Positions 1-43,116 of a stretch of DNA of 43,116 nt are shown one piece after another. Both the position numbers and the translations under genes were made by a program. This DNA is from Candidatus Bathyarchaeota archaeon (GTDB lineage Archaea > Thermoproteota > Bathyarchaeia > Bathyarchaeales > Bathycorpusculaceae): assembly GCA_963777155.1 (NCBI GenBank), contig CAVZPM010000003.1, positions 1 to 43,116 of the forward strand, read 5' to 3'. Under the pieces are notes generated by a model, which was given only the letters and a program-made list of their open reading frames with translations, was not told where the DNA came from and made no database searches. The stretch's first letter is position 1. The number at the start of each line of letters is the position of its first letter.

Positions 1-795
1 CGGGAAAGCCAGGTTCCACAACTGACCTATTATCATGAGGCAGATTGCTGCTATTGCCATGTAAAGAACTTTACGCAAAGGCTTATTATTCAGGTAATGA
101 GACATAAGAAATTCGCCGGTAAACATACCAAGCAATGCTGTTGAGATAGCCGGCATTGTACTCAGAATACCTTCCGGATCGTGATTACCGAGATATAATT
201 TCCCCGGCATAAGTATTCTGTCGATATAGCTGGTGAGGTTACCTTCTCTTGAGAAAATGTCTGTGGAGCCAAGATCATGTGCCGGGAATAGTACCAGTAA
301 AAGCCAGTAACCGATAAGGAGTGCACAGCACCAGACTATTCTGAAACTTAATTTTGTATTCATAAAGATAAGAGCGGCAAACATCCAGGCTAATCCGATT
401 CGTCCGAGTACACTTCCGTAGCGCAGATTTGCAAAATCGAATCTGATGGAATTATTATATATTATTCCGAGCAGAACAAGTATTAATCCTCTCATTATCA
501 CATGTCTGTACAGCAATTTCCGGTTTTCATTTGCAGCCAGACGTTTTGCTACAGAGAAAGGGAACGATATTCCGGCAATAAAGAGGAATAATGGGAATAT
601 CATGTCATAAAAATGAAATCCATGCCAGGGGACATGTTCAAGCTGACCTGCCCACCACTCGAATATTGGCCAGCCTGTCAGAGAAGCAAGTCCTATGAAA
701 ATGCTTTCTCCTCCCATGATCCAGAACATGTCAAATCCGCGCAGGGCGTCGAGGGAGTAAAGCCGTTTAGTTTCAGGTTTGGTCTGATTTTCCAT
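1..795 (-). CDS. DUF5009 / heparan-alpha-glucosaminide N-acetyltransferase-like membrane acyltransferase (runs off the window edge)
   Basis: Missing from the ORF track because it has no stop in the window. Manual translation from ATG 795 gives MENQTKPETKRLYSLDALRGFDMFWIMGG...QLEHVPWHGFHFYDMIFPLFLFIAGISFPFS; the SLDALRGFDM and D-x-IFPLFLF motifs are typical of this family. Confidence 0.85.
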   Translation of the reverse strand, partial: MENQTKPETKRLYSLDALRGFDMFWIMGGESIFIGLASLTGWPIFEWWAGQLEHVPWHGFHFYDMIFPLFLFIAGISFPFSVAKRLAANENRKLLYRHVIMRGLILVLLGIIYNNSIRFDFANLRYGSVLGRIGLAWMFAALIFMNTKLSFRIVWCCALLIGYWLLLVLFPAHDLGSTDIFSREGNLTSYIDRILMPGKLYLGNHDPEGILSTMPAISTALLGMFTGEFLMSHYLNNKPLRKVLYMAIAAICLMIIGQLWNLAFP

Positions 796-825
796 TTCAA
801 TATATTTTGGTTATTAATGAATGTC

Positions 826-853
826 TACCCGGCACCCGGCACCCGTCACCCTG
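826..853. repeat. Short heptamer tandem repeat (~4 x CACCCGG)
   Basis: TACCCGG CACCCGG CACCCGT CACCCTG, GC-rich within an AT-rich intergenic region. Confidence 0.7.
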
Positions 854-992
854 GATTTCCCCATAAAATTAGTTAATATTTGAAATTCAGAGATGCTTTC
901 ACCCTATTTATAAAACATAAAATTAATAATAGTTGAAGCTTAGATATTAGTTAAAAAAGAAGAGTTTCAGGCTTTTTAAAAGTAAATTGCAA

Positions 993-1000
993 TAACTTTG
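993..1000 (+). promoter_or_regulatory. Bacteroidota-type -7 promoter element (TAnnTTTG)
   Basis: TAACTTTG 50 nt upstream of the GH2 ATG; the 5' region is A-rich with no Shine-Dalgarno, as is usual in Bacteroidota. Confidence 0.55.
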
Positions 1001-1050
1001 GAATCATTGTTAAAAGCTTTAGAAATAGTAACTTTAAAATACCGATACCT

Positions 1051-2656
1051 ATGAAAATAATTCATTCAATTCGCAATTTGCTTATTATAAGCTGTTTTGC
1101 AGTCCCGGCAAATGCTCAGACCGGAAAAGTAAAACAGGTGAAGCTAAGCCAATTTGAGCTACAATCTTCAGCTTTGATATCTGAATCCGGAGATGTCCTG
1201 TCAACAACGCAGTATAAGTCAAAGGTTTACTGGTTTCCTGTTACAGTTCCTTCTACAGTGCTGACAGGACTGGTAGCTAACAAGATATATCCTGATCCCT
1301 ACTCAGGTCTTAATAATATGTTAATACCTGACGCATCTGATGAATTCAATAAAACATATAATCTTGAACAATACAGCCATCTGCCCGGGGAACCAAACCC
1401 ATGGAAAAAACCATATTGGTACAGGACCACTTTTGAGGTTCCTGCAGCTGATCAGGGTCGCCATTTTGATCTTATCTTCAAAGGGATAAACTACCGGGCC
1501 GGAGTGTGGATCAACGGAAAGCAGATTGCCGATTCGACAGAAATGGCAGGTATGTTCGCGGAGTACAGACTCGATGTAACCAGCCAGATCAAAACTGGCA
1601 CCAGGAATGTATTGGCAGTAAAGATATATCCGCTTGATTATCCTGGCTTGCCTTCCAAGGAGCAATTAAAAGCTATGGGTGATTTTTTTGCGAATGGAGG
1701 TCCAACGGGAGATATCGGGAAAAACGTTACTATGCTTTGTTCTGTAGGCTGGGACTGGGTGCCTCCTGTGCGAGACCGCAATATTGGCATATGGCAGCCT
1801 GTCTATCTGAGAACCTCAGGTAATGTGACAATAGAGCAGCCAAAGCTTGTAACCGGGCTGCCCTCATTACCCGATACCAGCGCTGCGAAGCTGTCATTAC
1901 AGCTGAAGTTAAAGAATCATAACGCAGCGGCTGAGACTGGCAAACTTACAATAATTATTACCCCGGAGACTTTCAAAGGCACTCCGGTTCAGTTTACAAA
2001 GGAAATAAGTGTTGCAGGGAATTCTGTCTCATTGGTCGATTTAAACTCGTCAACAGTAAAAGAACTCACATTAAATAAACCCCGGTTGTGGTGGCCAAAC
2101 GGATACGGAAAGCCTGAACTATATCGTATTAAAATACAGTATTCCAACAATTTGGTAACCCTTGATGAAACAACATTTCTCTTTGGTATCAGGACAGTCG
2201 ATTCAAAGGCTGTTGATGTGAACGGTACATTGAGACGTGATTTTTATGTTAATGGCAAGACGCATCCATATTACCGGCGGTGCCTGGGTTCCGGATTTGA
2301 TGCTAAACCGCGATTCTCTGAGATATGACTATGAGTTCCGCCTATGCCGCAACGCAAATATAAACCTCGTAAGGATATGGGGCGGTGGTGTAACACCTTC
2401 AGATTTCTTTTTTGATGCAGCTGACAAATATGGATTGCTTATCTGGTCCGATTTCTGGATCACCGGTGATACCCAGGGTGAATTCAAAGGATCACCCGAC
2501 TGGCCTCTTGAAGGGAATATTTTTAAGAAAAATGTAGCAAGTACAATTTACAGGATAAGAAACCACCCAAGTCTTCTGGTGTGGACCGGCGGAAATGAAG
2601 GTCATGCCCGTAAAGAACTGTATGATGCAATGAGGGACAGCATTATTAGTCTTTGA
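1051..2656 (+). CDS. Secreted glycoside hydrolase family 2 (beta-mannosidase / exo-beta-glucosaminidase-like); +1 frameshift at ~2257, 3'-truncated at the junction
   Basis: Signal peptide ending ANA-Q; GINYRAGVWING, WDWVPPVRDRNIGIWQPV, LWWPNGYG; ORFs 1051..2328 and 2237..2656 join into VNG-RIHITGGAW, NLVRIWGGG and RNHPSLLVWTGGNE. The gene ends soon after the acid/base NE motif. Confidence 0.85.
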
Positions 2657-3619
2657 CTGCCCGATTTGATGGGTGTTGGTTCAGTTATTCCTCTTGCTTC
2701 AACAAACCTTGCCGAAGTCAAAATTGTTCTGCAACTTCACCGAACAGCAAACGAAATGTCAAACCTATTGTGCGGCAGAACGACTCACCCTCAGAGACTA
2801 ATCCCTGGTGGATTCTCCAAAATACCTTCAATAAGGGAATTGACTGTTATGCGAAAGAAGCTGCAGGATTCGATTCCTAACCTTATAGTTGTAGCTGAAT
2901 TGTTTAAGAGTTTGACAGGCAACTTCCCCATTTTCGAACGCGAAACAGAATTTATTGGCCTTTCAGATCCCAACGAATACGCTCTCTACGATGGTCAATT
3001 AGCATCTACAGACACGGGTATAACACCTGTAAACGAATATCTAACCTACACAAACGAATACATAGTTCCACAATCGACCGCTAAATGGGCAAAACATGCT
3101 CGCGAATCATATATGGTTGGAGCACTGGCTCGTCTTAACCTTAACTACAAAAAACTGTCACCTTTAGCTCAGAAAACCGCAGAAATGTTCGATCTAAAAC
3201 CAACATGCCACAACCCATTCATGAATAGCATTGCTCAACTCGTCGAGGTAGTACATAGCGTGGAAGATTCAGTCCGTTTAATCAACGAGCTTGAGGCTGC
3301 GGGACTAAAAAGTCAACCAGACTACAACAATCCGAGCATCAAAGTGAAAGCAGGAAAAGGCGTTGGCGCAGTTGAAGTTCCAAGGGGAATTTTGTTCCAC
3401 GATTACACCTACAACAACGCTGGAGTCTGCACCAAGGCAAACTGTATTATTCCCACAAACCAAAATCACGGCAACATTTCGCTAGATATGAAAGCGCTGC
3501 TCCCAAAGGTTTTGAATAAGCAACAAAAAGAAATAGAGTTGGCTCTGGAAATGCTTGTGCGCGCTTATGACCCATGCATCTCATGTTCAACCCACATTGT
3601 AAAAGTTGATTTGACTTAA
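2657..3619 (+). CDS. hydA: Group 3b [NiFe]-hydrogenase (sulfhydrogenase) large/alpha subunit, 5'-truncated
   Basis: Starts mid-protein at LPDLMGVGSVIPL; contains GRTTHP, VGALAR, EVPRGILFHDY and C-terminal RAYDPCISCSTH plus a 7-aa extension. The N-terminal RxCGxC motif is absent. Confidence 0.85.
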   Translation: MPDLMGVGSVIPLASTNLAEVKIVLQLHRTANEMSNLLCGRTTHPQRLIPGGFSKIPSIRELTVMRKKLQDSIPNLIVVAELFKSLTGNFPIFERETEFIGLSDPNEYALYDGQLASTDTGITPVNEYLTYTNEYIVPQSTAKWAKHARESYMVGALARLNLNYKKLSPLAQKTAEMFDLKPTCHNPFMNSIAQLVEVVHSVEDSVRLINELEAAGLKSQPDYNNPSIKVKAGKGVGAVEVPRGILFHDYTYNNAGVCTKANCIIPTNQNHGNISLDMKALLPKVLNKQQKEIELALEMLVRAYDPCISCSTHIVKVDLT

Positions 3620-3723
3620 CTATTTCCATAAAAAGAAGATACTGATGATAATGATGATGCAACCGTATTCTGCGGAGCAGTCTCATCTTTCAAAGTAGAA
3701 TTTACAGCTACCAATGGGACAAA

Positions 3724-6387
3724 TTGGTTATGGGAAATCTTAAAGGATTTTTCAGCCCTCAAGCCATCGCTGTAATAGGGGCAAGTGAACGAGTTGATTC
3801 TATAGGAAACAGAATTCTGTGTAACTTAATAGGAGCTTATAAAGGAAAAATTTTCGCTGTTAACGCTTTCAGACAAACCGTTCAGGGATTAACTGCGTAT
3901 CCAAGCATAGATCGTGTCCCATCAAAAGTAGATCTTGCCATCATAGCGACCCCGGCACACACGGTTCCTCAAATTGTTGAAGAATGCGGAATGGCGGGTG
4001 TATTAGATGCGGTAATTGTTTCAGCAGGTTTTAGTGAATGCGATACAACAGGTCAGGAGCTTTCCCGGAGAATACTTGAATGCAAGAAAAAATATGGGAT
4101 GCGGATAATAGGACCCCATAGTTTTGGTATCATAAGACCGAACTCAAACCTATACGCAACCTTTGCAGAAAAGAAGGCGGTGCCAGGAAAAATCGCCTTC
4201 ATATCCCAAAGTGGGGCGTTCTGCGGGTCAGCGTTGGATTGGTCTTTGGAAACTCAGGTTGGGCTTAGTGCTGTTGTTTCGATGGGTCAAACTATCGATA
4301 TTGACCTAGGAGACTTGATTGAATACTTCGGCAACGACCCTCAAACCCGCATCATAATGGTCTACGCTGAATCCATAAAAAATGCCCGAGCTTTCATAAG
4401 TGCTGCAAGAGGTTATGCAAAAACCAAGCCAATCATTATAGTTAAACCGAGTCGAACCGATGAAAACCGCACTTCTTCAGCCTCGGATACGGGTCTACTC
4501 AAAGAAGCCATCTATGATGCTGCATTTAGAAGAAGCGGGGTTGTTCGGGTCGAGACCGTTAATGGGCTTTTTGATTGCGCTAAAACGTTGTCGATGCAAC
4601 AGAGTCCAACTGTTCCTCACTTGACCATAATAACAAACGCTGGTGGTCCAGCTCTGATGGCTTTGGACCAGATAAACAGGCGAGGCGGCAAACTCGCAGA
4701 AATAAGCGATGCAACCATTCAGGCTTTGAAAAACATTTTACCCTATTATTGCAACTTAACCAATCCTATTGACCTTCTAGAAGAGGCAACCCCTGAAAGA
4801 TACCAAAAGGTCATTCAAACCTGCATAGACAATAGTGCTAGTAGCAGTCTTCTTGTGATTTATGCACCCACAGGATTAACCAGCCCCAATAGATTAGCCG
4901 ATTTAATCGTTGATTTAGCTAAGCAAACAAGAAAAAACATACTCGTTTGCTTAATGGGGGAGGACCATCAATGTCAAGAAGCAAGAAGAACGCTGCATAG
5001 TAACAACGTTCCAACCTTTAAAAGCCCTCAGGAAGCTGTAAGAACATTCATGAATATCTACACTCGAACCCAAAATTTGGAGTTGCTCTACCAAACACCT
5101 GAAGAAATTCCCATAGATCAAGCTTCACCTACACATCTCAAGGGTGTTTTGCGCCAAGCGTTCAATGAGGGAAGAGAGATCCTGAATTTAGAGGAATCTT
5201 TCCAATTCTTAGACGCATACAAAATCCCCACTGCAAAAACACTTGTTGCCAAGACCGTCGAGGAATCCTCGGCTTATGCCTCTAAACTCGGCTACCCAGT
5301 AATGATGAAAAAACTTAATTCGCGGTACAGCCATAAAATCGAAATCCAAAGCACTGCCTTTGACGTTTTTTCCCCTGACCAATTACGCTTTCACTTCAAT
5401 CAACTACTTGAGGAAAAAAACACCTCCGGCAAAACAACCGACTTCCAAGGGGTAGCAATTCAACAAAAAGTGCTCCATGCTCCCTGCCGACTATTTTTAG
5501 GGTCACGAAGAGACACAAAGTTTGGCTCAATAATATGTTTGGGAACGGGAGGCGCTTTAGTTGAAAAAGACAGAGAGCTAAGTGTTGGCTTCCCCCCTCT
5601 AAATCAGGTTCTTGCCCGACAAATCATGGAAAACACCAAAGTGTTACGATATTGCAAAGACGCATGTGTAGGCAAGTTTGAAACTGGACCGCTCGAAGAA
5701 ATCATTATCAGGTTCTCTCAGCTTGTTGTTGATTTCCCCGAGATAAGAAAAATTGACATAAACCCAATCGTTGTTAAAGACGGAAAGGCCTACGCGGTTG
5801 ACGCCGAAATGGTCCTAGACACAACGCGGTTTTTACGTCAAGGCGCTGAACACCCCGAAAATCTGGTTATCGCTCCTTACCCCAAAAAATACATTTCACA
5901 ATGCACCCTTAAAAACGGGGTGCGGGTGACTCTTCGACCCATAAAGCCAGAGGACGAAAACCGCTTCAACGAACTCTTCAAATCCCTTTCTGTCCAGAGT
6001 GTACGTTTTAGGTTCTTTGAAACCATAAAAGAAATGTCACACGACACTCTGTCTAGGTATTGCAATCTTGATTATGATCGAGAAATTGCCATAGTCGCCC
6101 AACTTGAAGATCGCAGTCTTATCGGTGTTGTCAGGTTGATTCTTGATGCAGAAGCCAAGAAAGGGGAATTCGCAATCATGGTTAGTGATTCTTGGCACGG
6201 ACTAGGATTGGGCTCAAAGCTAATGAACTATATCATCCACATAGGCAAAGATCTAAAACTTGAAACGATCTATAGCGACGTGAGCCCTGAAAATACCAAG
6301 ATGCTTAACCTATGCGGCAGTAAAGGGTTCACGGCTAGATCAGCAGATGAATACTCAGTGTTTATGTCTCTAGCGCTACCGCTTTAG
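3724..6387 (+). CDS. Acyl-CoA synthetase (NDP-forming)-like domain fused to a C-terminal GNAT; Pat/YfiQ-type protein lysine acetyltransferase (ATG 3730 is an alternative start)
   Basis: IAVIGAS CoA-binding fold, ISQSGA, TNAGGP, NPIDL, ATP-grasp DINP, and GNAT domain LRPIKPED...DYDREIA...WHGLGLG. Confidence 0.85.
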   Translation: MVMGNLKGFFSPQAIAVIGASERVDSIGNRILCNLIGAYKGKIFAVNAFRQTVQGLTAYPSIDRVPSKVDLAIIATPAHTVPQIVEECGMAGVLDAVIVSAGFSECDTTGQELSRRILECKKKYGMRIIGPHSFGIIRPNSNLYATFAEKKAVPGKIAFISQSGAFCGSALDWSLETQVGLSAVVSMGQTIDIDLGDLIEYFGNDPQTRIIMVYAESIKNARAFISAARGYAKTKPIIIVKPSRTDENRTSSASDTGLLKEAIYDAAFRRSGVVRVETVNGLFDCAKTLSMQQSPTVPHLTIITNAGGPALMALDQINRRGGKLAEISDATIQALKNILPYYCNLTNPIDLLEEATPERYQKVIQTCIDNSASSSLLVIYAPTGLTSPNRLADLIVDLAKQTRKNILVCLMGEDHQCQEARRTLHSNNVPTFKSPQEAVRTFMNIYTRTQNLELLYQTPEEIPIDQASPTHLKGVLRQAFNEGREILNLEESFQFLDAYKIPTAKTLVAKTVEESSAYASKLGYPVMMKKLNSRYSHKIEIQSTAFDVFSPDQLRFHFNQLLEEKNTSGKTTDFQGVAIQQKVLHAPCRLFLGSRRDTKFGSIICLGTGGALVEKDRELSVGFPPLNQVLARQIMENTKVLRYCKDACVGKFETGPLEEIIIRFSQLVVDFPEIRKIDINPIVVKDGKAYAVDAEMVLDTTRFLRQGAEHPENLVIAPYPKKYISQCTLKNGVRVTLRPIKPEDENRFNELFKSLSVQSVRFRFFETIKEMSHDTLSRYCNLDYDREIAIVAQLEDRSLIGVVRLILDAEAKKGEFAIMVSDSWHGLGLGSKLMNYIIHIGKDLKLETIYSDVSPENTKMLNLCGSKGFTARSADEYSVFMSLALPL

Positions 6388-6698
6388 ATGTTGAGGTCGT
6401 TTAAGAATTTCCAGAACTCCTCAATGCACCTGATAATTCTTAACTCCAAAAAGTTTTTTTCAAAATTACCGTCCTCATCGACTGGGCCTTTAAAAAAACC
6501 AACAGTGTGAGGGCACCCATTTTCAAACATTGGATTATCCACGATGTCTGCTACGAGCGCATTCATATTCCGTTTGTTTTTTCGATCGATGAAATGTGCC
6601 GAATAGAAAAGGTATTTTCTTCCCTCGTTTCCAGAGTTTGGAAAGGTTATGATCCAGTCCATTTCTTGGAAATAGAATTTTTTTGAACTATTTTCCAT
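6384..6698 (-). CDS. Hypothetical protein (104 aa)
   Basis: ATG-initiated ORF filling the gap, 4-nt convergent overlap with the upstream gene; no recognised motif. Confidence 0.65.
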   Translation of the reverse strand: MENSSKKFYFQEMDWIITFPNSGNEGRKYLFYSAHFIDRKNKRNMNALVADIVDNPMFENGCPHTVGFFKGPVDEDGNFEKNFLELRIIRCIEEFWKFLNDLNI

Positions 6699-6785
6699 AG
6701 AAGAGCCCTGACTAAATTATTGATTGCAGGAATAATAACTTTGGCGATAGTTGAAAAAAAACCTGATTGCAGTAAACGATTTGGT

Positions 6786-7367
6786 TTAGAGAATAGGCGT
6801 CGGATTTTTGCTTGCTTCTATTATGCGCAGTGTGCATAGTTCGCCAAGTACTGCTAGATCTTCAGTGGGTAGATAGCTACATGCTGAAGCATCGTAGAGT
6901 ATGTTTGCGGAAGCTGGAAAATCTTCTTTGCCCCAAAGGATGTAAGTTAGAAGAATGCCTTTTAGTGCTGGGATCTCAACGGAGGCGTCTCCAAGAGCCA
7001 ACTTGGTTCCGTCAAGCAGATTTGCAGCCTTAAGAAGTTTCTTTGGGTTTTCTCCGAAAGCTTCGGCGATGGGTTCAATTGCTCTTTTGATAAAAGCGCT
7101 TTCGTATGCGTAGCCGCCGGGGATATCCTTAAACTTGACCAGTGTGCCCGTTGGTGCTATCGGATTAGCCAATGAATAATGGCAGAGTAGAGTGGTTAAA
7201 ATCTGGATTGCCCAATCACTTAGGTTTTCCCCAATGTGGGGAAGGTTATCTGTTATTGTGCTTTTATCTAAATCAAGTGTGAAACCTAAAAAATTAAATG
7301 TGTTTGTTCCAGCTAACTGCTTTAGCTTTTCGAGTGTTTCTGATTTGAAGTTAAGCTTTGTCAACAT
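6786..7367 (-). CDS. DUF3786 domain protein
   Basis: Motifs FKDIPGGYAY...F.KRAIEPI and LWGKEDFPASANILYD...LPTEDLAVLG. Confidence 0.8.
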   Translation of the reverse strand: MLTKLNFKSETLEKLKQLAGTNTFNFLGFTLDLDKSTITDNLPHIGENLSDWAIQILTTLLCHYSLANPIAPTGTLVKFKDIPGGYAYESAFIKRAIEPIAEAFGENPKKLLKAANLLDGTKLALGDASVEIPALKGILLTYILWGKEDFPASANILYDASACSYLPTEDLAVLGELCTLRIIEASKNPTPIL

Positions 7368-7397
7368 TCGCCGGTCTAGAGAAGGGGAATAGTGGAA

Positions 7398-8810
7398 TTA
7401 AGCCTTGTCGAGGTTGAATTCGTCATGGATTGCTCGGACAACGGCGACGCCATCTTTCTCTTTAACAACAAAGGAAATGTTGAGTTCTGAGCTGCCCTGT
7501 GCGATCATCCGGATGTTTATGCCTTTTTTGGCAACCGTACTGAAGATTTTTGATGCAACACCCAATGTGCCTTTCATGTTTGCGCCCATAACTGCTATGA
7601 CAGCGACGTCATCTTCTGCTGTGACTTCGCTTAATACTCCCCCCCGCTCAACCAATGCGATTTCAAGATTACTGATAGCTCTGCCTAGAAGTGACCGTTT
7701 GATTATCATTGAAATGTTGGCTTCTGAGACGGCGGTAGATATCATCATGACGTTGATGCCGTTTTTGCCTAGTACGTCGAAGACTTTAGCGTAGCTGCCT
7801 GGTGCTCCGACCATTGCTGCTCCGTTGATGTTTAGCATTGCGACGTCTTTAATCATGGCGACTGCCTTAACGGGTTTGGTTTCATTGGCTGCTGGTTCTT
7901 TTGTAATGAGTGTGCCCATATTTTCTGGGTGAGCTGTGTTGCGGATTCGGACTGGTATGTTTTCTTTAATGACTGGTCCTAGTGCTCGTGGATGCATGGC
8001 TTTGGCGCCGAAAATCGCCATTTCAGCTGCTTCCTGATAACTCAGCTGTGGCAACATCCTTGCTGCTGAAACGATTTTGGGGTCAGTAGTCATTATTCCA
8101 TCGACGTCGGTCCATATCCATACTTCATCAACCTGTAAGGCGACACCAAGAATGGTTGCGGTATAGTCCGAGCCACCGCGACCAACCGTGGTAACTATTC
8201 CGTCTTGGTTTGCGGCAATAAAACCTGTAACAACTGGAATCGTGCCCTTTTCAAACAATGGTCCTAGTCTTTCTCGGATTAGGTGTGTAGTGAAGTTCAT
8301 CAGCGGGTCGGCTTCTCCGAAGTTTGAGTCAGTGACTATGCCTGCTTCTTTGCCGGTGAAGCATTGGGTTTCAAGTTTGTGGTCTTTTATTGCACCCCAA
8401 ACGATGGGTGCTGAGAGGCGTTCTCCAAAAGAGGCAACGTAATCTTTGGATTTTGGTGTGAGTTCTCCGACGTAACATATGCCTGTTAGGACTTTTTCTA
8501 GTTCAGAGATGGTTTTTTCTGTGATTTGGGTTACTTCTTTTTGGATTTGTTTGCTTCTGATTGCGGTTGTGATGGCTTCTTGGTGTTTTTGGAGCAGTTG
8601 TTTGGTGAAGGTTTCGATGTGTTTTTCTTCACTTTTCTTTGCTTGGCATGCGGTTTCAATCAAACTGTTTGTGACGCCTGCTAACGCAGATACCACAACG
8701 GCAACTCTACAATCGTCTTTAGCATACTGATTGACTGACTTAGCTACCTGACGAATGTTTTTGCCCGTGCCTACGCTTGTTCCTCCGAACTTCATCACTA
8801 TTTTTTTCAT
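7398..8810 (-). CDS. lysC: Aspartate kinase, monofunctional with two ACT domains
   Basis: MKFGGTSV, VVSALAGVTN, GERLS, GRGGSDYTA, WTDVDG, MIAQGSSELNISFVV. Confidence 0.95.
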   Translation of the reverse strand: MKKIVMKFGGTSVGTGKNIRQVAKSVNQYAKDDCRVAVVVSALAGVTNSLIETACQAKKSEEKHIETFTKQLLQKHQEAITTAIRSKQIQKEVTQITEKTISELEKVLTGICYVGELTPKSKDYVASFGERLSAPIVWGAIKDHKLETQCFTGKEAGIVTDSNFGEADPLMNFTTHLIRERLGPLFEKGTIPVVTGFIAANQDGIVTTVGRGGSDYTATILGVALQVDEVWIWTDVDGIMTTDPKIVSAARMLPQLSYQEAAEMAIFGAKAMHPRALGPVIKENIPVRIRNTAHPENMGTLITKEPAANETKPVKAVAMIKDVAMLNINGAAMVGAPGSYAKVFDVLGKNGINVMMISTAVSEANISMIIKRSLLGRAISNLEIALVERGGVLSEVTAEDDVAVIAVMGANMKGTLGVASKIFSTVAKKGINIRMIAQGSSELNISFVVKEKDGVAVVRAIHDEFNLDKA

Positions 8811-8827
8811 TTTTTCAGCCTTTTTCT

Positions 8828-9856
8828 TTAGTTTAGTAGCTTGGTTGCTAATTTACGTCTTATATCTAATAGGTCCCTTAAAACTGCACTGGCAGTCTCC
8901 ACTCCGCCTGCGCCTCTGCCGACAAGGGTTTGTTCGCCTGCGAATTCTGTGGAGAAAGTTATAGCGTTTAAGACTCCGCTGACGCATAAGGGGTTGTTTT
9001 TGGGTATCTCCGTTGGCTTAACTGTTGCTTTATCACCCTCTATGGCGCCGATGAGCTTGATCGTGTTACCCCTTTTTGATGCTTCATCTAACGCTTGCAA
9101 AGATACCTCCCGAATTCCTGTTCTATCTACATCTTTTAGTGTAATTTTCTTGTTCAGAATCCAATTGGCAAGGATGACGACTTTACAGGCGGTGTCAAAT
9201 CCATCGATATCCATCGAGGGTTCTCTCTCAGCATAGCCTAGCTTTTGGGCATTTGCAAGTGCATCTTGGAAGGTCATCCTATTCTGAGCCATTTCAGTTA
9301 GTATGTAGTTGGTTGTTCCGTTTAGTATACCGCGGATTGTGAGTATTGAGTCTCCTGCGAGGCATCTCTTGGCAAATTCCAACATTGGGGTTCCTCCGCC
9401 GACTGTGCCGCTGAACCGTAGGTAAACGTTGTTGTATTCTGCTAGTTCGGTTAGGGCTGGCATGGCTAAAGCTAAGGGTCCTTTGTTGGTTGTGACAACG
9501 TGTTTGCCAGTTTTGAAAGCTGTAGTGATATGTGAGAGGGCTGGTTCACCGTTATTTATGTTGACGGGTGTAACTTCAACGACGACTTCTGCTTCAACTG
9601 ATTGAATGACATCTAGCGCTTTTATTCCTGGGTTCCCAAAATCTGGGTCTGCAGAAATGGGGTAACCGTGTTGCTTGATCGCTTCCAGCTTTTCAGGACT
9701 TAGTCCCCGCGGATTAATGACTGCGCCGTCTATGTCGGCGATGGCAACGATTTTTGGGTTAAACCCGTAATCTTTAACTTTTTCACTGTATCGGCGGGCA
9801 AGAATCGTAGTTACGCCCTTGCCGACTACGCCATAGCCAACTAGAATAATCCTCAT
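8828..9856 (-). CDS. hom: Homoserine dehydrogenase
   Basis: GYGVVG Rossmann motif, VVTTNKGPLA, VGGGTP, GILNGTTNYIL, GAGGVETASA. Confidence 0.95.
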   Translation of the reverse strand: MRIILVGYGVVGKGVTTILARRYSEKVKDYGFNPKIVAIADIDGAVINPRGLSPEKLEAIKQHGYPISADPDFGNPGIKALDVIQSVEAEVVVEVTPVNINNGEPALSHITTAFKTGKHVVTTNKGPLALAMPALTELAEYNNVYLRFSGTVGGGTPMLEFAKRCLAGDSILTIRGILNGTTNYILTEMAQNRMTFQDALANAQKLGYAEREPSMDIDGFDTACKVVILANWILNKKITLKDVDRTGIREVSLQALDEASKRGNTIKLIGAIEGDKATVKPTEIPKNNPLCVSGVLNAITFSTEFAGEQTLVGRGAGGVETASAVLRDLLDIRRKLATKLLN

Positions 9857-9862
9857 GTAAAC

Positions 9863-11113
9863 TCACCGTGCTAGAATTGGCACTTGACGTTTTAAACCTA
9901 ATGCATCTTCGATGGCTGAGATGTCAGCTTCTACTTCGATCGGCTTCTCGCTTTGCTTGATTGCCGTGTCAGGATCTTTCAATCCGTGCCCAGTGGTAAC
10001 GCATACAACTCGTTCATCTTTGCATATTATGCCGTTCTTGATTAGCTTGTTCAGCCCTGCTATGGATGATGCGCTTGCGGGTTCCACAAAGATTCCTTCA
10101 ATGCGGGCGAGGATTTTTTGTGCATGCAGAATTTCTTCATCAGTGACAGTTTCAGCTGTGCCGTGGGATTCTCGGATGGCGTTGACTGCTTTTTTCCAGC
10201 TGACGGGTGCGCCGATTCGGATGGCTGTAGCGAGGGTTTCGGGGTTTTCTACAGGTACGATTTTGTCGCTTCCAGCTTTTATGGCCTGTGCGATTGGAGC
10301 GGAACCAACAGCCTGTATACCTGTCATTTTTGGCAGTTTTTTGATGTAGCCAAGTTTGTGGAATTCAGCTAGGCCTTTCCAGATAGCGGAAATGTTTCCG
10401 GCGTTTCCGACTGGGACGATTATGCGGTCGGGTGCTTCGTTGTTTAGTTGCTCACAGATTTCGTAGCCAAGAGATTTCTGGCCTTCGATACGGAACGGGT
10501 TAATCGAGTTCAAGAGGTAGATGCTCTTGTGTTTCTCGGCAAGTTTGAGCACGAACTCTAAAGCTTCATCAAAGTTACCTTTGACCTGAAGGACTTTGGC
10601 GCCGTGAATCATGGCTTGGGAGAGTTTTCCATAAGCGATTTTTCCTGAGGGAATCAGGACGGTGCATTTTATTCCTGCCCTGGCCGCGTAAGCCGCTAAG
10701 CTTGCTGAGGTGTTGCCCGTTGATGCACAAATAACGTGCCTTGCACCCAACTCAACGGCTTTGGTGACGCCAACGGTCATGCCGCGATCTTTGAAGCTGC
10801 CTGTGGGGTTTTCGCCTTCGTTTTTGACGTAGAGGTTTTTGATTCCCAACTCAGCCCCTAAACGTTCGGAGCGGTGAAGCCCAGTGCCGCCTTCACCTAA
10901 GGTAACGACTTTGGTTGCTTCGTGAATGGGCATAAAGTCGCGGTACCGCCAAACCGAGAGCGGCTTACTCATCCAACCGCTTTCTTTTAGGGTTTGGGTT
11001 AATTCTTTGAAGTCAAACTTTATCTCTAGAATGTCTCCGCATTTTTTGCAGAAGTAGATAATCTCGTCTATTCCATAGGTTGTTTTGCAGTTTATGCATT
11101 CTTGATGTGTCAT
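9863..11113 (-). CDS. thrC: Threonine synthase (archaeal type with N-terminal Zn ribbon)
   Basis: NPTGSFKDRG PLP lysine motif, CASTGNTSAS, VPVGNAGN, EPASA, TGHGLKDP. Confidence 0.95.
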   Translation of the reverse strand: MTHQECINCKTTYGIDEIIYFCKKCGDILEIKFDFKELTQTLKESGWMSKPLSVWRYRDFMPIHEATKVVTLGEGGTGLHRSERLGAELGIKNLYVKNEGENPTGSFKDRGMTVGVTKAVELGARHVICASTGNTSASLAAYAARAGIKCTVLIPSGKIAYGKLSQAMIHGAKVLQVKGNFDEALEFVLKLAEKHKSIYLLNSINPFRIEGQKSLGYEICEQLNNEAPDRIIVPVGNAGNISAIWKGLAEFHKLGYIKKLPKMTGIQAVGSAPIAQAIKAGSDKIVPVENPETLATAIRIGAPVSWKKAVNAIRESHGTAETVTDEEILHAQKILARIEGIFVEPASASSIAGLNKLIKNGIICKDERVVCVTTGHGLKDPDTAIKQSEKPIEVEADISAIEDALGLKRQVPILAR

Positions 11114-11206
11114 CTATCTGGTCTCCATTGGCAATTCTTCTTTTCTAATTATTCCTCGAAAGTATCGATTGTAACATTATTAATTTTACTATCACAATGC
11201 AAAATG

Positions 11207-11786
11207 TCAACCTACAAGATTCGACAAAACCTCGTAGGTTTTGAGGCTGTCTTTTTTCTCTACGACCATAATTGTCTCTGTCCAGCAAGAGATGAACTCG
11301 ACAATGTTCACGTTTTGCTCAGCCAACAAGGTTGCTAAGAAAAGCAACCACTCCCGGAGTGGCTTCCAGTTCCTCAGGCGAGTGGACTACAATCATCGTG
11401 CAATTGTCATGTTTAACAAGGGTTGATACACGCTCAGGCAAATCGCTTCGGTCAAGCAAGTACACAAACTTGCCAAGCAAATCCACCTTCATGCCAGTTT
11501 GCGACGGCAACTCTTTACTAGTTATCATGACTGATTTTCGGTCGTAGACTGCTATATTGCTGCGTTTGAGGAGCTGAAGCACTTTTTCCTCTCTCTTCTG
11601 TTTGTGCTTTTGCAGTTCCTCTGAGTAGCGGCGCAGGGCAGCTTTTATTGCGCTTGTGTCATCGGTTTTTAGCTCTTTTTGGATTTGCCGTGACAGCTCG
11701 CTTAGGTTGACTATACCTTTTTCTAGGGCTTCGAGTAGATAGGGTTTGTTTCGCAGGTGGCTTCTAACGTCTTGGGCGATTGTCAT
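11207..11786 (-). CDS. ACT-domain protein with HTH-like N-terminus, putative regulator; +1 frameshift at 11340-11343
   Basis: Removing one base from the 4-nt run extends ORF 11319..11786 to ...TPGVVAFLATLLAEQNVNIVEFISCWTETIMVVEKKDSLKTYEVLSNLVG*, a typical ACT module (192 aa in total). Confidence 0.75.
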
Positions 11787-11829
11787 GTTGTTTTTGAATG
11801 TATCAAATGGGACATTTAAAGCTTGTTAA

Positions 11830-11845
11830 GTGACAAAAAAGTCAC
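11830..11845. promoter_or_regulatory. Palindrome GTGAC-N6-GTCAC in the divergent promoter, putative operator
   Basis: Perfect 5-bp inverted repeat between two TTTAAA-type boxes serving the ACT gene and argG. Confidence 0.4.
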
Positions 11846-11912
11846 AAGGTTTAAAAATACAGCCCTCAAGGTTAGGAGAATAATTTAAAATAAAAAATGG
11901 GGGAGCAAACAC

Positions 11913-13131
11913 ATAACTGAAAAATTTGTACTAGCATACTCGGGCGGATTAGACACATCCGTGTTAATTAAGTACCTCCAAGAAAAATGTAACGCACAAG
12001 TAATCACAGTAACTGTAGACGTTGGTCAAGGCGAGGACCTCAAAGCAGCAGAGGAGAAAGCAAAAAAACTTGGCGTGATCAAACATTTCTCCATCGACGC
12101 CAAAGACGAGTTTGCCAAAGAATATATTTTCCCAGCCATCAAAGCCAACGCACTCTACGAAGGCAAATACCCCATAAGCACCAGCCTCTCTCGGCCCTTA
12201 ATTGCCAAAAAAATGGTTGAAATCGCCGAGAAAGAAGGTGCCTCAGCCCTAGTTCACGGTTGCACAGGCAGAGGAAACGACCAAGTTCGATTTGATATAA
12301 CTCTGGGTTCTCTTGCTCCAGAAAAACAAATAATAGCTCCCGTACGTGAATGGGGTTTGACTCGTGAAGAAGAAATTGCCTACGCCAAAACCAAAGGCAT
12401 TCCTGTTTCTGACTCAGCTAAAAAATACAGCATAGACTCAAGCGTTTGGGGACGTGCAATAGAATGTGGTTTGCTCGAAGACGCCAGTCAAGCGCCTCCA
12501 GATGATGCTTACGAATGGACTGTCGCACCAGAAAAAGCTCCAGACAAGCCAGAAATCGTCACTATTGACGTTTGAGGCTGGGGTTCCAGTTGCGGTTAAC
12601 GGCAAAAAAATGGCTCCACTCGAACTTGTAGAAGCTGTCAACAGAATTGCTGGTAGAAACGGTGTTGGCCGCATCGATCACATCGAAGACCGCATCGTAG
12701 GTCTTAAATCACGAGAAGTTTACGAGTGTCCAGCAGCCACGGTCATTTTGGAAGCTCACAAAGACCTTGAAAAGATGGTCATGACACGGCACGAAGTGCT
12801 CTTCAAACAGCAAGTCGATGCCCAATGGGTATTCCTAGCTTATGCCGGGTTGTGGGTTGACCCGCTCAAAGAAGACCTCGACGCATTCATCAACAAATCC
12901 CAAGAAAACGTCACAGGCGAAGTCAAACTTAAACTCTACAAAGGTGGCCTCATAGTAATCGGACGCAGCTCACCCAATTCGCTCTACGACAAAAACTTAG
13001 CTAACTACAACATCAAAACAAGCTTCAACCAATCCTACAGCAAAGGCTTCATAGAACTCTGGGGTCTCCAAACCAGAATGTACAACTCGCTTAAGAAGGC
13101 TGGCAAGAAGCCCAAGGCGAAGAAACCTTAA
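11913..13131 (+). CDS. argG: Argininosuccinate synthase; +1 frameshift at ~12565-12571; start uncertain (ATA 11913)
   Basis: The conserved [10 protein letters not shown] motif lies upstream of the ORF-track start; [13 protein letters not shown] and KSREVYECP are present; ORFs 11961..12575 and 12466..13131 join. Confidence 0.92.
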
Positions 13132-13179
13132 CTTATGAAATGAGGTAAGCTTGTATAGGAGGCAAGAAAAACGTCAAAG

Positions 13180-14679
13180 ATGTTGCATGGGGGACGGTTG
13201 GGCAATGTCCGTGAAGACGTTGCTAAATTCTGTTCCTCGCGGAAAGATGATGCTCGGTTAGCTGAAGCTGTTTTGGCGATTAACAAAGCACATGTCGCAA
13301 TGTTGATTGAGCAAAAAATCATTCAGAAGCAGGATGGCGCAAGAATTCTCTTAGCCCTCCAAAAGATAGACAGCAAAAAACTTGACCCTAATTCCGAAGA
13401 CGTTCACATGGCAGTTGAGGAAGAGGTTTTGGCTGCGACTGATCCTGAGGTCGGAGGTAATCTGCACATTGCTAAGAGCAGAAACGACCAAGTCACAACC
13501 GCCATCCGTATGGCACTTCGCATTGAACTAATCAACATATTACAGCGTGTCATCGATATGCAGCAAAGCCTTCTAGAAACCGCCGCTAAACATACCCAAA
13601 CTATAATCTTAGAATACACTCATCTGCAACCAGCCCAACCCGTAACATTTGCTCACTACCTGCTCTCACACGTGGATGCTTTGGGCAGAGACATAGAACG
13701 CCTGCAAGCCGCTTATGGACACGTTAACTTGTGCCCTCTGGGCGCTGGAGCACTGGCAACCACAAGCTTCCCAATAAACCGCAAAACAACCGCGGAACTC
13801 TTAGGTTTCGATGCGGTGCTGGAGAATTCAATTGATGCCGTCGGTAGCCGAGACTACGTCCTGGAAACCCAATCAGCTCTGACACTGCTCGCAGTGAACT
13901 TAAGCCGCTTAGCTGAGGATCTGATAATTTGGAGTTCACCTGAATTCGGAACAATCGAATTGCCCGATGAGTTCACTTCAACAAGCAGCATCATGCCGCA
14001 GAAGAAGAACCCTGAGGTCCTCGAAGTTATCCGAGCAAGAGCCAGCTATGCACTTGGCGACTTTGTAGCTTCAGCTGCCGCAATTAAAAGTCTTCCAACA
14101 ACTTACAACCTTGATTTCCAAGAGGTAACCCCGAAGCTTTGGGCATCCACAGATAACCTGTCAGCTACACTGAGAATATTTGCTAAAATAATACCTGACC
14201 TTAAAGTTACGGACAACATTGAAAACAAGGCAACCGCAGGTTTCGTTGGGGCAACCGAGCTAGCTAACATACTGGTGCGAAAGTATAGCGTTGCTTTCAG
14301 AACTTCCCACAAGATAGTTGGAGCTCTGGTAAAAGCCTTGATTGATTCAAAACAAACCCTGCTGGATGCGACACCTGAATTGCTTAGTAAGGTAGCTAAA
14401 GTATCAGCCAACATAGAATTAACGGTTAAGAAACAGGATTTAATTGAATGCACAAATCCCCGCAAACTAATCGAAACCTATAAAGTACAAGGCGGTCCAT
14501 CACCCGCAGAGGTTGAAAGAGCAATCACAGCCCAAAACAAAACCCTGACACAGACAAAAACAACTATAACTAAACTCCAAGCAAACCTTACCAAGGCAGA
14601 AAACTCCCTTAATTTGACCGTGGAATCTTACGCTTCAAAATCTTCCAAAAACGGAAGACTTAAAAATTCAGAGTTATAG
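13180..14679 (+). CDS. argH: Argininosuccinate lyase
   Basis: SRNDQV, YTHLQPAQP, PLGAGALA and the fumarate-lyase signature SSIMPQKKNP. Confidence 0.95.
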   Translation: MLHGGRLGNVREDVAKFCSSRKDDARLAEAVLAINKAHVAMLIEQKIIQKQDGARILLALQKIDSKKLDPNSEDVHMAVEEEVLAATDPEVGGNLHIAKSRNDQVTTAIRMALRIELINILQRVIDMQQSLLETAAKHTQTIILEYTHLQPAQPVTFAHYLLSHVDALGRDIERLQAAYGHVNLCPLGAGALATTSFPINRKTTAELLGFDAVLENSIDAVGSRDYVLETQSALTLLAVNLSRLAEDLIIWSSPEFGTIELPDEFTSTSSIMPQKKNPEVLEVIRARASYALGDFVASAAAIKSLPTTYNLDFQEVTPKLWASTDNLSATLRIFAKIIPDLKVTDNIENKATAGFVGATELANILVRKYSVAFRTSHKIVGALVKALIDSKQTLLDATPELLSKVAKVSANIELTVKKQDLIECTNPRKLIETYKVQGGPSPAEVERAITAQNKTLTQTKTTITKLQANLTKAENSLNLTVESYASKSSKNGRLKNSEL

Positions 14680-14680
14680 G

Positions 14681-15838
14681 TTGAATAGGGCTTTGGTCCC
14701 ACAATATAGCACGTCCAACAAAAATAAAAAAGCAATACTGCTTCTTGAAGACGGAACGTCTTTTGTCGGTAACGGTTTTGGAGCAACAGGAAAAATTTCT
14801 GGCGAAGTTGTTTTTTCAACCCAAATGGTTGGTTACCCAGAAGCCTTAACTGATCCATCGTACAAAGGGCAGGTTTTAACTTTCACTTATCCAATGGTAG
14901 GAAACTACGGCGTTCCATCCAACGAGCAAAACCTTGGATTACCTCTTTACTTTGAGTCTGACCACATCCAAGTTCAAGGCTTAATCATCCACGAATTATG
15001 TCATGAACCATTCCATTGGGCATCCACCCGTACACTAGATAAGTGGCTAGCAGACGAAGGTGTTCCAGGTATCTACGGCGTAGACACAAGACGCTTAACT
15101 AAGAAACTTCGAACCCACGGAGTAATGCTGGGTATTTTGCAGGTTTTTGAAGCAGGCGAAAAACCTGATTTCGATGTTCTCTTGAAGAACGGCAAAAACA
15201 TAGTTGATCCCAACCTGACAGATTTAGTCAAGGAAGTATCGGTCAAAAAACCCGTCACCTACAGTGTTGACGGCAAAAAGAATGTAGTACTAATCGACTG
15301 CGGAGTAAAATACAGCATCATCCGTAACCTGCTTAAACGGGGAATAAACGTTGTCCGCGTGCCCTATGACACGTCTGCCAGCGAAATCATGGCATACAAC
15401 CCAGATGGCGTATTTCTAAGCAATGGTCCAGGCGACCCCAAAAAATGCACAAAAACTATCGCGGCTATCCAAGAATTAAGTGAAAAAGTTCCGGTTATGG
15501 GTATCTGTCTTGGCGCACAAATCCTAGCGTTGGCGCTGGGCGGAGACACATACAAACTGAAGTTTGGCCACCGCGCTCAAAACCAGCCGGCTCTTGATCT
15601 AAACAACAACCGCTGCTACATCACCACCCAAAATCATGGTTACGCAATAAACATGGATTCCCTGAAGGCAACTTCTCTAGAACCTTGGTTTATTAATCCC
15701 AACGACAAAACAACTGAAGGCATAAAACACAAACACAAACCTGTCTTCGCTGTGCAGTGGCATCCAGAAGCTTCACCGGGACCGTACGACACCGAATTAC
15801 TGTTCGATAAATTCGCCAAAACCTTGGAGGTCAAGTAA
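14681..15838 (+). CDS. carA: Carbamoyl-phosphate synthase small subunit
   Basis: [40 protein letters not shown]. Confidence 0.95.
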
Positions 15839-15839
15839 G

Positions 15840-18800
15840 ATGCCCAAGTTTGATTGGATAAAGAAAGTTCTGGTTCTCGGTAGCGGGGCCATCAAAATCG
15901 GAGAAGCAGCCGAATTCGACTACAGCGGGAGTCAATGCCTAAAGGCACTTCGTGAAGAAGGCATAGAAACCGTTCTCATTAACCCAAACATCGCCACAAT
16001 CCAAACTGACCCCCGCCTATCAGGCAAAGTGTACCTTCTTCCAGTCACACCCGAATTCGTCGAGAAAGTTATAGCTAAAGAACGCCCAGACGGTATCCTT
16101 CTGGGGTTCGGTGGACAAACCGCACTTAACTGCGGCTTAGAACTCGAAAAAACAGGTATCCTTCAAAAGTATAACGTTAAAGTTTTAGGTACCCCTGTCC
16201 AAGCCATAGAAGACACAGGTGACCGTGAAAGATTCCGCCAAGCCATGCAAAAAGCAGGTGTCCCCTTCCTGAAAAGCAGAGCTGCCACCAGTGTAAAACA
16301 GGCAATGGAGATTGCTGATGAAATCGGTTACCCCGTGATGGTTCGTGTGGCTTATACTTTGGGCGGCAAAGGTGCCGGTGTCGCTCACAACATCAAAGAA
16401 CTCAAAGAAATTGTAACAATAGGCATTGCACAGAGCCGCATTAACCAAGTGCTCGTGGAAGAGTATGTGGGGCACTGGAAAGAAGTTGAATACGAAGTTA
16501 TGCGTGACTACGCAGACAACTGCTTAACAGTTTGTAACATGGAAAACTTTGACCCCATGGGTATTCACACAGGTGACAGTATCGTGGTTGCGCCTTCGCA
16601 AACTATGACTAACCGCGAATACCACCAGATCCGCTCAATATCAATAAACGCAATACGCAGCCTCGGTATAGTGGGCGAATGCAACATCCAATGGGCACTT
16701 CACACCAAATCCGAGGAGTGTAGAGTCATAGAAGTTAACTCACGTATGTCACGTAGTTCTGCGCTTGCCAGCAAAGTCACAGGTTACCCACTTGCTTACA
16801 TAGCAACAAAACTTACCTTAGGCTACACTCTGCCCAGAGCTAATCAACAAAGTTACTGAAGTCACTACCGCTTGCTTCGAACCAGCACTTGACTACATTA
16901 CCGTTAAAATCCCCCGTTGGGACCTGCAGAAATTCAAGAATGCAGACCGACATGTGGGTCCACAGATGCGTTCTGTAGGCGAAGTCATGGCTATTGGCAG
17001 ATGCTTCGAGGAAGCGTTGCAGAAAGCTGTTCGCATGCTAGATATCGGCAAGATTGGGCTCGTCTGCAACCTAGAAGATTCAGAACCCGAATCTGAAGAA
17101 CGCCTAAGAGATGAAATGGCGCATCCCACAGACGAACGCCTCTACAAGATTGCTAAAGCCCTTAAAATGGGCATTCCAATAATGGAGATTTACCGTTTAA
17201 GCGGCGTTGACCCCTTCTTTCTATACAAAATCCAAAACATTGTAGACATGGAAACGCAACTTCGCTGCTTAAACCTTGCCGAAGAATCAGCTGCAGAAAC
17301 CATGCGCGAAGCCAAACGCATAGGCTTCTCTGATGAACAAATCGCTCAGTGCCAATACACAGATGAATTCACGATTAGAACCTTCAGAAAGAGCGCCAAC
17401 ATAATTCCAGCAGTTAAACAAATTGATACCCTAGCCGCGGAGTGGCCTGCAAAAACCAACTACCTCTACCTCACATACGGCGGCGACGAAGACGACATCG
17501 AACTCAGCAACACCCCGAGCAAAGTCATTGTTTTAGGTGCAGGGGTTTTCCGTATTGGCTCCAGCGTCGAGTTCGACTGGTGTGGTGTCAACACGATTTG
17601 GGCGCTCAAAAAGAACGGCATAAAAGAAGCCATAATGGTCAACTACAACCCCGAAACCGTCTCCACAGACTACGATATATCTGACAAACTTTACTTCGAA
17701 GAATTAACCATCGAACGCATTCTCGACATCTATGAGAAAGAGAATCCTTTAGGCATCATAACCAGCGTGGGCGGACAAATCCCAAACAACCTGTCCATGA
17801 CGCTTGCAAAATCAGGCGTAAAAATACTAGGGACCTCAGCAGAAAACGTTGATTTGGCTGAAGACCGCTCCAAATTCAGCGCACTCCTCGACCAACTTGA
17901 CATTGGCCAGCCCAGTTGGAGCAAACTCCAATCCATCGATGCTGCTAAACGATTCGCCGAAAAGATCGGTTACCCAGTCATTGTGCGCCCAAGTTATGTG
18001 CTCTCAGGTTCAGCCATGCGCGTCGCCTACAACGAGTCTTCGCTTGAGAACTTTCTTAACTTAGCGGCTAAAGTTGGACGCGACCATCCAGTTGTCATCA
18101 GCAAATTCATTAACCGCGCCAAAGAAGTCGAAGTCGACGGCGTCTCCGATGGAGAAAACGTGTTCATAGGCGCTATCATGGAACACGTGGAGAATGCGGG
18201 TGTCCATAGCGGCGATGCAACCATGACCATTCCGCCTCAAGCGCTCAAAATTGAGGTGCAGAAGAAAATTGAAGAATGCACAATCAGTATCGTTAAAGCC
18301 CTCAACATCCATGGACCCTACAACATCCAGTATCTAGTCAAAGACGATGTGGTCAACGTTATCGAATGCAACCTTAGAGCCTCCCGCTCGATGCCCTTTG
18401 TCAGCAAAACCCGCGGCATAAACATGATTGAACTCGCAACTTTGGCCATGCTGGGCAAAAAAATTGACGCTGTCAAGCTCTCCCCCATGACTGTTGCACC
18501 CCACGTCGGCGTAAAAGTTCCCCAGTTCAGCTTTATGCGTCTTAGCGGTGCCGACCCAGTGCTTGGAGTAGAAATGCTCAGCACTGGCGAAGTAGCATGT
18601 TTGGGCCAAAACTTCTCCGATGCATTCAGCAAAGCTTTGCAGGCTGCAGAGTTCACAATTCCACCCAAAGACGGCAAAGTCTTCATCAGCGTGGGCGGTG
18701 ACGAGGAACGCAAGAAACGGGTTGTCCCGATTGCCCAGGCGCTTGCTGAGATGGGATTCAAGATCTACGCGACTCAACACACAGCCGACGTGCTCAACGC

Positions 18801-19116
18801 AAATGGCGTAGCTGCTACCGTCCTCTACAAAGTTAAAGACGCCCAAGTCAGTCCCAACATCATGGATTTCCTGCAGGAACGCAAAATCGACCTCGTCATC
18901 AACGTGCCCATTGCAAACCGACGCTCAAGCATTAGCGACATCATAACCGACGGCTACATCATTAGGCGTCAAGCTGTAGAATTCAACGTCCCAGTAATCA
19001 CTAACCTGCAATTGGCAGCGGCACTCGTGGATGTCTTAAAGCAGAAAGGACAGAATGGCAACTCAATCCGCTCGCTCAATGAGTACATGGATGACTTGCC
19101 CTGGAAACAATGGTGA
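15840..19116 (+). CDS. carB: Carbamoyl-phosphate synthase large subunit; +1 frameshift at 16833-16835
   Basis: [12 protein letters not shown]; removing one C restores [22 protein letters not shown]; [14 protein letters not shown]-terminal MGS domain. Confidence 0.95.
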
Positions 19117-19136
19117 CCTTCCCTTCCCCATTTTTA
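19117..19136 (+). terminator. Pyrimidine/T tract after carB, possible archaeal terminator
   Basis: CCTTCCCTTCCCCATTTTT directly after the stop codon. Confidence 0.4.
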
Positions 19137-19159
19137 ACATGGATCAAAAGGTTGACTCT

Positions 19160-19352
19160 TTAGAGTACTAAAAAAGCATCTAAAACATTCGGAAAAACAT
19201 TATGAGTAGTCATCTGCGGAATTTTCTGGACGACTACTTTCAAGTTAAGACGATTAATCTCTTTCTTGACACGCTCAGGGATTAACCAAAAAATGCAATG
19301 GTCTCATTCAACATGGCCTTGATTACTGAAATTGCCAACAGGGTCTCCCTGC
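19160..19352 (-). pseudogene. Degraded remnant of a small HTH-like protein gene
   Basis: Minus-strand fragments GRP(C)W and PERVKKEINRLNLKVVVQKIPQMTTH separated by stops; resembles, from memory only, a Bathyarchaeia family with GKPW...RLGLxVVV...TTT. Confidence 0.35.
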
Positions 19353-19469
19353 TGAAATGTCCTCCCTCTGTCGATTCTGTAACTTTCGATCATTAGGTTG
19401 CAAAAAGTGTTCCAGGTCTGGAACAATGTGTTCTTTGAGTAGAATTAAATGTCACCTTTTAGCTATTGA

Positions 19470-20747
19470 TTGCCAGGTGTGAAGGTGAGGAAAGCAATCA
19501 TCCTAACAGCAATCTTTGTACTAGTGTTCTTAGCGTTAAGTGTGGCTTGGCTTGCCTTTGCAGACAGTTCTCCCTTCACTTTGCCCGTAGAGTTGCAGAC
19601 GAATTTGCAGGGCGAATTTGGTTACTCAGTATATCAGCTAGCTGATGGAAGCCTAGTTTTAAACACATCCAACCAAACATGCACTTTCCTCGTAAAGATC
19701 AGCTCATCAAACCAAGTACTATGGTCGAAACCAATCTTAATTGACCCAGCAAACACCACTCTTCCCCGTCTTCGACCAACCGCTGACGGCGGCTTCATTT
19801 TGGGAGGAATAGTGGATAACCTCTATACCGTGGTTAAAACCGATTCAGATGGCAACGTCACATGGACCAAAACCTTCAGTTCAGGAGCACCCATTAACTA
19901 CTTTCAATCCATAATCCAAACCAACGACAAGGGCTTTGCTTTCGCAGGATTTGGTCAATTGGTCGATGAAGGCTTAGGTTGGATTTGGTTTGTCAAAACC
20001 GATTCCTCAGGAAACATGGAGTGGAACAGGACGATTTCGGGGCCGCTGGCAGATTGTCCGTCAAGTGTTTTCCAAACATCAGATGGCGATTATGTCCTTT
20101 CTGATGTCAGTTATACTTTCAATCCGAACCACGCATTTTTTAGGCTCATAAAGTTGGATGCTTTGGGAAATGTGTTGGGATCTACGGTTTACGGCGGCGA
20201 CGGCTACTTCTATCAACCCGAATGCAACTTCGCCATAGCTACCCAAGATGGCGGGTACCTAATGGCGGGTTACCTCTGGCAGAAGAATGCATGGGTAGTC
20301 AAGACAGATTCAGATGGAAACATGCAATGGAACCAAACCTATGGAGTCATACACAGCTCCATAACAAGCGCCCTCGAAACTCCAAAAGGCGAATACCTGC
20401 TCCTGTCGATTTCAAACCTAACAGATGTGCAACTAATCCTGACTGACTCAAAAGGCAACCAGATTTGGAAAACGATTCTACCCGAAGTTAGGTTGCCTGT
20501 GGGGTTGGAGGCAAGCTTCAACTCTCTCATCAGTGCCAAAGAAGGTGGTTACATCATTGTGGGATCGAAGAATGGACAGGTGTGGCTTGCCAAGTCTGAT
20601 ACGCAAGATGGCACACCATTTTCAACTCTCTTATTGCCCTATATAGAGGCGGCGTTAGCTATTGCTCTGGTGGCAACAGTTCTTGTTGTGGCAAAGAAAG
20701 ACATAGGTAGGAAAAACCAAAAAGCTCGTGGAAAGGAATCAACCTAA
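19470..20747 (+). CDS. Secreted, membrane-anchored repeat (beta-propeller-like) protein
   Basis: N-terminal hydrophobic signal, repeats of TxDGGYxxxG...WxVKTDSxGNxxW, C-terminal TM helix with basic tail. Confidence 0.8.
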   Translation: MPGVKVRKAIILTAIFVLVFLALSVAWLAFADSSPFTLPVELQTNLQGEFGYSVYQLADGSLVLNTSNQTCTFLVKISSSNQVLWSKPILIDPANTTLPRLRPTADGGFILGGIVDNLYTVVKTDSDGNVTWTKTFSSGAPINYFQSIIQTNDKGFAFAGFGQLVDEGLGWIWFVKTDSSGNMEWNRTISGPLADCPSSVFQTSDGDYVLSDVSYTFNPNHAFFRLIKLDALGNVLGSTVYGGDGYFYQPECNFAIATQDGGYLMAGYLWQKNAWVVKTDSDGNMQWNQTYGVIHSSITSALETPKGEYLLLSISNLTDVQLILTDSKGNQIWKTILPEVRLPVGLEASFNSLISAKEGGYIIVGSKNGQVWLAKSDTQDGTPFSTLLLPYIEAALAIALVATVLVVAKKDIGRKNQKARGKEST

Positions 20748-21907
20748 TGAAGCAACTGAGCAAAATCGCTGCTGCCACATTTTTACTCATAATAACTCTT
20801 TTGCTCTCAATTGCGAGTTATTCGGTTCAAGCATTGGAAGCAGTCGCGACGATTTCCTTGCCGCATTCAGGCGGCTGTTATGGCTTAGCGTATGATTCCC
20901 ACTTAGGAGAGGTATTTGTAGCTAATGGGGATACCGACTCGATCTATGTAATCTCAGACAGTACTAATACCGTAGTAGCGACCGTACCTGTGGGGAGAGT
21001 TCCTTATGGCGCGGCTTATGATTCGGGTGTAGGCGAAGTTTTTGTGGCTAACCATGGTGCCGATTCAGTCTCAGTGATATCTGACAGCAATAATACAGTA
21101 GTTGCAACGATAACAGTTGGAAGCGCTCCATCAGCTGTTGCTTATGATTCGGGCAAAGATGAGGTATTCGTAGCCAACTACAATTCCAGCTCTGTTTCAG
21201 TCATAGCAGATAATAACAATACTGTTATCGCGAACATAATTGTTGGAAGCCAACCGTGTGCATTAGCTTACGATTCGGCAAAAAACGAGGTATTCGTTGG
21301 CCACGCCGGCTGCAATCAGGTCTTAGCAATATCCGATAGCGGAAACGCCGTCGTAGCAAACATAACGGTTGAAAATCAACCCTTAAGCTTAGCCTATGAT
21401 TCAGGCTTGGGTGAAATCTTTGTTGCCAGCTATAACTCCAGTTCGGTCTCGGTTATTTCTGACAGCACAAACCAGATTGTTGCAACCATAGAAGTAGGAC
21501 CCAGTCCCAACGGCGTCGCATATGACCCAGGCACAGGCAGAATCTTCGTATCGAACTATAATTCAACTTCACTCTCAGTAATCGCAGACGCCAACAACAC
21601 AGTAATTATGAACGTACCTCTTGAAAAGCAGCCCCAGGGGATTGCGTTTGACTCTGGCAAAGGTGAGTTGTTTATTACCTATTCCGAAAGCAACAAAGTT
21701 TCGGTTATAGCAGATTCTGTTGCCATGTCGCAGGGGGAGACTAGGCAGGTTCTGCCTGAATTTACCGCTCTGGTACTCATTTTGCTGGTTACTGCAGCAG
21801 GGTTTCTTGTGGTAAATTTGGTTCATATGAAATCTAAACGACGGGGTAAACCGCCAAAACTCTCATGGTGTTCCGAATTGGATGGCTATTTACACAAAAA
21901 ATATTAA
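20747..21907 (+). CDS. YVTN/YncE-type beta-propeller surface protein with PEF-CTERM-like sorting signal
   Basis: Signal peptide; seven ~42-aa repeats AYDSGxGEVFVANxxSxSVSVISDSNNTVVATIxVG; C-terminal LPEF + TM + KSKRRGK. Confidence 0.88.
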   Translation: MKQLSKIAAATFLLIITLLLSIASYSVQALEAVATISLPHSGGCYGLAYDSHLGEVFVANGDTDSIYVISDSTNTVVATVPVGRVPYGAAYDSGVGEVFVANHGADSVSVISDSNNTVVATITVGSAPSAVAYDSGKDEVFVANYNSSSVSVIADNNNTVIANIIVGSQPCALAYDSAKNEVFVGHAGCNQVLAISDSGNAVVANITVENQPLSLAYDSGLGEIFVASYNSSSVSVISDSTNQIVATIEVGPSPNGVAYDPGTGRIFVSNYNSTSLSVIADANNTVIMNVPLEKQPQGIAFDSGKGELFITYSESNKVSVIADSVAMSQGETRQVLPEFTALVLILLVTAAGFLVVNLVHMKSKRRGKPPKLSWCSELDGYLHKKY

Positions 21908-21946
21908 CTTCGGGATGCCTTCTCGATTGCATTAAGGTAACCTACT

Positions 21947-23449
21947 TTGTCTAACCAAGCTAAGACTCGGACAGTCGAAGAGATTAACCAGAAAATCCGT
22001 AAAGGCGACGCTCAAGTTTTAACCGCTGAAGAGATGAAGAAGTTGGTGGAAAGCAGCGGCGTTGAAGTTGCCTTTAAAGAAGTTGATGTTGTTACGACAG
22101 GCACGTTTGGCGCGATGTGTTCTTCTGGTGCAGTTATTAACCTTGGGCATTCTGATCCGCCGATTAAGATTGAGAAGGCATGGATGAACGATGTGGAGGT
22201 TTGCCACCCAGGCGCAGCTGTGGACCTGTTTATTGGAGCCACGAACATGTCTGAGAAGTTGCCTTTCGAGTACGGCGGCGGACACGTTATTCAGGATTTG
22301 GTATCAGGAAACGAAGTTGAGCTAAGAGCTACAGCGTATGGAACTGACTGTTACCCGAGAACCTCGGTTAAAACAACCCTGACAAAGGACGATCTAAACC
22401 AGTTTTATCTGCTTAACTTCCGCAATTGCTACCAGCGCTATAACTGCGCGGTTAACAGCAGCGACGAAGTTATCTATACTTACATGAGCAAACTTTTACC
22501 CAGATTCCGAAATGCCACTTTTTCAGGCGCAGGCGAACTTAACCCGCTCATGAACGACCCAGACTACGAAACCATGGGCATGGGAACTCGCATATTCCTT
22601 GGTGGCGCACAAGGTTACATTATTGGCGAGGGAACACAGCATAGCCCTAAAAATCTCAATGGAACCCTGATGGTTAAGGGTGATGCCAAGAAGATGTCGC
22701 CTGAATTCCTACAGGGCGCCGCATTCACGGGCTATGGCACTTCCTTGTATGTTGGCTTAGGTGTTCCAATTCCTATTCTAAATGAAGGATTAGCAAAGAA
22801 AACCGCGATCCAAGACAAAGACATTTTGACCGACATCGTCGACTACAGCGTACCACGCCGCGACCGTCCCAAATTCGGACAAGTTAACTACAAAGAATTG
22901 AAATCGGGCTCAATAACCGTCAACGGCAAAAAAGTCCGAGTAAGCTCGCTCTCAAGCCTCAAGATGGCAAAGAAAGTTTCCCAGACGCTGAAATCATGGA
23001 TTGACGAGGGCAGATTCTTCTTAACTGCACCTGTTGAGCGTTTGCCAACAAACACGGTTTTTAAGGCCATGAGGCAAACAGAGGAAATTCCCTTCGTTGT
23101 CAGCGTAATGCATCCAGCAGTCACGTGTACCGAGGATGAGGAGATACAAGCTATTGCAAAACGCATCGTGACCAGATCTGTCAACCACATCGTTGTGGTG
23201 AATGAAGCTGGCAAACTACTGGGTATAGTGACTTCTTGGGATGTTACAAGGGCGATGGCTGAGGGCAAAACAGCGCTAGCAGATATAGAATCCCACAATG
23301 TAGTTACCGCTAAACCTGATGAACCACTTGAGATTGCATCTAAACGCATGGCACAAAACAACATTTCAGCCTTACCCGTGATTGATATTGAACGAAAAGT
23401 GCTTGGCATTGTCACTTCAGAAGATGTTTCCAGATTGTTAGGACGGTAA
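21947..23449 (+). CDS. L-aspartate semialdehyde sulfurtransferase (MA1821/DUF39 family, homocysteine biosynthesis) with CBS pair
   Basis: VDVVTTGTFGAMCSSGA, YGGGHVI, GTDCYPR, GEGTQH, two C-terminal CBS domains. Confidence 0.92.
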   Translation: MSNQAKTRTVEEINQKIRKGDAQVLTAEEMKKLVESSGVEVAFKEVDVVTTGTFGAMCSSGAVINLGHSDPPIKIEKAWMNDVEVCHPGAAVDLFIGATNMSEKLPFEYGGGHVIQDLVSGNEVELRATAYGTDCYPRTSVKTTLTKDDLNQFYLLNFRNCYQRYNCAVNSSDEVIYTYMSKLLPRFRNATFSGAGELNPLMNDPDYETMGMGTRIFLGGAQGYIIGEGTQHSPKNLNGTLMVKGDAKKMSPEFLQGAAFTGYGTSLYVGLGVPIPILNEGLAKKTAIQDKDILTDIVDYSVPRRDRPKFGQVNYKELKSGSITVNGKKVRVSSLSSLKMAKKVSQTLKSWIDEGRFFLTAPVERLPTNTVFKAMRQTEEIPFVVSVMHPAVTCTEDEEIQAIAKRIVTRSVNHIVVVNEAGKLLGIVTSWDVTRAMAEGKTALADIESHNVVTAKPDEPLEIASKRMAQNNISALPVIDIERKVLGIVTSEDVSRLLGR

Positions 23450-23453
23450 TTCT

Positions 23454-23888
23454 ATGGGAAGAATTCTAATAAGATTCGACGAAGATCAAATAAAAGAGCC
23501 AATAGCTTCGCAAATCATCATCGAATACAAAGTACCGATGGGAATCTTGTCTGCGCACATTAACTCGAAGGGCGGAGAAATTCTTGCTGAAGTCCCAGAT
23601 GACATACTGGAAAAAGTCGTGAACGCTTTCCGCCAACGAGGCGTCTCGGTAACCGTACCTAAATTAATCGAGGTAGACAATGACAAATGCTTCAGTTGCG
23701 GCAGCTGCATTGCACTTTGCCCAGTGGAAGCCATTGGCTTAGCAAATGACTCCTCGGTGCAGTTTGATAAGGAGAAGTGCGTTGGCAGTACCTGCAGTAT
23801 CTGTGTGGACGCGTGTCCTGCCCGTGCAATCAAATCCATCAAACAAAACAGTCTTGAGAACCCAGTTAACAGGAAAAAGAAAAGTTGA
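23454..23888 (+). CDS. NIL domain + 2x[4Fe-4S] ferredoxin (MA1822-like partner)
   Basis: CFSCGSCIALCP and CVGSTCSICVDACP motifs; directly follows the DUF39 gene. Confidence 0.88.
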   Translation: MGRILIRFDEDQIKEPIASQIIIEYKVPMGILSAHINSKGGEILAEVPDDILEKVVNAFRQRGVSVTVPKLIEVDNDKCFSCGSCIALCPVEAIGLANDSSVQFDKEKCVGSTCSICVDACPARAIKSIKQNSLENPVNRKKKS

Positions 23889-24589
23889 CCCGGGAACTTT
23901 TCAAAGAACACTTTACCCACAAAGAATCTCAGTGCACAATAATTTCTGACCAGCAAGACGCCGTACAAGCCGCTAAAGAATCCATCCAACGCAACTACCT
24001 AGAGCTTGAATTCTACGTACGCGTCAATCCCAAGTTTCTATATACATTAATGCCTGTTCCAGCGCCTGAAAAGCCACTTGTTGCGCGGTTGATGGCTGAA
24101 GCTGCACTGAAGGCGGATGTTGGTCCAATGGCAGCAGTTGCTGGTGCGATAGCTGATTTGGCTATAGAAGATATGCTTCGTTTGGGCTGCGAGGTGGCGG
24201 TTGTGGAGGACGGTGGCGAAATATCTGCAAAATCGAACCAGCCTATTGATGCGGCAGTGGCGGCAGGAGATGAACCTCTCTCTAGACGCTTCGGTTTTCG
24301 ATTGGCAGAGTTCCCAATAGGTGTTGCTACAAGCTCGGGACGTTTTAGTCATGCGCTAAGCTTTGGAGATGCGGAGGCTGCAGTTGTTTTCTGCAAGAAC
24401 GCTACTTTAGCAGATGCGGCGGCAACGGCAGTTGGTAATGTGGTTAAAGGTGAAGATGGTCAAGCTGGAATTCAAGCGGGAATCAGCAGGGGATTGTCGA
24501 TTGATGGCGTTGAAGGTGTGCTTATACTTTATAAGGGGCAGGTTGGCACATCTGGGAAAATTCCACAGATAATCAGGGTAGAACCCTGA
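23885..24589 (+). CDS. UPF0280 / ApbE-like protein (COG2122, MA1715-like)
   Basis: VGPMAAVAGAIA, VEDGGEI, ATSSG..SHALSFG, LADAAATAVGN. Confidence 0.88.
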   Translation: MTRELFKEHFTHKESQCTIISDQQDAVQAAKESIQRNYLELEFYVRVNPKFLYTLMPVPAPEKPLVARLMAEAALKADVGPMAAVAGAIADLAIEDMLRLGCEVAVVEDGGEISAKSNQPIDAAVAAGDEPLSRRFGFRLAEFPIGVATSSGRFSHALSFGDAEAAVVFCKNATLADAAATAVGNVVKGEDGQAGIQAGISRGLSIDGVEGVLILYKGQVGTSGKIPQIIRVEP

Positions 24590-24710
24590 AGATATATGGC
24601 GACCGCTTTACAATTCTGGTTAGGTATCCTATTTGGCTCTAAATTTGCCTCCAAATCGACAAACAAGGTACGCAAGATAGTTAGAACCTAGTTGAACTGT
24701 AGCCTGAATC

Positions 24711-24727
24711 CGAAACGCTTATATTTT
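24711..24727 (+). promoter_or_regulatory. Archaeal BRE + TATA box of the aromatic operon
   Basis: CGAAACGC-TTATATTTT, with the TATA box starting 45 nt upstream of the leader ATG at 24764. Confidence 0.6.
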
Positions 24728-24763
24728 CAGTGACATGAAACATTCAACAGGTTTCGAAGCACA

Positions 24764-24850
24764 ATGTTCAATGCAGAAAAAATAGCCATAGGCAATGTAG
24801 CGCCGTTCCAGAGCTTCGACTACTACTTTTATTATTACTATTTTCCTTAA
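24764..24850 (+). CDS. Putative Tyr/Phe-rich leader peptide (28 aa, MFNAEKIAIGNVAPFQSFDYYFYYYYFP)
   Basis: Open frame from ATG 24764 to TAA 24850 with 6 Tyr and 5 Phe codons, eight of them consecutive (24821-24844), ending 59 nt before the first gene of the aromatic operon. Confidence 0.8.
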   Translation: MFNAEKIAIGNVAPFQSFDYYFYYYYFP

Positions 24851-24888
24851 GCCCAGGACTGAAAAAATTTTTAAGAAAAGTTCTGGGC
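24851..24888 (+). promoter_or_regulatory. 10-bp hairpin immediately after the leader stop codon
   Basis: GCCCAGGACT (24851-24860) pairs with AGTTCTGGGC (24879-24888) with one G-U pair; the 18-nt loop contains T5. Confidence 0.65.
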
Positions 24889-24909
24889 AAAACACGGGTG
24901 TAAAAACAA

Positions 24910-26169
24910 ATGGCAAAACTTACCTCTAACCAAACCATTGTCGTTAAATTTGGCGGTTCTAGCCTATCTGACCACGAGAGACTCTTAAAAGCCGTTATGG
25001 CAGTTGTGAACGAAGCCAAGAAAGGCACAAAAATCGCTGTAGTTGTCTCCGCCATGGGAAAAACAACCGATGTTCTCATGACGACGGCAAAGAACACCTC
25101 GAATGGAAAACTATCCAAACATGAGTTAGACGACATCCTTTCTATGGGTGAACGCACAAGCGTCCGCATCTTTGCCACCGCTCTTCGGAACAACGGCGTT
25201 GACGCGTGCTACTTCGACCCTATGGACAGTAAATGGCCAATCATAACTGACGACTTGTTCCAGAACGCTAACCCAATCGTCAAGGAATGTGAGAAAAACA
25301 TCAAGGAATACATTCTTCCACTCATCCAAAAAGGCACAATACCTGTAATCGCTGGTTTCGTGGGCAAAACCAAAGACGGCAAAATCACTACTTTGGGCAG
25401 AGGAGGAAGCGACACAACTGCATTCCTGCTGGCACAGGGAATAAACGCAAACCAAGTTGTCTTGGTAACTGACGCAAATGGCATAATGTCCAGCGACCCA
25501 AAAATCATCGCCTCACCTAAACTGCTCCCAACAATAGATGTAAACACACTCGTTGGCTTGGCGGATTCAGGTGCAAAATTCATACATAGCAAAGCCCTAA
25601 AATACAAACCAAAAGACATCGATGTTAAAGTCATCAGCAACGCTCATGGCGACTTAAGCCATGCTGGCACATTAATCACTGGTGGATTAGTCAGTGAACT
25701 CGATGCGGAAATCGCTCATCCAACCCCAGTAACAGAAATCACGGTAGTTGGAAACGGTATATCTGCAAATCCCGAGGTCATCACTGAGATGGTTGAGAAA
25801 GTTAAAGAAAACTCGCTTCTGCTTGGCATGTCCATGAATACTAACTCAATAATCCTTTATGTGCCCCAGGAGAAAAACATCGATGCCCTCTTCAACCAAA
25901 TCCACAATATAACTATTAGCAACAAAGAAACCATAGCTATGGCAGTCAAAAAAGACCTTGTCTTCATAAAAACCAGCGGTGTGGGCTTGGAGGAAACGCA
26001 TGGCATCATCGGAAAAATCAGCGAAGACCTAAGAGTCAACGGCATAAACATCTCAGGTATCCTGACCATCACTTCCAGCATTTTGCTGTTTGTAGATTGG
26101 AACGAGAAAGAGAAAGCATTAAAGTTAATTAAAAACTCACTCAACAACGTTAAGGTGGGAAAAGTATGA
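24910..26169 (+). CDS. Aspartate kinase, second divergent paralog heading the aromatic operon
   Basis: VVKFGGSSL, VVSAMGKTTD, SMGER, LGRGGSDTTA, two ACT-like domains; SD-like GGGTG at 24896-24900. Confidence 0.88.
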   Translation: MAKLTSNQTIVVKFGGSSLSDHERLLKAVMAVVNEAKKGTKIAVVVSAMGKTTDVLMTTAKNTSNGKLSKHELDDILSMGERTSVRIFATALRNNGVDACYFDPMDSKWPIITDDLFQNANPIVKECEKNIKEYILPLIQKGTIPVIAGFVGKTKDGKITTLGRGGSDTTAFLLAQGINANQVVLVTDANGIMSSDPKIIASPKLLPTIDVNTLVGLADSGAKFIHSKALKYKPKDIDVKVISNAHGDLSHAGTLITGGLVSELDAEIAHPTPVTEITVVGNGISANPEVITEMVEKVKENSLLLGMSMNTNSIILYVPQEKNIDALFNQIHNITISNKETIAMAVKKDLVFIKTSGVGLEETHGIIGKISEDLRVNGINISGILTITSSILLFVDWNEKEKALKLIKNSLNNVKVGKV

Positions 26170-26957
26170 ATGAAGGCAAAACACGCAGACTAAGAAGAAT
26201 CTTGCAGCAAGACAACCGCACAGTAATCGTGCCCATGGATCACGGTGTAACCGTGGGGCCAATCCAAGGCATAACCAACATGCAAACCATAACTGACCAG
26301 CTTGTCAAAGGTGGAGTTGACGCAATCCTTGTCCACAAAGGCATCGCCAAACGCGTCAATAATGGAAACACAGGATTAATCGTTATGTTGTCAGGCATGA
26401 CAAACCTTAGCCCCAACATAAACTCAAAAGTCCAAGTATGCAGCGTTCAGGAAGCCGTACGCATCGGAGCAGATGCGGTCTCAGTGCACGTGAACGTTGG
26501 TGCACAAGACGAGGACAAAATGCTCCAGACCTTGGGCAAAGTTGCTGAGGAATGTGAAGCCTTCGGCTTACCCCTCTTAGCAATGATGTACCCGCGTGGA
26601 CCAAAAATCCCAAACGAACACGCACCTGAAGTCGTAGCTCACGCCGCTAGAATCGGCGCAGAACTTGGCGCTGACATCATTAAAACAAACTACACAGGCA
26701 ACATCGAAACCTTCAAAGCAGTAATCGAAGGTTGCCCCGTCCCAGTTGTCATCGCGGGTGGACCAAAATGCAAATCTTTAGAAGAAGTGCTTCAAACCAC
26801 AAGTGACGCCCTGAAAGCAGGTGCAGCAGGACTTTCCATCGGGAGAAATGTGTTTCAATGTGACAGTCCAACACAAATTACAAAAGCGCTTTCCGCCATC
26901 GTGCATAAAGGTGCATCTGTCGAGCAGGCGCTTAAGATTCTCGGTGAAAAACGTTGA
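26166..26957 (+). CDS. aroA': 2-amino-3,7-dideoxy-D-threo-hept-6-ulosonate synthase (MJ0400 family)
   Basis: VPMDHG, LAMMYPRG, ELGADIIKTNY, VVIAGGPK, GRNVFQ; adjacent to DHQ synthase II. Confidence 0.9.
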   Translation: MNEGKTRRLRRILQQDNRTVIVPMDHGVTVGPIQGITNMQTITDQLVKGGVDAILVHKGIAKRVNNGNTGLIVMLSGMTNLSPNINSKVQVCSVQEAVRIGADAVSVHVNVGAQDEDKMLQTLGKVAEECEAFGLPLLAMMYPRGPKIPNEHAPEVVAHAARIGAELGADIIKTNYTGNIETFKAVIEGCPVPVVIAGGPKCKSLEEVLQTTSDALKAGAAGLSIGRNVFQCDSPTQITKALSAIVHKGASVEQALKILGEKR

Positions 26958-27994
26958 AAGAGCTCTGGCTTGAAATCCCCCAGGATGCTTCACTTCAGGA
27001 AAAGGAAGGTTTGCTTAGCCTTGCCCATGAAAACGTAGATGTTATTTTGGATAGTAACCAAGCCAGTAGCCGTCAAAGAAAAATTGAACTATTTTTTCTG
27101 ACGGATTTAAGCGAGAAAAAAATTGCTCAGATAAAAAAAGAGGGCAAAAAAACAGTTTTGAGAGTGTTAATCCAGGGTAAAGAAGACGAGAACAGGGCAG
27201 CTAAAGCCGCTGAACTTGGTGTAGACTACGTTATCATAAATTGTCAAGATTGGCGGGTAATTCCGCTTGAAAACCTGATAGCTAAGGGCAGGGGGAAAAG
27301 CACTTTAATCGCTGAAGTTTCCACTGCTGAGGATGCTAAGGTGGTTTTAGAAGCGCTTGAACTTGGCACAGACGGCGTTTTGCTAAAGACCTCAAACGCA
27401 AATGAGCTGGAAAAAACAATCAAAATTGTCAAGAATCAAATGCCAAAAATGGCTCTGATCTCAGCCAAAATCTTATCCATCAAACCCATTGGTTCAGGTG
27501 CACGAGTATGCGTTGACACTGTTGACTTGATGGTTCCGGGCGAAGGCATGCTTGTCGGATGCCAATCCGCAGGGTTCTTCCTTGTTGAAGCCGAGGTCAA
27601 CGAAAACCCCTATGTGCAATCCAGACCTTTCCGCGTGAACGCTGGACCAGCCTCCCACTACACCCTAACCTCTGTACAGGGCACACGGTACCTTTCAGAG
27701 TTGAAAGCTGGAGACGAAGTCTTAATCGTTAGCCGGGAAGGCAATGTCCGAATAACGAATCTAGGCAGATCCAAAATCGAGTTCCGTCCTCTAATCCTCA
27801 TCGAAGCGCAAGCAGACAACATCAAAATAAAAACTATTCTTCAAAACGCAGAAACCATCCGCCTAGTCACCCCCAAAGCTTCCAAACCAGTAACCGAACT
27901 AAAACCTGGTGACGAAGTTCTTGTGCATTTAGCGGCTAAGGGAGGAAGACACTTCGGTATATCTGTGCCTGAAGAAACGGTGATTGAAAAGTGA
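26954..27994 (+). CDS. aroB': 3-dehydroquinate synthase II (MJ1249 family)
   Basis: WRVIPLENLIA, RVCVDT, RPFRVNAG, LQNAETIRL, GRHFG. Confidence 0.93.
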   Translation: MKELWLEIPQDASLQEKEGLLSLAHENVDVILDSNQASSRQRKIELFFLTDLSEKKIAQIKKEGKKTVLRVLIQGKEDENRAAKAAELGVDYVIINCQDWRVIPLENLIAKGRGKSTLIAEVSTAEDAKVVLEALELGTDGVLLKTSNANELEKTIKIVKNQMPKMALISAKILSIKPIGSGARVCVDTVDLMVPGEGMLVGCQSAGFFLVEAEVNENPYVQSRPFRVNAGPASHYTLTSVQGTRYLSELKAGDEVLIVSREGNVRITNLGRSKIEFRPLILIEAQADNIKIKTILQNAETIRLVTPKASKPVTELKPGDEVLVHLAAKGGRHFGISVPEETVIEK

Positions 27995-28678
27995 CCTTGA
28001 GAATCTGTGTTTCTATTCTCCCAAAAAACAATACTGAAGCTATCGATCTTATTGAGAAGGCAGAGAACGCCAAAGCAGACCTAATCGAGGTAAGGCTTGA
28101 TTGTCTTGAGGAGTCACGGAACCTCAAAGACCTCGCCAAAAGCACAAAGCTACCTTTAATCGCCACAAACAAACTCAAAACTGAGCATGGGTTCTTTTCG
28201 GGAACAGAGACTGATCGTCAACGGACACTGCTAAACGCCGCCAAAAGCGGTTTCGAATATGTAGATGTTGACTTTTCAAGCTCAAAACGATCTGAAACAG
28301 TCGGCAAAATAAAAAACTTGAATGTGAAACCAATTATCTCATACCATAAATTCGACGGCGTCCTGACCGTTTCTGCAATGGAAAAAATATTGGACGAACA
28401 AATAGCCAGCGGAGCCAGCATCTGCAAAATCGTGCTCACCGCAAAACAAATCGAAGACAACCTACCTATCCTGAGCTTTGTTTCTTTTGCCTCAACCAAA
28501 GCCAAGCTGGTCTGCTTCTGCATGGGCGAACACGGCAAAACCTCAAGGCTCCTCTCACCAGCTTTTGGCGCATACTTCACCTTCGCCTCGCTTGAGCAAG
28601 GATAGTGAAACCGCCTCAGGACAGATGAATATAAGTGAAATGAGGACTGCTTACAGTCTATTGGGGATTAAGCATTGA
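27991..28678 (+). CDS. aroD: Type I 3-dehydroquinate dehydratase; +1 frameshift at ~28597-28601
   Basis: IEVRLD, IISYHKF, FCMGEHGKTSRL; the corrected C-terminus carries TASGQ (TAPGQ-like) and its stop overlaps the aroE start. Confidence 0.9.
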
Positions 28679-29532
28679 CTATAACGGGGAAGACGCGTGT
28701 TTGCGGAGTAATCGGTGAGCCTATAGAGCACACGCTGAGCCCCCTGATGCATAATGCGGCTTTCGAAGCCCTAAAACTTGATTATGTGTTCTTAGCGTTT
28801 AGAGTTAAACCTGCAGAAGTCGAGAGCGCGGTAAACGGTATGCGAGCGCTAAACATACGTGGCTTAAACATAACGATGCCGCATAAAAGTACAGTTATCA
28901 AACACCTTGACAGAGTAGATCTTTCAGCCCAAATCGTAAACTCTGTTAACACGGTTCTCAACAAGGAAAACCTACTGTTCGGTTTCAACACAGACGGCGT
29001 TGGCGCCCTTAAGGCACTTAAAGAAAACGGTGTCGAACTCAAGGGCAGAAAAGTTCTGTTGCTCGGCGCTGGAGGAGCGGCAAGAGCCATAGCTTACACG
29101 ATGGCTAAGGAAGCAGATGAACTAGCAGTTCTCAACCGAACTGTAAAACAAGCTCAAGCACTGGCGAAATTACTTGAAAAATCGTTTAACAAGAAAATAT
29201 CTACAGGTTCACTTTCGCCAACCGACATCCAGAGCAACCTCAAAGACTCAGACATACTCATCAACGCTACCTCAGTGGGTATGAAACCCAGAGCTGAAGA
29301 AAGTCCAGTCCCATTAAAATTGCTCCGCTCCAATCTAGCCGTGATGGATATAGTCTATAATCCGCTTGAAACCAAACTGGCCAAAGAGGCTAAGGCGGCA
29401 GGTGCCCGAGTGGTGAGTGGGGTTGAGATGTTGATTTATCAGGGAGCAGCTTCGTTTGAACTCTGGACAGGGAAATCAGCGCCAATTGAAGTTATGAGGC
29501 AGGCAGCGCTTAGCCACTTGCAGAAGGTGTAA
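28675..29532 (+). CDS. aroE: Shikimate dehydrogenase
   Basis: LSPLMHN, NITMPHK, NTDG, GAGGAARA, DIVYNPLET, MLIYQG. Confidence 0.95.
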   Translation: MTITGKTRVCGVIGEPIEHTLSPLMHNAAFEALKLDYVFLAFRVKPAEVESAVNGMRALNIRGLNITMPHKSTVIKHLDRVDLSAQIVNSVNTVLNKENLLFGFNTDGVGALKALKENGVELKGRKVLLLGAGGAARAIAYTMAKEADELAVLNRTVKQAQALAKLLEKSFNKKISTGSLSPTDIQSNLKDSDILINATSVGMKPRAEESPVPLKLLRSNLAVMDIVYNPLETKLAKEAKAAGARVVSGVEMLIYQGAASFELWTGKSAPIEVMRQAALSHLQKV

Positions 29533-29534
29533 AC

Positions 29535-30404
29535 TTGGCGGGGAAAGCTACAGCTATCGCTCATGGAGCTGCAACCATCGTCAACGCGATTGCCCTAGGA
29601 AAGGGTGCAGCTTTTGGAGTTGATTTGTGGACTAAAGCCGAAGTCAAACTAACTAACGAACCAGGGATAATTGAGGCAGAGGTTGTCTCTGATCCCAAAG
29701 AAAGCACGCTCCTAATAGAAAGAACAGTTACTAGAGTTCTGCAAAGGTTCAGTTTAGAGAAGAGTTTTGGCGCAAAAATCAAGACCACTTCAAACATTCC
29801 TATAGCTAAAGGTCTAAAGAGCAGTAGTGCAGCCGCAAACGCCTCAGCCCTCGCAACCACAGCGGCACTGCATAAAAAGCTCGATGACCTGGAAATCGTC
29901 AAAATCGGAGTTGAAGCCGCTTTTGACGCCAAAGTCACGGTTACGGGTGCCTTTGATGATTCATGCGCTTCCTACTTTGGCGGTGCAGTAATAACTGATA
30001 ATCTGAACCGGGAAATAATCAAGCAGTTACCGTTACCTGAAGACTTAACGGTGCTCTTTCATGTGCCACCCCAAAAAGCCTACACCATCAACTCCAACGT
30101 AATCAGATTACAAACCGTTAAACCATTAGTCCAAATCGCCTATGAGAAAGCGTTGGAAGGCAAAATCTGGGAAGCGTTAACTCTAAACGGCCTAATTTAT
30201 TCTTCAGCACAAAATCTCAATACAACAATCGCAGTTGACGCTTTGGTTGCTGGAGCCGTGGCTGCTGGGCTTTGCGGTAAAGGACCTGCCGTTTCCACAG
30301 TGGTTCCGAATGATAAGCTCGATTCAGTTAAGGCTGCCTTACAGAGATACGAGGGCGAAATTCTGTTGGCGCATTTGAACTGTGAGAAAGCAAAGGTGCT
30401 TTAG
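29535..30404 (+). CDS. aroK: Archaeal (GHMP-family) shikimate kinase
   Basis: GAATIVNAI, IPIAKGLKSSSAAANA, TGAFDD. Confidence 0.93.
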   Translation: MAGKATAIAHGAATIVNAIALGKGAAFGVDLWTKAEVKLTNEPGIIEAEVVSDPKESTLLIERTVTRVLQRFSLEKSFGAKIKTTSNIPIAKGLKSSSAAANASALATTAALHKKLDDLEIVKIGVEAAFDAKVTVTGAFDDSCASYFGGAVITDNLNREIIKQLPLPEDLTVLFHVPPQKAYTINSNVIRLQTVKPLVQIAYEKALEGKIWEALTLNGLIYSSAQNLNTTIAVDALVAGAVAAGLCGKGPAVSTVVPNDKLDSVKAALQRYEGEILLAHLNCEKAKVL

Positions 30405-30406
30405 CA

Positions 30407-31702
30407 TTGAATGTTACCATTAAGAAAACTGGAAAATTAAGCGGCCAAGTTTGTGCACCGCCATCTAAGTCTTATACACAGCGAATGGTTATCGCCGCTG
30501 CTCTAGCCAACGGCACCTCAAAAATATCGAATCCCCTTTTATCGGAGGATACTGAAGCCACCCTTAGAGTTGTTACTGCTTTAGGCGCCAAAGCGAAGGT
30601 TGCCGAAGGTTGCTGGACTATCGACGGAACGGTGCCGCTCAAGAGCACGAAAGAGTCAATCAACTGTGGCGAGTCTGGAGCAACTTTGCGTTTTATGATT
30701 CCAGTAGCTGCGTTGGCTAATAATTCTTCTACCCTGGTGTTTCAGGGATCATTTGAGAAGCGACCCGTGGAGCCTCTATTGGCGAGCCTCAAGGAACTAG
30801 GTGCCAAAGTCCATTCTTGCAAGCTTGGCGGAAAAGACGCCGTTTTTGTGTCGGGTGGCGGCATTACTGGGGGCGAGACCTCCATAGAGGGCAATGTTAG
30901 TTCACAGTTTATTTCTGGGTTGATGTTTGCCTGTCCAATGGCTCAGGTTGATACTGAAATAATGCTTACTTCGCCGTTGGAGTCGGTGGATTACGTCAAG
31001 ATGACTCAAGCTGTTCTTGTCGAGCACGGAGTTAAAGTGCCTGTACACGAAAATCACATACATATTCCCGCAGGGCAATCATATACGCCTTCAAACGGCA
31101 GAGTTCCAGGCGATTTTTCTTCCGCTGCCTTCCTCTTAGTTGCAGCAGCTATAACTTCCTCTAAAGTCCAAATAAACAACCTTGATTACAACACCCTTCA
31201 GGGCGACAAAGCAATCATTGGCATCCTAAAGAACATGGGTGTCAATGGGAAAGTCTGCGAAAACAGTATTGAGATTGAAGGCACAGGCAGCTTCCTCAAG
31301 CCCATAGAAGTTGACGCCAAGAATATTCCTGACCTTGTCCCAGCTATAGCCATTCTAGCATGCTACGCAAAGGGTACTTCCCACATTTTTGGTGCTCACA
31401 GGCTTAGACTTAAGGAATCCGACCGTCTCGAATCGCTTTACCTTGAGTTAACAAAGATGGGTGCACAAATCACCATCAATGACGACGGCTTAATTATAGA
31501 GGGTGGTTCACCCTTACACGGCGCAGTTATAGATCCACATAACGACCACCGAATCGCCATGGCATGCGCCGTCGCAGCTTTAATTGCAGATGGAGAAACC
31601 ACAATCCAAAACGCCGAGTGCGTCAGAAAGTCTTATCCGCAGTTCTTCACTCATCTAAAACAAATAGGAGCAGATGTAGTTGGCGGGAAATTCGATAGGT
31701 AA
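30407..31702 (+). CDS. aroA: 3-phosphoshikimate 1-carboxyvinyltransferase (EPSP synthase)
   Basis: PPSKSYTQR, GESGATLRF, SSQFISGL, RLKESDR, DHRIAMA, KSYPQF. Confidence 0.95.
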   Translation: MNVTIKKTGKLSGQVCAPPSKSYTQRMVIAAALANGTSKISNPLLSEDTEATLRVVTALGAKAKVAEGCWTIDGTVPLKSTKESINCGESGATLRFMIPVAALANNSSTLVFQGSFEKRPVEPLLASLKELGAKVHSCKLGGKDAVFVSGGGITGGETSIEGNVSSQFISGLMFACPMAQVDTEIMLTSPLESVDYVKMTQAVLVEHGVKVPVHENHIHIPAGQSYTPSNGRVPGDFSSAAFLLVAAAITSSKVQINNLDYNTLQGDKAIIGILKNMGVNGKVCENSIEIEGTGSFLKPIEVDAKNIPDLVPAIAILACYAKGTSHIFGAHRLRLKESDRLESLYLELTKMGAQITINDDGLIIEGGSPLHGAVIDPHNDHRIAMACAVAALIADGETTIQNAECVRKSYPQFFTHLKQIGADVVGGKFDR

Positions 31703-32784
31703 AGAATTCGTTGTTACATCGTTTGGCGAGAGCCATGGCAAAGTTGTCGGCGTCGTTGTGGATGGTTGCCCAGCTGGTTTGCCGCTTTCTGAAGCCGATT
31801 TTCAGGAGGAGCTTGACCGCAGGATTCCCGCTGAACCCAAGATTGTTTCTGCAAGGATCGAAAAAGACAAAGCCCAAATCCTCTCAGGTGTCTTCAACGG
31901 ATTAACTACAGGTGCCCCAATCGCTTTGACGGTTGAAAACAAGGAAACCCAGTCCAGCGACTACGAAGCCATCAAGGACCTGCCAAGACCTGGACATTCA
32001 GATTATCCAGCCCGTGTTAGGTACGGCGGCTTTAACGATTACCGCGGTGGAGGACGCTTCTCAGGAAGGGTCACAGTCGCACTTATCATGGCTGGCACCA
32101 TAGCCAAAAAGCTGCTCGGCAGATATGACATTGACGTTTTAGCGTACACCCGGTCGATTAGCAAAATTAAAACCGATAAAAAATTTAGTGCTGCAGAAAT
32201 CCGCAAAAACAAAAATGCGGCTGCAACCAGATGCCCCGACTTAGCCTGCGCCGAGAAGATGGAGGAAGCCATAATCAATGCGCGAAAAGAAGGCGAGAGC
32301 CTTGGCGGTGTCATCGAATGCATTGCACTCAACATGCCTCCGGGAATCGGCGAACCGCTATTTGATTCGTTGGATGCTGATTTAGCTAAGGCAGTGTTTG
32401 CGGTTCCCGCGGTGAAAGGCGTCGAGTTTGGAGCTGGGTTCGGGGCTACAGAGTTGACGGGTTCACAGAATAACGATGCTTTCCTTCTAAAGAACGGCAA
32501 AGTTGTTACCTCAACGGAGCATGCAGGCGGAATTTTAGGCGGTTTATCCAGCGGCATGCCCATCATGATTAGTGTGGCAATTAAGCCAACACCGTCAATT
32601 GCTAAGGAACAGAAAACCGTTAACCTCGCCTCGATGGAGAACGCAGCCATAAACGTAAAGGGAAGACACGACCCTTGCGTAGTTCCTAAAGCCGTGCCCG
32701 CCATCGAAGCAGCAGTTGCTATAACCTTAGCTCGACCACATGATCCGCGCAGGCTACATACCGAAAGTCCTCAAGGAGCACTAA
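31680..32784 (+). CDS. aroC: Chorismate synthase; +1 frameshift at ~32729-32733
   Basis: FGESHG, PRPGHSD, GGGRFSGR, GGILGG, GRHDPC; the corrected end reads DHMIRAGYIPKVLKEH* (TAA 32782-32784). Confidence 0.93.
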
Positions 32785-32788
32785 ATAC

Positions 32789-33051
32789 ATGGATGAAATC
32801 CCCAAGCTAAGAAAACAGGTAGATGCAATCGACGACCAAATCCTAGCCGCCCTCTGTGAACGGGTTAAGGTTTGCAGAGCAATCGGAGAAGCCAAGAAGA
32901 AACAGGGCAAACCCGTTCGAGATGTATCCCGGGAGAATGAGGTCTTACACGAGAATCAGCAGAGAAAGCTGCTATATTTGGTTTAAATGGGAGCCAGATT
33001 GAAGCAGTTTACCGCGAAATAGTTAATATGTGCAGTGTCGTTCAAGAATAA
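32789..33051 (+). CDS. Chorismate mutase (AroQ class); two +1 insertions near 32945-32961
   Basis: LRKQVDAIDDQILAALCER...K...D.SRE; the corrected end reads EKAAIFGLNGSQIEAVYREIVNMCSVVQE* (86 aa). Confidence 0.88.
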
Positions 33052-33075
33052 AGAACTCTTAACGGGAGTCCACAA

Positions 33076-34155
33076 ATGCTCTACGAAATAAACGAGAAAG
33101 CCCTCAAACTTGAAAGTGAAGGAAAAAAGATAATTCGCTTAAACCTCGGCGACCCAGACATAGCTACGCCTCCAGAAATCGTGGAAGCTGCTTACGCTTC
33201 GATGAAGGAAGGCAAAACCAAGTATTCCTCCTCATACGGAGAGCTGAAGCTACGACAGAAAATCGCTGAGGAACACGGCGTTAAAGCAGAAAACGTCGTG
33301 ATTACGCCTGGTTCAAAATGGGCCATTTTCGCTACGATGTTTTTGATGCTTAAAAACGGCGGCAACGTAATCATCCCCACACCATACTGGACAGCTTACG
33401 ACTTAATCGCAAAGAGCTTCGGCGCTAAAACCAAGTTATTGCGGACCGAAATGGAAGATGGTTGGAAAATTGACCTTGCCGAGCTTGAACGTTTGATTGA
33501 TAAAGACACAAAAATGATTATCCTCAATAACCCAAACAACCCTACAAGCAAAGTCATAGATACAAAAACCTTGGACGGCGTCGTCGAATTAGCCAACAAA
33601 AAAGGCGTCACTATCCTTTCCGACGAAGTTTATGGGGCAATAAGCTTTGTGAAAACCAAAAGCATCCTCGACTATGAAGGCGAATGCAAACACATCCTCT
33701 CCAATGGTTTCTCAAAGACCTTCAGCATGACAGGTTGGCGCATCGGCTACCTGGTAGCCAACAAAATGTTCATCGACAACGTAACTAAACTCAACCAGAT
33801 CACAATCAACAACATACCCGTCTTCATCCAAGACGCTGCACTCAAAGGCCTAGAGCTTCACAAACAAATAGCGTCTGCCATTAAAGCTAAGTACCAACGG
33901 CGTGCAGATCTGGCAAGCACCAAACTCTCAGCGGCAGGTTTCAAATTTACCAAGCCTGAAGCGCCCTTCTACGTTTTTCCCAAGCTACCGGGTTTAGACG
34001 GCGACAAATTTACTTTAGAACTACTAGACAAAGGGGTAGCTGTGGCTCCCGGCTCATCTTTTGGAGACTATCGCGAACATTTCCGCATCAGTTTGACAGT
34101 ACCAGACGACCAAATAGAAGAGGGTCTGGATAGAATCTGCGAGGCGGCTCGATGA
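33076..34155 (+). CDS. Class I PLP aminotransferase, probably aromatic by context
   Basis: NNPNNPT, SDEVY, FSKTFSMTGWRIG; lies between chorismate mutase and tyrA. Confidence 0.88.
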   Translation: MLYEINEKALKLESEGKKIIRLNLGDPDIATPPEIVEAAYASMKEGKTKYSSSYGELKLRQKIAEEHGVKAENVVITPGSKWAIFATMFLMLKNGGNVIIPTPYWTAYDLIAKSFGAKTKLLRTEMEDGWKIDLAELERLIDKDTKMIILNNPNNPTSKVIDTKTLDGVVELANKKGVTILSDEVYGAISFVKTKSILDYEGECKHILSNGFSKTFSMTGWRIGYLVANKMFIDNVTKLNQITINNIPVFIQDAALKGLELHKQIASAIKAKYQRRADLASTKLSAAGFKFTKPEAPFYVFPKLPGLDGDKFTLELLDKGVAVAPGSSFGDYREHFRISLTVPDDQIEEGLDRICEAAR

Positions 34156-35024
34156 GGATTGCCGTAATCGGCGCAGGGAAAATGGGCGTTTGGTTCGCCA
34201 AGTTTTTTCTCTCCAAAGATTACGATGTAGTATTAGCAGACAGAAAAAAAGACAAGCTTATAGAACTTGGCGAGTTACCTGTTGATTTAACCACAAACTT
34301 CCAAGAAGCCGTTTCTGACGCTGACCAAATTTACCTATGTGTATCTATAAACGCTATCGAAGAAATCGCCAAAACCATCGGTCCTGTCTTGCATGAGGGA
34401 CAAGTGGTCATGGATATTGCCTCAATCAAGGAAGCTCCCGTTAAAACAATGCATCAGTATATCAAAGGTGCCACCGTCTTGGGTACGCACCCGGTTTTTG
34501 GGCCAGGAAGCAACGGTGTCAAACACAAAGCCTATGTTCTGACTCCAACTAACCCTGAAGAGCAAAAGTTTGCTGAAGAGTTCAAAACATGGCTGGAAAA
34601 AGAAGAAGCCCACGTTTTCGTAATGACGCCTAAGAAACATGATGAACTCATGTCAGTTGTGCTGGGGTTACCACACTTCTTAGGACTAGTTGCATGCGAA
34701 ACCTTGCTGGAACAGAAGAATTTATCTGAAACCAAAAAAGTGGCAGGTACAACCTACCGGATGTTGTTCACGTTGGCAGAAGCTACGGCGCTAGAAACCC
34801 CAGACCTTTACGCGGCAGTGCAGACGAACCTACAAGAACTGGGCAAAATCGAGGACATCTTCATGGCCAAAGCCCAAGAACTGCTCACCCTGATAAAAAA
34901 CAAAGACCAAAAAGCAATCGTCGAACGCATGGAACAACTAAAGAAGAAATTGGCATCTGTTGATAGTGACTTCGCCAAAAGCTACGATGTCATGTACAGG
35001 ATGCTTCAATCCACCGAAGAGTAG
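34152..35024 (+). CDS. tyrA: Prephenate/arogenate dehydrogenase
   Basis: GAGKMG, DIASIK, HPVFGP, HDELMSVVLGLPH. Confidence 0.93.
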   Translation: MRIAVIGAGKMGVWFAKFFLSKDYDVVLADRKKDKLIELGELPVDLTTNFQEAVSDADQIYLCVSINAIEEIAKTIGPVLHEGQVVMDIASIKEAPVKTMHQYIKGATVLGTHPVFGPGSNGVKHKAYVLTPTNPEEQKFAEEFKTWLEKEEAHVFVMTPKKHDELMSVVLGLPHFLGLVACETLLEQKNLSETKKVAGTTYRMLFTLAEATALETPDLYAAVQTNLQELGKIEDIFMAKAQELLTLIKNKDQKAIVERMEQLKKKLASVDSDFAKSYDVMYRMLQSTEE

Positions 35025-35031
35025 GTAGCCG

Positions 35032-35658
35032 ATGACTAGAACCTTACTTATCAACTGTTACCTGAACAGCACAAAAATCAGTAACTTACAAACCGTTTTG
35101 AATAATTATACTAACTGCAAAGTCGTCAGCTTTGAGAACATCCAGTTGGGTTACCAACTTGAAGGCTTCGATGCGGTGGTTATAAGTGGGTCGGAAGCCC
35201 GAATAGTTCACGCCTCAGACAGGGCGAAATACGAGAACGTTTTGAGATTAATTGAAACGTGCAACTTGCCTATTCTTGGCATTTGCTTCGGACACCAATT
35301 GCTTTGTTCAGCATTCGGCGCCAAAACAGGTACCCTGCCTCAACCAGTGATTGACAGGTTCGAACAGATCAATGTGGTTCAAACAGGCGAAATATTTTCC
35401 AGGTTTAAGGGAGAACAAAAAATACCATTATCAGAATACCACAACGATTATGTCTTAAAAGAAAGCCTCGAGAGCGCAGGCTTCAAGTTATTGGCTGATT
35501 CACTTTCATGTGAAGTGGAAGCAGTCAAACACATAACTAATCTCTTCTACGGCGTACAATTCCACCCTGAACGCATCATAATACAAAATGAGACACATCC
35601 GGAAGGACACAAAGTTATAGAGAACTTTTTCGTTCACGTAGTTAAAAGATTTGGTTAG
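35032..35658 (+). CDS. Class I glutamine amidotransferase (stand-alone)
   Basis: Intact triad motifs GICFGHQ and GVQFHPE. Confidence 0.85.
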   Translation: MTRTLLINCYLNSTKISNLQTVLNNYTNCKVVSFENIQLGYQLEGFDAVVISGSEARIVHASDRAKYENVLRLIETCNLPILGICFGHQLLCSAFGAKTGTLPQPVIDRFEQINVVQTGEIFSRFKGEQKIPLSEYHNDYVLKESLESAGFKLLADSLSCEVEAVKHITNLFYGVQFHPERIIIQNETHPEGHKVIENFFVHVVKRFG

Positions 35659-35679
35659 TCAGAAATGAGGCTCTAAAAC

Positions 35680-36396
35680 ATGGCAGCTAAGAAAACCTGT
35701 GAAAAATGTGGAGCAGATCTTGAATGGCACGAACAACATATGGTTTTTTGGAATAAACATCTCAAAAAAGGCTACATAAAATGGCTAGTAATCGGCTCCT
35801 CCCAGTTTGGCACACGCAAGGATTTTCCACAATACACAGGAAAAAAACTATGCCAATCCTGTGCCTATGAATTATTCAACTTTGGTGCAGTTTGTCCAGA
35901 GTGCGGCAAGAGAGGAATCCACAAATGCACCCCTGATGCAGACAAAAAACTCTGCTCTAAATGCGCTTTTTCATCAAAGACTGCGATAGAACATGAAAAA
36001 GCTAGTGGAACAAATATCATGGGGCTCATCACCGGTAACGCAGCAATGGATAATTCATCAATGGAACGTTGGGTATGTGCAAAAAAGTTTGATATTAACA
36101 ATCAACTAAGTTTTGCTGAAAATTGCTCAAGTTACATAACACTGTCAGAATATGACAAGAAACGCGCCAGCGGAGAAATCGGCAGTGAGTCCGAGCCAGT
36201 CGAGGCTGTAGTTGACTTCTCTTCGCTGAAGGCTTTGCTGACCAAGAATGGGCTGATAATGTCTGCTTTTAACTGCCCCAATTGTAGCGGCATGGTTGAT
36301 ATTCCCGAAAATGGGAAAGTTCTAATCTGCAAACATTGTGGCTCCCCAATAAAACCAGTTGACATCCTTGAAAGAATTAAATCGCTAATACAATAA
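35680..36396 (+). CDS. Multi-zinc-finger hypothetical protein
   Basis: Six CxxC motifs: CEKC, CQSC, CPEC, CSKC, CPNC, CKHC. Confidence 0.8.
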   Translation: MAAKKTCEKCGADLEWHEQHMVFWNKHLKKGYIKWLVIGSSQFGTRKDFPQYTGKKLCQSCAYELFNFGAVCPECGKRGIHKCTPDADKKLCSKCAFSSKTAIEHEKASGTNIMGLITGNAAMDNSSMERWVCAKKFDINNQLSFAENCSSYITLSEYDKKRASGEIGSESEPVEAVVDFSSLKALLTKNGLIMSAFNCPNCSGMVDIPENGKVLICKHCGSPIKPVDILERIKSLIQ

Positions 36397-36407
36397 ACCG
36401 GCTTTTC

Positions 36408-37232
36408 TTAAAAAGGAGTAACAGCTTTGGGGTATGAGCCCAAGATTTTGACAAAAATTGCGTATTTCTCCAATGCTTTAAGGGCTTCTGCGCATTTCTG
36501 TTCAGTTCGGTGCCCTTCAAAATCCAAGTAAAAATTGTATTCCCACGCGGTCTTCTTGGTGGGCCGCGATTCGATTCTGGTCAGGTTGATTTTTCTTTTG
36601 GCAAATTCTCCCAATGCACCGTAGAGTGAGCCAGGCTCATGTTTAGCTGAGAAGATTATGCTAGTTTTGTCTTTGCCTGTTGGTGTAGAGTCTTGCTGGG
36701 ATAGTACGAAGAAGCGGGTATAGTTTTCTTTGTTGTCAGCTATGTCACGTGCGAGAATTTGCATGCCATAGATTTCTGCGGCTCGCTCGCTTGCGATGGC
36801 TGCGGCATTTGTGAGTTTTTGTTCTTTTATAATTTTGACGCTACCTGCTGTGTCGTAGGCTGGGACGATTTCCCACTTTGCCTTCTCCAAGTAACTGCGA
36901 CATTGCGCCAGCGCTTGGGGATGCGAGTAAACGGCTTTGATTTGACTCATAGCTGTGCCAGGGTTCACAATTAAGCAATGTGCTATTCTAACTATGACTT
37001 CTCCGCAGACTTTCAGGTCATAATTGAAGAATAGATCGTAGTTTTGGTTGATGCTACCTTCAAGCGAGTTCTCCACTGGCACTGCGCCAGCTACAACCTC
37101 GCCAAGTTTCACCGCTTCGAAGACGTCGCGGAAGTCTCTGCAGGGCTTAGCTTGTACTTTTGAGCCGAAGAACTGGTAGACTGCAGATTCGCTGTAGGCG
37201 CCGGGTTCGCCTTGGAAGGCTACGGTTTTCAC
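36408..37232 (-). CDS. pheA: Prephenate dehydratase with ACT domain
   Basis: FQGEPGAYS, PVENSLEGS, SHPQALAQC, NYTRF, LTRIESRP. Confidence 0.95.
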   Translation of the reverse strand: MKTVAFQGEPGAYSESAVYQFFGSKVQAKPCRDFRDVFEAVKLGEVVAGAVPVENSLEGSINQNYDLFFNYDLKVCGEVIVRIAHCLIVNPGTAMSQIKAVYSHPQALAQCRSYLEKAKWEIVPAYDTAGSVKIIKEQKLTNAAAIASERAAEIYGMQILARDIADNKENYTRFFVLSQQDSTPTGKDKTSIIFSAKHEPGSLYGALGEFAKRKINLTRIESRPTKKTAWEYNFYLDFEGHRTEQKCAEALKALEKYAIFVKILGSYPKAVTPF

Positions 37233-38770
37233 TTTTTGTTTCCCTGCTTGTTGTGGTTCTTTAGCAGGAGCTTGTTTATACCATTTATCATTGCTTCTAC
37301 ACTCGCCATAACAATGTCTTCTCTGGCTGCTCGCGCGGAGACGATGTTGCCTTTTTCATCTTCGACTTTTATGACTACTTCAGCCACTGCGTTTGAGCCG
37401 CCTGTTATGGCTTCCAGTCGGTATTCGCTGAGTCTGATGTTTTCGATGCTGCTTGTTAATTTTTGGATTGCTTTTAGTACTGCATCTACTGGTCCAACGC
37501 CTGTTTCTGCTGCAACGTATTCTTTGCCATTCAAGACCAAACGCACGGAAGCGGTTGGAATAACTTTGATGCCTGTAACCACTGCCATATCGCAGAGGTC
37601 AACGATTTTTTCTTCCCCAATCACTTCACCCATGACAGCTGATGTTAACGCTATCAAGTCTGCGTCGGTCACCATTTTGCCTTTATCGCCTAAATCTTTG
37701 ACTCTTTGAACAATTTCTTTGATTTGCTCTTCGGTGGGGTGGATTCCGATTTCTTCGAGTTCAGCTTTGATGCCTCGGGTTCCGGCCAGTTTGCCCGCCA
37801 CAAGTTTCCTTGTGCGACCGACTAATTCGGGGTTTATGGGTTCGAAGGTTAATGGTTTCTCTGTTACTCCACGTGTATGGATGCCTGATTCGTGGGCAAA
37901 CGCGTTTTCGCCGACAATTGCCTTGTTAGCTTGCACAGTTATACCTGTTAGGGACGCGACCATTCTTGAGGTGCTGTAAAGCAATCGGGTATTGACACCT
38001 GTTTTGTACTTGTAGATAATATCCAGCGCCATCACGACTTCTTCGAGTGCAGCGTTGCCTGCTCGTTCGCCTAAGCCGTTTACGGCGACGTGTACTTGGG
38101 CTGCTCCTGCTTCAACTGCTGCGAGGGAGTTTGCGACTGCTAAGCCGAAGTCGTCGTGACAATGGGTACTTATCGGCACTGTGATGACTTTTTTGAGTTC
38201 TTCAATAAGTTTGATTGTTGTTTTGGGAGTCATGATACCGACCGTGTCGGGAACGTTTAGGCTATCCATGCCTGCGTCTTGTGCGGCTTTGCAGACTTGT
38301 TTTAGGAAAGGCATCTCTGAACGAGTGGCATCCATCGGTGAAAACTCACATTTTACCCCGTGCTTTTTCACGTACTCAATCGAGTCAACCGTAGAAGCCA
38401 GTACCTGTTCAGGTGTCAAGTTTACTGCATACTTCATCTGGACTTGAGAGGTTGGGATGAAAACGTGGACTAAGTCAACGTCACAATCTAGCGCTGCGTT
38501 AATGTCGCCTCTTGTTGCTCGGGACAAGGCGCAGATTTCGGGAGTTAAGCCTAATTTAGCAATATCTCGGACTACTTTTTTTTCGCCATCAGAGGAACTC
38601 GGAAACCCAGCTTCGATGACATCAACACCCAGTTTGCTGAGTTGGTGTGCAATCTCAATCTTGTCGTCAGCTGTTAAAGAAACTCCGGGGGTTTGTTCCC
38701 CGTCTCTTAATGTGGTGTCAAAAATACGGATTCGGGTGGATGTTTTATTCGGGGTCATGCTTTCAGCCAC
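37229..38770 (-). CDS. leuA: 2-isopropylmalate synthase / (R)-citramalate synthase family
   Basis: DTTLRDGEQTPG, HCHDDFGLAVAN, GERAGNA, C-terminal allosteric domain. LeuA versus CimA cannot be resolved by eye. Confidence 0.8.
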   Translation of the reverse strand: MAESMTPNKTSTRIRIFDTTLRDGEQTPGVSLTADDKIEIAHQLSKLGVDVIEAGFPSSSDGEKKVVRDIAKLGLTPEICALSRATRGDINAALDCDVDLVHVFIPTSQVQMKYAVNLTPEQVLASTVDSIEYVKKHGVKCEFSPMDATRSEMPFLKQVCKAAQDAGMDSLNVPDTVGIMTPKTTIKLIEELKKVITVPISTHCHDDFGLAVANSLAAVEAGAAQVHVAVNGLGERAGNAALEEVVMALDIIYKYKTGVNTRLLYSTSRMVASLTGITVQANKAIVGENAFAHESGIHTRGVTEKPLTFEPINPELVGRTRKLVAGKLAGTRGIKAELEEIGIHPTEEQIKEIVQRVKDLGDKGKMVTDADLIALTSAVMGEVIGEEKIVDLCDMAVVTGIKVIPTASVRLVLNGKEYVAAETGVGPVDAVLKAIQKLTSSIENIRLSEYRLEAITGGSNAVAEVVIKVEDEKGNIVSARAAREDIVMASVEAMINGINKLLLKNHNKQGNKK

Positions 38771-39801
38771 TTTTGACGGTTAACGCCGCAGCAATGGCTT
38801 CTGCCATGCCAACGGTCGTGGTTTTGCCGCCGCAGTCTGGAACAGATTGACCATTACGTAAAGCGTATATTACTCCGTTCTCTATGGCTGCACCTGCTTG
38901 TAAGCATTTCTTGTCGCCGTATTTTTCTCCTAGCCACTCAAGCATCATTTTTGCGGAGAGTATCATGGAGATTGGGTTGGCGGTGTGTTTTCCTGCTCGG
39001 TTTGGTGCTGAGCCGTGGATGGGTTCAAAGAGGCCGAAGTTATCGCCTACGTTTGCGCCTGGAGCCATGCCTAAGCCGCCGATTTGCTGTGCTGCTTCGT
39101 CGCTAAGGATATCGCCAAACATGTTGCATGTGCAGAATACATCGAATATTTCTGGTTCTTTGATTAGCCGCATGGATGCTGCGTCAACATAGAGTTCGTT
39201 GAATTTGATGTCTGGGTACTGTTTTGCGGTTTCGCGGCAAACGCTAGCGAATAAGCCGTCGGTTACGCGCATGACGTTGGCCTTGTGGATGGCTGTGACT
39301 TTCTTTTTGCCGTTTCTTAGGCGTGCGATTTCGAAGGCTTTTTTGGCTATGCGTTCGCAGTTTTTACGTGTGATAACTCGCATGCAGATAGTTGTGTCGT
39401 TGCCGATGGTGAATTCTAAGCCTTTGTAAACGTCCTCAGTGTTTTCACGGACAAAGTACATGTCGATGTCTGGGTGGGCAACTTTGACGTTGGGGTAGGC
39501 TTTGAGGGGGCGAAGGTTAGCGTACAGGTCAAACATGACTCTTAGCTTTACTATGGTGTCGGCTGCAGTTTCGCCTACTGGTCCCTTTAGACAAGCATGG
39601 GAGTTCTTGATTTTATCCACTGTATCTGCTGGGAGTGCGATCGCCTAGCGTCTCAAGGGCGATGTCGCCTGCGGGGGCATCAATGATTTTGAATTTTAAA
39701 GCGAATTTTTTCTCTACTGCTTGTAGGACTTTAAGCGTGGCTTCGGATAATTCTGGTCCGATGCCGTCGCCTTGGATTAAGGATATTTTATATTCAGTCA
39801 T
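38763..39801 (-). CDS. leuB: 3-isopropylmalate dehydrogenase family; +1 frameshift at ~39641
   Basis: GDGIGPE (39613..39801) joins RENTED, HKANV, NMFGDILSD, FEPIHGSAP (38763..39620). Confidence 0.9.
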
Positions 39802-40298
39802 TTCTTCATTTTTCTCCGTAAATTCTCTATTAAGCCGCCATCCGTCAAGATTTCTATGATGAAGGTTGGCAGTTTTTCGACTTGGAATTTTTTGCCGTTT
39901 GACAAGTTCTCTATCTTTCCAACCGCAAAGTCTACGGCTAATTCATCGCCTGTCTCCACCGCGCTTGATATGCCTTTGCACTCGATTACGGGCAAACCGA
40001 TGTTGATTGCGTTACGGAAGAAGATCCTTGCAAAGGACTCAGCTATAACGCACTTCACACCCGAATACTTCAATGCCAGTGGTGCTTGTTCTCTGCTGGA
40101 ACCACAGCCGAAGTTTTTGCCTCCGACTAGGATTACTCCCTTCTGGGCTTTTTTAGGGAACTCTACGTCTAAACCTGCCAACGCATGCTTTGCCAGCTCG
40201 TTGGGGTCAACCAGAGTCATGTATTGGCCTGGTAGAATGACATCGGTGTCGATGTTGTTACCGAATTTTATGGCTTTGGCTTTGATTTTGTTTTGCAT
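39798..40298 (-). CDS. leuD: 3-isopropylmalate dehydratase small subunit
   Basis: NIDTDVI, NFGCGSSREQA, SFARIFFRN. Confidence 0.92.
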   Translation of the reverse strand: MQNKIKAKAIKFGNNIDTDVILPGQYMTLVDPNELAKHALAGLDVEFPKKAQKGVILVGGKNFGCGSSREQAPLALKYSGVKCVIAESFARIFFRNAINIGLPVIECKGISSAVETGDELAVDFAVGKIENLSNGKKFQVEKLPTFIIEILTDGGLIENLRRKMKK

Positions 40299-41566
40299 TA
40301 TGCTTTTGCCTCCAGTTTTGTAGGGTCAGTTAATTTGCCAGTGACCGCGGAAGCTGCCACCGTTGCAGGAGATGCTAAATACACTTTGGCTTGGGTGCTG
40401 CCCATTCTGCCTATAAAGTTGCGGTTGCTGCTGCTGACGCATGATTCGCCCGCTGCCAGTAAACCGATGTGGCCGCCTAAGCATGGACCACAAGCGGAGC
40501 CGCAAACGATTGCGCCTGCGTCGGTAAAGATTTCAAATAGTCCTTCTTGCATGGCTTGACGCCAAACCTCTTGCGAGGCTGGAATGACCAACGCGCGGAC
40601 ACCGTCTTTGACTTTTCTACCTTTTATGACTTGGGCGGCTAACTGCAGATCTTCTAATCTGCCGTTTGTGCAGCTGCCGATAAATGCCTGTTCAATTGGG
40701 ACATCGCCGACTTCTGAGACGGGTTTAACGTTGTCAACTGAGCTCGGACATGCGACTTGGGGCTCCATTTTAGCGACGTCAAATTCGACGGTGCGTTCGT
40801 ATTCTGCGTCCTTGTCGCTTTGCAATGCCTTCAAATCAGGCATCTTTGTGACTCTGCCCTCTAAGAATTGGCGGGTGGTTTCGTCGGGTGCGATTATGCC
40901 GTTTTTGGCTCCCATCTCTACCGCCATGTTACAAACTGTCATTCTGCCCGCTATGCTCATGTCTTTGATTGTTGGGCCTGTGAATTCGACGGCTTTGTAT
41001 GTAGCGCCGTCTGTGCTTAATTTGCCAATTATGTTTAGGATTAGGTCTTTTGGGGTGACGTATTTTTTGAATTTTCCTTTAACGTTAACTTTAATTGTGG
41101 GTGGTACTCTGAACCAGATTTTGCCAGTTGCGAAGACTGCGGCTGCTTCGGTTGAGCCTATACCTGTAGCAAAAGCGCCAAAAGCCCCGTAGGTGCATGT
41201 GTGGCTATCTGCGCCGACGATGACGTTTCCTGGAACTACGTGGCCTTTTTCTGGCATAACTTGGTGGCATATGCCGCCTCTGCCGACGTCGTAGAAGGTG
41301 AGGTTCTGGTCTTTGGCGAATTGTCTCATGGTTTTGTGTAGTTCCGCTGCTTTAATGGATTCAGCTGGAACTTGGTGGTCTAGTATAACCACTACTTTTT
41401 TGTGGTCCCAAACTTTTGGGGTGCCTATTTTTTTGAATGATTCTACAGCCAAAGGTCCAGTCAGGTCATGCACCATAACCATGTCAACGTTTGCGTCGAC
41501 AATTTCTCCAGGGTGCACTTCGCTTTTTCCTGAAGCTTTAGCTAAGATTTTTTCTGTAATGTTCAT
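40298..41566 (-). CDS. leuC: 3-isopropylmalate dehydratase large subunit
   Basis: GICHQV, GADSHTCTYG, IGSCTNGR, CGPCLG, SNRNF. Confidence 0.92.
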   Translation of the reverse strand: MNITEKILAKASGKSEVHPGEIVDANVDMVMVHDLTGPLAVESFKKIGTPKVWDHKKVVVILDHQVPAESIKAAELHKTMRQFAKDQNLTFYDVGRGGICHQVMPEKGHVVPGNVIVGADSHTCTYGAFGAFATGIGSTEAAAVFATGKIWFRVPPTIKVNVKGKFKKYVTPKDLILNIIGKLSTDGATYKAVEFTGPTIKDMSIAGRMTVCNMAVEMGAKNGIIAPDETTRQFLEGRVTKMPDLKALQSDKDAEYERTVEFDVAKMEPQVACPSSVDNVKPVSEVGDVPIEQAFIGSCTNGRLEDLQLAAQVIKGRKVKDGVRALVIPASQEVWRQAMQEGLFEIFTDAGAIVCGSACGPCLGGHIGLLAAGESCVSSSNRNFIGRMGSTQAKVYLASPATVAASAVTGKLTDPTKLEAKA

Positions 41567-41661
41567 TTTCGATCTAAATCCTTTAATTAATTCTAATATA
41601 GGAAAGATAATGGGAATTTTTAAAAGAAAGCTATTAAGTATTTCCGCGTCGTGAAAGGTGT

Positions 41662-42174
41662 TTATTGGTCGATTTTTATCGATTTTGCGCCTCGCGCTAG
41701 AGCTGTGATGCCTGTTCTTGCCAATTCGAGTATGCCGAAGGATTTCATGAGGTTGAGGAACGCATCGATTTTGTCGGGTGTACCTGTGATTTCTACGGTT
41801 AAGCTGTCGGTGGAGACGTCGATGATTCTGCCGCGGAAGACTTCGACGAAGTTGATGATGTCGCTGCGTTCTTTGCTATCTTTAACTTTGACTTTTATGA
41901 GTGAGAGTTCACGCATGACAAAGTTGCCGCTTTCGAGTTCGCTGACTTTGAGGACGTCTATTTGTTTGGCGACTTGTTTGACTACTTGGTCGATGGTTTT
42001 TTCGTCTTCGTTGACGGTTATGGTCATGCGAGCGAGACCTGGCTGCTCTGTGGGACCTACCGTGATGCTTTCGATGTTAAAGTTTCGGCGGCGGAACAGG
42101 TTGGCGATGAGGTGTAGTACACCAGGTTTGTTTTCCACTAGCACTGATATTACTTTGGTTTTTCCCGCTTCCAT
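41662..42174 (-). CDS. ilvH: Acetolactate synthase small (regulatory) subunit
   Basis: ENKPGVL, RRNFNIESITV, ELARTG. Confidence 0.93.
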   Translation of the reverse strand: MEAGKTKVISVLVENKPGVLHLIANLFRRRNFNIESITVGPTEQPGLARMTITVNEDEKTIDQVVKQVAKQIDVLKVSELESGNFVMRELSLIKVKVKDSKERSDIINFVEVFRGRIIDVSTDSLTVEITGTPDKIDAFLNLMKSFGILELARTGITALARGAKSIKIDQ

Positions 42175-43116
42175 TAGTAGTCACCTTTCTGTTGGGGTAA
42201 TCCACAGCCTGGAGGCACAAAGGGAACCACGTCGGTCTCTGAACCTATGGGCACATCAATTACCGTTGTTACTTTACTATTTAGTGCTGTCTTAACTGCT
42301 TTTTGGAATTCTGCTATGGAGGTTGCGCGGAAACCTTGTGCTCCGTATGCTTCAGCTAGTTTGACGAAGTCGGGAACTTTGCCTAAGTTGACGGCCATGT
42401 AGCGCCGGTCATAGAGTGTGCGTTGCCACTGTGCCACCATGCCTAACACGCTATTGTTTAGGACGATGACTGTGACAGGGATGTTTTCGGTGACGCTGGT
42501 TGCCAGTTCTTGTTCGCTCATGATGAAGCTGCCGTCGCCTGCGATATCCACGACTGGTCGGTCGGGGCATGCGACTTTGGCACCGATGGCTGCTGGAAAA
42601 CCAAATCCCATGGTTCCAAGCCCGCCGGAGCTTATGAATGTCCGAGGCTTTAGTGCTTTGAAGTACAATGCTGACCACATTTGGTTTTGTCCCACTTCTG
42701 TGGTGACTATGCCGTTTTCTGGCAAAAGTTTTCTCAGCTCGTTCAGTAACGCTTTGGGGACTACGTCTTTTGGCAAATCCTTCATTAGTGGGCTTAGTTT
42801 TTCTTTGACTTCTTTGACACGTTTACTCCATTCTTTGCCTTCGCCCTTCTTTAGCTTCTTCAAAGTTGCCGCCAGCAGCATTCTCATTGCAACTTTGGCA
42901 TCTGCAACGATAGGTACGTCAACTTCGATGTTTTTGTTGATTTCAGCGTTGTCGATTTCTATGTGGATTATTTTTGCGTTTGGTGCGAAGGTGTCGAGAT
43001 TTGCGGTTGCGCGGTCAGAGAATCTTGTACCGACAGCTAAGAGTACGTCTGCTTCGCCCATTAGCCTGTTTGCTGCGGGGTTGCCGTGCATGCCGATGCT
43101 TCCCAACGACAAGGGA
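42174..43116 (-). CDS. ilvB: Acetolactate synthase large subunit (5' part outside the window)
   Basis: GMHG, GTRFSDR, VGQNQMW, SGGLGTMGFG, TPP motif GDGSF...LNN, LGMVAQWQ. Confidence 0.93.
   Translation of the reverse strand, partial: PLSLGSIGMHGNPAANRLMGEADVLLAVGTRFSDRATANLDTFAPNAKIIHIEIDNAEINKNIEVDVPIVADAKVAMRMLLAATLKKLKKGEGKEWSKRVKEVKEKLSPLMKDLPKDVVPKALLNELRKLLPENGIVTTEVGQNQMWSALYFKALKPRTFISSGGLGTMGFGFPAAIGAKVACPDRPVVDIAGDGSFIMSEQELATSVTENIPVTVIVLNNSVLGMVAQWQRTLYDRRYMAVNLGKVPDFVKLAEAYGAQGFRATSIAEFQKAVKTALNSKVTTVIDVPIGSETDVVPFVPPGCGLPQQKGDY

Follow-up and report, generated by a model that had tools for sequence, protein, structure and literature searches.

The 43,116-nucleotide stretch of DNA analysed here (the window) carries, ahead of an operon running from aspartate kinase through the shikimate pathway to tyrA, a 28-codon open reading frame (ORF) that ends in a run of Tyr and Phe codons. 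The ORF, its frame, its Tyr/Phe bias, a hairpin (P2) at its stop codon and a U-run are conserved in Bathyarchaeia. Judging from the pattern of sequence conservation, the ORF is very probably translated and selected for Tyr/Phe codons, and it is fairly likely that this leader regulates the operon in response to Tyr/Phe. The best explanation, to which we give an even chance, is that the ORF is a translated regulatory leader peptide that signals to the aspartate kinase–shikimate–tyrA operon how much charged tRNA-Tyr and tRNA-Phe is available. As the output of such a leader, antitermination by P2 at the U-run is put forward tentatively. The elements of the locus are as follows.

24711..24727, + strand: BRE/TATA-like promoter box CGAAACGCTTATATTTT, nearly invariant as CCGAAA(C/T)GCTT(A/T)TAT in aligned relatives
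24753..24760, + strand: P1a TTCGAAGC, 5' arm of the helix P1 at the predicted transcript 5' end, directly before the leader ATG (inverted repeat I4; minimum-energy fold)
24764..24850, + strand: leader ORF (uORF), 28 codons plus stop, MFNAEKIAIGNVAPFQSFDYYFYYYYFP; ATG at 24764, TAA at 24848-24850; in-frame homologues in relatives
24813..24819, + strand: P1b GCTTCGA within AGC TTC GAC (S-F-D), 3' arm of P1, immediately before the Tyr run
24821..24844, + strand: putative sensor codons TAC TAC TTT TAT TAT TAC TAT TTT (Y Y F Y Y Y Y F)
24851..24888, + strand: P2 hairpin GCCCAGGACT ... AGTTCTGGGC, starting at the base after the stop codon
24868..24872, + strand: T5 tract within the P2 loop, a candidate signal for termination or pausing in archaea
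24896..24900, + strand: Shine–Dalgarno (SD)-like GGGTG of aspartate kinase, outside P2 and 8 nt 3' of it
24910..26169, + strand: aspartate kinase, first gene of the operon (NF005159, 388 bits, above cut-off); ATG at 24910
26166..35024, + strand: remainder of the operon, aroA' (ADH synthase), aroB' (DHQ synthase II), aroD, aroE, archaeal shikimate kinase, aroA, aroC, chorismate mutase, aminotransferase and tyrA (NCBIfam; Pfam CM_2)

The preliminary description of this DNA had placed a BRE/TATA box at 24711-24727 and a 28-codon ORF at 24764-24850; both were recovered there, the latter with the same peptide, and the hairpin it had reported after the ORF was located directly 3' of the stop codon, with arms at 24851-24860 and 24879-24888. 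The gene families it had assigned to the operon, from aspartate kinase to tyrA, agree with NCBIfam and Pfam: aspartate kinase, ADH synthase, DHQ synthase II and prephenate dehydrogenase (tyrA) are so named by NCBIfam, and the chorismate mutase is a 65-aa ORF (32789-32986) that matches Pfam CM_2. The promoter box lies 44 nt upstream of the leader ATG, and TATA-like words genome-wide peak 40-59 nt before start codons. Transcription is predicted to start near 24748-24752, ~12-16 nt 5' of the leader ATG. In relatives, aspartate kinase orthologues with 49-91% identity head the same operon, and the order kinase, aroA', aroB' is kept in most related loci. Among five relatives lacking the kinase orthologue, four also lack an ADH synthase match and the fifth has a match below cut-off only.

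RNA-library contigs from three studies bridge the 3' part of the leader, P2 and the kinase start (24813-25024; 24802-24969; 24827-24906 together with 24877-25028), although such contigs show no transcript start, end or level, and such libraries may contain DNA. Across the four RNA runs, 24300-24706 and 24729-24801 are without cover, which makes them uninformative on the transcription start. One contig of X19 joins 24707-24728 to 24805-24853 via 77 other letters and therefore comes from a relative.

At its 3' end, the leader ORF consists of the sensor codons followed by CCT TAA. A six-frame survey of small ORFs (10-70 aa) in the 2.29-Mb assembly returned 53,911 ORFs, among which eight Tyr/Phe within a nine-residue window was unique to the leader, and seven occurred in 15 ORFs. 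Tyr and Phe make up 3.5% and 4.2% of the codons in the long ORFs of the genome, where TAT is the minority Tyr codon (38.5%). Tandem Repeats Finder reported no repeat in 24650-24950, so the Tyr/Phe run is not a microsatellite; the same point had been argued earlier from its mixed synonymous codons, and TAC/TAT and TTT/TTC are also mixed in relatives. The 5' leader carries a run of codons for the end products Tyr and Phe, and the last genes of the operon that follows are those for chorismate mutase, an aminotransferase and tyrA. In the 90.6%-complete assembly, aragorn found tRNA-Phe(GAA) and no tRNA-Tyr.

Other leader candidates in the genome were set aside. The best single-residue runs upstream of long ORFs (H5, C6 and M4) lie ahead of a nitroreductase, an acyl-CoA synthetase/GNAT fusion and two ORFs with no Pfam family, none of which represents a cognate pathway. 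The region upstream of trpE holds no Trp-rich ORF. The ilvB start lies beyond the contig end in the window's genome, and an ORF before ilvB that is conserved in four same-genus relatives (MRDRHLNSWDRRV) is not rich in Leu, Ile or Val.

An ORF of 22-29 codons with a Tyr/Phe-rich end was present upstream of the orthologous kinase at all 49 Bathyarchaeia loci first examined (47 distinct), comprising 24/24 same-genus genomes, 3/3 other-family genomes with a kinase orthologue and 22/22 Bathyarchaeia-labelled GTDB species loci; as the sampled loci are relatives, these counts overstate independence. A wider sample added five loci with the leader: L131 and L136, both of family f14, L142 and, less clearly, L128 and L130 of f11. 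The frame is strictly maintained: in 38/38 loci the P1a anchor is followed by a first ATG that is in frame, gaps within the coding part are multiples of three, and the N-terminus varies freely without leaving the frame. Stop codons occur in the leader frame in 0/46 leaders, compared with 29/46 and 41/46 for the other two frames, and length stays within 22-29 codons in 46 of the 47 loci. Tyr and Phe together account for 62% of the last 12 codons versus 6.8% of the remaining codons (46 leaders), and occupy codon positions -2 and -3 in 89% and 85% of them. The final codon is Pro in 17/46, the last residue being variable (P, N, Y, T, Q). Aligned leaders share the peptide motif S-F-D/E-Y-x-F-Y-Y, and TTT TAT TAT is nearly invariant across relatives, with TAC/TAT and TTT/TTC mixed at several other columns. 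The Tyr/Phe bias is kept despite unrelated nucleotide sequence in L026, L027, L047, L049, L050, L052 and L131, the last with seven consecutive Tyr codons (TAT TAC TAC TAT TAC TAT TAT). The comparison that the preliminary description had proposed, for an in-frame Tyr/Phe-rich uORF with synonymous variation upstream of the orthologous operon, thus came out strongly positive across Bathyarchaeia, with non-synonymous variation as well. As to spread beyond Bathyarchaeia, a convincing leader was not found at 11 loci with kinase identity of at most 41% (L053-L062 and L087), of which L062 is Bathyarchaeota-labelled. It was also not found in the 1.5-kb upstream flanks of other aroA' loci in the phylum sample; such flanks often fall short of the operon head, and the result is to be read as 'not found' and not as 'absent'.

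Two helices frame the leader, and in the fold and in the aligned loci they do not compete with each other. The seven pairs of P1 show ~96% pairing over 38 loci; where one side alone has changed, about 16 cells form G·U, and the five cells that do not pair trace to misaligned rows (L001, L007) or a C·A in L002. Because the helix hardly varies, its support from shuffling is weak. Within P1b, the codon AGC is kept in 36/38 loci and TTC in 38/38, and this freezing of synonymous sites indicates a nucleotide-level constraint. TTT TAT TAT is frozen at synonymous sites as P1b (AGC TTC GA) is, and part of the conservation is therefore at the nucleotide level.

P2 comprises 10 pairs, one of them G·U, and the segment from the leader stop to the kinase folds with an energy of -17.2 kcal/mol. 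The hairpin starts -3 to +5 nt from the stop codon in 47/47 distinct loci. On 42 aligned loci 89.6% of its cells pair, above all 500 shuffles, with compensatory changes at pairs 18-50 and 20-48. One-sided changes are all G·U on the + strand, with no A·C. The arms of both P1 and P2 are almost invariant across loci with a kinase identity of ~59% or more. The whole leader RNA is not unusually stable (z = -0.58 versus shuffles), and a search of 24550-25000 on both strands against Rfam 15 gave no match at E<=1. With a single full-length copy in the genome, P2 was ruled out as a repeated element. In the window the N-terminal codons could base-pair with the Tyr/Phe run (inverted repeat I1, 22 nt, 73% complementary); this complementarity is not conserved (mean z +0.17, with 2/46 loci below -1.64) and was treated as chance.

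The U-run lies mostly inside the hairpin. At least five T occur there in 26/47 loci (1.9 expected from shuffled loops) and at least four in 36/47 (6.8 expected), with 11/47 lacking such a tract; it sits at a nearly constant distance from the hairpin base, +15 to +19, and many tracts read TTTTTTG(A/G)G. A sigma-70/terminator scan detected no hairpin-plus-T-run on the + strand, and a hairpin followed within 12 nt by at least four T occurs in only 3/47 loci, the window's hairpin having none. A U-run of T4-T6 directly 3' of the hairpin and then an SD, the classical terminator shape, is seen in L025, L050, L052, L130, L131 and L136, and in family f14 the hairpin followed by T5 looks like a bacterial terminator. 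Conserved alternative (antiterminator) pairing was not found across the loci. Archaeal terminators are described, in the relevant passages of PMC8716108, as runs of 4-7 U for which a hairpin is not strictly needed.

From these conserved parts we infer translation, stalling, the sign of the response and a termination step, which could be linked as follows. A ribosome would load while RNA polymerase is still transcribing the leader. With plentiful Tyr and Phe it would reach the stop codon, where its footprint, extending ~10 nt past the stop, would span the whole 5' arm of P2, so that P2 could not fold. With scarce Tyr or Phe it would halt at the first hungry codons, 4-9 codons before the stop, leaving P2 free to fold once its 3' arm has been transcribed. 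Expression would be expected to rise on starvation, and the folded P2 must therefore favor expression; it might do so by opposing premature termination or cleavage at the adjacent U-run, a putative terminator signal of the archaeal type that needs no hairpin and would be recognized by RNA polymerase and aCPSF1/FttA. The family of this factor, TIGR03675, scores above cut-off in 5/5 near-complete relatives and not above cut-off in the window's own assembly (90.6% complete). Since the U-run is modelled as unpaired in the P2 loop, protection by P2 would be by topology and not by pairing. Masking of the U-run by pairing inside P2 was accordingly dropped, its mean pairing being 0.29 with P2 folded and 0.55 with the 5' arm masked. 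As the loop U-run is transcribed ahead of the 3' arm, P2 would have no effect on termination exactly at the U-run. Against the model, a ribosome stalled at Tyr/Phe codons -2 or -3 would itself cover P2, 11/47 loci have no tract of at least four T inside the hairpin, the leader is conserved in part at the nucleotide level, and the terminator-like hairpin and T5 of f14 fit it less well.

The same Tyr/Phe-sensing leader might instead act post-transcriptionally, the position of the ribosome altering translation initiation on the kinase or mRNA stability, and we give this a small but appreciable chance. P1 and P2 could serve as barriers to 5'-3' exonucleases, for which the placement of P1 at the predicted 5' end would be suitable, or base pairs might form between the freed U-run and the A-rich spacer that precedes the kinase ATG. 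The end of P2 lies 2-8 nt upstream of the kinase SD in most loci, masking the 5' arm raises U-run pairing as given above, often with the A-rich SD–ATG spacer, and CUCC-like words at the end of the 3' arm are complementary to the SD in L026, L027, L050 and L052. However, partition-function folds of 47 loci, in which a ribosome footprint was masked either at the stop codon or within the Tyr run, yielded the same mean accessibility of the kinase SD and ATG in both states (0.50 and 0.50; free RNA, 0.43), and SD sequestration by ribosome position was rejected for lack of support. The alternative helices also have low stability, mostly -2 to -8 kcal/mol among the loci shown and -13.4 in L052, versus ~-15 to -24 kcal/mol for P2 in those loci. 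Moreover, a terminating ribosome would be gone within seconds, and the difference would probably be easy to exploit only for a step that is kinetic and co-transcriptional.

A bacterial-type logic, in which P2 and a U-run form a terminator and a ribosome on the last Phe/Tyr codons or the stop acts as antiterminator by melting the 5' arm, is improbable. The six loci with a strong hairpin, T4-T6 and then an SD have the appropriate shape, Tyr/Phe is frequent at positions -2 and -3, and 17/46 leaders have a final Pro; Pro before a stop codon slows peptide release. The window and most relatives nevertheless lack the U-run after the hairpin, and the sign is wrong twice over: a Tyr-starved ribosome would halt first at codons -9 to -4, leaving the hairpin free and lowering expression, and under plentiful amino acids the hairpin would be blocked by a coupled ribosome that has reached the stop. 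Archaeal termination is in addition described as hairpin-independent in the passages of PMC8716108 cited above. The earlier view that this layout is the one that defines ribosome-mediated attenuators was therefore not upheld, given the missing 3' U-run at the window's hairpin, the lack of a conserved antiterminator and the sign.

We consider it very unlikely that the leader is an arrest peptide, whose nascent chain would sense free tyrosine or phenylalanine in the ribosome tunnel, in place of tRNA charging, and hold the ribosome at or near the stop. TnaC, which senses tryptophan, has 24 residues with a conserved Trp, Asp and final Pro, and the leader, with its conserved S-F-D/E-Y-x-F-Y-Y motif, its constant length (22-29 residues) and its terminal Pro in 17/46 cases, may resemble it. 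Yet the motif is lost in distant families that keep the Tyr/Phe richness (the seven loci of unrelated nucleotide sequence listed above), the final residue is variable, and S-F-D is frozen at synonymous sites, pointing to RNA pairing through P1b and not to the residues.

Little credence is likewise due to the ORF being incidental to conserved non-coding elements, whether an operator or RNA-binding-protein site made of the palindromes P1 and P2, or a second promoter with its TATA box in the P2 loop. The near-invariance of the arms would suit such elements, TTTTTAA is among the heptamers enriched before genes, and the T-tract of the loop is 43 nt upstream of the kinase ATG, inside the usual 40-59 nt. 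But the frame is kept through indels with the ATG always in frame, Tyr/Phe richness survives complete nucleotide turnover, and the G·U-only changes of P2 fit an RNA better than a DNA palindrome. Many loop tracts, reading TTTTTTG(A/G)G, would be poor TATA boxes, the RNA-library contigs pass through P2 from upstream, and Rfam gave no match. A small aromatic-rich peptide with its own function (e.g. a membrane peptide or modified-peptide precursor), merely co-transcribed with the operon, would account for a conserved ORF of constant length with a hydrophobic, aromatic C-terminus, but is just as hard to credit, because the N-terminal half varies freely with only the Tyr/Phe content of the tail kept, the ORF always lies between the promoter and this one operon regardless of the upstream neighbor gene, and no genes for peptide-modifying enzymes are seen near it within the window.

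The preliminary description knew of no established amino-acid leader attenuator in archaea, and our search of the full-text literature also returned no archaeal leader-peptide attenuator, nor a published case of an archaeon sensing an amino acid via coupling and a leader peptide; uORF lists in the Ribo-seq supplements of PMC11456600 and PMC10117724 lay outside its scope and may bear on the question. A review of archaeal coupling lacks the words attenuation, attenuator and leader peptide (PMC8116511). In the relevant sections of the two archaeal ribosome-profiling papers, uORFs are mentioned only as a possibility (PMC11456600, PMC10117724), and the introduction of a tool paper states that uORFs regulate in archaea too, giving no example there (PMC10219788). 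The leader is a concrete and widely conserved candidate with mutable parts, namely the start codon, the Tyr/Phe codons, the stop position, the two hairpin arms and the U-run, and could serve to test whether archaeal ribosomes communicate with RNA polymerase and aCPSF1/FttA, and by what means. It may also help annotate regulation in Bathyarchaeia, which are abundant yet uncultured in soils, peat and sediments.

In its overall form the leader looks like bacterial amino-acid-sensing leader-peptide switches, apparently without being a copy of the bacterial design. As in E. coli pheL-pheA, trpL and hisL, a short 5'-leader ORF with a variable N-terminus has a run of end-product codons near its 3' end, and structured RNA precedes the first gene; E. 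coli pheL ends Phe-Pro-stop. According to the abstract of PMC3082878, pheL genes are short and contain runs of Phe codons. Unlike in these systems, the window and most relatives have no terminator hairpin with a 3' U-run and no conserved alternative antiterminator pairing, the hairpin adjoins the stop codon and would be melted by a ribosome there, and both the RNA polymerase and the termination factors of the archaeal host are different. In E. coli tnaC (with Rho) and Salmonella mgtL/mgtA, the position of the ribosome on the leader ORF gates a termination factor downstream of the stop, and no intrinsic terminator hairpin is needed. An analogous candidate factor here is aCPSF1/FttA, encoded in 5/5 relatives. 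FttA has been proposed, in the Discussion of PMC11616081, as a Rho-like monitor of transcription–translation coupling. In contrast to tnaC/mgtL, the factor is a different one, in a role that is purely our conjecture, and the signal would be a U-run in place of a C-rich rut site; the aromatic operon is biosynthetic, and the response should therefore be opposite in sign to that of tna. Translational attenuation in ermC, cat and cmlA also uses a leader peptide followed by a hairpin, which a stalled ribosome remodels, with the SD of the regulated gene inside the hairpin. The Bathyarchaeia leader shares the first two parts and differs in that the SD lies outside P2, with a modelled accessibility that is constant with ribosome position. 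The mycobacterial poly-cysteine ORFs, described in part of a preprint as leaderless short ORFs acting as amino-acid-responsive attenuators at the head of a polycistronic transcript (bioRxiv 10.1101/834739), share codon runs for one amino acid and a short or absent 5' UTR; the L131 leader, whose ATG lies ~16 nt after a TATA-like box, may itself be leaderless. Theirs, as presented there, are bacterial and use Cys, whereas the present leader is archaeal and uses Tyr/Phe. Set beside these systems, it could possibly be the first leader-peptide attenuator of the archaeal domain, with a minimal two-part design in which a ribosome-gated, stop-adjacent hairpin would suppress a U-run terminator that archaeal RNA polymerase and aCPSF1/FttA read without need of a hairpin, a design adapted to archaeal termination and not inherited from bacteria.

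The aromatic amino acid operon of the window is preceded by a short upstream open reading frame (the leader), a promoter-like box and two inverted repeats, P1 and P2. The promoter box, 28-codon uORF, hairpin and operon put forward in the preliminary description were all borne out by sequence reading, by folding and by NCBIfam and Pfam matches.

Features of the leader region, with the basis of each
24711-24727, + strand: BRE/TATA-like promoter box CGAAACGCTTATATTTT (sequence read)
24754-24760 with 24813-24819, + strand: P1, a perfect 7-bp inverted repeat, TCGAAGC with GCTTCGA (fold and inverted-repeat search)
24764 (ATG) to 24848-24850 (TAA), + strand: leader ORF, 28 codons, product MFNAEKIAIGNVAPFQSFDYYFYYYYFP (translation)
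Leader codons 20-27, + strand: TAC TAC TTT TAT TAT TAC TAT TTT (sequence read)
24851-24860 / 24879-24888, + strand: arms of hairpin P2, 10 pairs including one G·U (fold and inverted-repeat search)
24896-24900, + strand: GGGTG, followed by the aspartate kinase ATG at 24910 (sequence read)

The 5' arm of P1 lies directly upstream of the leader ATG, and its 3' arm is formed by the codons S-F-D directly upstream of the Tyr run. The first base of P2 is the base directly after the leader stop codon, and its 18-nt loop contains A6 and then T5 (24868-24872). The operon consists of aspartate kinase, ADH synthase, DHQ synthase II, aroD, aroE, archaeal shikimate kinase, aroA, aroC, chorismate mutase, an aminotransferase and tyrA, by NCBIfam and Pfam. 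The archaeal aroA'/aroB' route (DKFP pathway) uses aspartate semialdehyde, so an aspartate kinase at the head of the operon makes sense. pheA (Pfam PDT, 36690-37223) lies outside the aromatic operon and closes a convergent ilvB-ilvN-leuC-leuD-leuB-leuA operon on the minus strand (36408-43116), in which ilvB is cut short at 43116, where the contig ends. Directly upstream of the leader is a 234-aa ORF (23885-24589, +) without a Pfam family at E ≤ 0.01, preceded by an NIL-domain/4Fe-4S ferredoxin ORF (23454-23888); the pair precedes the leader in some relatives only.

A Tyr/Phe-rich in-frame uORF with synonymous variation upstream of the orthologous operon, the comparative check suggested in the preliminary description, was found in Bathyarchaeia. 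An orthologue of the kinase is present in all 24 same-genus genomes and, at E ≤ 1e-130, in 3 genomes from other families of the order, and at each of these 27 loci a small ORF whose C-terminus is aromatic stops 44-77 nt upstream of the kinase. No such ORF occurs at three loci where the match is a 35-39% paralogue. When one genome per GTDB species was scanned, all 22 Bathyarchaeia-labelled loci with a kinase identity of 49-91% had the leader, and no convincing leader was seen in that scan at the 11 other loci, where kinase identity is ≤41%. As two locus pairs are identical, 47 distinct sequences resulted. Sampling aroA' loci phylum-wide added leaders in L131 (end NPYYYYYYYCFF), L136 and L142, of which L131 and L136 belong to f14, a family in another order of the class. 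In another family, f11, kinase and aroA' are divergent genes and the kinase still has a leader, clearly in L130 (YTEYFFTYLSGYYMTF) and weakly in L128. Among five relatives that lack a kinase orthologue, ADH synthase matches are likewise missing in four and stay below the cut-off in the fifth; the leader therefore tracks the pathway. The gene order kinase, aroA', aroB' is kept across loci, and the upstream neighbour gene changes. Four loci (L025, L044, L046, L047) have ~1 kb of extra sequence with one additional gene between the kinase and aroA'/aroB'; an aspartate-semialdehyde dehydrogenase there would fit the pathway. In a Micrarchaeota-labelled locus, L056, an aspartate kinase of 40% identity is preceded at 105-192 nt by a 28-codon ORF, MIYVVMMTLAKEFGGYLPFWFFSFSYGH, with 6 aromatic residues in 9; this ORF is possibly a leader outside Bathyarchaeia, or chance.

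The leader behaves as a coding sequence. The Tyr/Phe stretch shares its reading frame with the first ATG downstream of the 5' P1 word in all 38 loci that retain this word; in the other 9 the ATG was picked by frame, so 38/38 is the cleanest in-frame count. The peptide is 22-29 residues long in 46 of 47 loci (L044 is truncated by a contig end), and none of the 46 leaders contains an in-frame stop, whereas the other two frames have one in 29/46 and 41/46. The N-terminal half has almost wholly diverged; nevertheless, gaps in the coding part are of 3 or 6 bases. The Tyr/Phe bias is kept at loci of unrelated nucleotide sequence (L026, L027, L047, L049, L050, L052, L131), some leaders (L023, L024, L038, L051, L052) carry Trp within the aromatic stretch, and replacements in the alignment are among Y, F, G, C, S, H, R and W. 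Synonymous TAC/TAT changes occur at alignment columns 19, 20, 24 and 26, along with TTT/TTC changes, and a tandem-repeat search reported no repeat at the leader, which upholds the earlier claim that the Tyr/Phe run is not a simple microsatellite.

The aromatic content is also exceptional within the 2.29-Mb assembly, in which the leader alone, among 53,911 six-frame ORFs of 10-70 aa, has 8 Tyr/Phe in nine residues; seven in nine are reached by 15 ORFs, mostly Phe-rich products of T-rich DNA. Tyr and Phe account for 3.5% and 4.2% of codons in long ORFs. Together they make up 62% of the last 12 leader codons versus 6.8% of the remaining codons, which is the proteome level. AGC TTC GA is frozen across leaders (TTC in 38/38) and TTT TAT TAT nearly so (36, 35 and 31 of 38, respectively), and TAT is the minority Tyr codon in the genome (38.5%); coding alone does not explain this conservation. 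The Tyr/Phe leader, conserved and kept in frame, is very likely genuine and has a regulatory role. Elsewhere in the same assembly, a small ORF, MGRSCCCYCCCN, is found on contig C11 (72813-72851, minus), downstream of a TATA-like box and 70 nt upstream of a 167-aa ORF without a Pfam family; its TGT/TGC run is a Leu run in another frame.

P2 starts between -3 and +5 nt relative to the base after the stop codon in 47/47 loci. Across the 42 alignable loci, 89.6% of P2 cells are paired, above all 500 shuffles, and shifting the partner by 1-3 columns lowers pairing to 25-51%. Every one-sided change at the nine basal pairs gives G·U or U·G, and two-sided changes occur at pairs 18-50 (one G-C) and 20-48 (A-U, U-A). 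When 401 genomes of the class were searched for its pattern, P2 turned up in 66, among them 36 of 40 additional same-genus genomes; the new 5'-arm variants (GGC, AGC) all involve G·U pairing with an unchanged 3' arm. These substitutions, like the unrelated stems of distant families described below, fit folded RNA better than a palindrome in DNA. In P1, seven pairs are ~96% paired, all of the ~16 cells with one-sided changes are G·U or U·G, the five unpaired cells trace to two misaligned rows, L001 and L007, or to the C·A of L002, and an eighth pair is G-C in two loci with a deleted U. The pattern is consistent with P1 being an RNA helix, and shuffles do not separate P1 from chance because it hardly varies. 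Rfam gave no family match at the leader region. Distant families have stop-adjacent stems of unrelated sequence at the P2 site; in f14, the palindromic word in the arms, GCTTCGAA/TTCGAAGC, is the one from which P1 is built in the genus of the window. In L131 and L136, the first 40 nt after the leader stop hold hairpin arms AGCTTCGAAACC / GGGTTTCGAAGCT, then T5 and GGAGG. The L131 leader ATG is only ~16 nt downstream of a TATA-like box, and this leader may be leaderless.

The hairpin encloses a T-run whose location is nearly constant: runs of T≥5 occur there in 26/47 loci (1.9 expected) and of T≥4 in 36/47 (6.8 expected), and only 3/47 have T≥4 within 12 nt 3' of it. More distant lineages (L025, L050, L052, L130, L131, L136) instead have T4-T6 3' of the hairpin, then an SD. 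Small parts of the window are present in six RNA-library runs, four of which were compared with it. Contigs from three studies span the stretch from the 3' portion of the leader across P2 into the start of the kinase (24813-25024 in run X15, 24802-24969 in X19, and 24827-24906 plus 24877-25028 in X17). They agree with co-transcription through P2, but carry no starts, ends or levels, and libraries of this kind can contain DNA.

A ribosome's footprint extends ~12-13 nt past the first base of the A-site codon, and P2, adjoining the stop codon, is the only thing conserved from the sensor codons to the operon. A ribosome at the leader stop would cover 24851-24860, the entire P2 5' arm, and that arm would be out of reach of a ribosome stalled with its A site on a Tyr codon 4-9 codons further upstream. 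The two positions would differ in P2 folding because only the stop-codon ribosome covers the 5' arm; since a terminating ribosome is soon gone, the difference would be transient and suited to a co-transcriptional decision. As expression of a biosynthetic operon should go up on starvation, folded P2 would have to favour expression, opposite in effect to the terminator hairpins of bacteria. The U-run beside or inside P2 would be the candidate negative signal. An excerpt of PMC8716108 describes archaeal terminators as 4-7 U that do not require a hairpin and are recognised with aCPSF1, and a passage in the Discussion of PMC11616081 proposes FttA as a Rho-like check on transcription-translation coupling. 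The aCPSF1/FttA family (TIGR03675) was found in 5/5 relatives. In the window's own assembly no match exceeds the TIGR03675 cut-off (best 255.7 bits, with internal stops) and aragorn found no tRNA-Tyr; both absences probably reflect the incompleteness of this MAG (90.6% complete). From the U-run terminators, the coupling proposal and the presence of aCPSF1/FttA, we propose that P2 acts as the antiterminator of a hairpin-independent U-run terminator.

Several points stand against P2 as an antiterminator. In the modelled fold the U-run would lie unpaired in the P2 loop, and polymerase is past it before the 3' arm exists. Eleven of 47 loci have no T4 inside the hairpin, Tyr/Phe codons are common at positions -2 and -3 too, and the f14 hairpin resembles a classical terminator. 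A translational output and a conserved alternative pairing were both unsupported by modelling. The mechanism is probably other than the bacterial one.

Other biosynthetic genes were also inspected upstream. In four genomes of the genus (G014, G001, G003, G008; loci L117-L120), a conserved small ORF, MRDRHLNSWDRRV..., lies ~90-165 nt upstream of ilvB, with the direct repeat GGGATCGTC twice, 3' of a TATA-like box; with no enrichment in Leu, Ile or Val, it is less likely a leader peptide than an RNA element or a protein-binding site. Upstream of trpE in the window's assembly (L115:725-750, contig C34), there is no Trp-rich uORF, and two TGTAC(A) words stand 5 nt apart, reminiscent of the TRP boxes bound by TrpY in methanogens; trpE itself is split across several frames in this assembly.

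No archaeal leader-peptide attenuator was found in a search of full-text literature, with subscription journals and supplements outside its reach. Excerpts of archaeal ribosome-profiling papers raise uORFs as a possibility only, an excerpt of PMC10219788 asserts their role generically, and a review of archaeal coupling (PMC8116511) does not mention attenuation. The output end of the window's element differs from a bacterial leader-peptide attenuator in having no hairpin-plus-U terminator and no antiterminator, and this half of the bacterial-type layout claimed earlier is not supported; its other half, the conserved in-frame Tyr/Phe leader, is supported, and at this sensor end the element is like its bacterial counterparts.

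Follow-up and report, generated by a model that had tools for sequence, protein, structure and literature searches.

A candidate ribosome-read aromatic amino acid sensor at the head of an aro operon in Bathyarchaeia

Among bacteria, the sensing of amino acids through translation of a leader peptide belongs to textbook knowledge. In E. coli, pheL-pheA and trpL-trpE are leader-peptide transcription attenuators of aromatic operons, whereas in the catabolic tnaC-tnaA operon the leader ribosome masks the Rho loading site, the stall taking place at the stop codon and being induced by free tryptophan. For archaea, a full-text literature search returned no description of leader-peptide amino-acid sensing. 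A further bacterial device is presented in bioRxiv 10.1101/834739, where a ribosome stalled on a mycobacterial polycysteine ORF blocks a structure hiding the next ribosome-binding site.

The locus described here was found in a window of 43,116 nt (the whole stretch of DNA that was analysed) from a member of the Bathyarchaeia. It very probably constitutes a ribosome-read aromatic amino-acid sensor, that is, a leader-peptide attenuator, heading an aro operon. Its output could well be premature transcription termination, a point on which we are nearly evenly divided and lean slightly to the side of doubt.

An aromatic leader ORF at the head of the aro operon

A leader ORF with a run of aromatic codons had been claimed in an earlier note on this DNA, and this claim was confirmed by an ORF of 28 codons that is conserved in 86 distinct versions (Table 1). 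Its 3' part reads ...SFDYYFYYYYFP, with DYYFYYYYFP as the C-terminal residues, and 8 of its last 9 sense codons encode Tyr or Phe. The promoter block upstream was almost unchanged in all the genus-level leaders that extend that far (23 of 24), and from the established archaeal TATA-to-start spacing the transcript is predicted to start at about 24745-24750. The columns of the ribosome-binding region of the leader were at least 90% conserved among 64 leaders.

The genes that follow were assigned by Pfam matches to an aspartokinase-like protein, ADH synthase (DeoC family), dehydroquinate synthase II, dehydroquinase I, shikimate dehydrogenase, a GHMP-type kinase, EPSP synthase, chorismate synthase, chorismate mutase (in a broken frame), an aminotransferase and prephenate dehydrogenase, which make up a complete shikimate, chorismate and tyrosine set. 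An RNA-library contig (run X3, 212 nt, 4 differences) spans 24813 to 25024; therefore, the leader and the first gene share one molecule. The four RNA runs consist of assembled contigs, from which RNA starts, ends and strand are not readable, and uncovered bins, such as 24292-24619 in all four of them, carry no meaning. The sequence CTTTTATTATTA within the run was considered as an internal TATA-like element, against which the RNA contig beginning upstream, at 24813, argues weakly.

An ortholog of the first gene was present in 23 of the 24 other genomes of the genus, and an aromatic leader preceded all 27 orthologous loci compared with none of the 3 paralog loci. Among named public genomes, 64 of 80 loci carried an aromatic leader, in entries that were either titled Bathyarchaeia or Bathyarchaeota or mis-binned, while the 16 loci without it came from Hadarchaeales, haloarchaea and one paralog. 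Leader and hairpin together amounted to 86 distinct versions across Bathyarchaeia (64 in the clade of this locus and 22 in other clades), with an ORF length of 22-29 codons in 84 of the 86 and an ATG start in 85. Two crude scans of this genome for leaders of other amino acids gave only noise below the aro leader. A poly-Cys mini-ORF in the same genome stands before an unannotated Cys-rich ORF.

Table 1. Features of the leader region and of the downstream operon, in coordinates of the window.
Feature	Position	Strand	Details
BRE/TATA-like promoter element	24710..24727	+	CCGAAACGCTTATATTTT; read from sequence
Leader ribosome-binding region	24749..24760	+	SD-like AGGT 24749-24752; putative helix A 5' arm UCGAAGC 24754-24760
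Leader ORF	24764..24850	+	28 codons, MFNAEKIAIGNVAPFQSFDYYFYYYYFP; stop TAA 24848-24850
5' arm of alternative helix 1	24807..24816	+	partner 24878-24887; present here, lineage-specific
Putative helix A 3' arm, GCUUCGA	24813..24819	+	in codons Ser17-Phe18-Asp19; pairs with 24754-24760 in the MFE
Aromatic codon run Y Y F Y Y Y Y F	24821..24844	+	U4 at 24827-24830 and 24841-24844
Hairpin B	24851..24888	+	arms 24851-24860 and 24879-24888; 18-nt loop
First-gene start signals	24896..24912	+	SD-like GGGTG 24896-24900; ATG 24910, aspartokinase-like
Operon body	24910..35024	+	Pfam matches

Hairpin B and the pairings around it

Hairpin B is formed by GCCCAGGACU (24851-24860) and AGUUCUGGGC (24879-24888), which pair through 10 bp with one G-U, and its loop carries A6 (24862-24867) followed by T5 (24868-24872). 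The helix was present in the MFE and centroid structures of every fold made. When folded alone (24848-24896), the hairpin reached -17.2 kcal/mol with a z of -5.34, and none of 200 dinucleotide shuffles was as stable. As the full stretch 24750-24915 was of ordinary stability (z -0.25; 24800-24900, z -0.86), only the local hairpin B stands out.

The hairpin begins 0 nt past the leader stop and ends 7 nt short of GGGTG, and this geometry was shared by its relatives, with the hairpin starting between -3 and +5 nt relative to the stop codon in 85 of 86 leaders and an SD-like motif lying 0-9 nt 3' of it in 78 of 86. Against shuffles, the median z of the hairpin was -4.8 in the clade of this locus (below -2 in 64/64) and -4.3 in other clades (below -2 in 18/22). 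Stems of unrelated sequence occupied the equivalent position in L082, L086, L090/L092, L027/L088 and L028. In the alignment of the 64 leaders, hairpin B was the only structure predicted by RNAalifold, and helix A was not recovered; the two helices taken jointly were 87.9% paired, compared with 24-47% for slid controls. Within this clade, changes on both sides were seen at 6 pairs of A/B (28 of 500 shuffles had as many), and most pairs were invariant or showed a one-sided change to G-U, so that covariation is thin. Helix B had been claimed at these coordinates, and its z, its presence in all folds and its conservation bear this out.

Helix A would join the ribosome-binding region of the leader to the Ser-Phe-Asp codons just upstream of the Tyr/Phe run. 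The codons of its 3' arm were AGC in 60, TTC in 63 and G[AG]N in all of the 64 leaders, and because G[AG]N (Asp, Glu or Gly) always follows TTC, the pair with U is preserved. The opposite preference was found for Phe in the run itself, with 119 TTT and 14 TTC codons in the 64 leaders, and Tyr was written as TAT in 65% of leader codons compared with 39% in the long ORFs of this genome. The spacing between the arms of A and B was 25-34 nt in 64/64 leaders, about one ribosome footprint. Of 200 shuffles, 27 matched the helix A duplex of this locus (-11.2 kcal/mol), and within the clade the median z was -1.05. Helix A is weakly supported and was retained as a putative element on its conservation and codon evidence; its arms could instead be kept for initiation and for the peptide, and the U-ending codons could be selected for slow wobble decoding and not for U-richness.

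Two further pairings had been proposed earlier as mutually exclusive partners in a switch. Alternative helix 1, between CCAGAGCUU (24808-24816) and AAGUUCUGG (24878-24886), does form in this sequence with -13.8 kcal/mol (z -3.4, 100 shuffles), and when a ribosome was placed on the stop codon it entered the MFE and replaced B. However, it was not conserved, as its central G-C pair was kept in 9 of the 64 relatives with no covariation, its paired fraction across them equalled the shuffled mean, and a duplex of -10 kcal/mol or lower was found in only 11/64, in at least 2 sequence forms. Alternative helix 2 (24841-24850 with 24871-24879) was 74.8% paired, compared with 75.0% and 72.1% after one-column slides, and this A/U-rich, low-complexity pairing was treated as chance. 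A switch resting on these two helices is not supported, one of them being lineage-specific and the other indistinguishable from chance.

A different pairing was found in the Bathyarchaeum-like clade, in which CUGGG(C/U) of the 5' UTR matches G(C/U)CC(A/G)G after the stop, with a 6-bp core kept in 9 of 10 leaders. Duplexes between the 5' UTR and the 5' arm of the hairpin had a z below -2 in 9 of the 22 leaders outside the clade of this locus, and in several of these leaders (L026, L077, L079 and L082) the hairpin is followed by U3-5. The same pairing was dropped for the clade of this locus, where the median z was -1.04, with values below -2 in 7 of 64.

The accessibility of the downstream SD was followed by constrained partition-function folds of 79 leaders. 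Its predicted unpaired probability came to 0.43 for the free RNA, to 0.46 when a ribosome occupied the run and to 0.49 when it occupied the stop, and the difference between the stalled and the stop position was positive in 11 and negative in 30 of the 79. In the absence of a consistent change in these folds, SD masking was rejected, and the control of downstream initiation suggested by the earlier note is unsupported in this form. Folding under ribosome constraints, which the same note had advised, thus showed helix 1 forming with the ribosome at the stop but no consistent SD masking.

Termination signals, proposed mechanism and competing readings

Hairpin B is directly followed by AAAACAC and then GGGTG, with no U run after the stem, and a scan for intrinsic terminators found none on the + strand. 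These data agree with what had been read from the sequence before, namely that a classical hairpin plus U-tract terminator is absent, that helix B is followed by A residues, and that the U tracts are placed in the loop (T5) and in the codons (two U4). A terminator for the opposite strand was also rejected, the reverse complement of B having no following T run and no converging gene being present. An Rfam search (cmscan, 24300-25300, E up to 10) revealed no leader family and a chance match to H19_3, upstream and on the other strand.

In the clade of this locus, all runs of at least five T between the stop and the next gene were inside the hairpin, and none after it. Such a run was present in the loop of 44/64 leaders, starting 15-23 nt past the stop; as it was missing in 20/64, and only 5 of the 22 leaders of other clades have one, the loop run cannot be essential. 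The final 13 codons contained two or more tracts of at least U4 in 50 of 64 leaders, and the U peak of the loop lay 25-30 nt upstream of the SD.

According to PMC8716108, the archaeal polymerase terminates at U tracts with FttA/aCPSF1 and not through hairpins, and aCPSF1 binds efficiently only where two U4 tracts are present. The two U4 tracts of the run match this published minimum, although U is inherently frequent in Tyr and Phe codons. In PMC11616081, the FttA terminator is the RNA from -1 to -36, U-rich sequence being best at -30 to -36, and a mutual exclusion of ribosome and FttA is proposed. Its discussion gives the accepted view that stalling uncouples the ribosome from the polymerase and favours factor-dependent termination. 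As this is the opposite direction, the present model works only if the ribosome, while stalled, masks the binding site. FttA (TIGR03675) was detected above the cut-off in 22 of the 25 genomes of the genus; this genome, which is 90.6% complete, yielded only a partial hit (82.6 bits), located at the edge of a contig, along with a KH-less paralog. An FttA/aCPSF1 output through exposure of U tracts, as the earlier note had suggested, is compatible with all the measurements.

The best explanation as a whole, though less likely than not, is that of a sensor whose stalled ribosome would hide U tracts from FttA. What was observed comprises the ORF, the two helices with their geometry and conservation, and the codon bias; the course of events inferred from this adds a ribosome stall, a direction of response and FttA as its effector, all of them putative. 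The conserved frame consists of helix A, 8-9 Tyr/Phe codons that form a U-rich run of roughly one footprint, and hairpin B, which reaches from the leader stop to within a few bases of the next SD. When Tyr or Phe is scarce, the ribosome would stall on the run, cover its U4 tracts, open helix A and leave hairpin B folded, the U-rich RNA needed by FttA/aCPSF1 would be hidden, and RNA polymerase would continue into the operon. When both amino acids are plentiful, the ribosome would reach the stop, melt hairpin B and depart, leaving the U tracts of run and loop bare before the polymerase has reached the next ribosome-binding site, and early termination would follow. In this genome and 10 relatives (11/64), the freed 3' arm of B may then pair with 24807-16 and prolong the open state. 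The FttA/U-tract version, in the form given here, is credible but doubtful. The more specific proposition that the Tyr/Phe run doubles as the FttA/aCPSF1 site, with the hungry ribosome as antiterminator and hairpin B as a timer, is rather unlikely as it stands; the timer would close off the factor's opportunity in the interval from the leader stop to the next ribosome-binding site.

Control at the level of translation or mRNA stability, and not of transcription, is unlikely, yet far from negligible. The position of the leader ribosome might alter initiation of the aspartokinase-like gene, by a hand-over at the base of B or through an SD-hiding structure, or the ribosome might shield the single-stranded U-rich run, flanked by the two helices, from an endonuclease or a U-binding protein. 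Hairpin B does bring the leader stop and the next SD together in the same way across the 86 leaders, and the bacterial polycysteine ORFs act at the ribosome-binding site (bioRxiv 10.1101/834739). [quoted passage not shown] Less weight was given to a classical alternative-hairpin switch, in which the 3' arm of B pairs with its own 5' arm or with 24807-24816 according to the position of the ribosome, the 5' UTR of the leader pairing instead with the 5' arm of B in the sister clade. This reading, quite improbable to us, draws on the stability of helix 1 and its displacement of B with the stop occupied, on its strong occurrence in 11/64 relatives in at least two forms, and on the 5' UTR duplexes and U3-5 tails of other clades. 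It is countered by the poor conservation of helix 1 in the clade of this locus and by the A residues after B, with which neither conformer is a hairpin-plus-U terminator. In addition, the SD is free in both conformers, and B stays folded when the stall occurs at the first aromatic codons, so that the logic of the switch would be inverted if B were the off signal.

In a further, very unlikely reading, a regulatory protein such as an aromatic-responsive repressor or an RNA-binding attenuation protein would bind the inverted repeat of hairpin B as DNA or as RNA, with the ORF being incidental. The arm sequence GCCCAG...CUGGGC is shared even between clades whose first genes are 58-62% identical, which is more conservation than a plain hairpin needs. 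Nevertheless, the distance between the arms varies, the hairpin measuring 32-42 nt within the clade of this locus, no second copy of the motif was found elsewhere in the genome, so that no regulon is marked, and the element is situated about 100 nt downstream of the promoter. Distant clades, moreover, carry a hairpin of unrelated sequence at the equivalent place, and the start of the hairpin is tied to the stop codon (85/86), which points to the ribosome. The lowest probability of all was assigned to a functional aromatic micropeptide or a non-regulatory ORF, with hairpin B merely stabilising the mRNA. A C-terminal motif, SF[DEG]Y.FYY, is indeed conserved, but the N-terminal two thirds of the peptide are not kept in sequence, whereas length, frame and aromatic content are kept, the order of the aromatic residues differs between clades, and the first three codons of the motif (AGC, TTC and G[AG]N) are constrained at the nucleotide level. 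Furthermore, the ORF was found only before this operon, and it ranked first in a whole-genome scan for short ORFs rich in a single residue.

Comparison with described leaders

The locus brings to an uncultured archaeal class a candidate device with 86 versions, a strict stop-hairpin-SD geometry, one footprint between the helices and no bacterial terminator, and it offers a route to reading aromatic amino-acid regulation in organisms not yet growable. If termination by FttA at U tracts were its output, the locus would be the first archaeal case of regulated termination gated by a ribosome, and a 170-nt RNA would suffice for a direct test of whether ribosome and FttA compete as proposed. The model, if true, would represent a hairpin-independent, factor-dependent amino-acid attenuation native to archaea, in Bathyarchaeia and perhaps wider.

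As in pheL-pheA and trpL-trpE, a short ORF lies between the promoter and the first biosynthetic gene, it ends in a run of codons for the end product, and helices are placed so that the position of the ribosome selects which one forms. Unlike those leaders, this one has an archaeal host, matches no Rfam family and lacks both a hairpin-plus-U terminator and a conserved antiterminator/terminator pair, and its stop adjoins the hairpin instead of falling between segments 1 and 2. The resemblance to tnaC-tnaA concerns the model, by which a held leader ribosome would likewise hide the RNA of a termination factor and allow read-through, with a factor site that would overlap the end of the leader ORF. 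In contrast to tnaC-tnaA, the stall proposed here is at hungry Tyr/Phe codons in a biosynthetic operon, and the putative factor would be FttA acting on U-rich RNA and not Rho. According to bioRxiv 10.1101/834739, the mycobacterial polycysteine ORFs are leaderless, whereas this leader has an SD-like AGGT, and the SD that follows here is outside the hairpin and was not masked in the constrained folds. Both nevertheless place a short ORF rich in the relevant codons at the head of an operon for that amino acid, and in the mycobacterial case, by the same account, the stalling of ribosomes alters the expression of what follows with no classical terminator involved, as is proposed for the locus described here.

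The leader ORF, its operon and its relatives

The genes of the operon headed by the leader ORF make up the archaeal pathway to chorismate and tyrosine; by bacterial standards, the cognate sensor to be expected there is therefore a leader with many Tyr and Phe codons. The product of the aspartokinase-like first gene presumably supplies the ADH synthase route with aspartate semialdehyde. The chorismate mutase gene (32789-33051, + strand), located between the chorismate synthase and aminotransferase genes, seems to be frame-broken: the ORF at 32789-32986 matched positions 1-52 of the 80 in the CM_2 profile, and the remainder of a typical C-terminus continued in a different frame, starting at about 32941 and reaching a stop at 33049-33051; either an error in the assembly or a genuine frameshift may be the cause. 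The upstream neighbours (21947-24589, + strand) were a homocysteine-biosynthesis gene (HcyBio and two CBS domains), a gene for a NIL-ferredoxin, and a 234-aa ORF that gave no Pfam match.

Features of the leader region and of the operon that follows it
Feature	Position	Strand	Remarks
BRE/TATA-like element	24710-24727	+	5' of leader ORF
Helix A (predicted)	24754-24760 with 24813-24819	+	UCGAAGC with GCUUCGA
Leader ORF, 28 codons	24764-24850	+	reads MFNAEKIAIGNVAPFQSFDYYFYYYYFP; between BRE/TATA-like element and first operon gene
Run of Tyr/Phe codons	24821-24844	+	within leader ORF
Alternative helix 1	24808-24816 with 24878-24886	+	drawn in the earlier note
Alternative helix 2	24841-24850 with 24871-24879	+	drawn in the earlier note
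Helix B	24851-24860 with 24879-24888	+	10 bp
SD-like GGGTG	24896-24900	+	ATG of first gene at 24910
Aspartokinase-like first gene	24910-26169	+	AA_kinase and ACT domains (Pfam)
Operon genes 2-4		+	in order: ADH synthase (DeoC family), dehydroquinate synthase II, dehydroquinase I
Operon genes 5-8		+	in order: shikimate dehydrogenase, GHMP-type kinase, EPSP synthase, chorismate synthase
Operon 3' end		+	in order: chorismate mutase (frame broken), aminotransferase, prephenate dehydrogenase

Besides the window's own genome (assembly of 2.29 Mb, 90.6% complete), orthologs of the first gene were found in 23 of the 24 other genomes of the genus and in three more genomes of the order, the exception being G021 (65% complete), which gave a paralog-level match only. 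An aromatic leader ORF was present upstream of 27/27 orthologous loci versus 0/3 paralog loci, so that among the loci compared the leader was found at this amino-acid-kinase paralog only; a second paralog match lies at 7476-8810 on the - strand. When named public genomes were scanned, 80 loci were obtained, with the leader present in 64 (first gene 49-91% identical) and absent from 16, which corresponded to Hadarchaeales, haloarchaea and one paralog. The 64 leader-bearing loci were titled Bathyarchaeia, Bathyarchaeota or Bathycorpusculum, plus a few mis-binned names, with L093 as a doubtful case. After deduplication the set comprised 86 distinct leaders, of 22-29 codons in 84 and with an ATG start in 85. 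Across the aligned leaders the N-terminal part was free to vary, and length, frame and the aromatic tail were conserved.

Hairpin B and the predicted helix A

Helix B was present in every fold exactly as the earlier note had drawn it, starting at the base after the TAA stop codon and ending 7 nt before the SD-like motif. The U tracts were also where that note had placed them, in the loop (A6 followed by T5 at 24868-24872) and in the run (U4 at 24827-24830 and 24841-24844). No U run follows the stem, confirming that this is not a hairpin-plus-U terminator, and the leader matched no family in an Rfam search. Folded alone, hairpin B had an energy of -17.2 kcal/mol (z -5.34), equalled by none of 200 shuffles, whereas the stability of the wider region was nothing out of the ordinary (z -0.25 and -0.86 in two larger folds).

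In 85 of the 86 leaders the hairpin started between -3 and +5 nt relative to the end of the stop codon (exactly 0 in 49), and in 78 an SD-like motif followed 0-9 nt past the hairpin. Its z score against shuffles had a median of -4.8 in the 64 leaders of the window's clade, all of them below -2, and of -4.3 in the other clades, where 18 of 22 were below -2 (exceptions L028, L085, L091 and L093). Within the window's clade the stem was nearly invariant, with mainly one-sided substitutions to G-U; the structural argument therefore rests on the deeper clades (L082, L086, L090/L092, L027/L088 and L028), in which a hairpin of unrelated sequence occupies the same site. Hairpin B is the conserved core of the element, and its motif occurs only once in the window's genome. 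The loop (24862-24872) is a near-palindrome, A6T5 (AAAAAATTTTT). Loops of this clade were A-rich and then U-rich, with U most frequent 25-30 nt before the SD, and the other clades had a weaker form of this asymmetry; a run of at least five T, beginning 15-23 nt past the stop, was found in 44/64 relatives.

Just upstream of the leader ATG, an SD-like AGGT is followed by the 5' arm of helix A, which is complementary to codons Ser17-Phe18-Asp19, immediately before the first Tyr codon. This pairing appeared in the MFE structure of the window and of many relatives, and each arm was at least 90% conserved, unlike the flanking sequence. Jointly, A and B had 87.9% of cells paired in the 64 leaders, compared to 24-47% on sliding. 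The Ser codon of the arm was AGC in 60/64 and the Phe codon TTC in 63/64, against 119 TTT and 14 TTC further down the run, and the next codon was G[AG]N without exception (Asp 39, Glu 16, Gly 9), preserving the pairing with U. Such a choice of codons points to selection acting on the RNA. Helix A was not among the RNAalifold predictions for the 64 leaders, and its duplex energy was ordinary for the arm size (equalled by 27/200 shuffles in the window); the predicted pairing is probably genuine. In 64/64 leaders, 25-34 nt lay between A (3' arm) and B (5' arm), about one ribosome footprint. A ribosome early in the run would have to open A and spare B, and a ribosome that has reached the last codons of the run or the stop codon would have to open B and spare A.

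Competing helices across clades

The earlier note had also proposed two helices that compete with B. Alternative helix 1 does exist in the window (-13.8 kcal/mol, z -3.4), and it displaced B in the MFE when a ribosome footprint was placed on the stop codon, but it was not conserved among the 64 leaders: 75.5% of cells were paired, equal to the shuffled mean, with one two-sided change, its central G-C pair was retained in 9/64, and the duplex reached -10 kcal/mol in 11/64 (median -5.6). Alternative helix 2, A/U-rich and weak, had 74.8% of cells paired versus 75.0% and 72.1% after a shift of one column. The alignment led to rejection of the proposed ALTERNATIVES (alternatives 1 and 2) as conserved elements. 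Therefore, the switch cannot depend on these two helices, the former of which may be a lineage-specific reinforcement. The observation in the earlier note is partly confirmed: helix B, the features around it and the U tracts stand, but the two alternatives are not conserved. Its interpretation is partly supported.

In a Bathyarchaeum-like sister clade (10 leaders), the partner of the 5' UTR is instead the 5' arm of B, through a 6-bp core conserved in 9/10; this duplex had z < -2 in 9 of the 22 leaders outside the window's clade. Mutually exclusive helices therefore exist in the family, in a form unlike that drawn originally. The motif CUGGG(C/U), just 5' of the leader ATG in L026, L072, L074, L075, L077, L078, L079, L083 and L087, is identical to the 3' arm of the hairpin after the stop codon and can pair with that hairpin's 5' arm. 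Downstream of several sister-clade hairpins stand U3-5 and, after it, GGAG; the arrangement there is closer to a classical antiterminator plus terminator. In the MFE of L091 (765-968), the hairpin after the stop codon has its 5' arm paired with the Phe codons themselves (UUUCUUCAGC), and in L090 and L092 a helix of 14-15 bp joins codons 3-7 to Ser-Gly-Tyr-Trp-Phe codons. The same leader seems to be wired differently by different clades.

Outside the window, contig C11 of the genome (72813-72851, - strand) carries a 12-codon ORF, MGRSCCCYCCCN, with six Cys codons, preceded by a TATA-like TTTTATTTTT and followed 70 nt downstream by a Cys-rich ORF (167 aa, family unknown). The 12-codon ORF could be a leader of the cysteine type; its stop codon has no hairpin next to it.

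Candidate output and known systems

The earlier note had suggested control of downstream initiation as one possible output. Masking of the SD was rejected, as the SD lies outside B and was not consistently masked in the folds; its predicted unpaired probability (79 leaders) was 0.43 for the free RNA, 0.46 when a ribosome occupied the run and 0.49 when it occupied the stop codon. The most likely candidate for the output is FttA/aCPSF1-type termination at the leader U tracts, gated by the ribosome. PMC8716108 describes archaeal termination by U tracts and FttA/aCPSF1, with a minimum of two U4 tracts for efficient aCPSF1 binding. According to PMC11616081, an FttA terminator extends over RNA positions -1 to -36, U-rich sequence being optimal between -30 and -36, and ribosome and FttA are proposed to be mutually exclusive on the polymerase. 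The run has two U4 tracts here and at least two in 50/64 relatives. Tyr codons were TAT in 65% of cases in the leaders versus 39% genome-wide, and Phe codons TTT in 89% in the run versus 47%, although U-ending codons may serve slow decoding instead. FttA was above the family cut-off in 22/25 genomes of the genus; the window's assembly has only a fragment at a contig edge.

With termination of this type, scarcity of Tyr or Phe would stall the ribosome on hungry codons, masking the U tracts and leaving B folded, and the polymerase would get to the next ribosome-binding site. Without a stall, the ribosome would run through, melt B at the stop codon and leave, and transcription would end on bare U-rich RNA behind a polymerase that no ribosome has yet rejoined. 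B would additionally hold the untranslated spacer in structured form, which would account for the tight fit between stop codon and SD. Against the model, some lineages do without the T run of the loop, and a stalled ribosome is usually expected to favour factor-dependent termination. An RNA-library contig from run X3 (212 nt, 4 differences) spans 24813-25024, and leader and first gene are therefore on one molecule, though contigs cannot show RNA ends.

No archaeal leader-peptide attenuator was found described in full-text literature searches, and the terms 'attenuation', 'attenuator' and 'leader peptide' were absent from a review of archaeal transcription-translation coupling (PMC8116511). With its short Tyr/Phe-codon ORF, the device would work like a bacterial leader-peptide attenuator, two defining features of which, alternative hairpins and an intrinsic terminator, are missing here. 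A nearest functional analogue would be the tnaC/Rho type, that is, factor-dependent attenuation gated by the leader ribosome. The other would be the polycysteine short ORFs of mycobacteria (bioRxiv 10.1101/834739).
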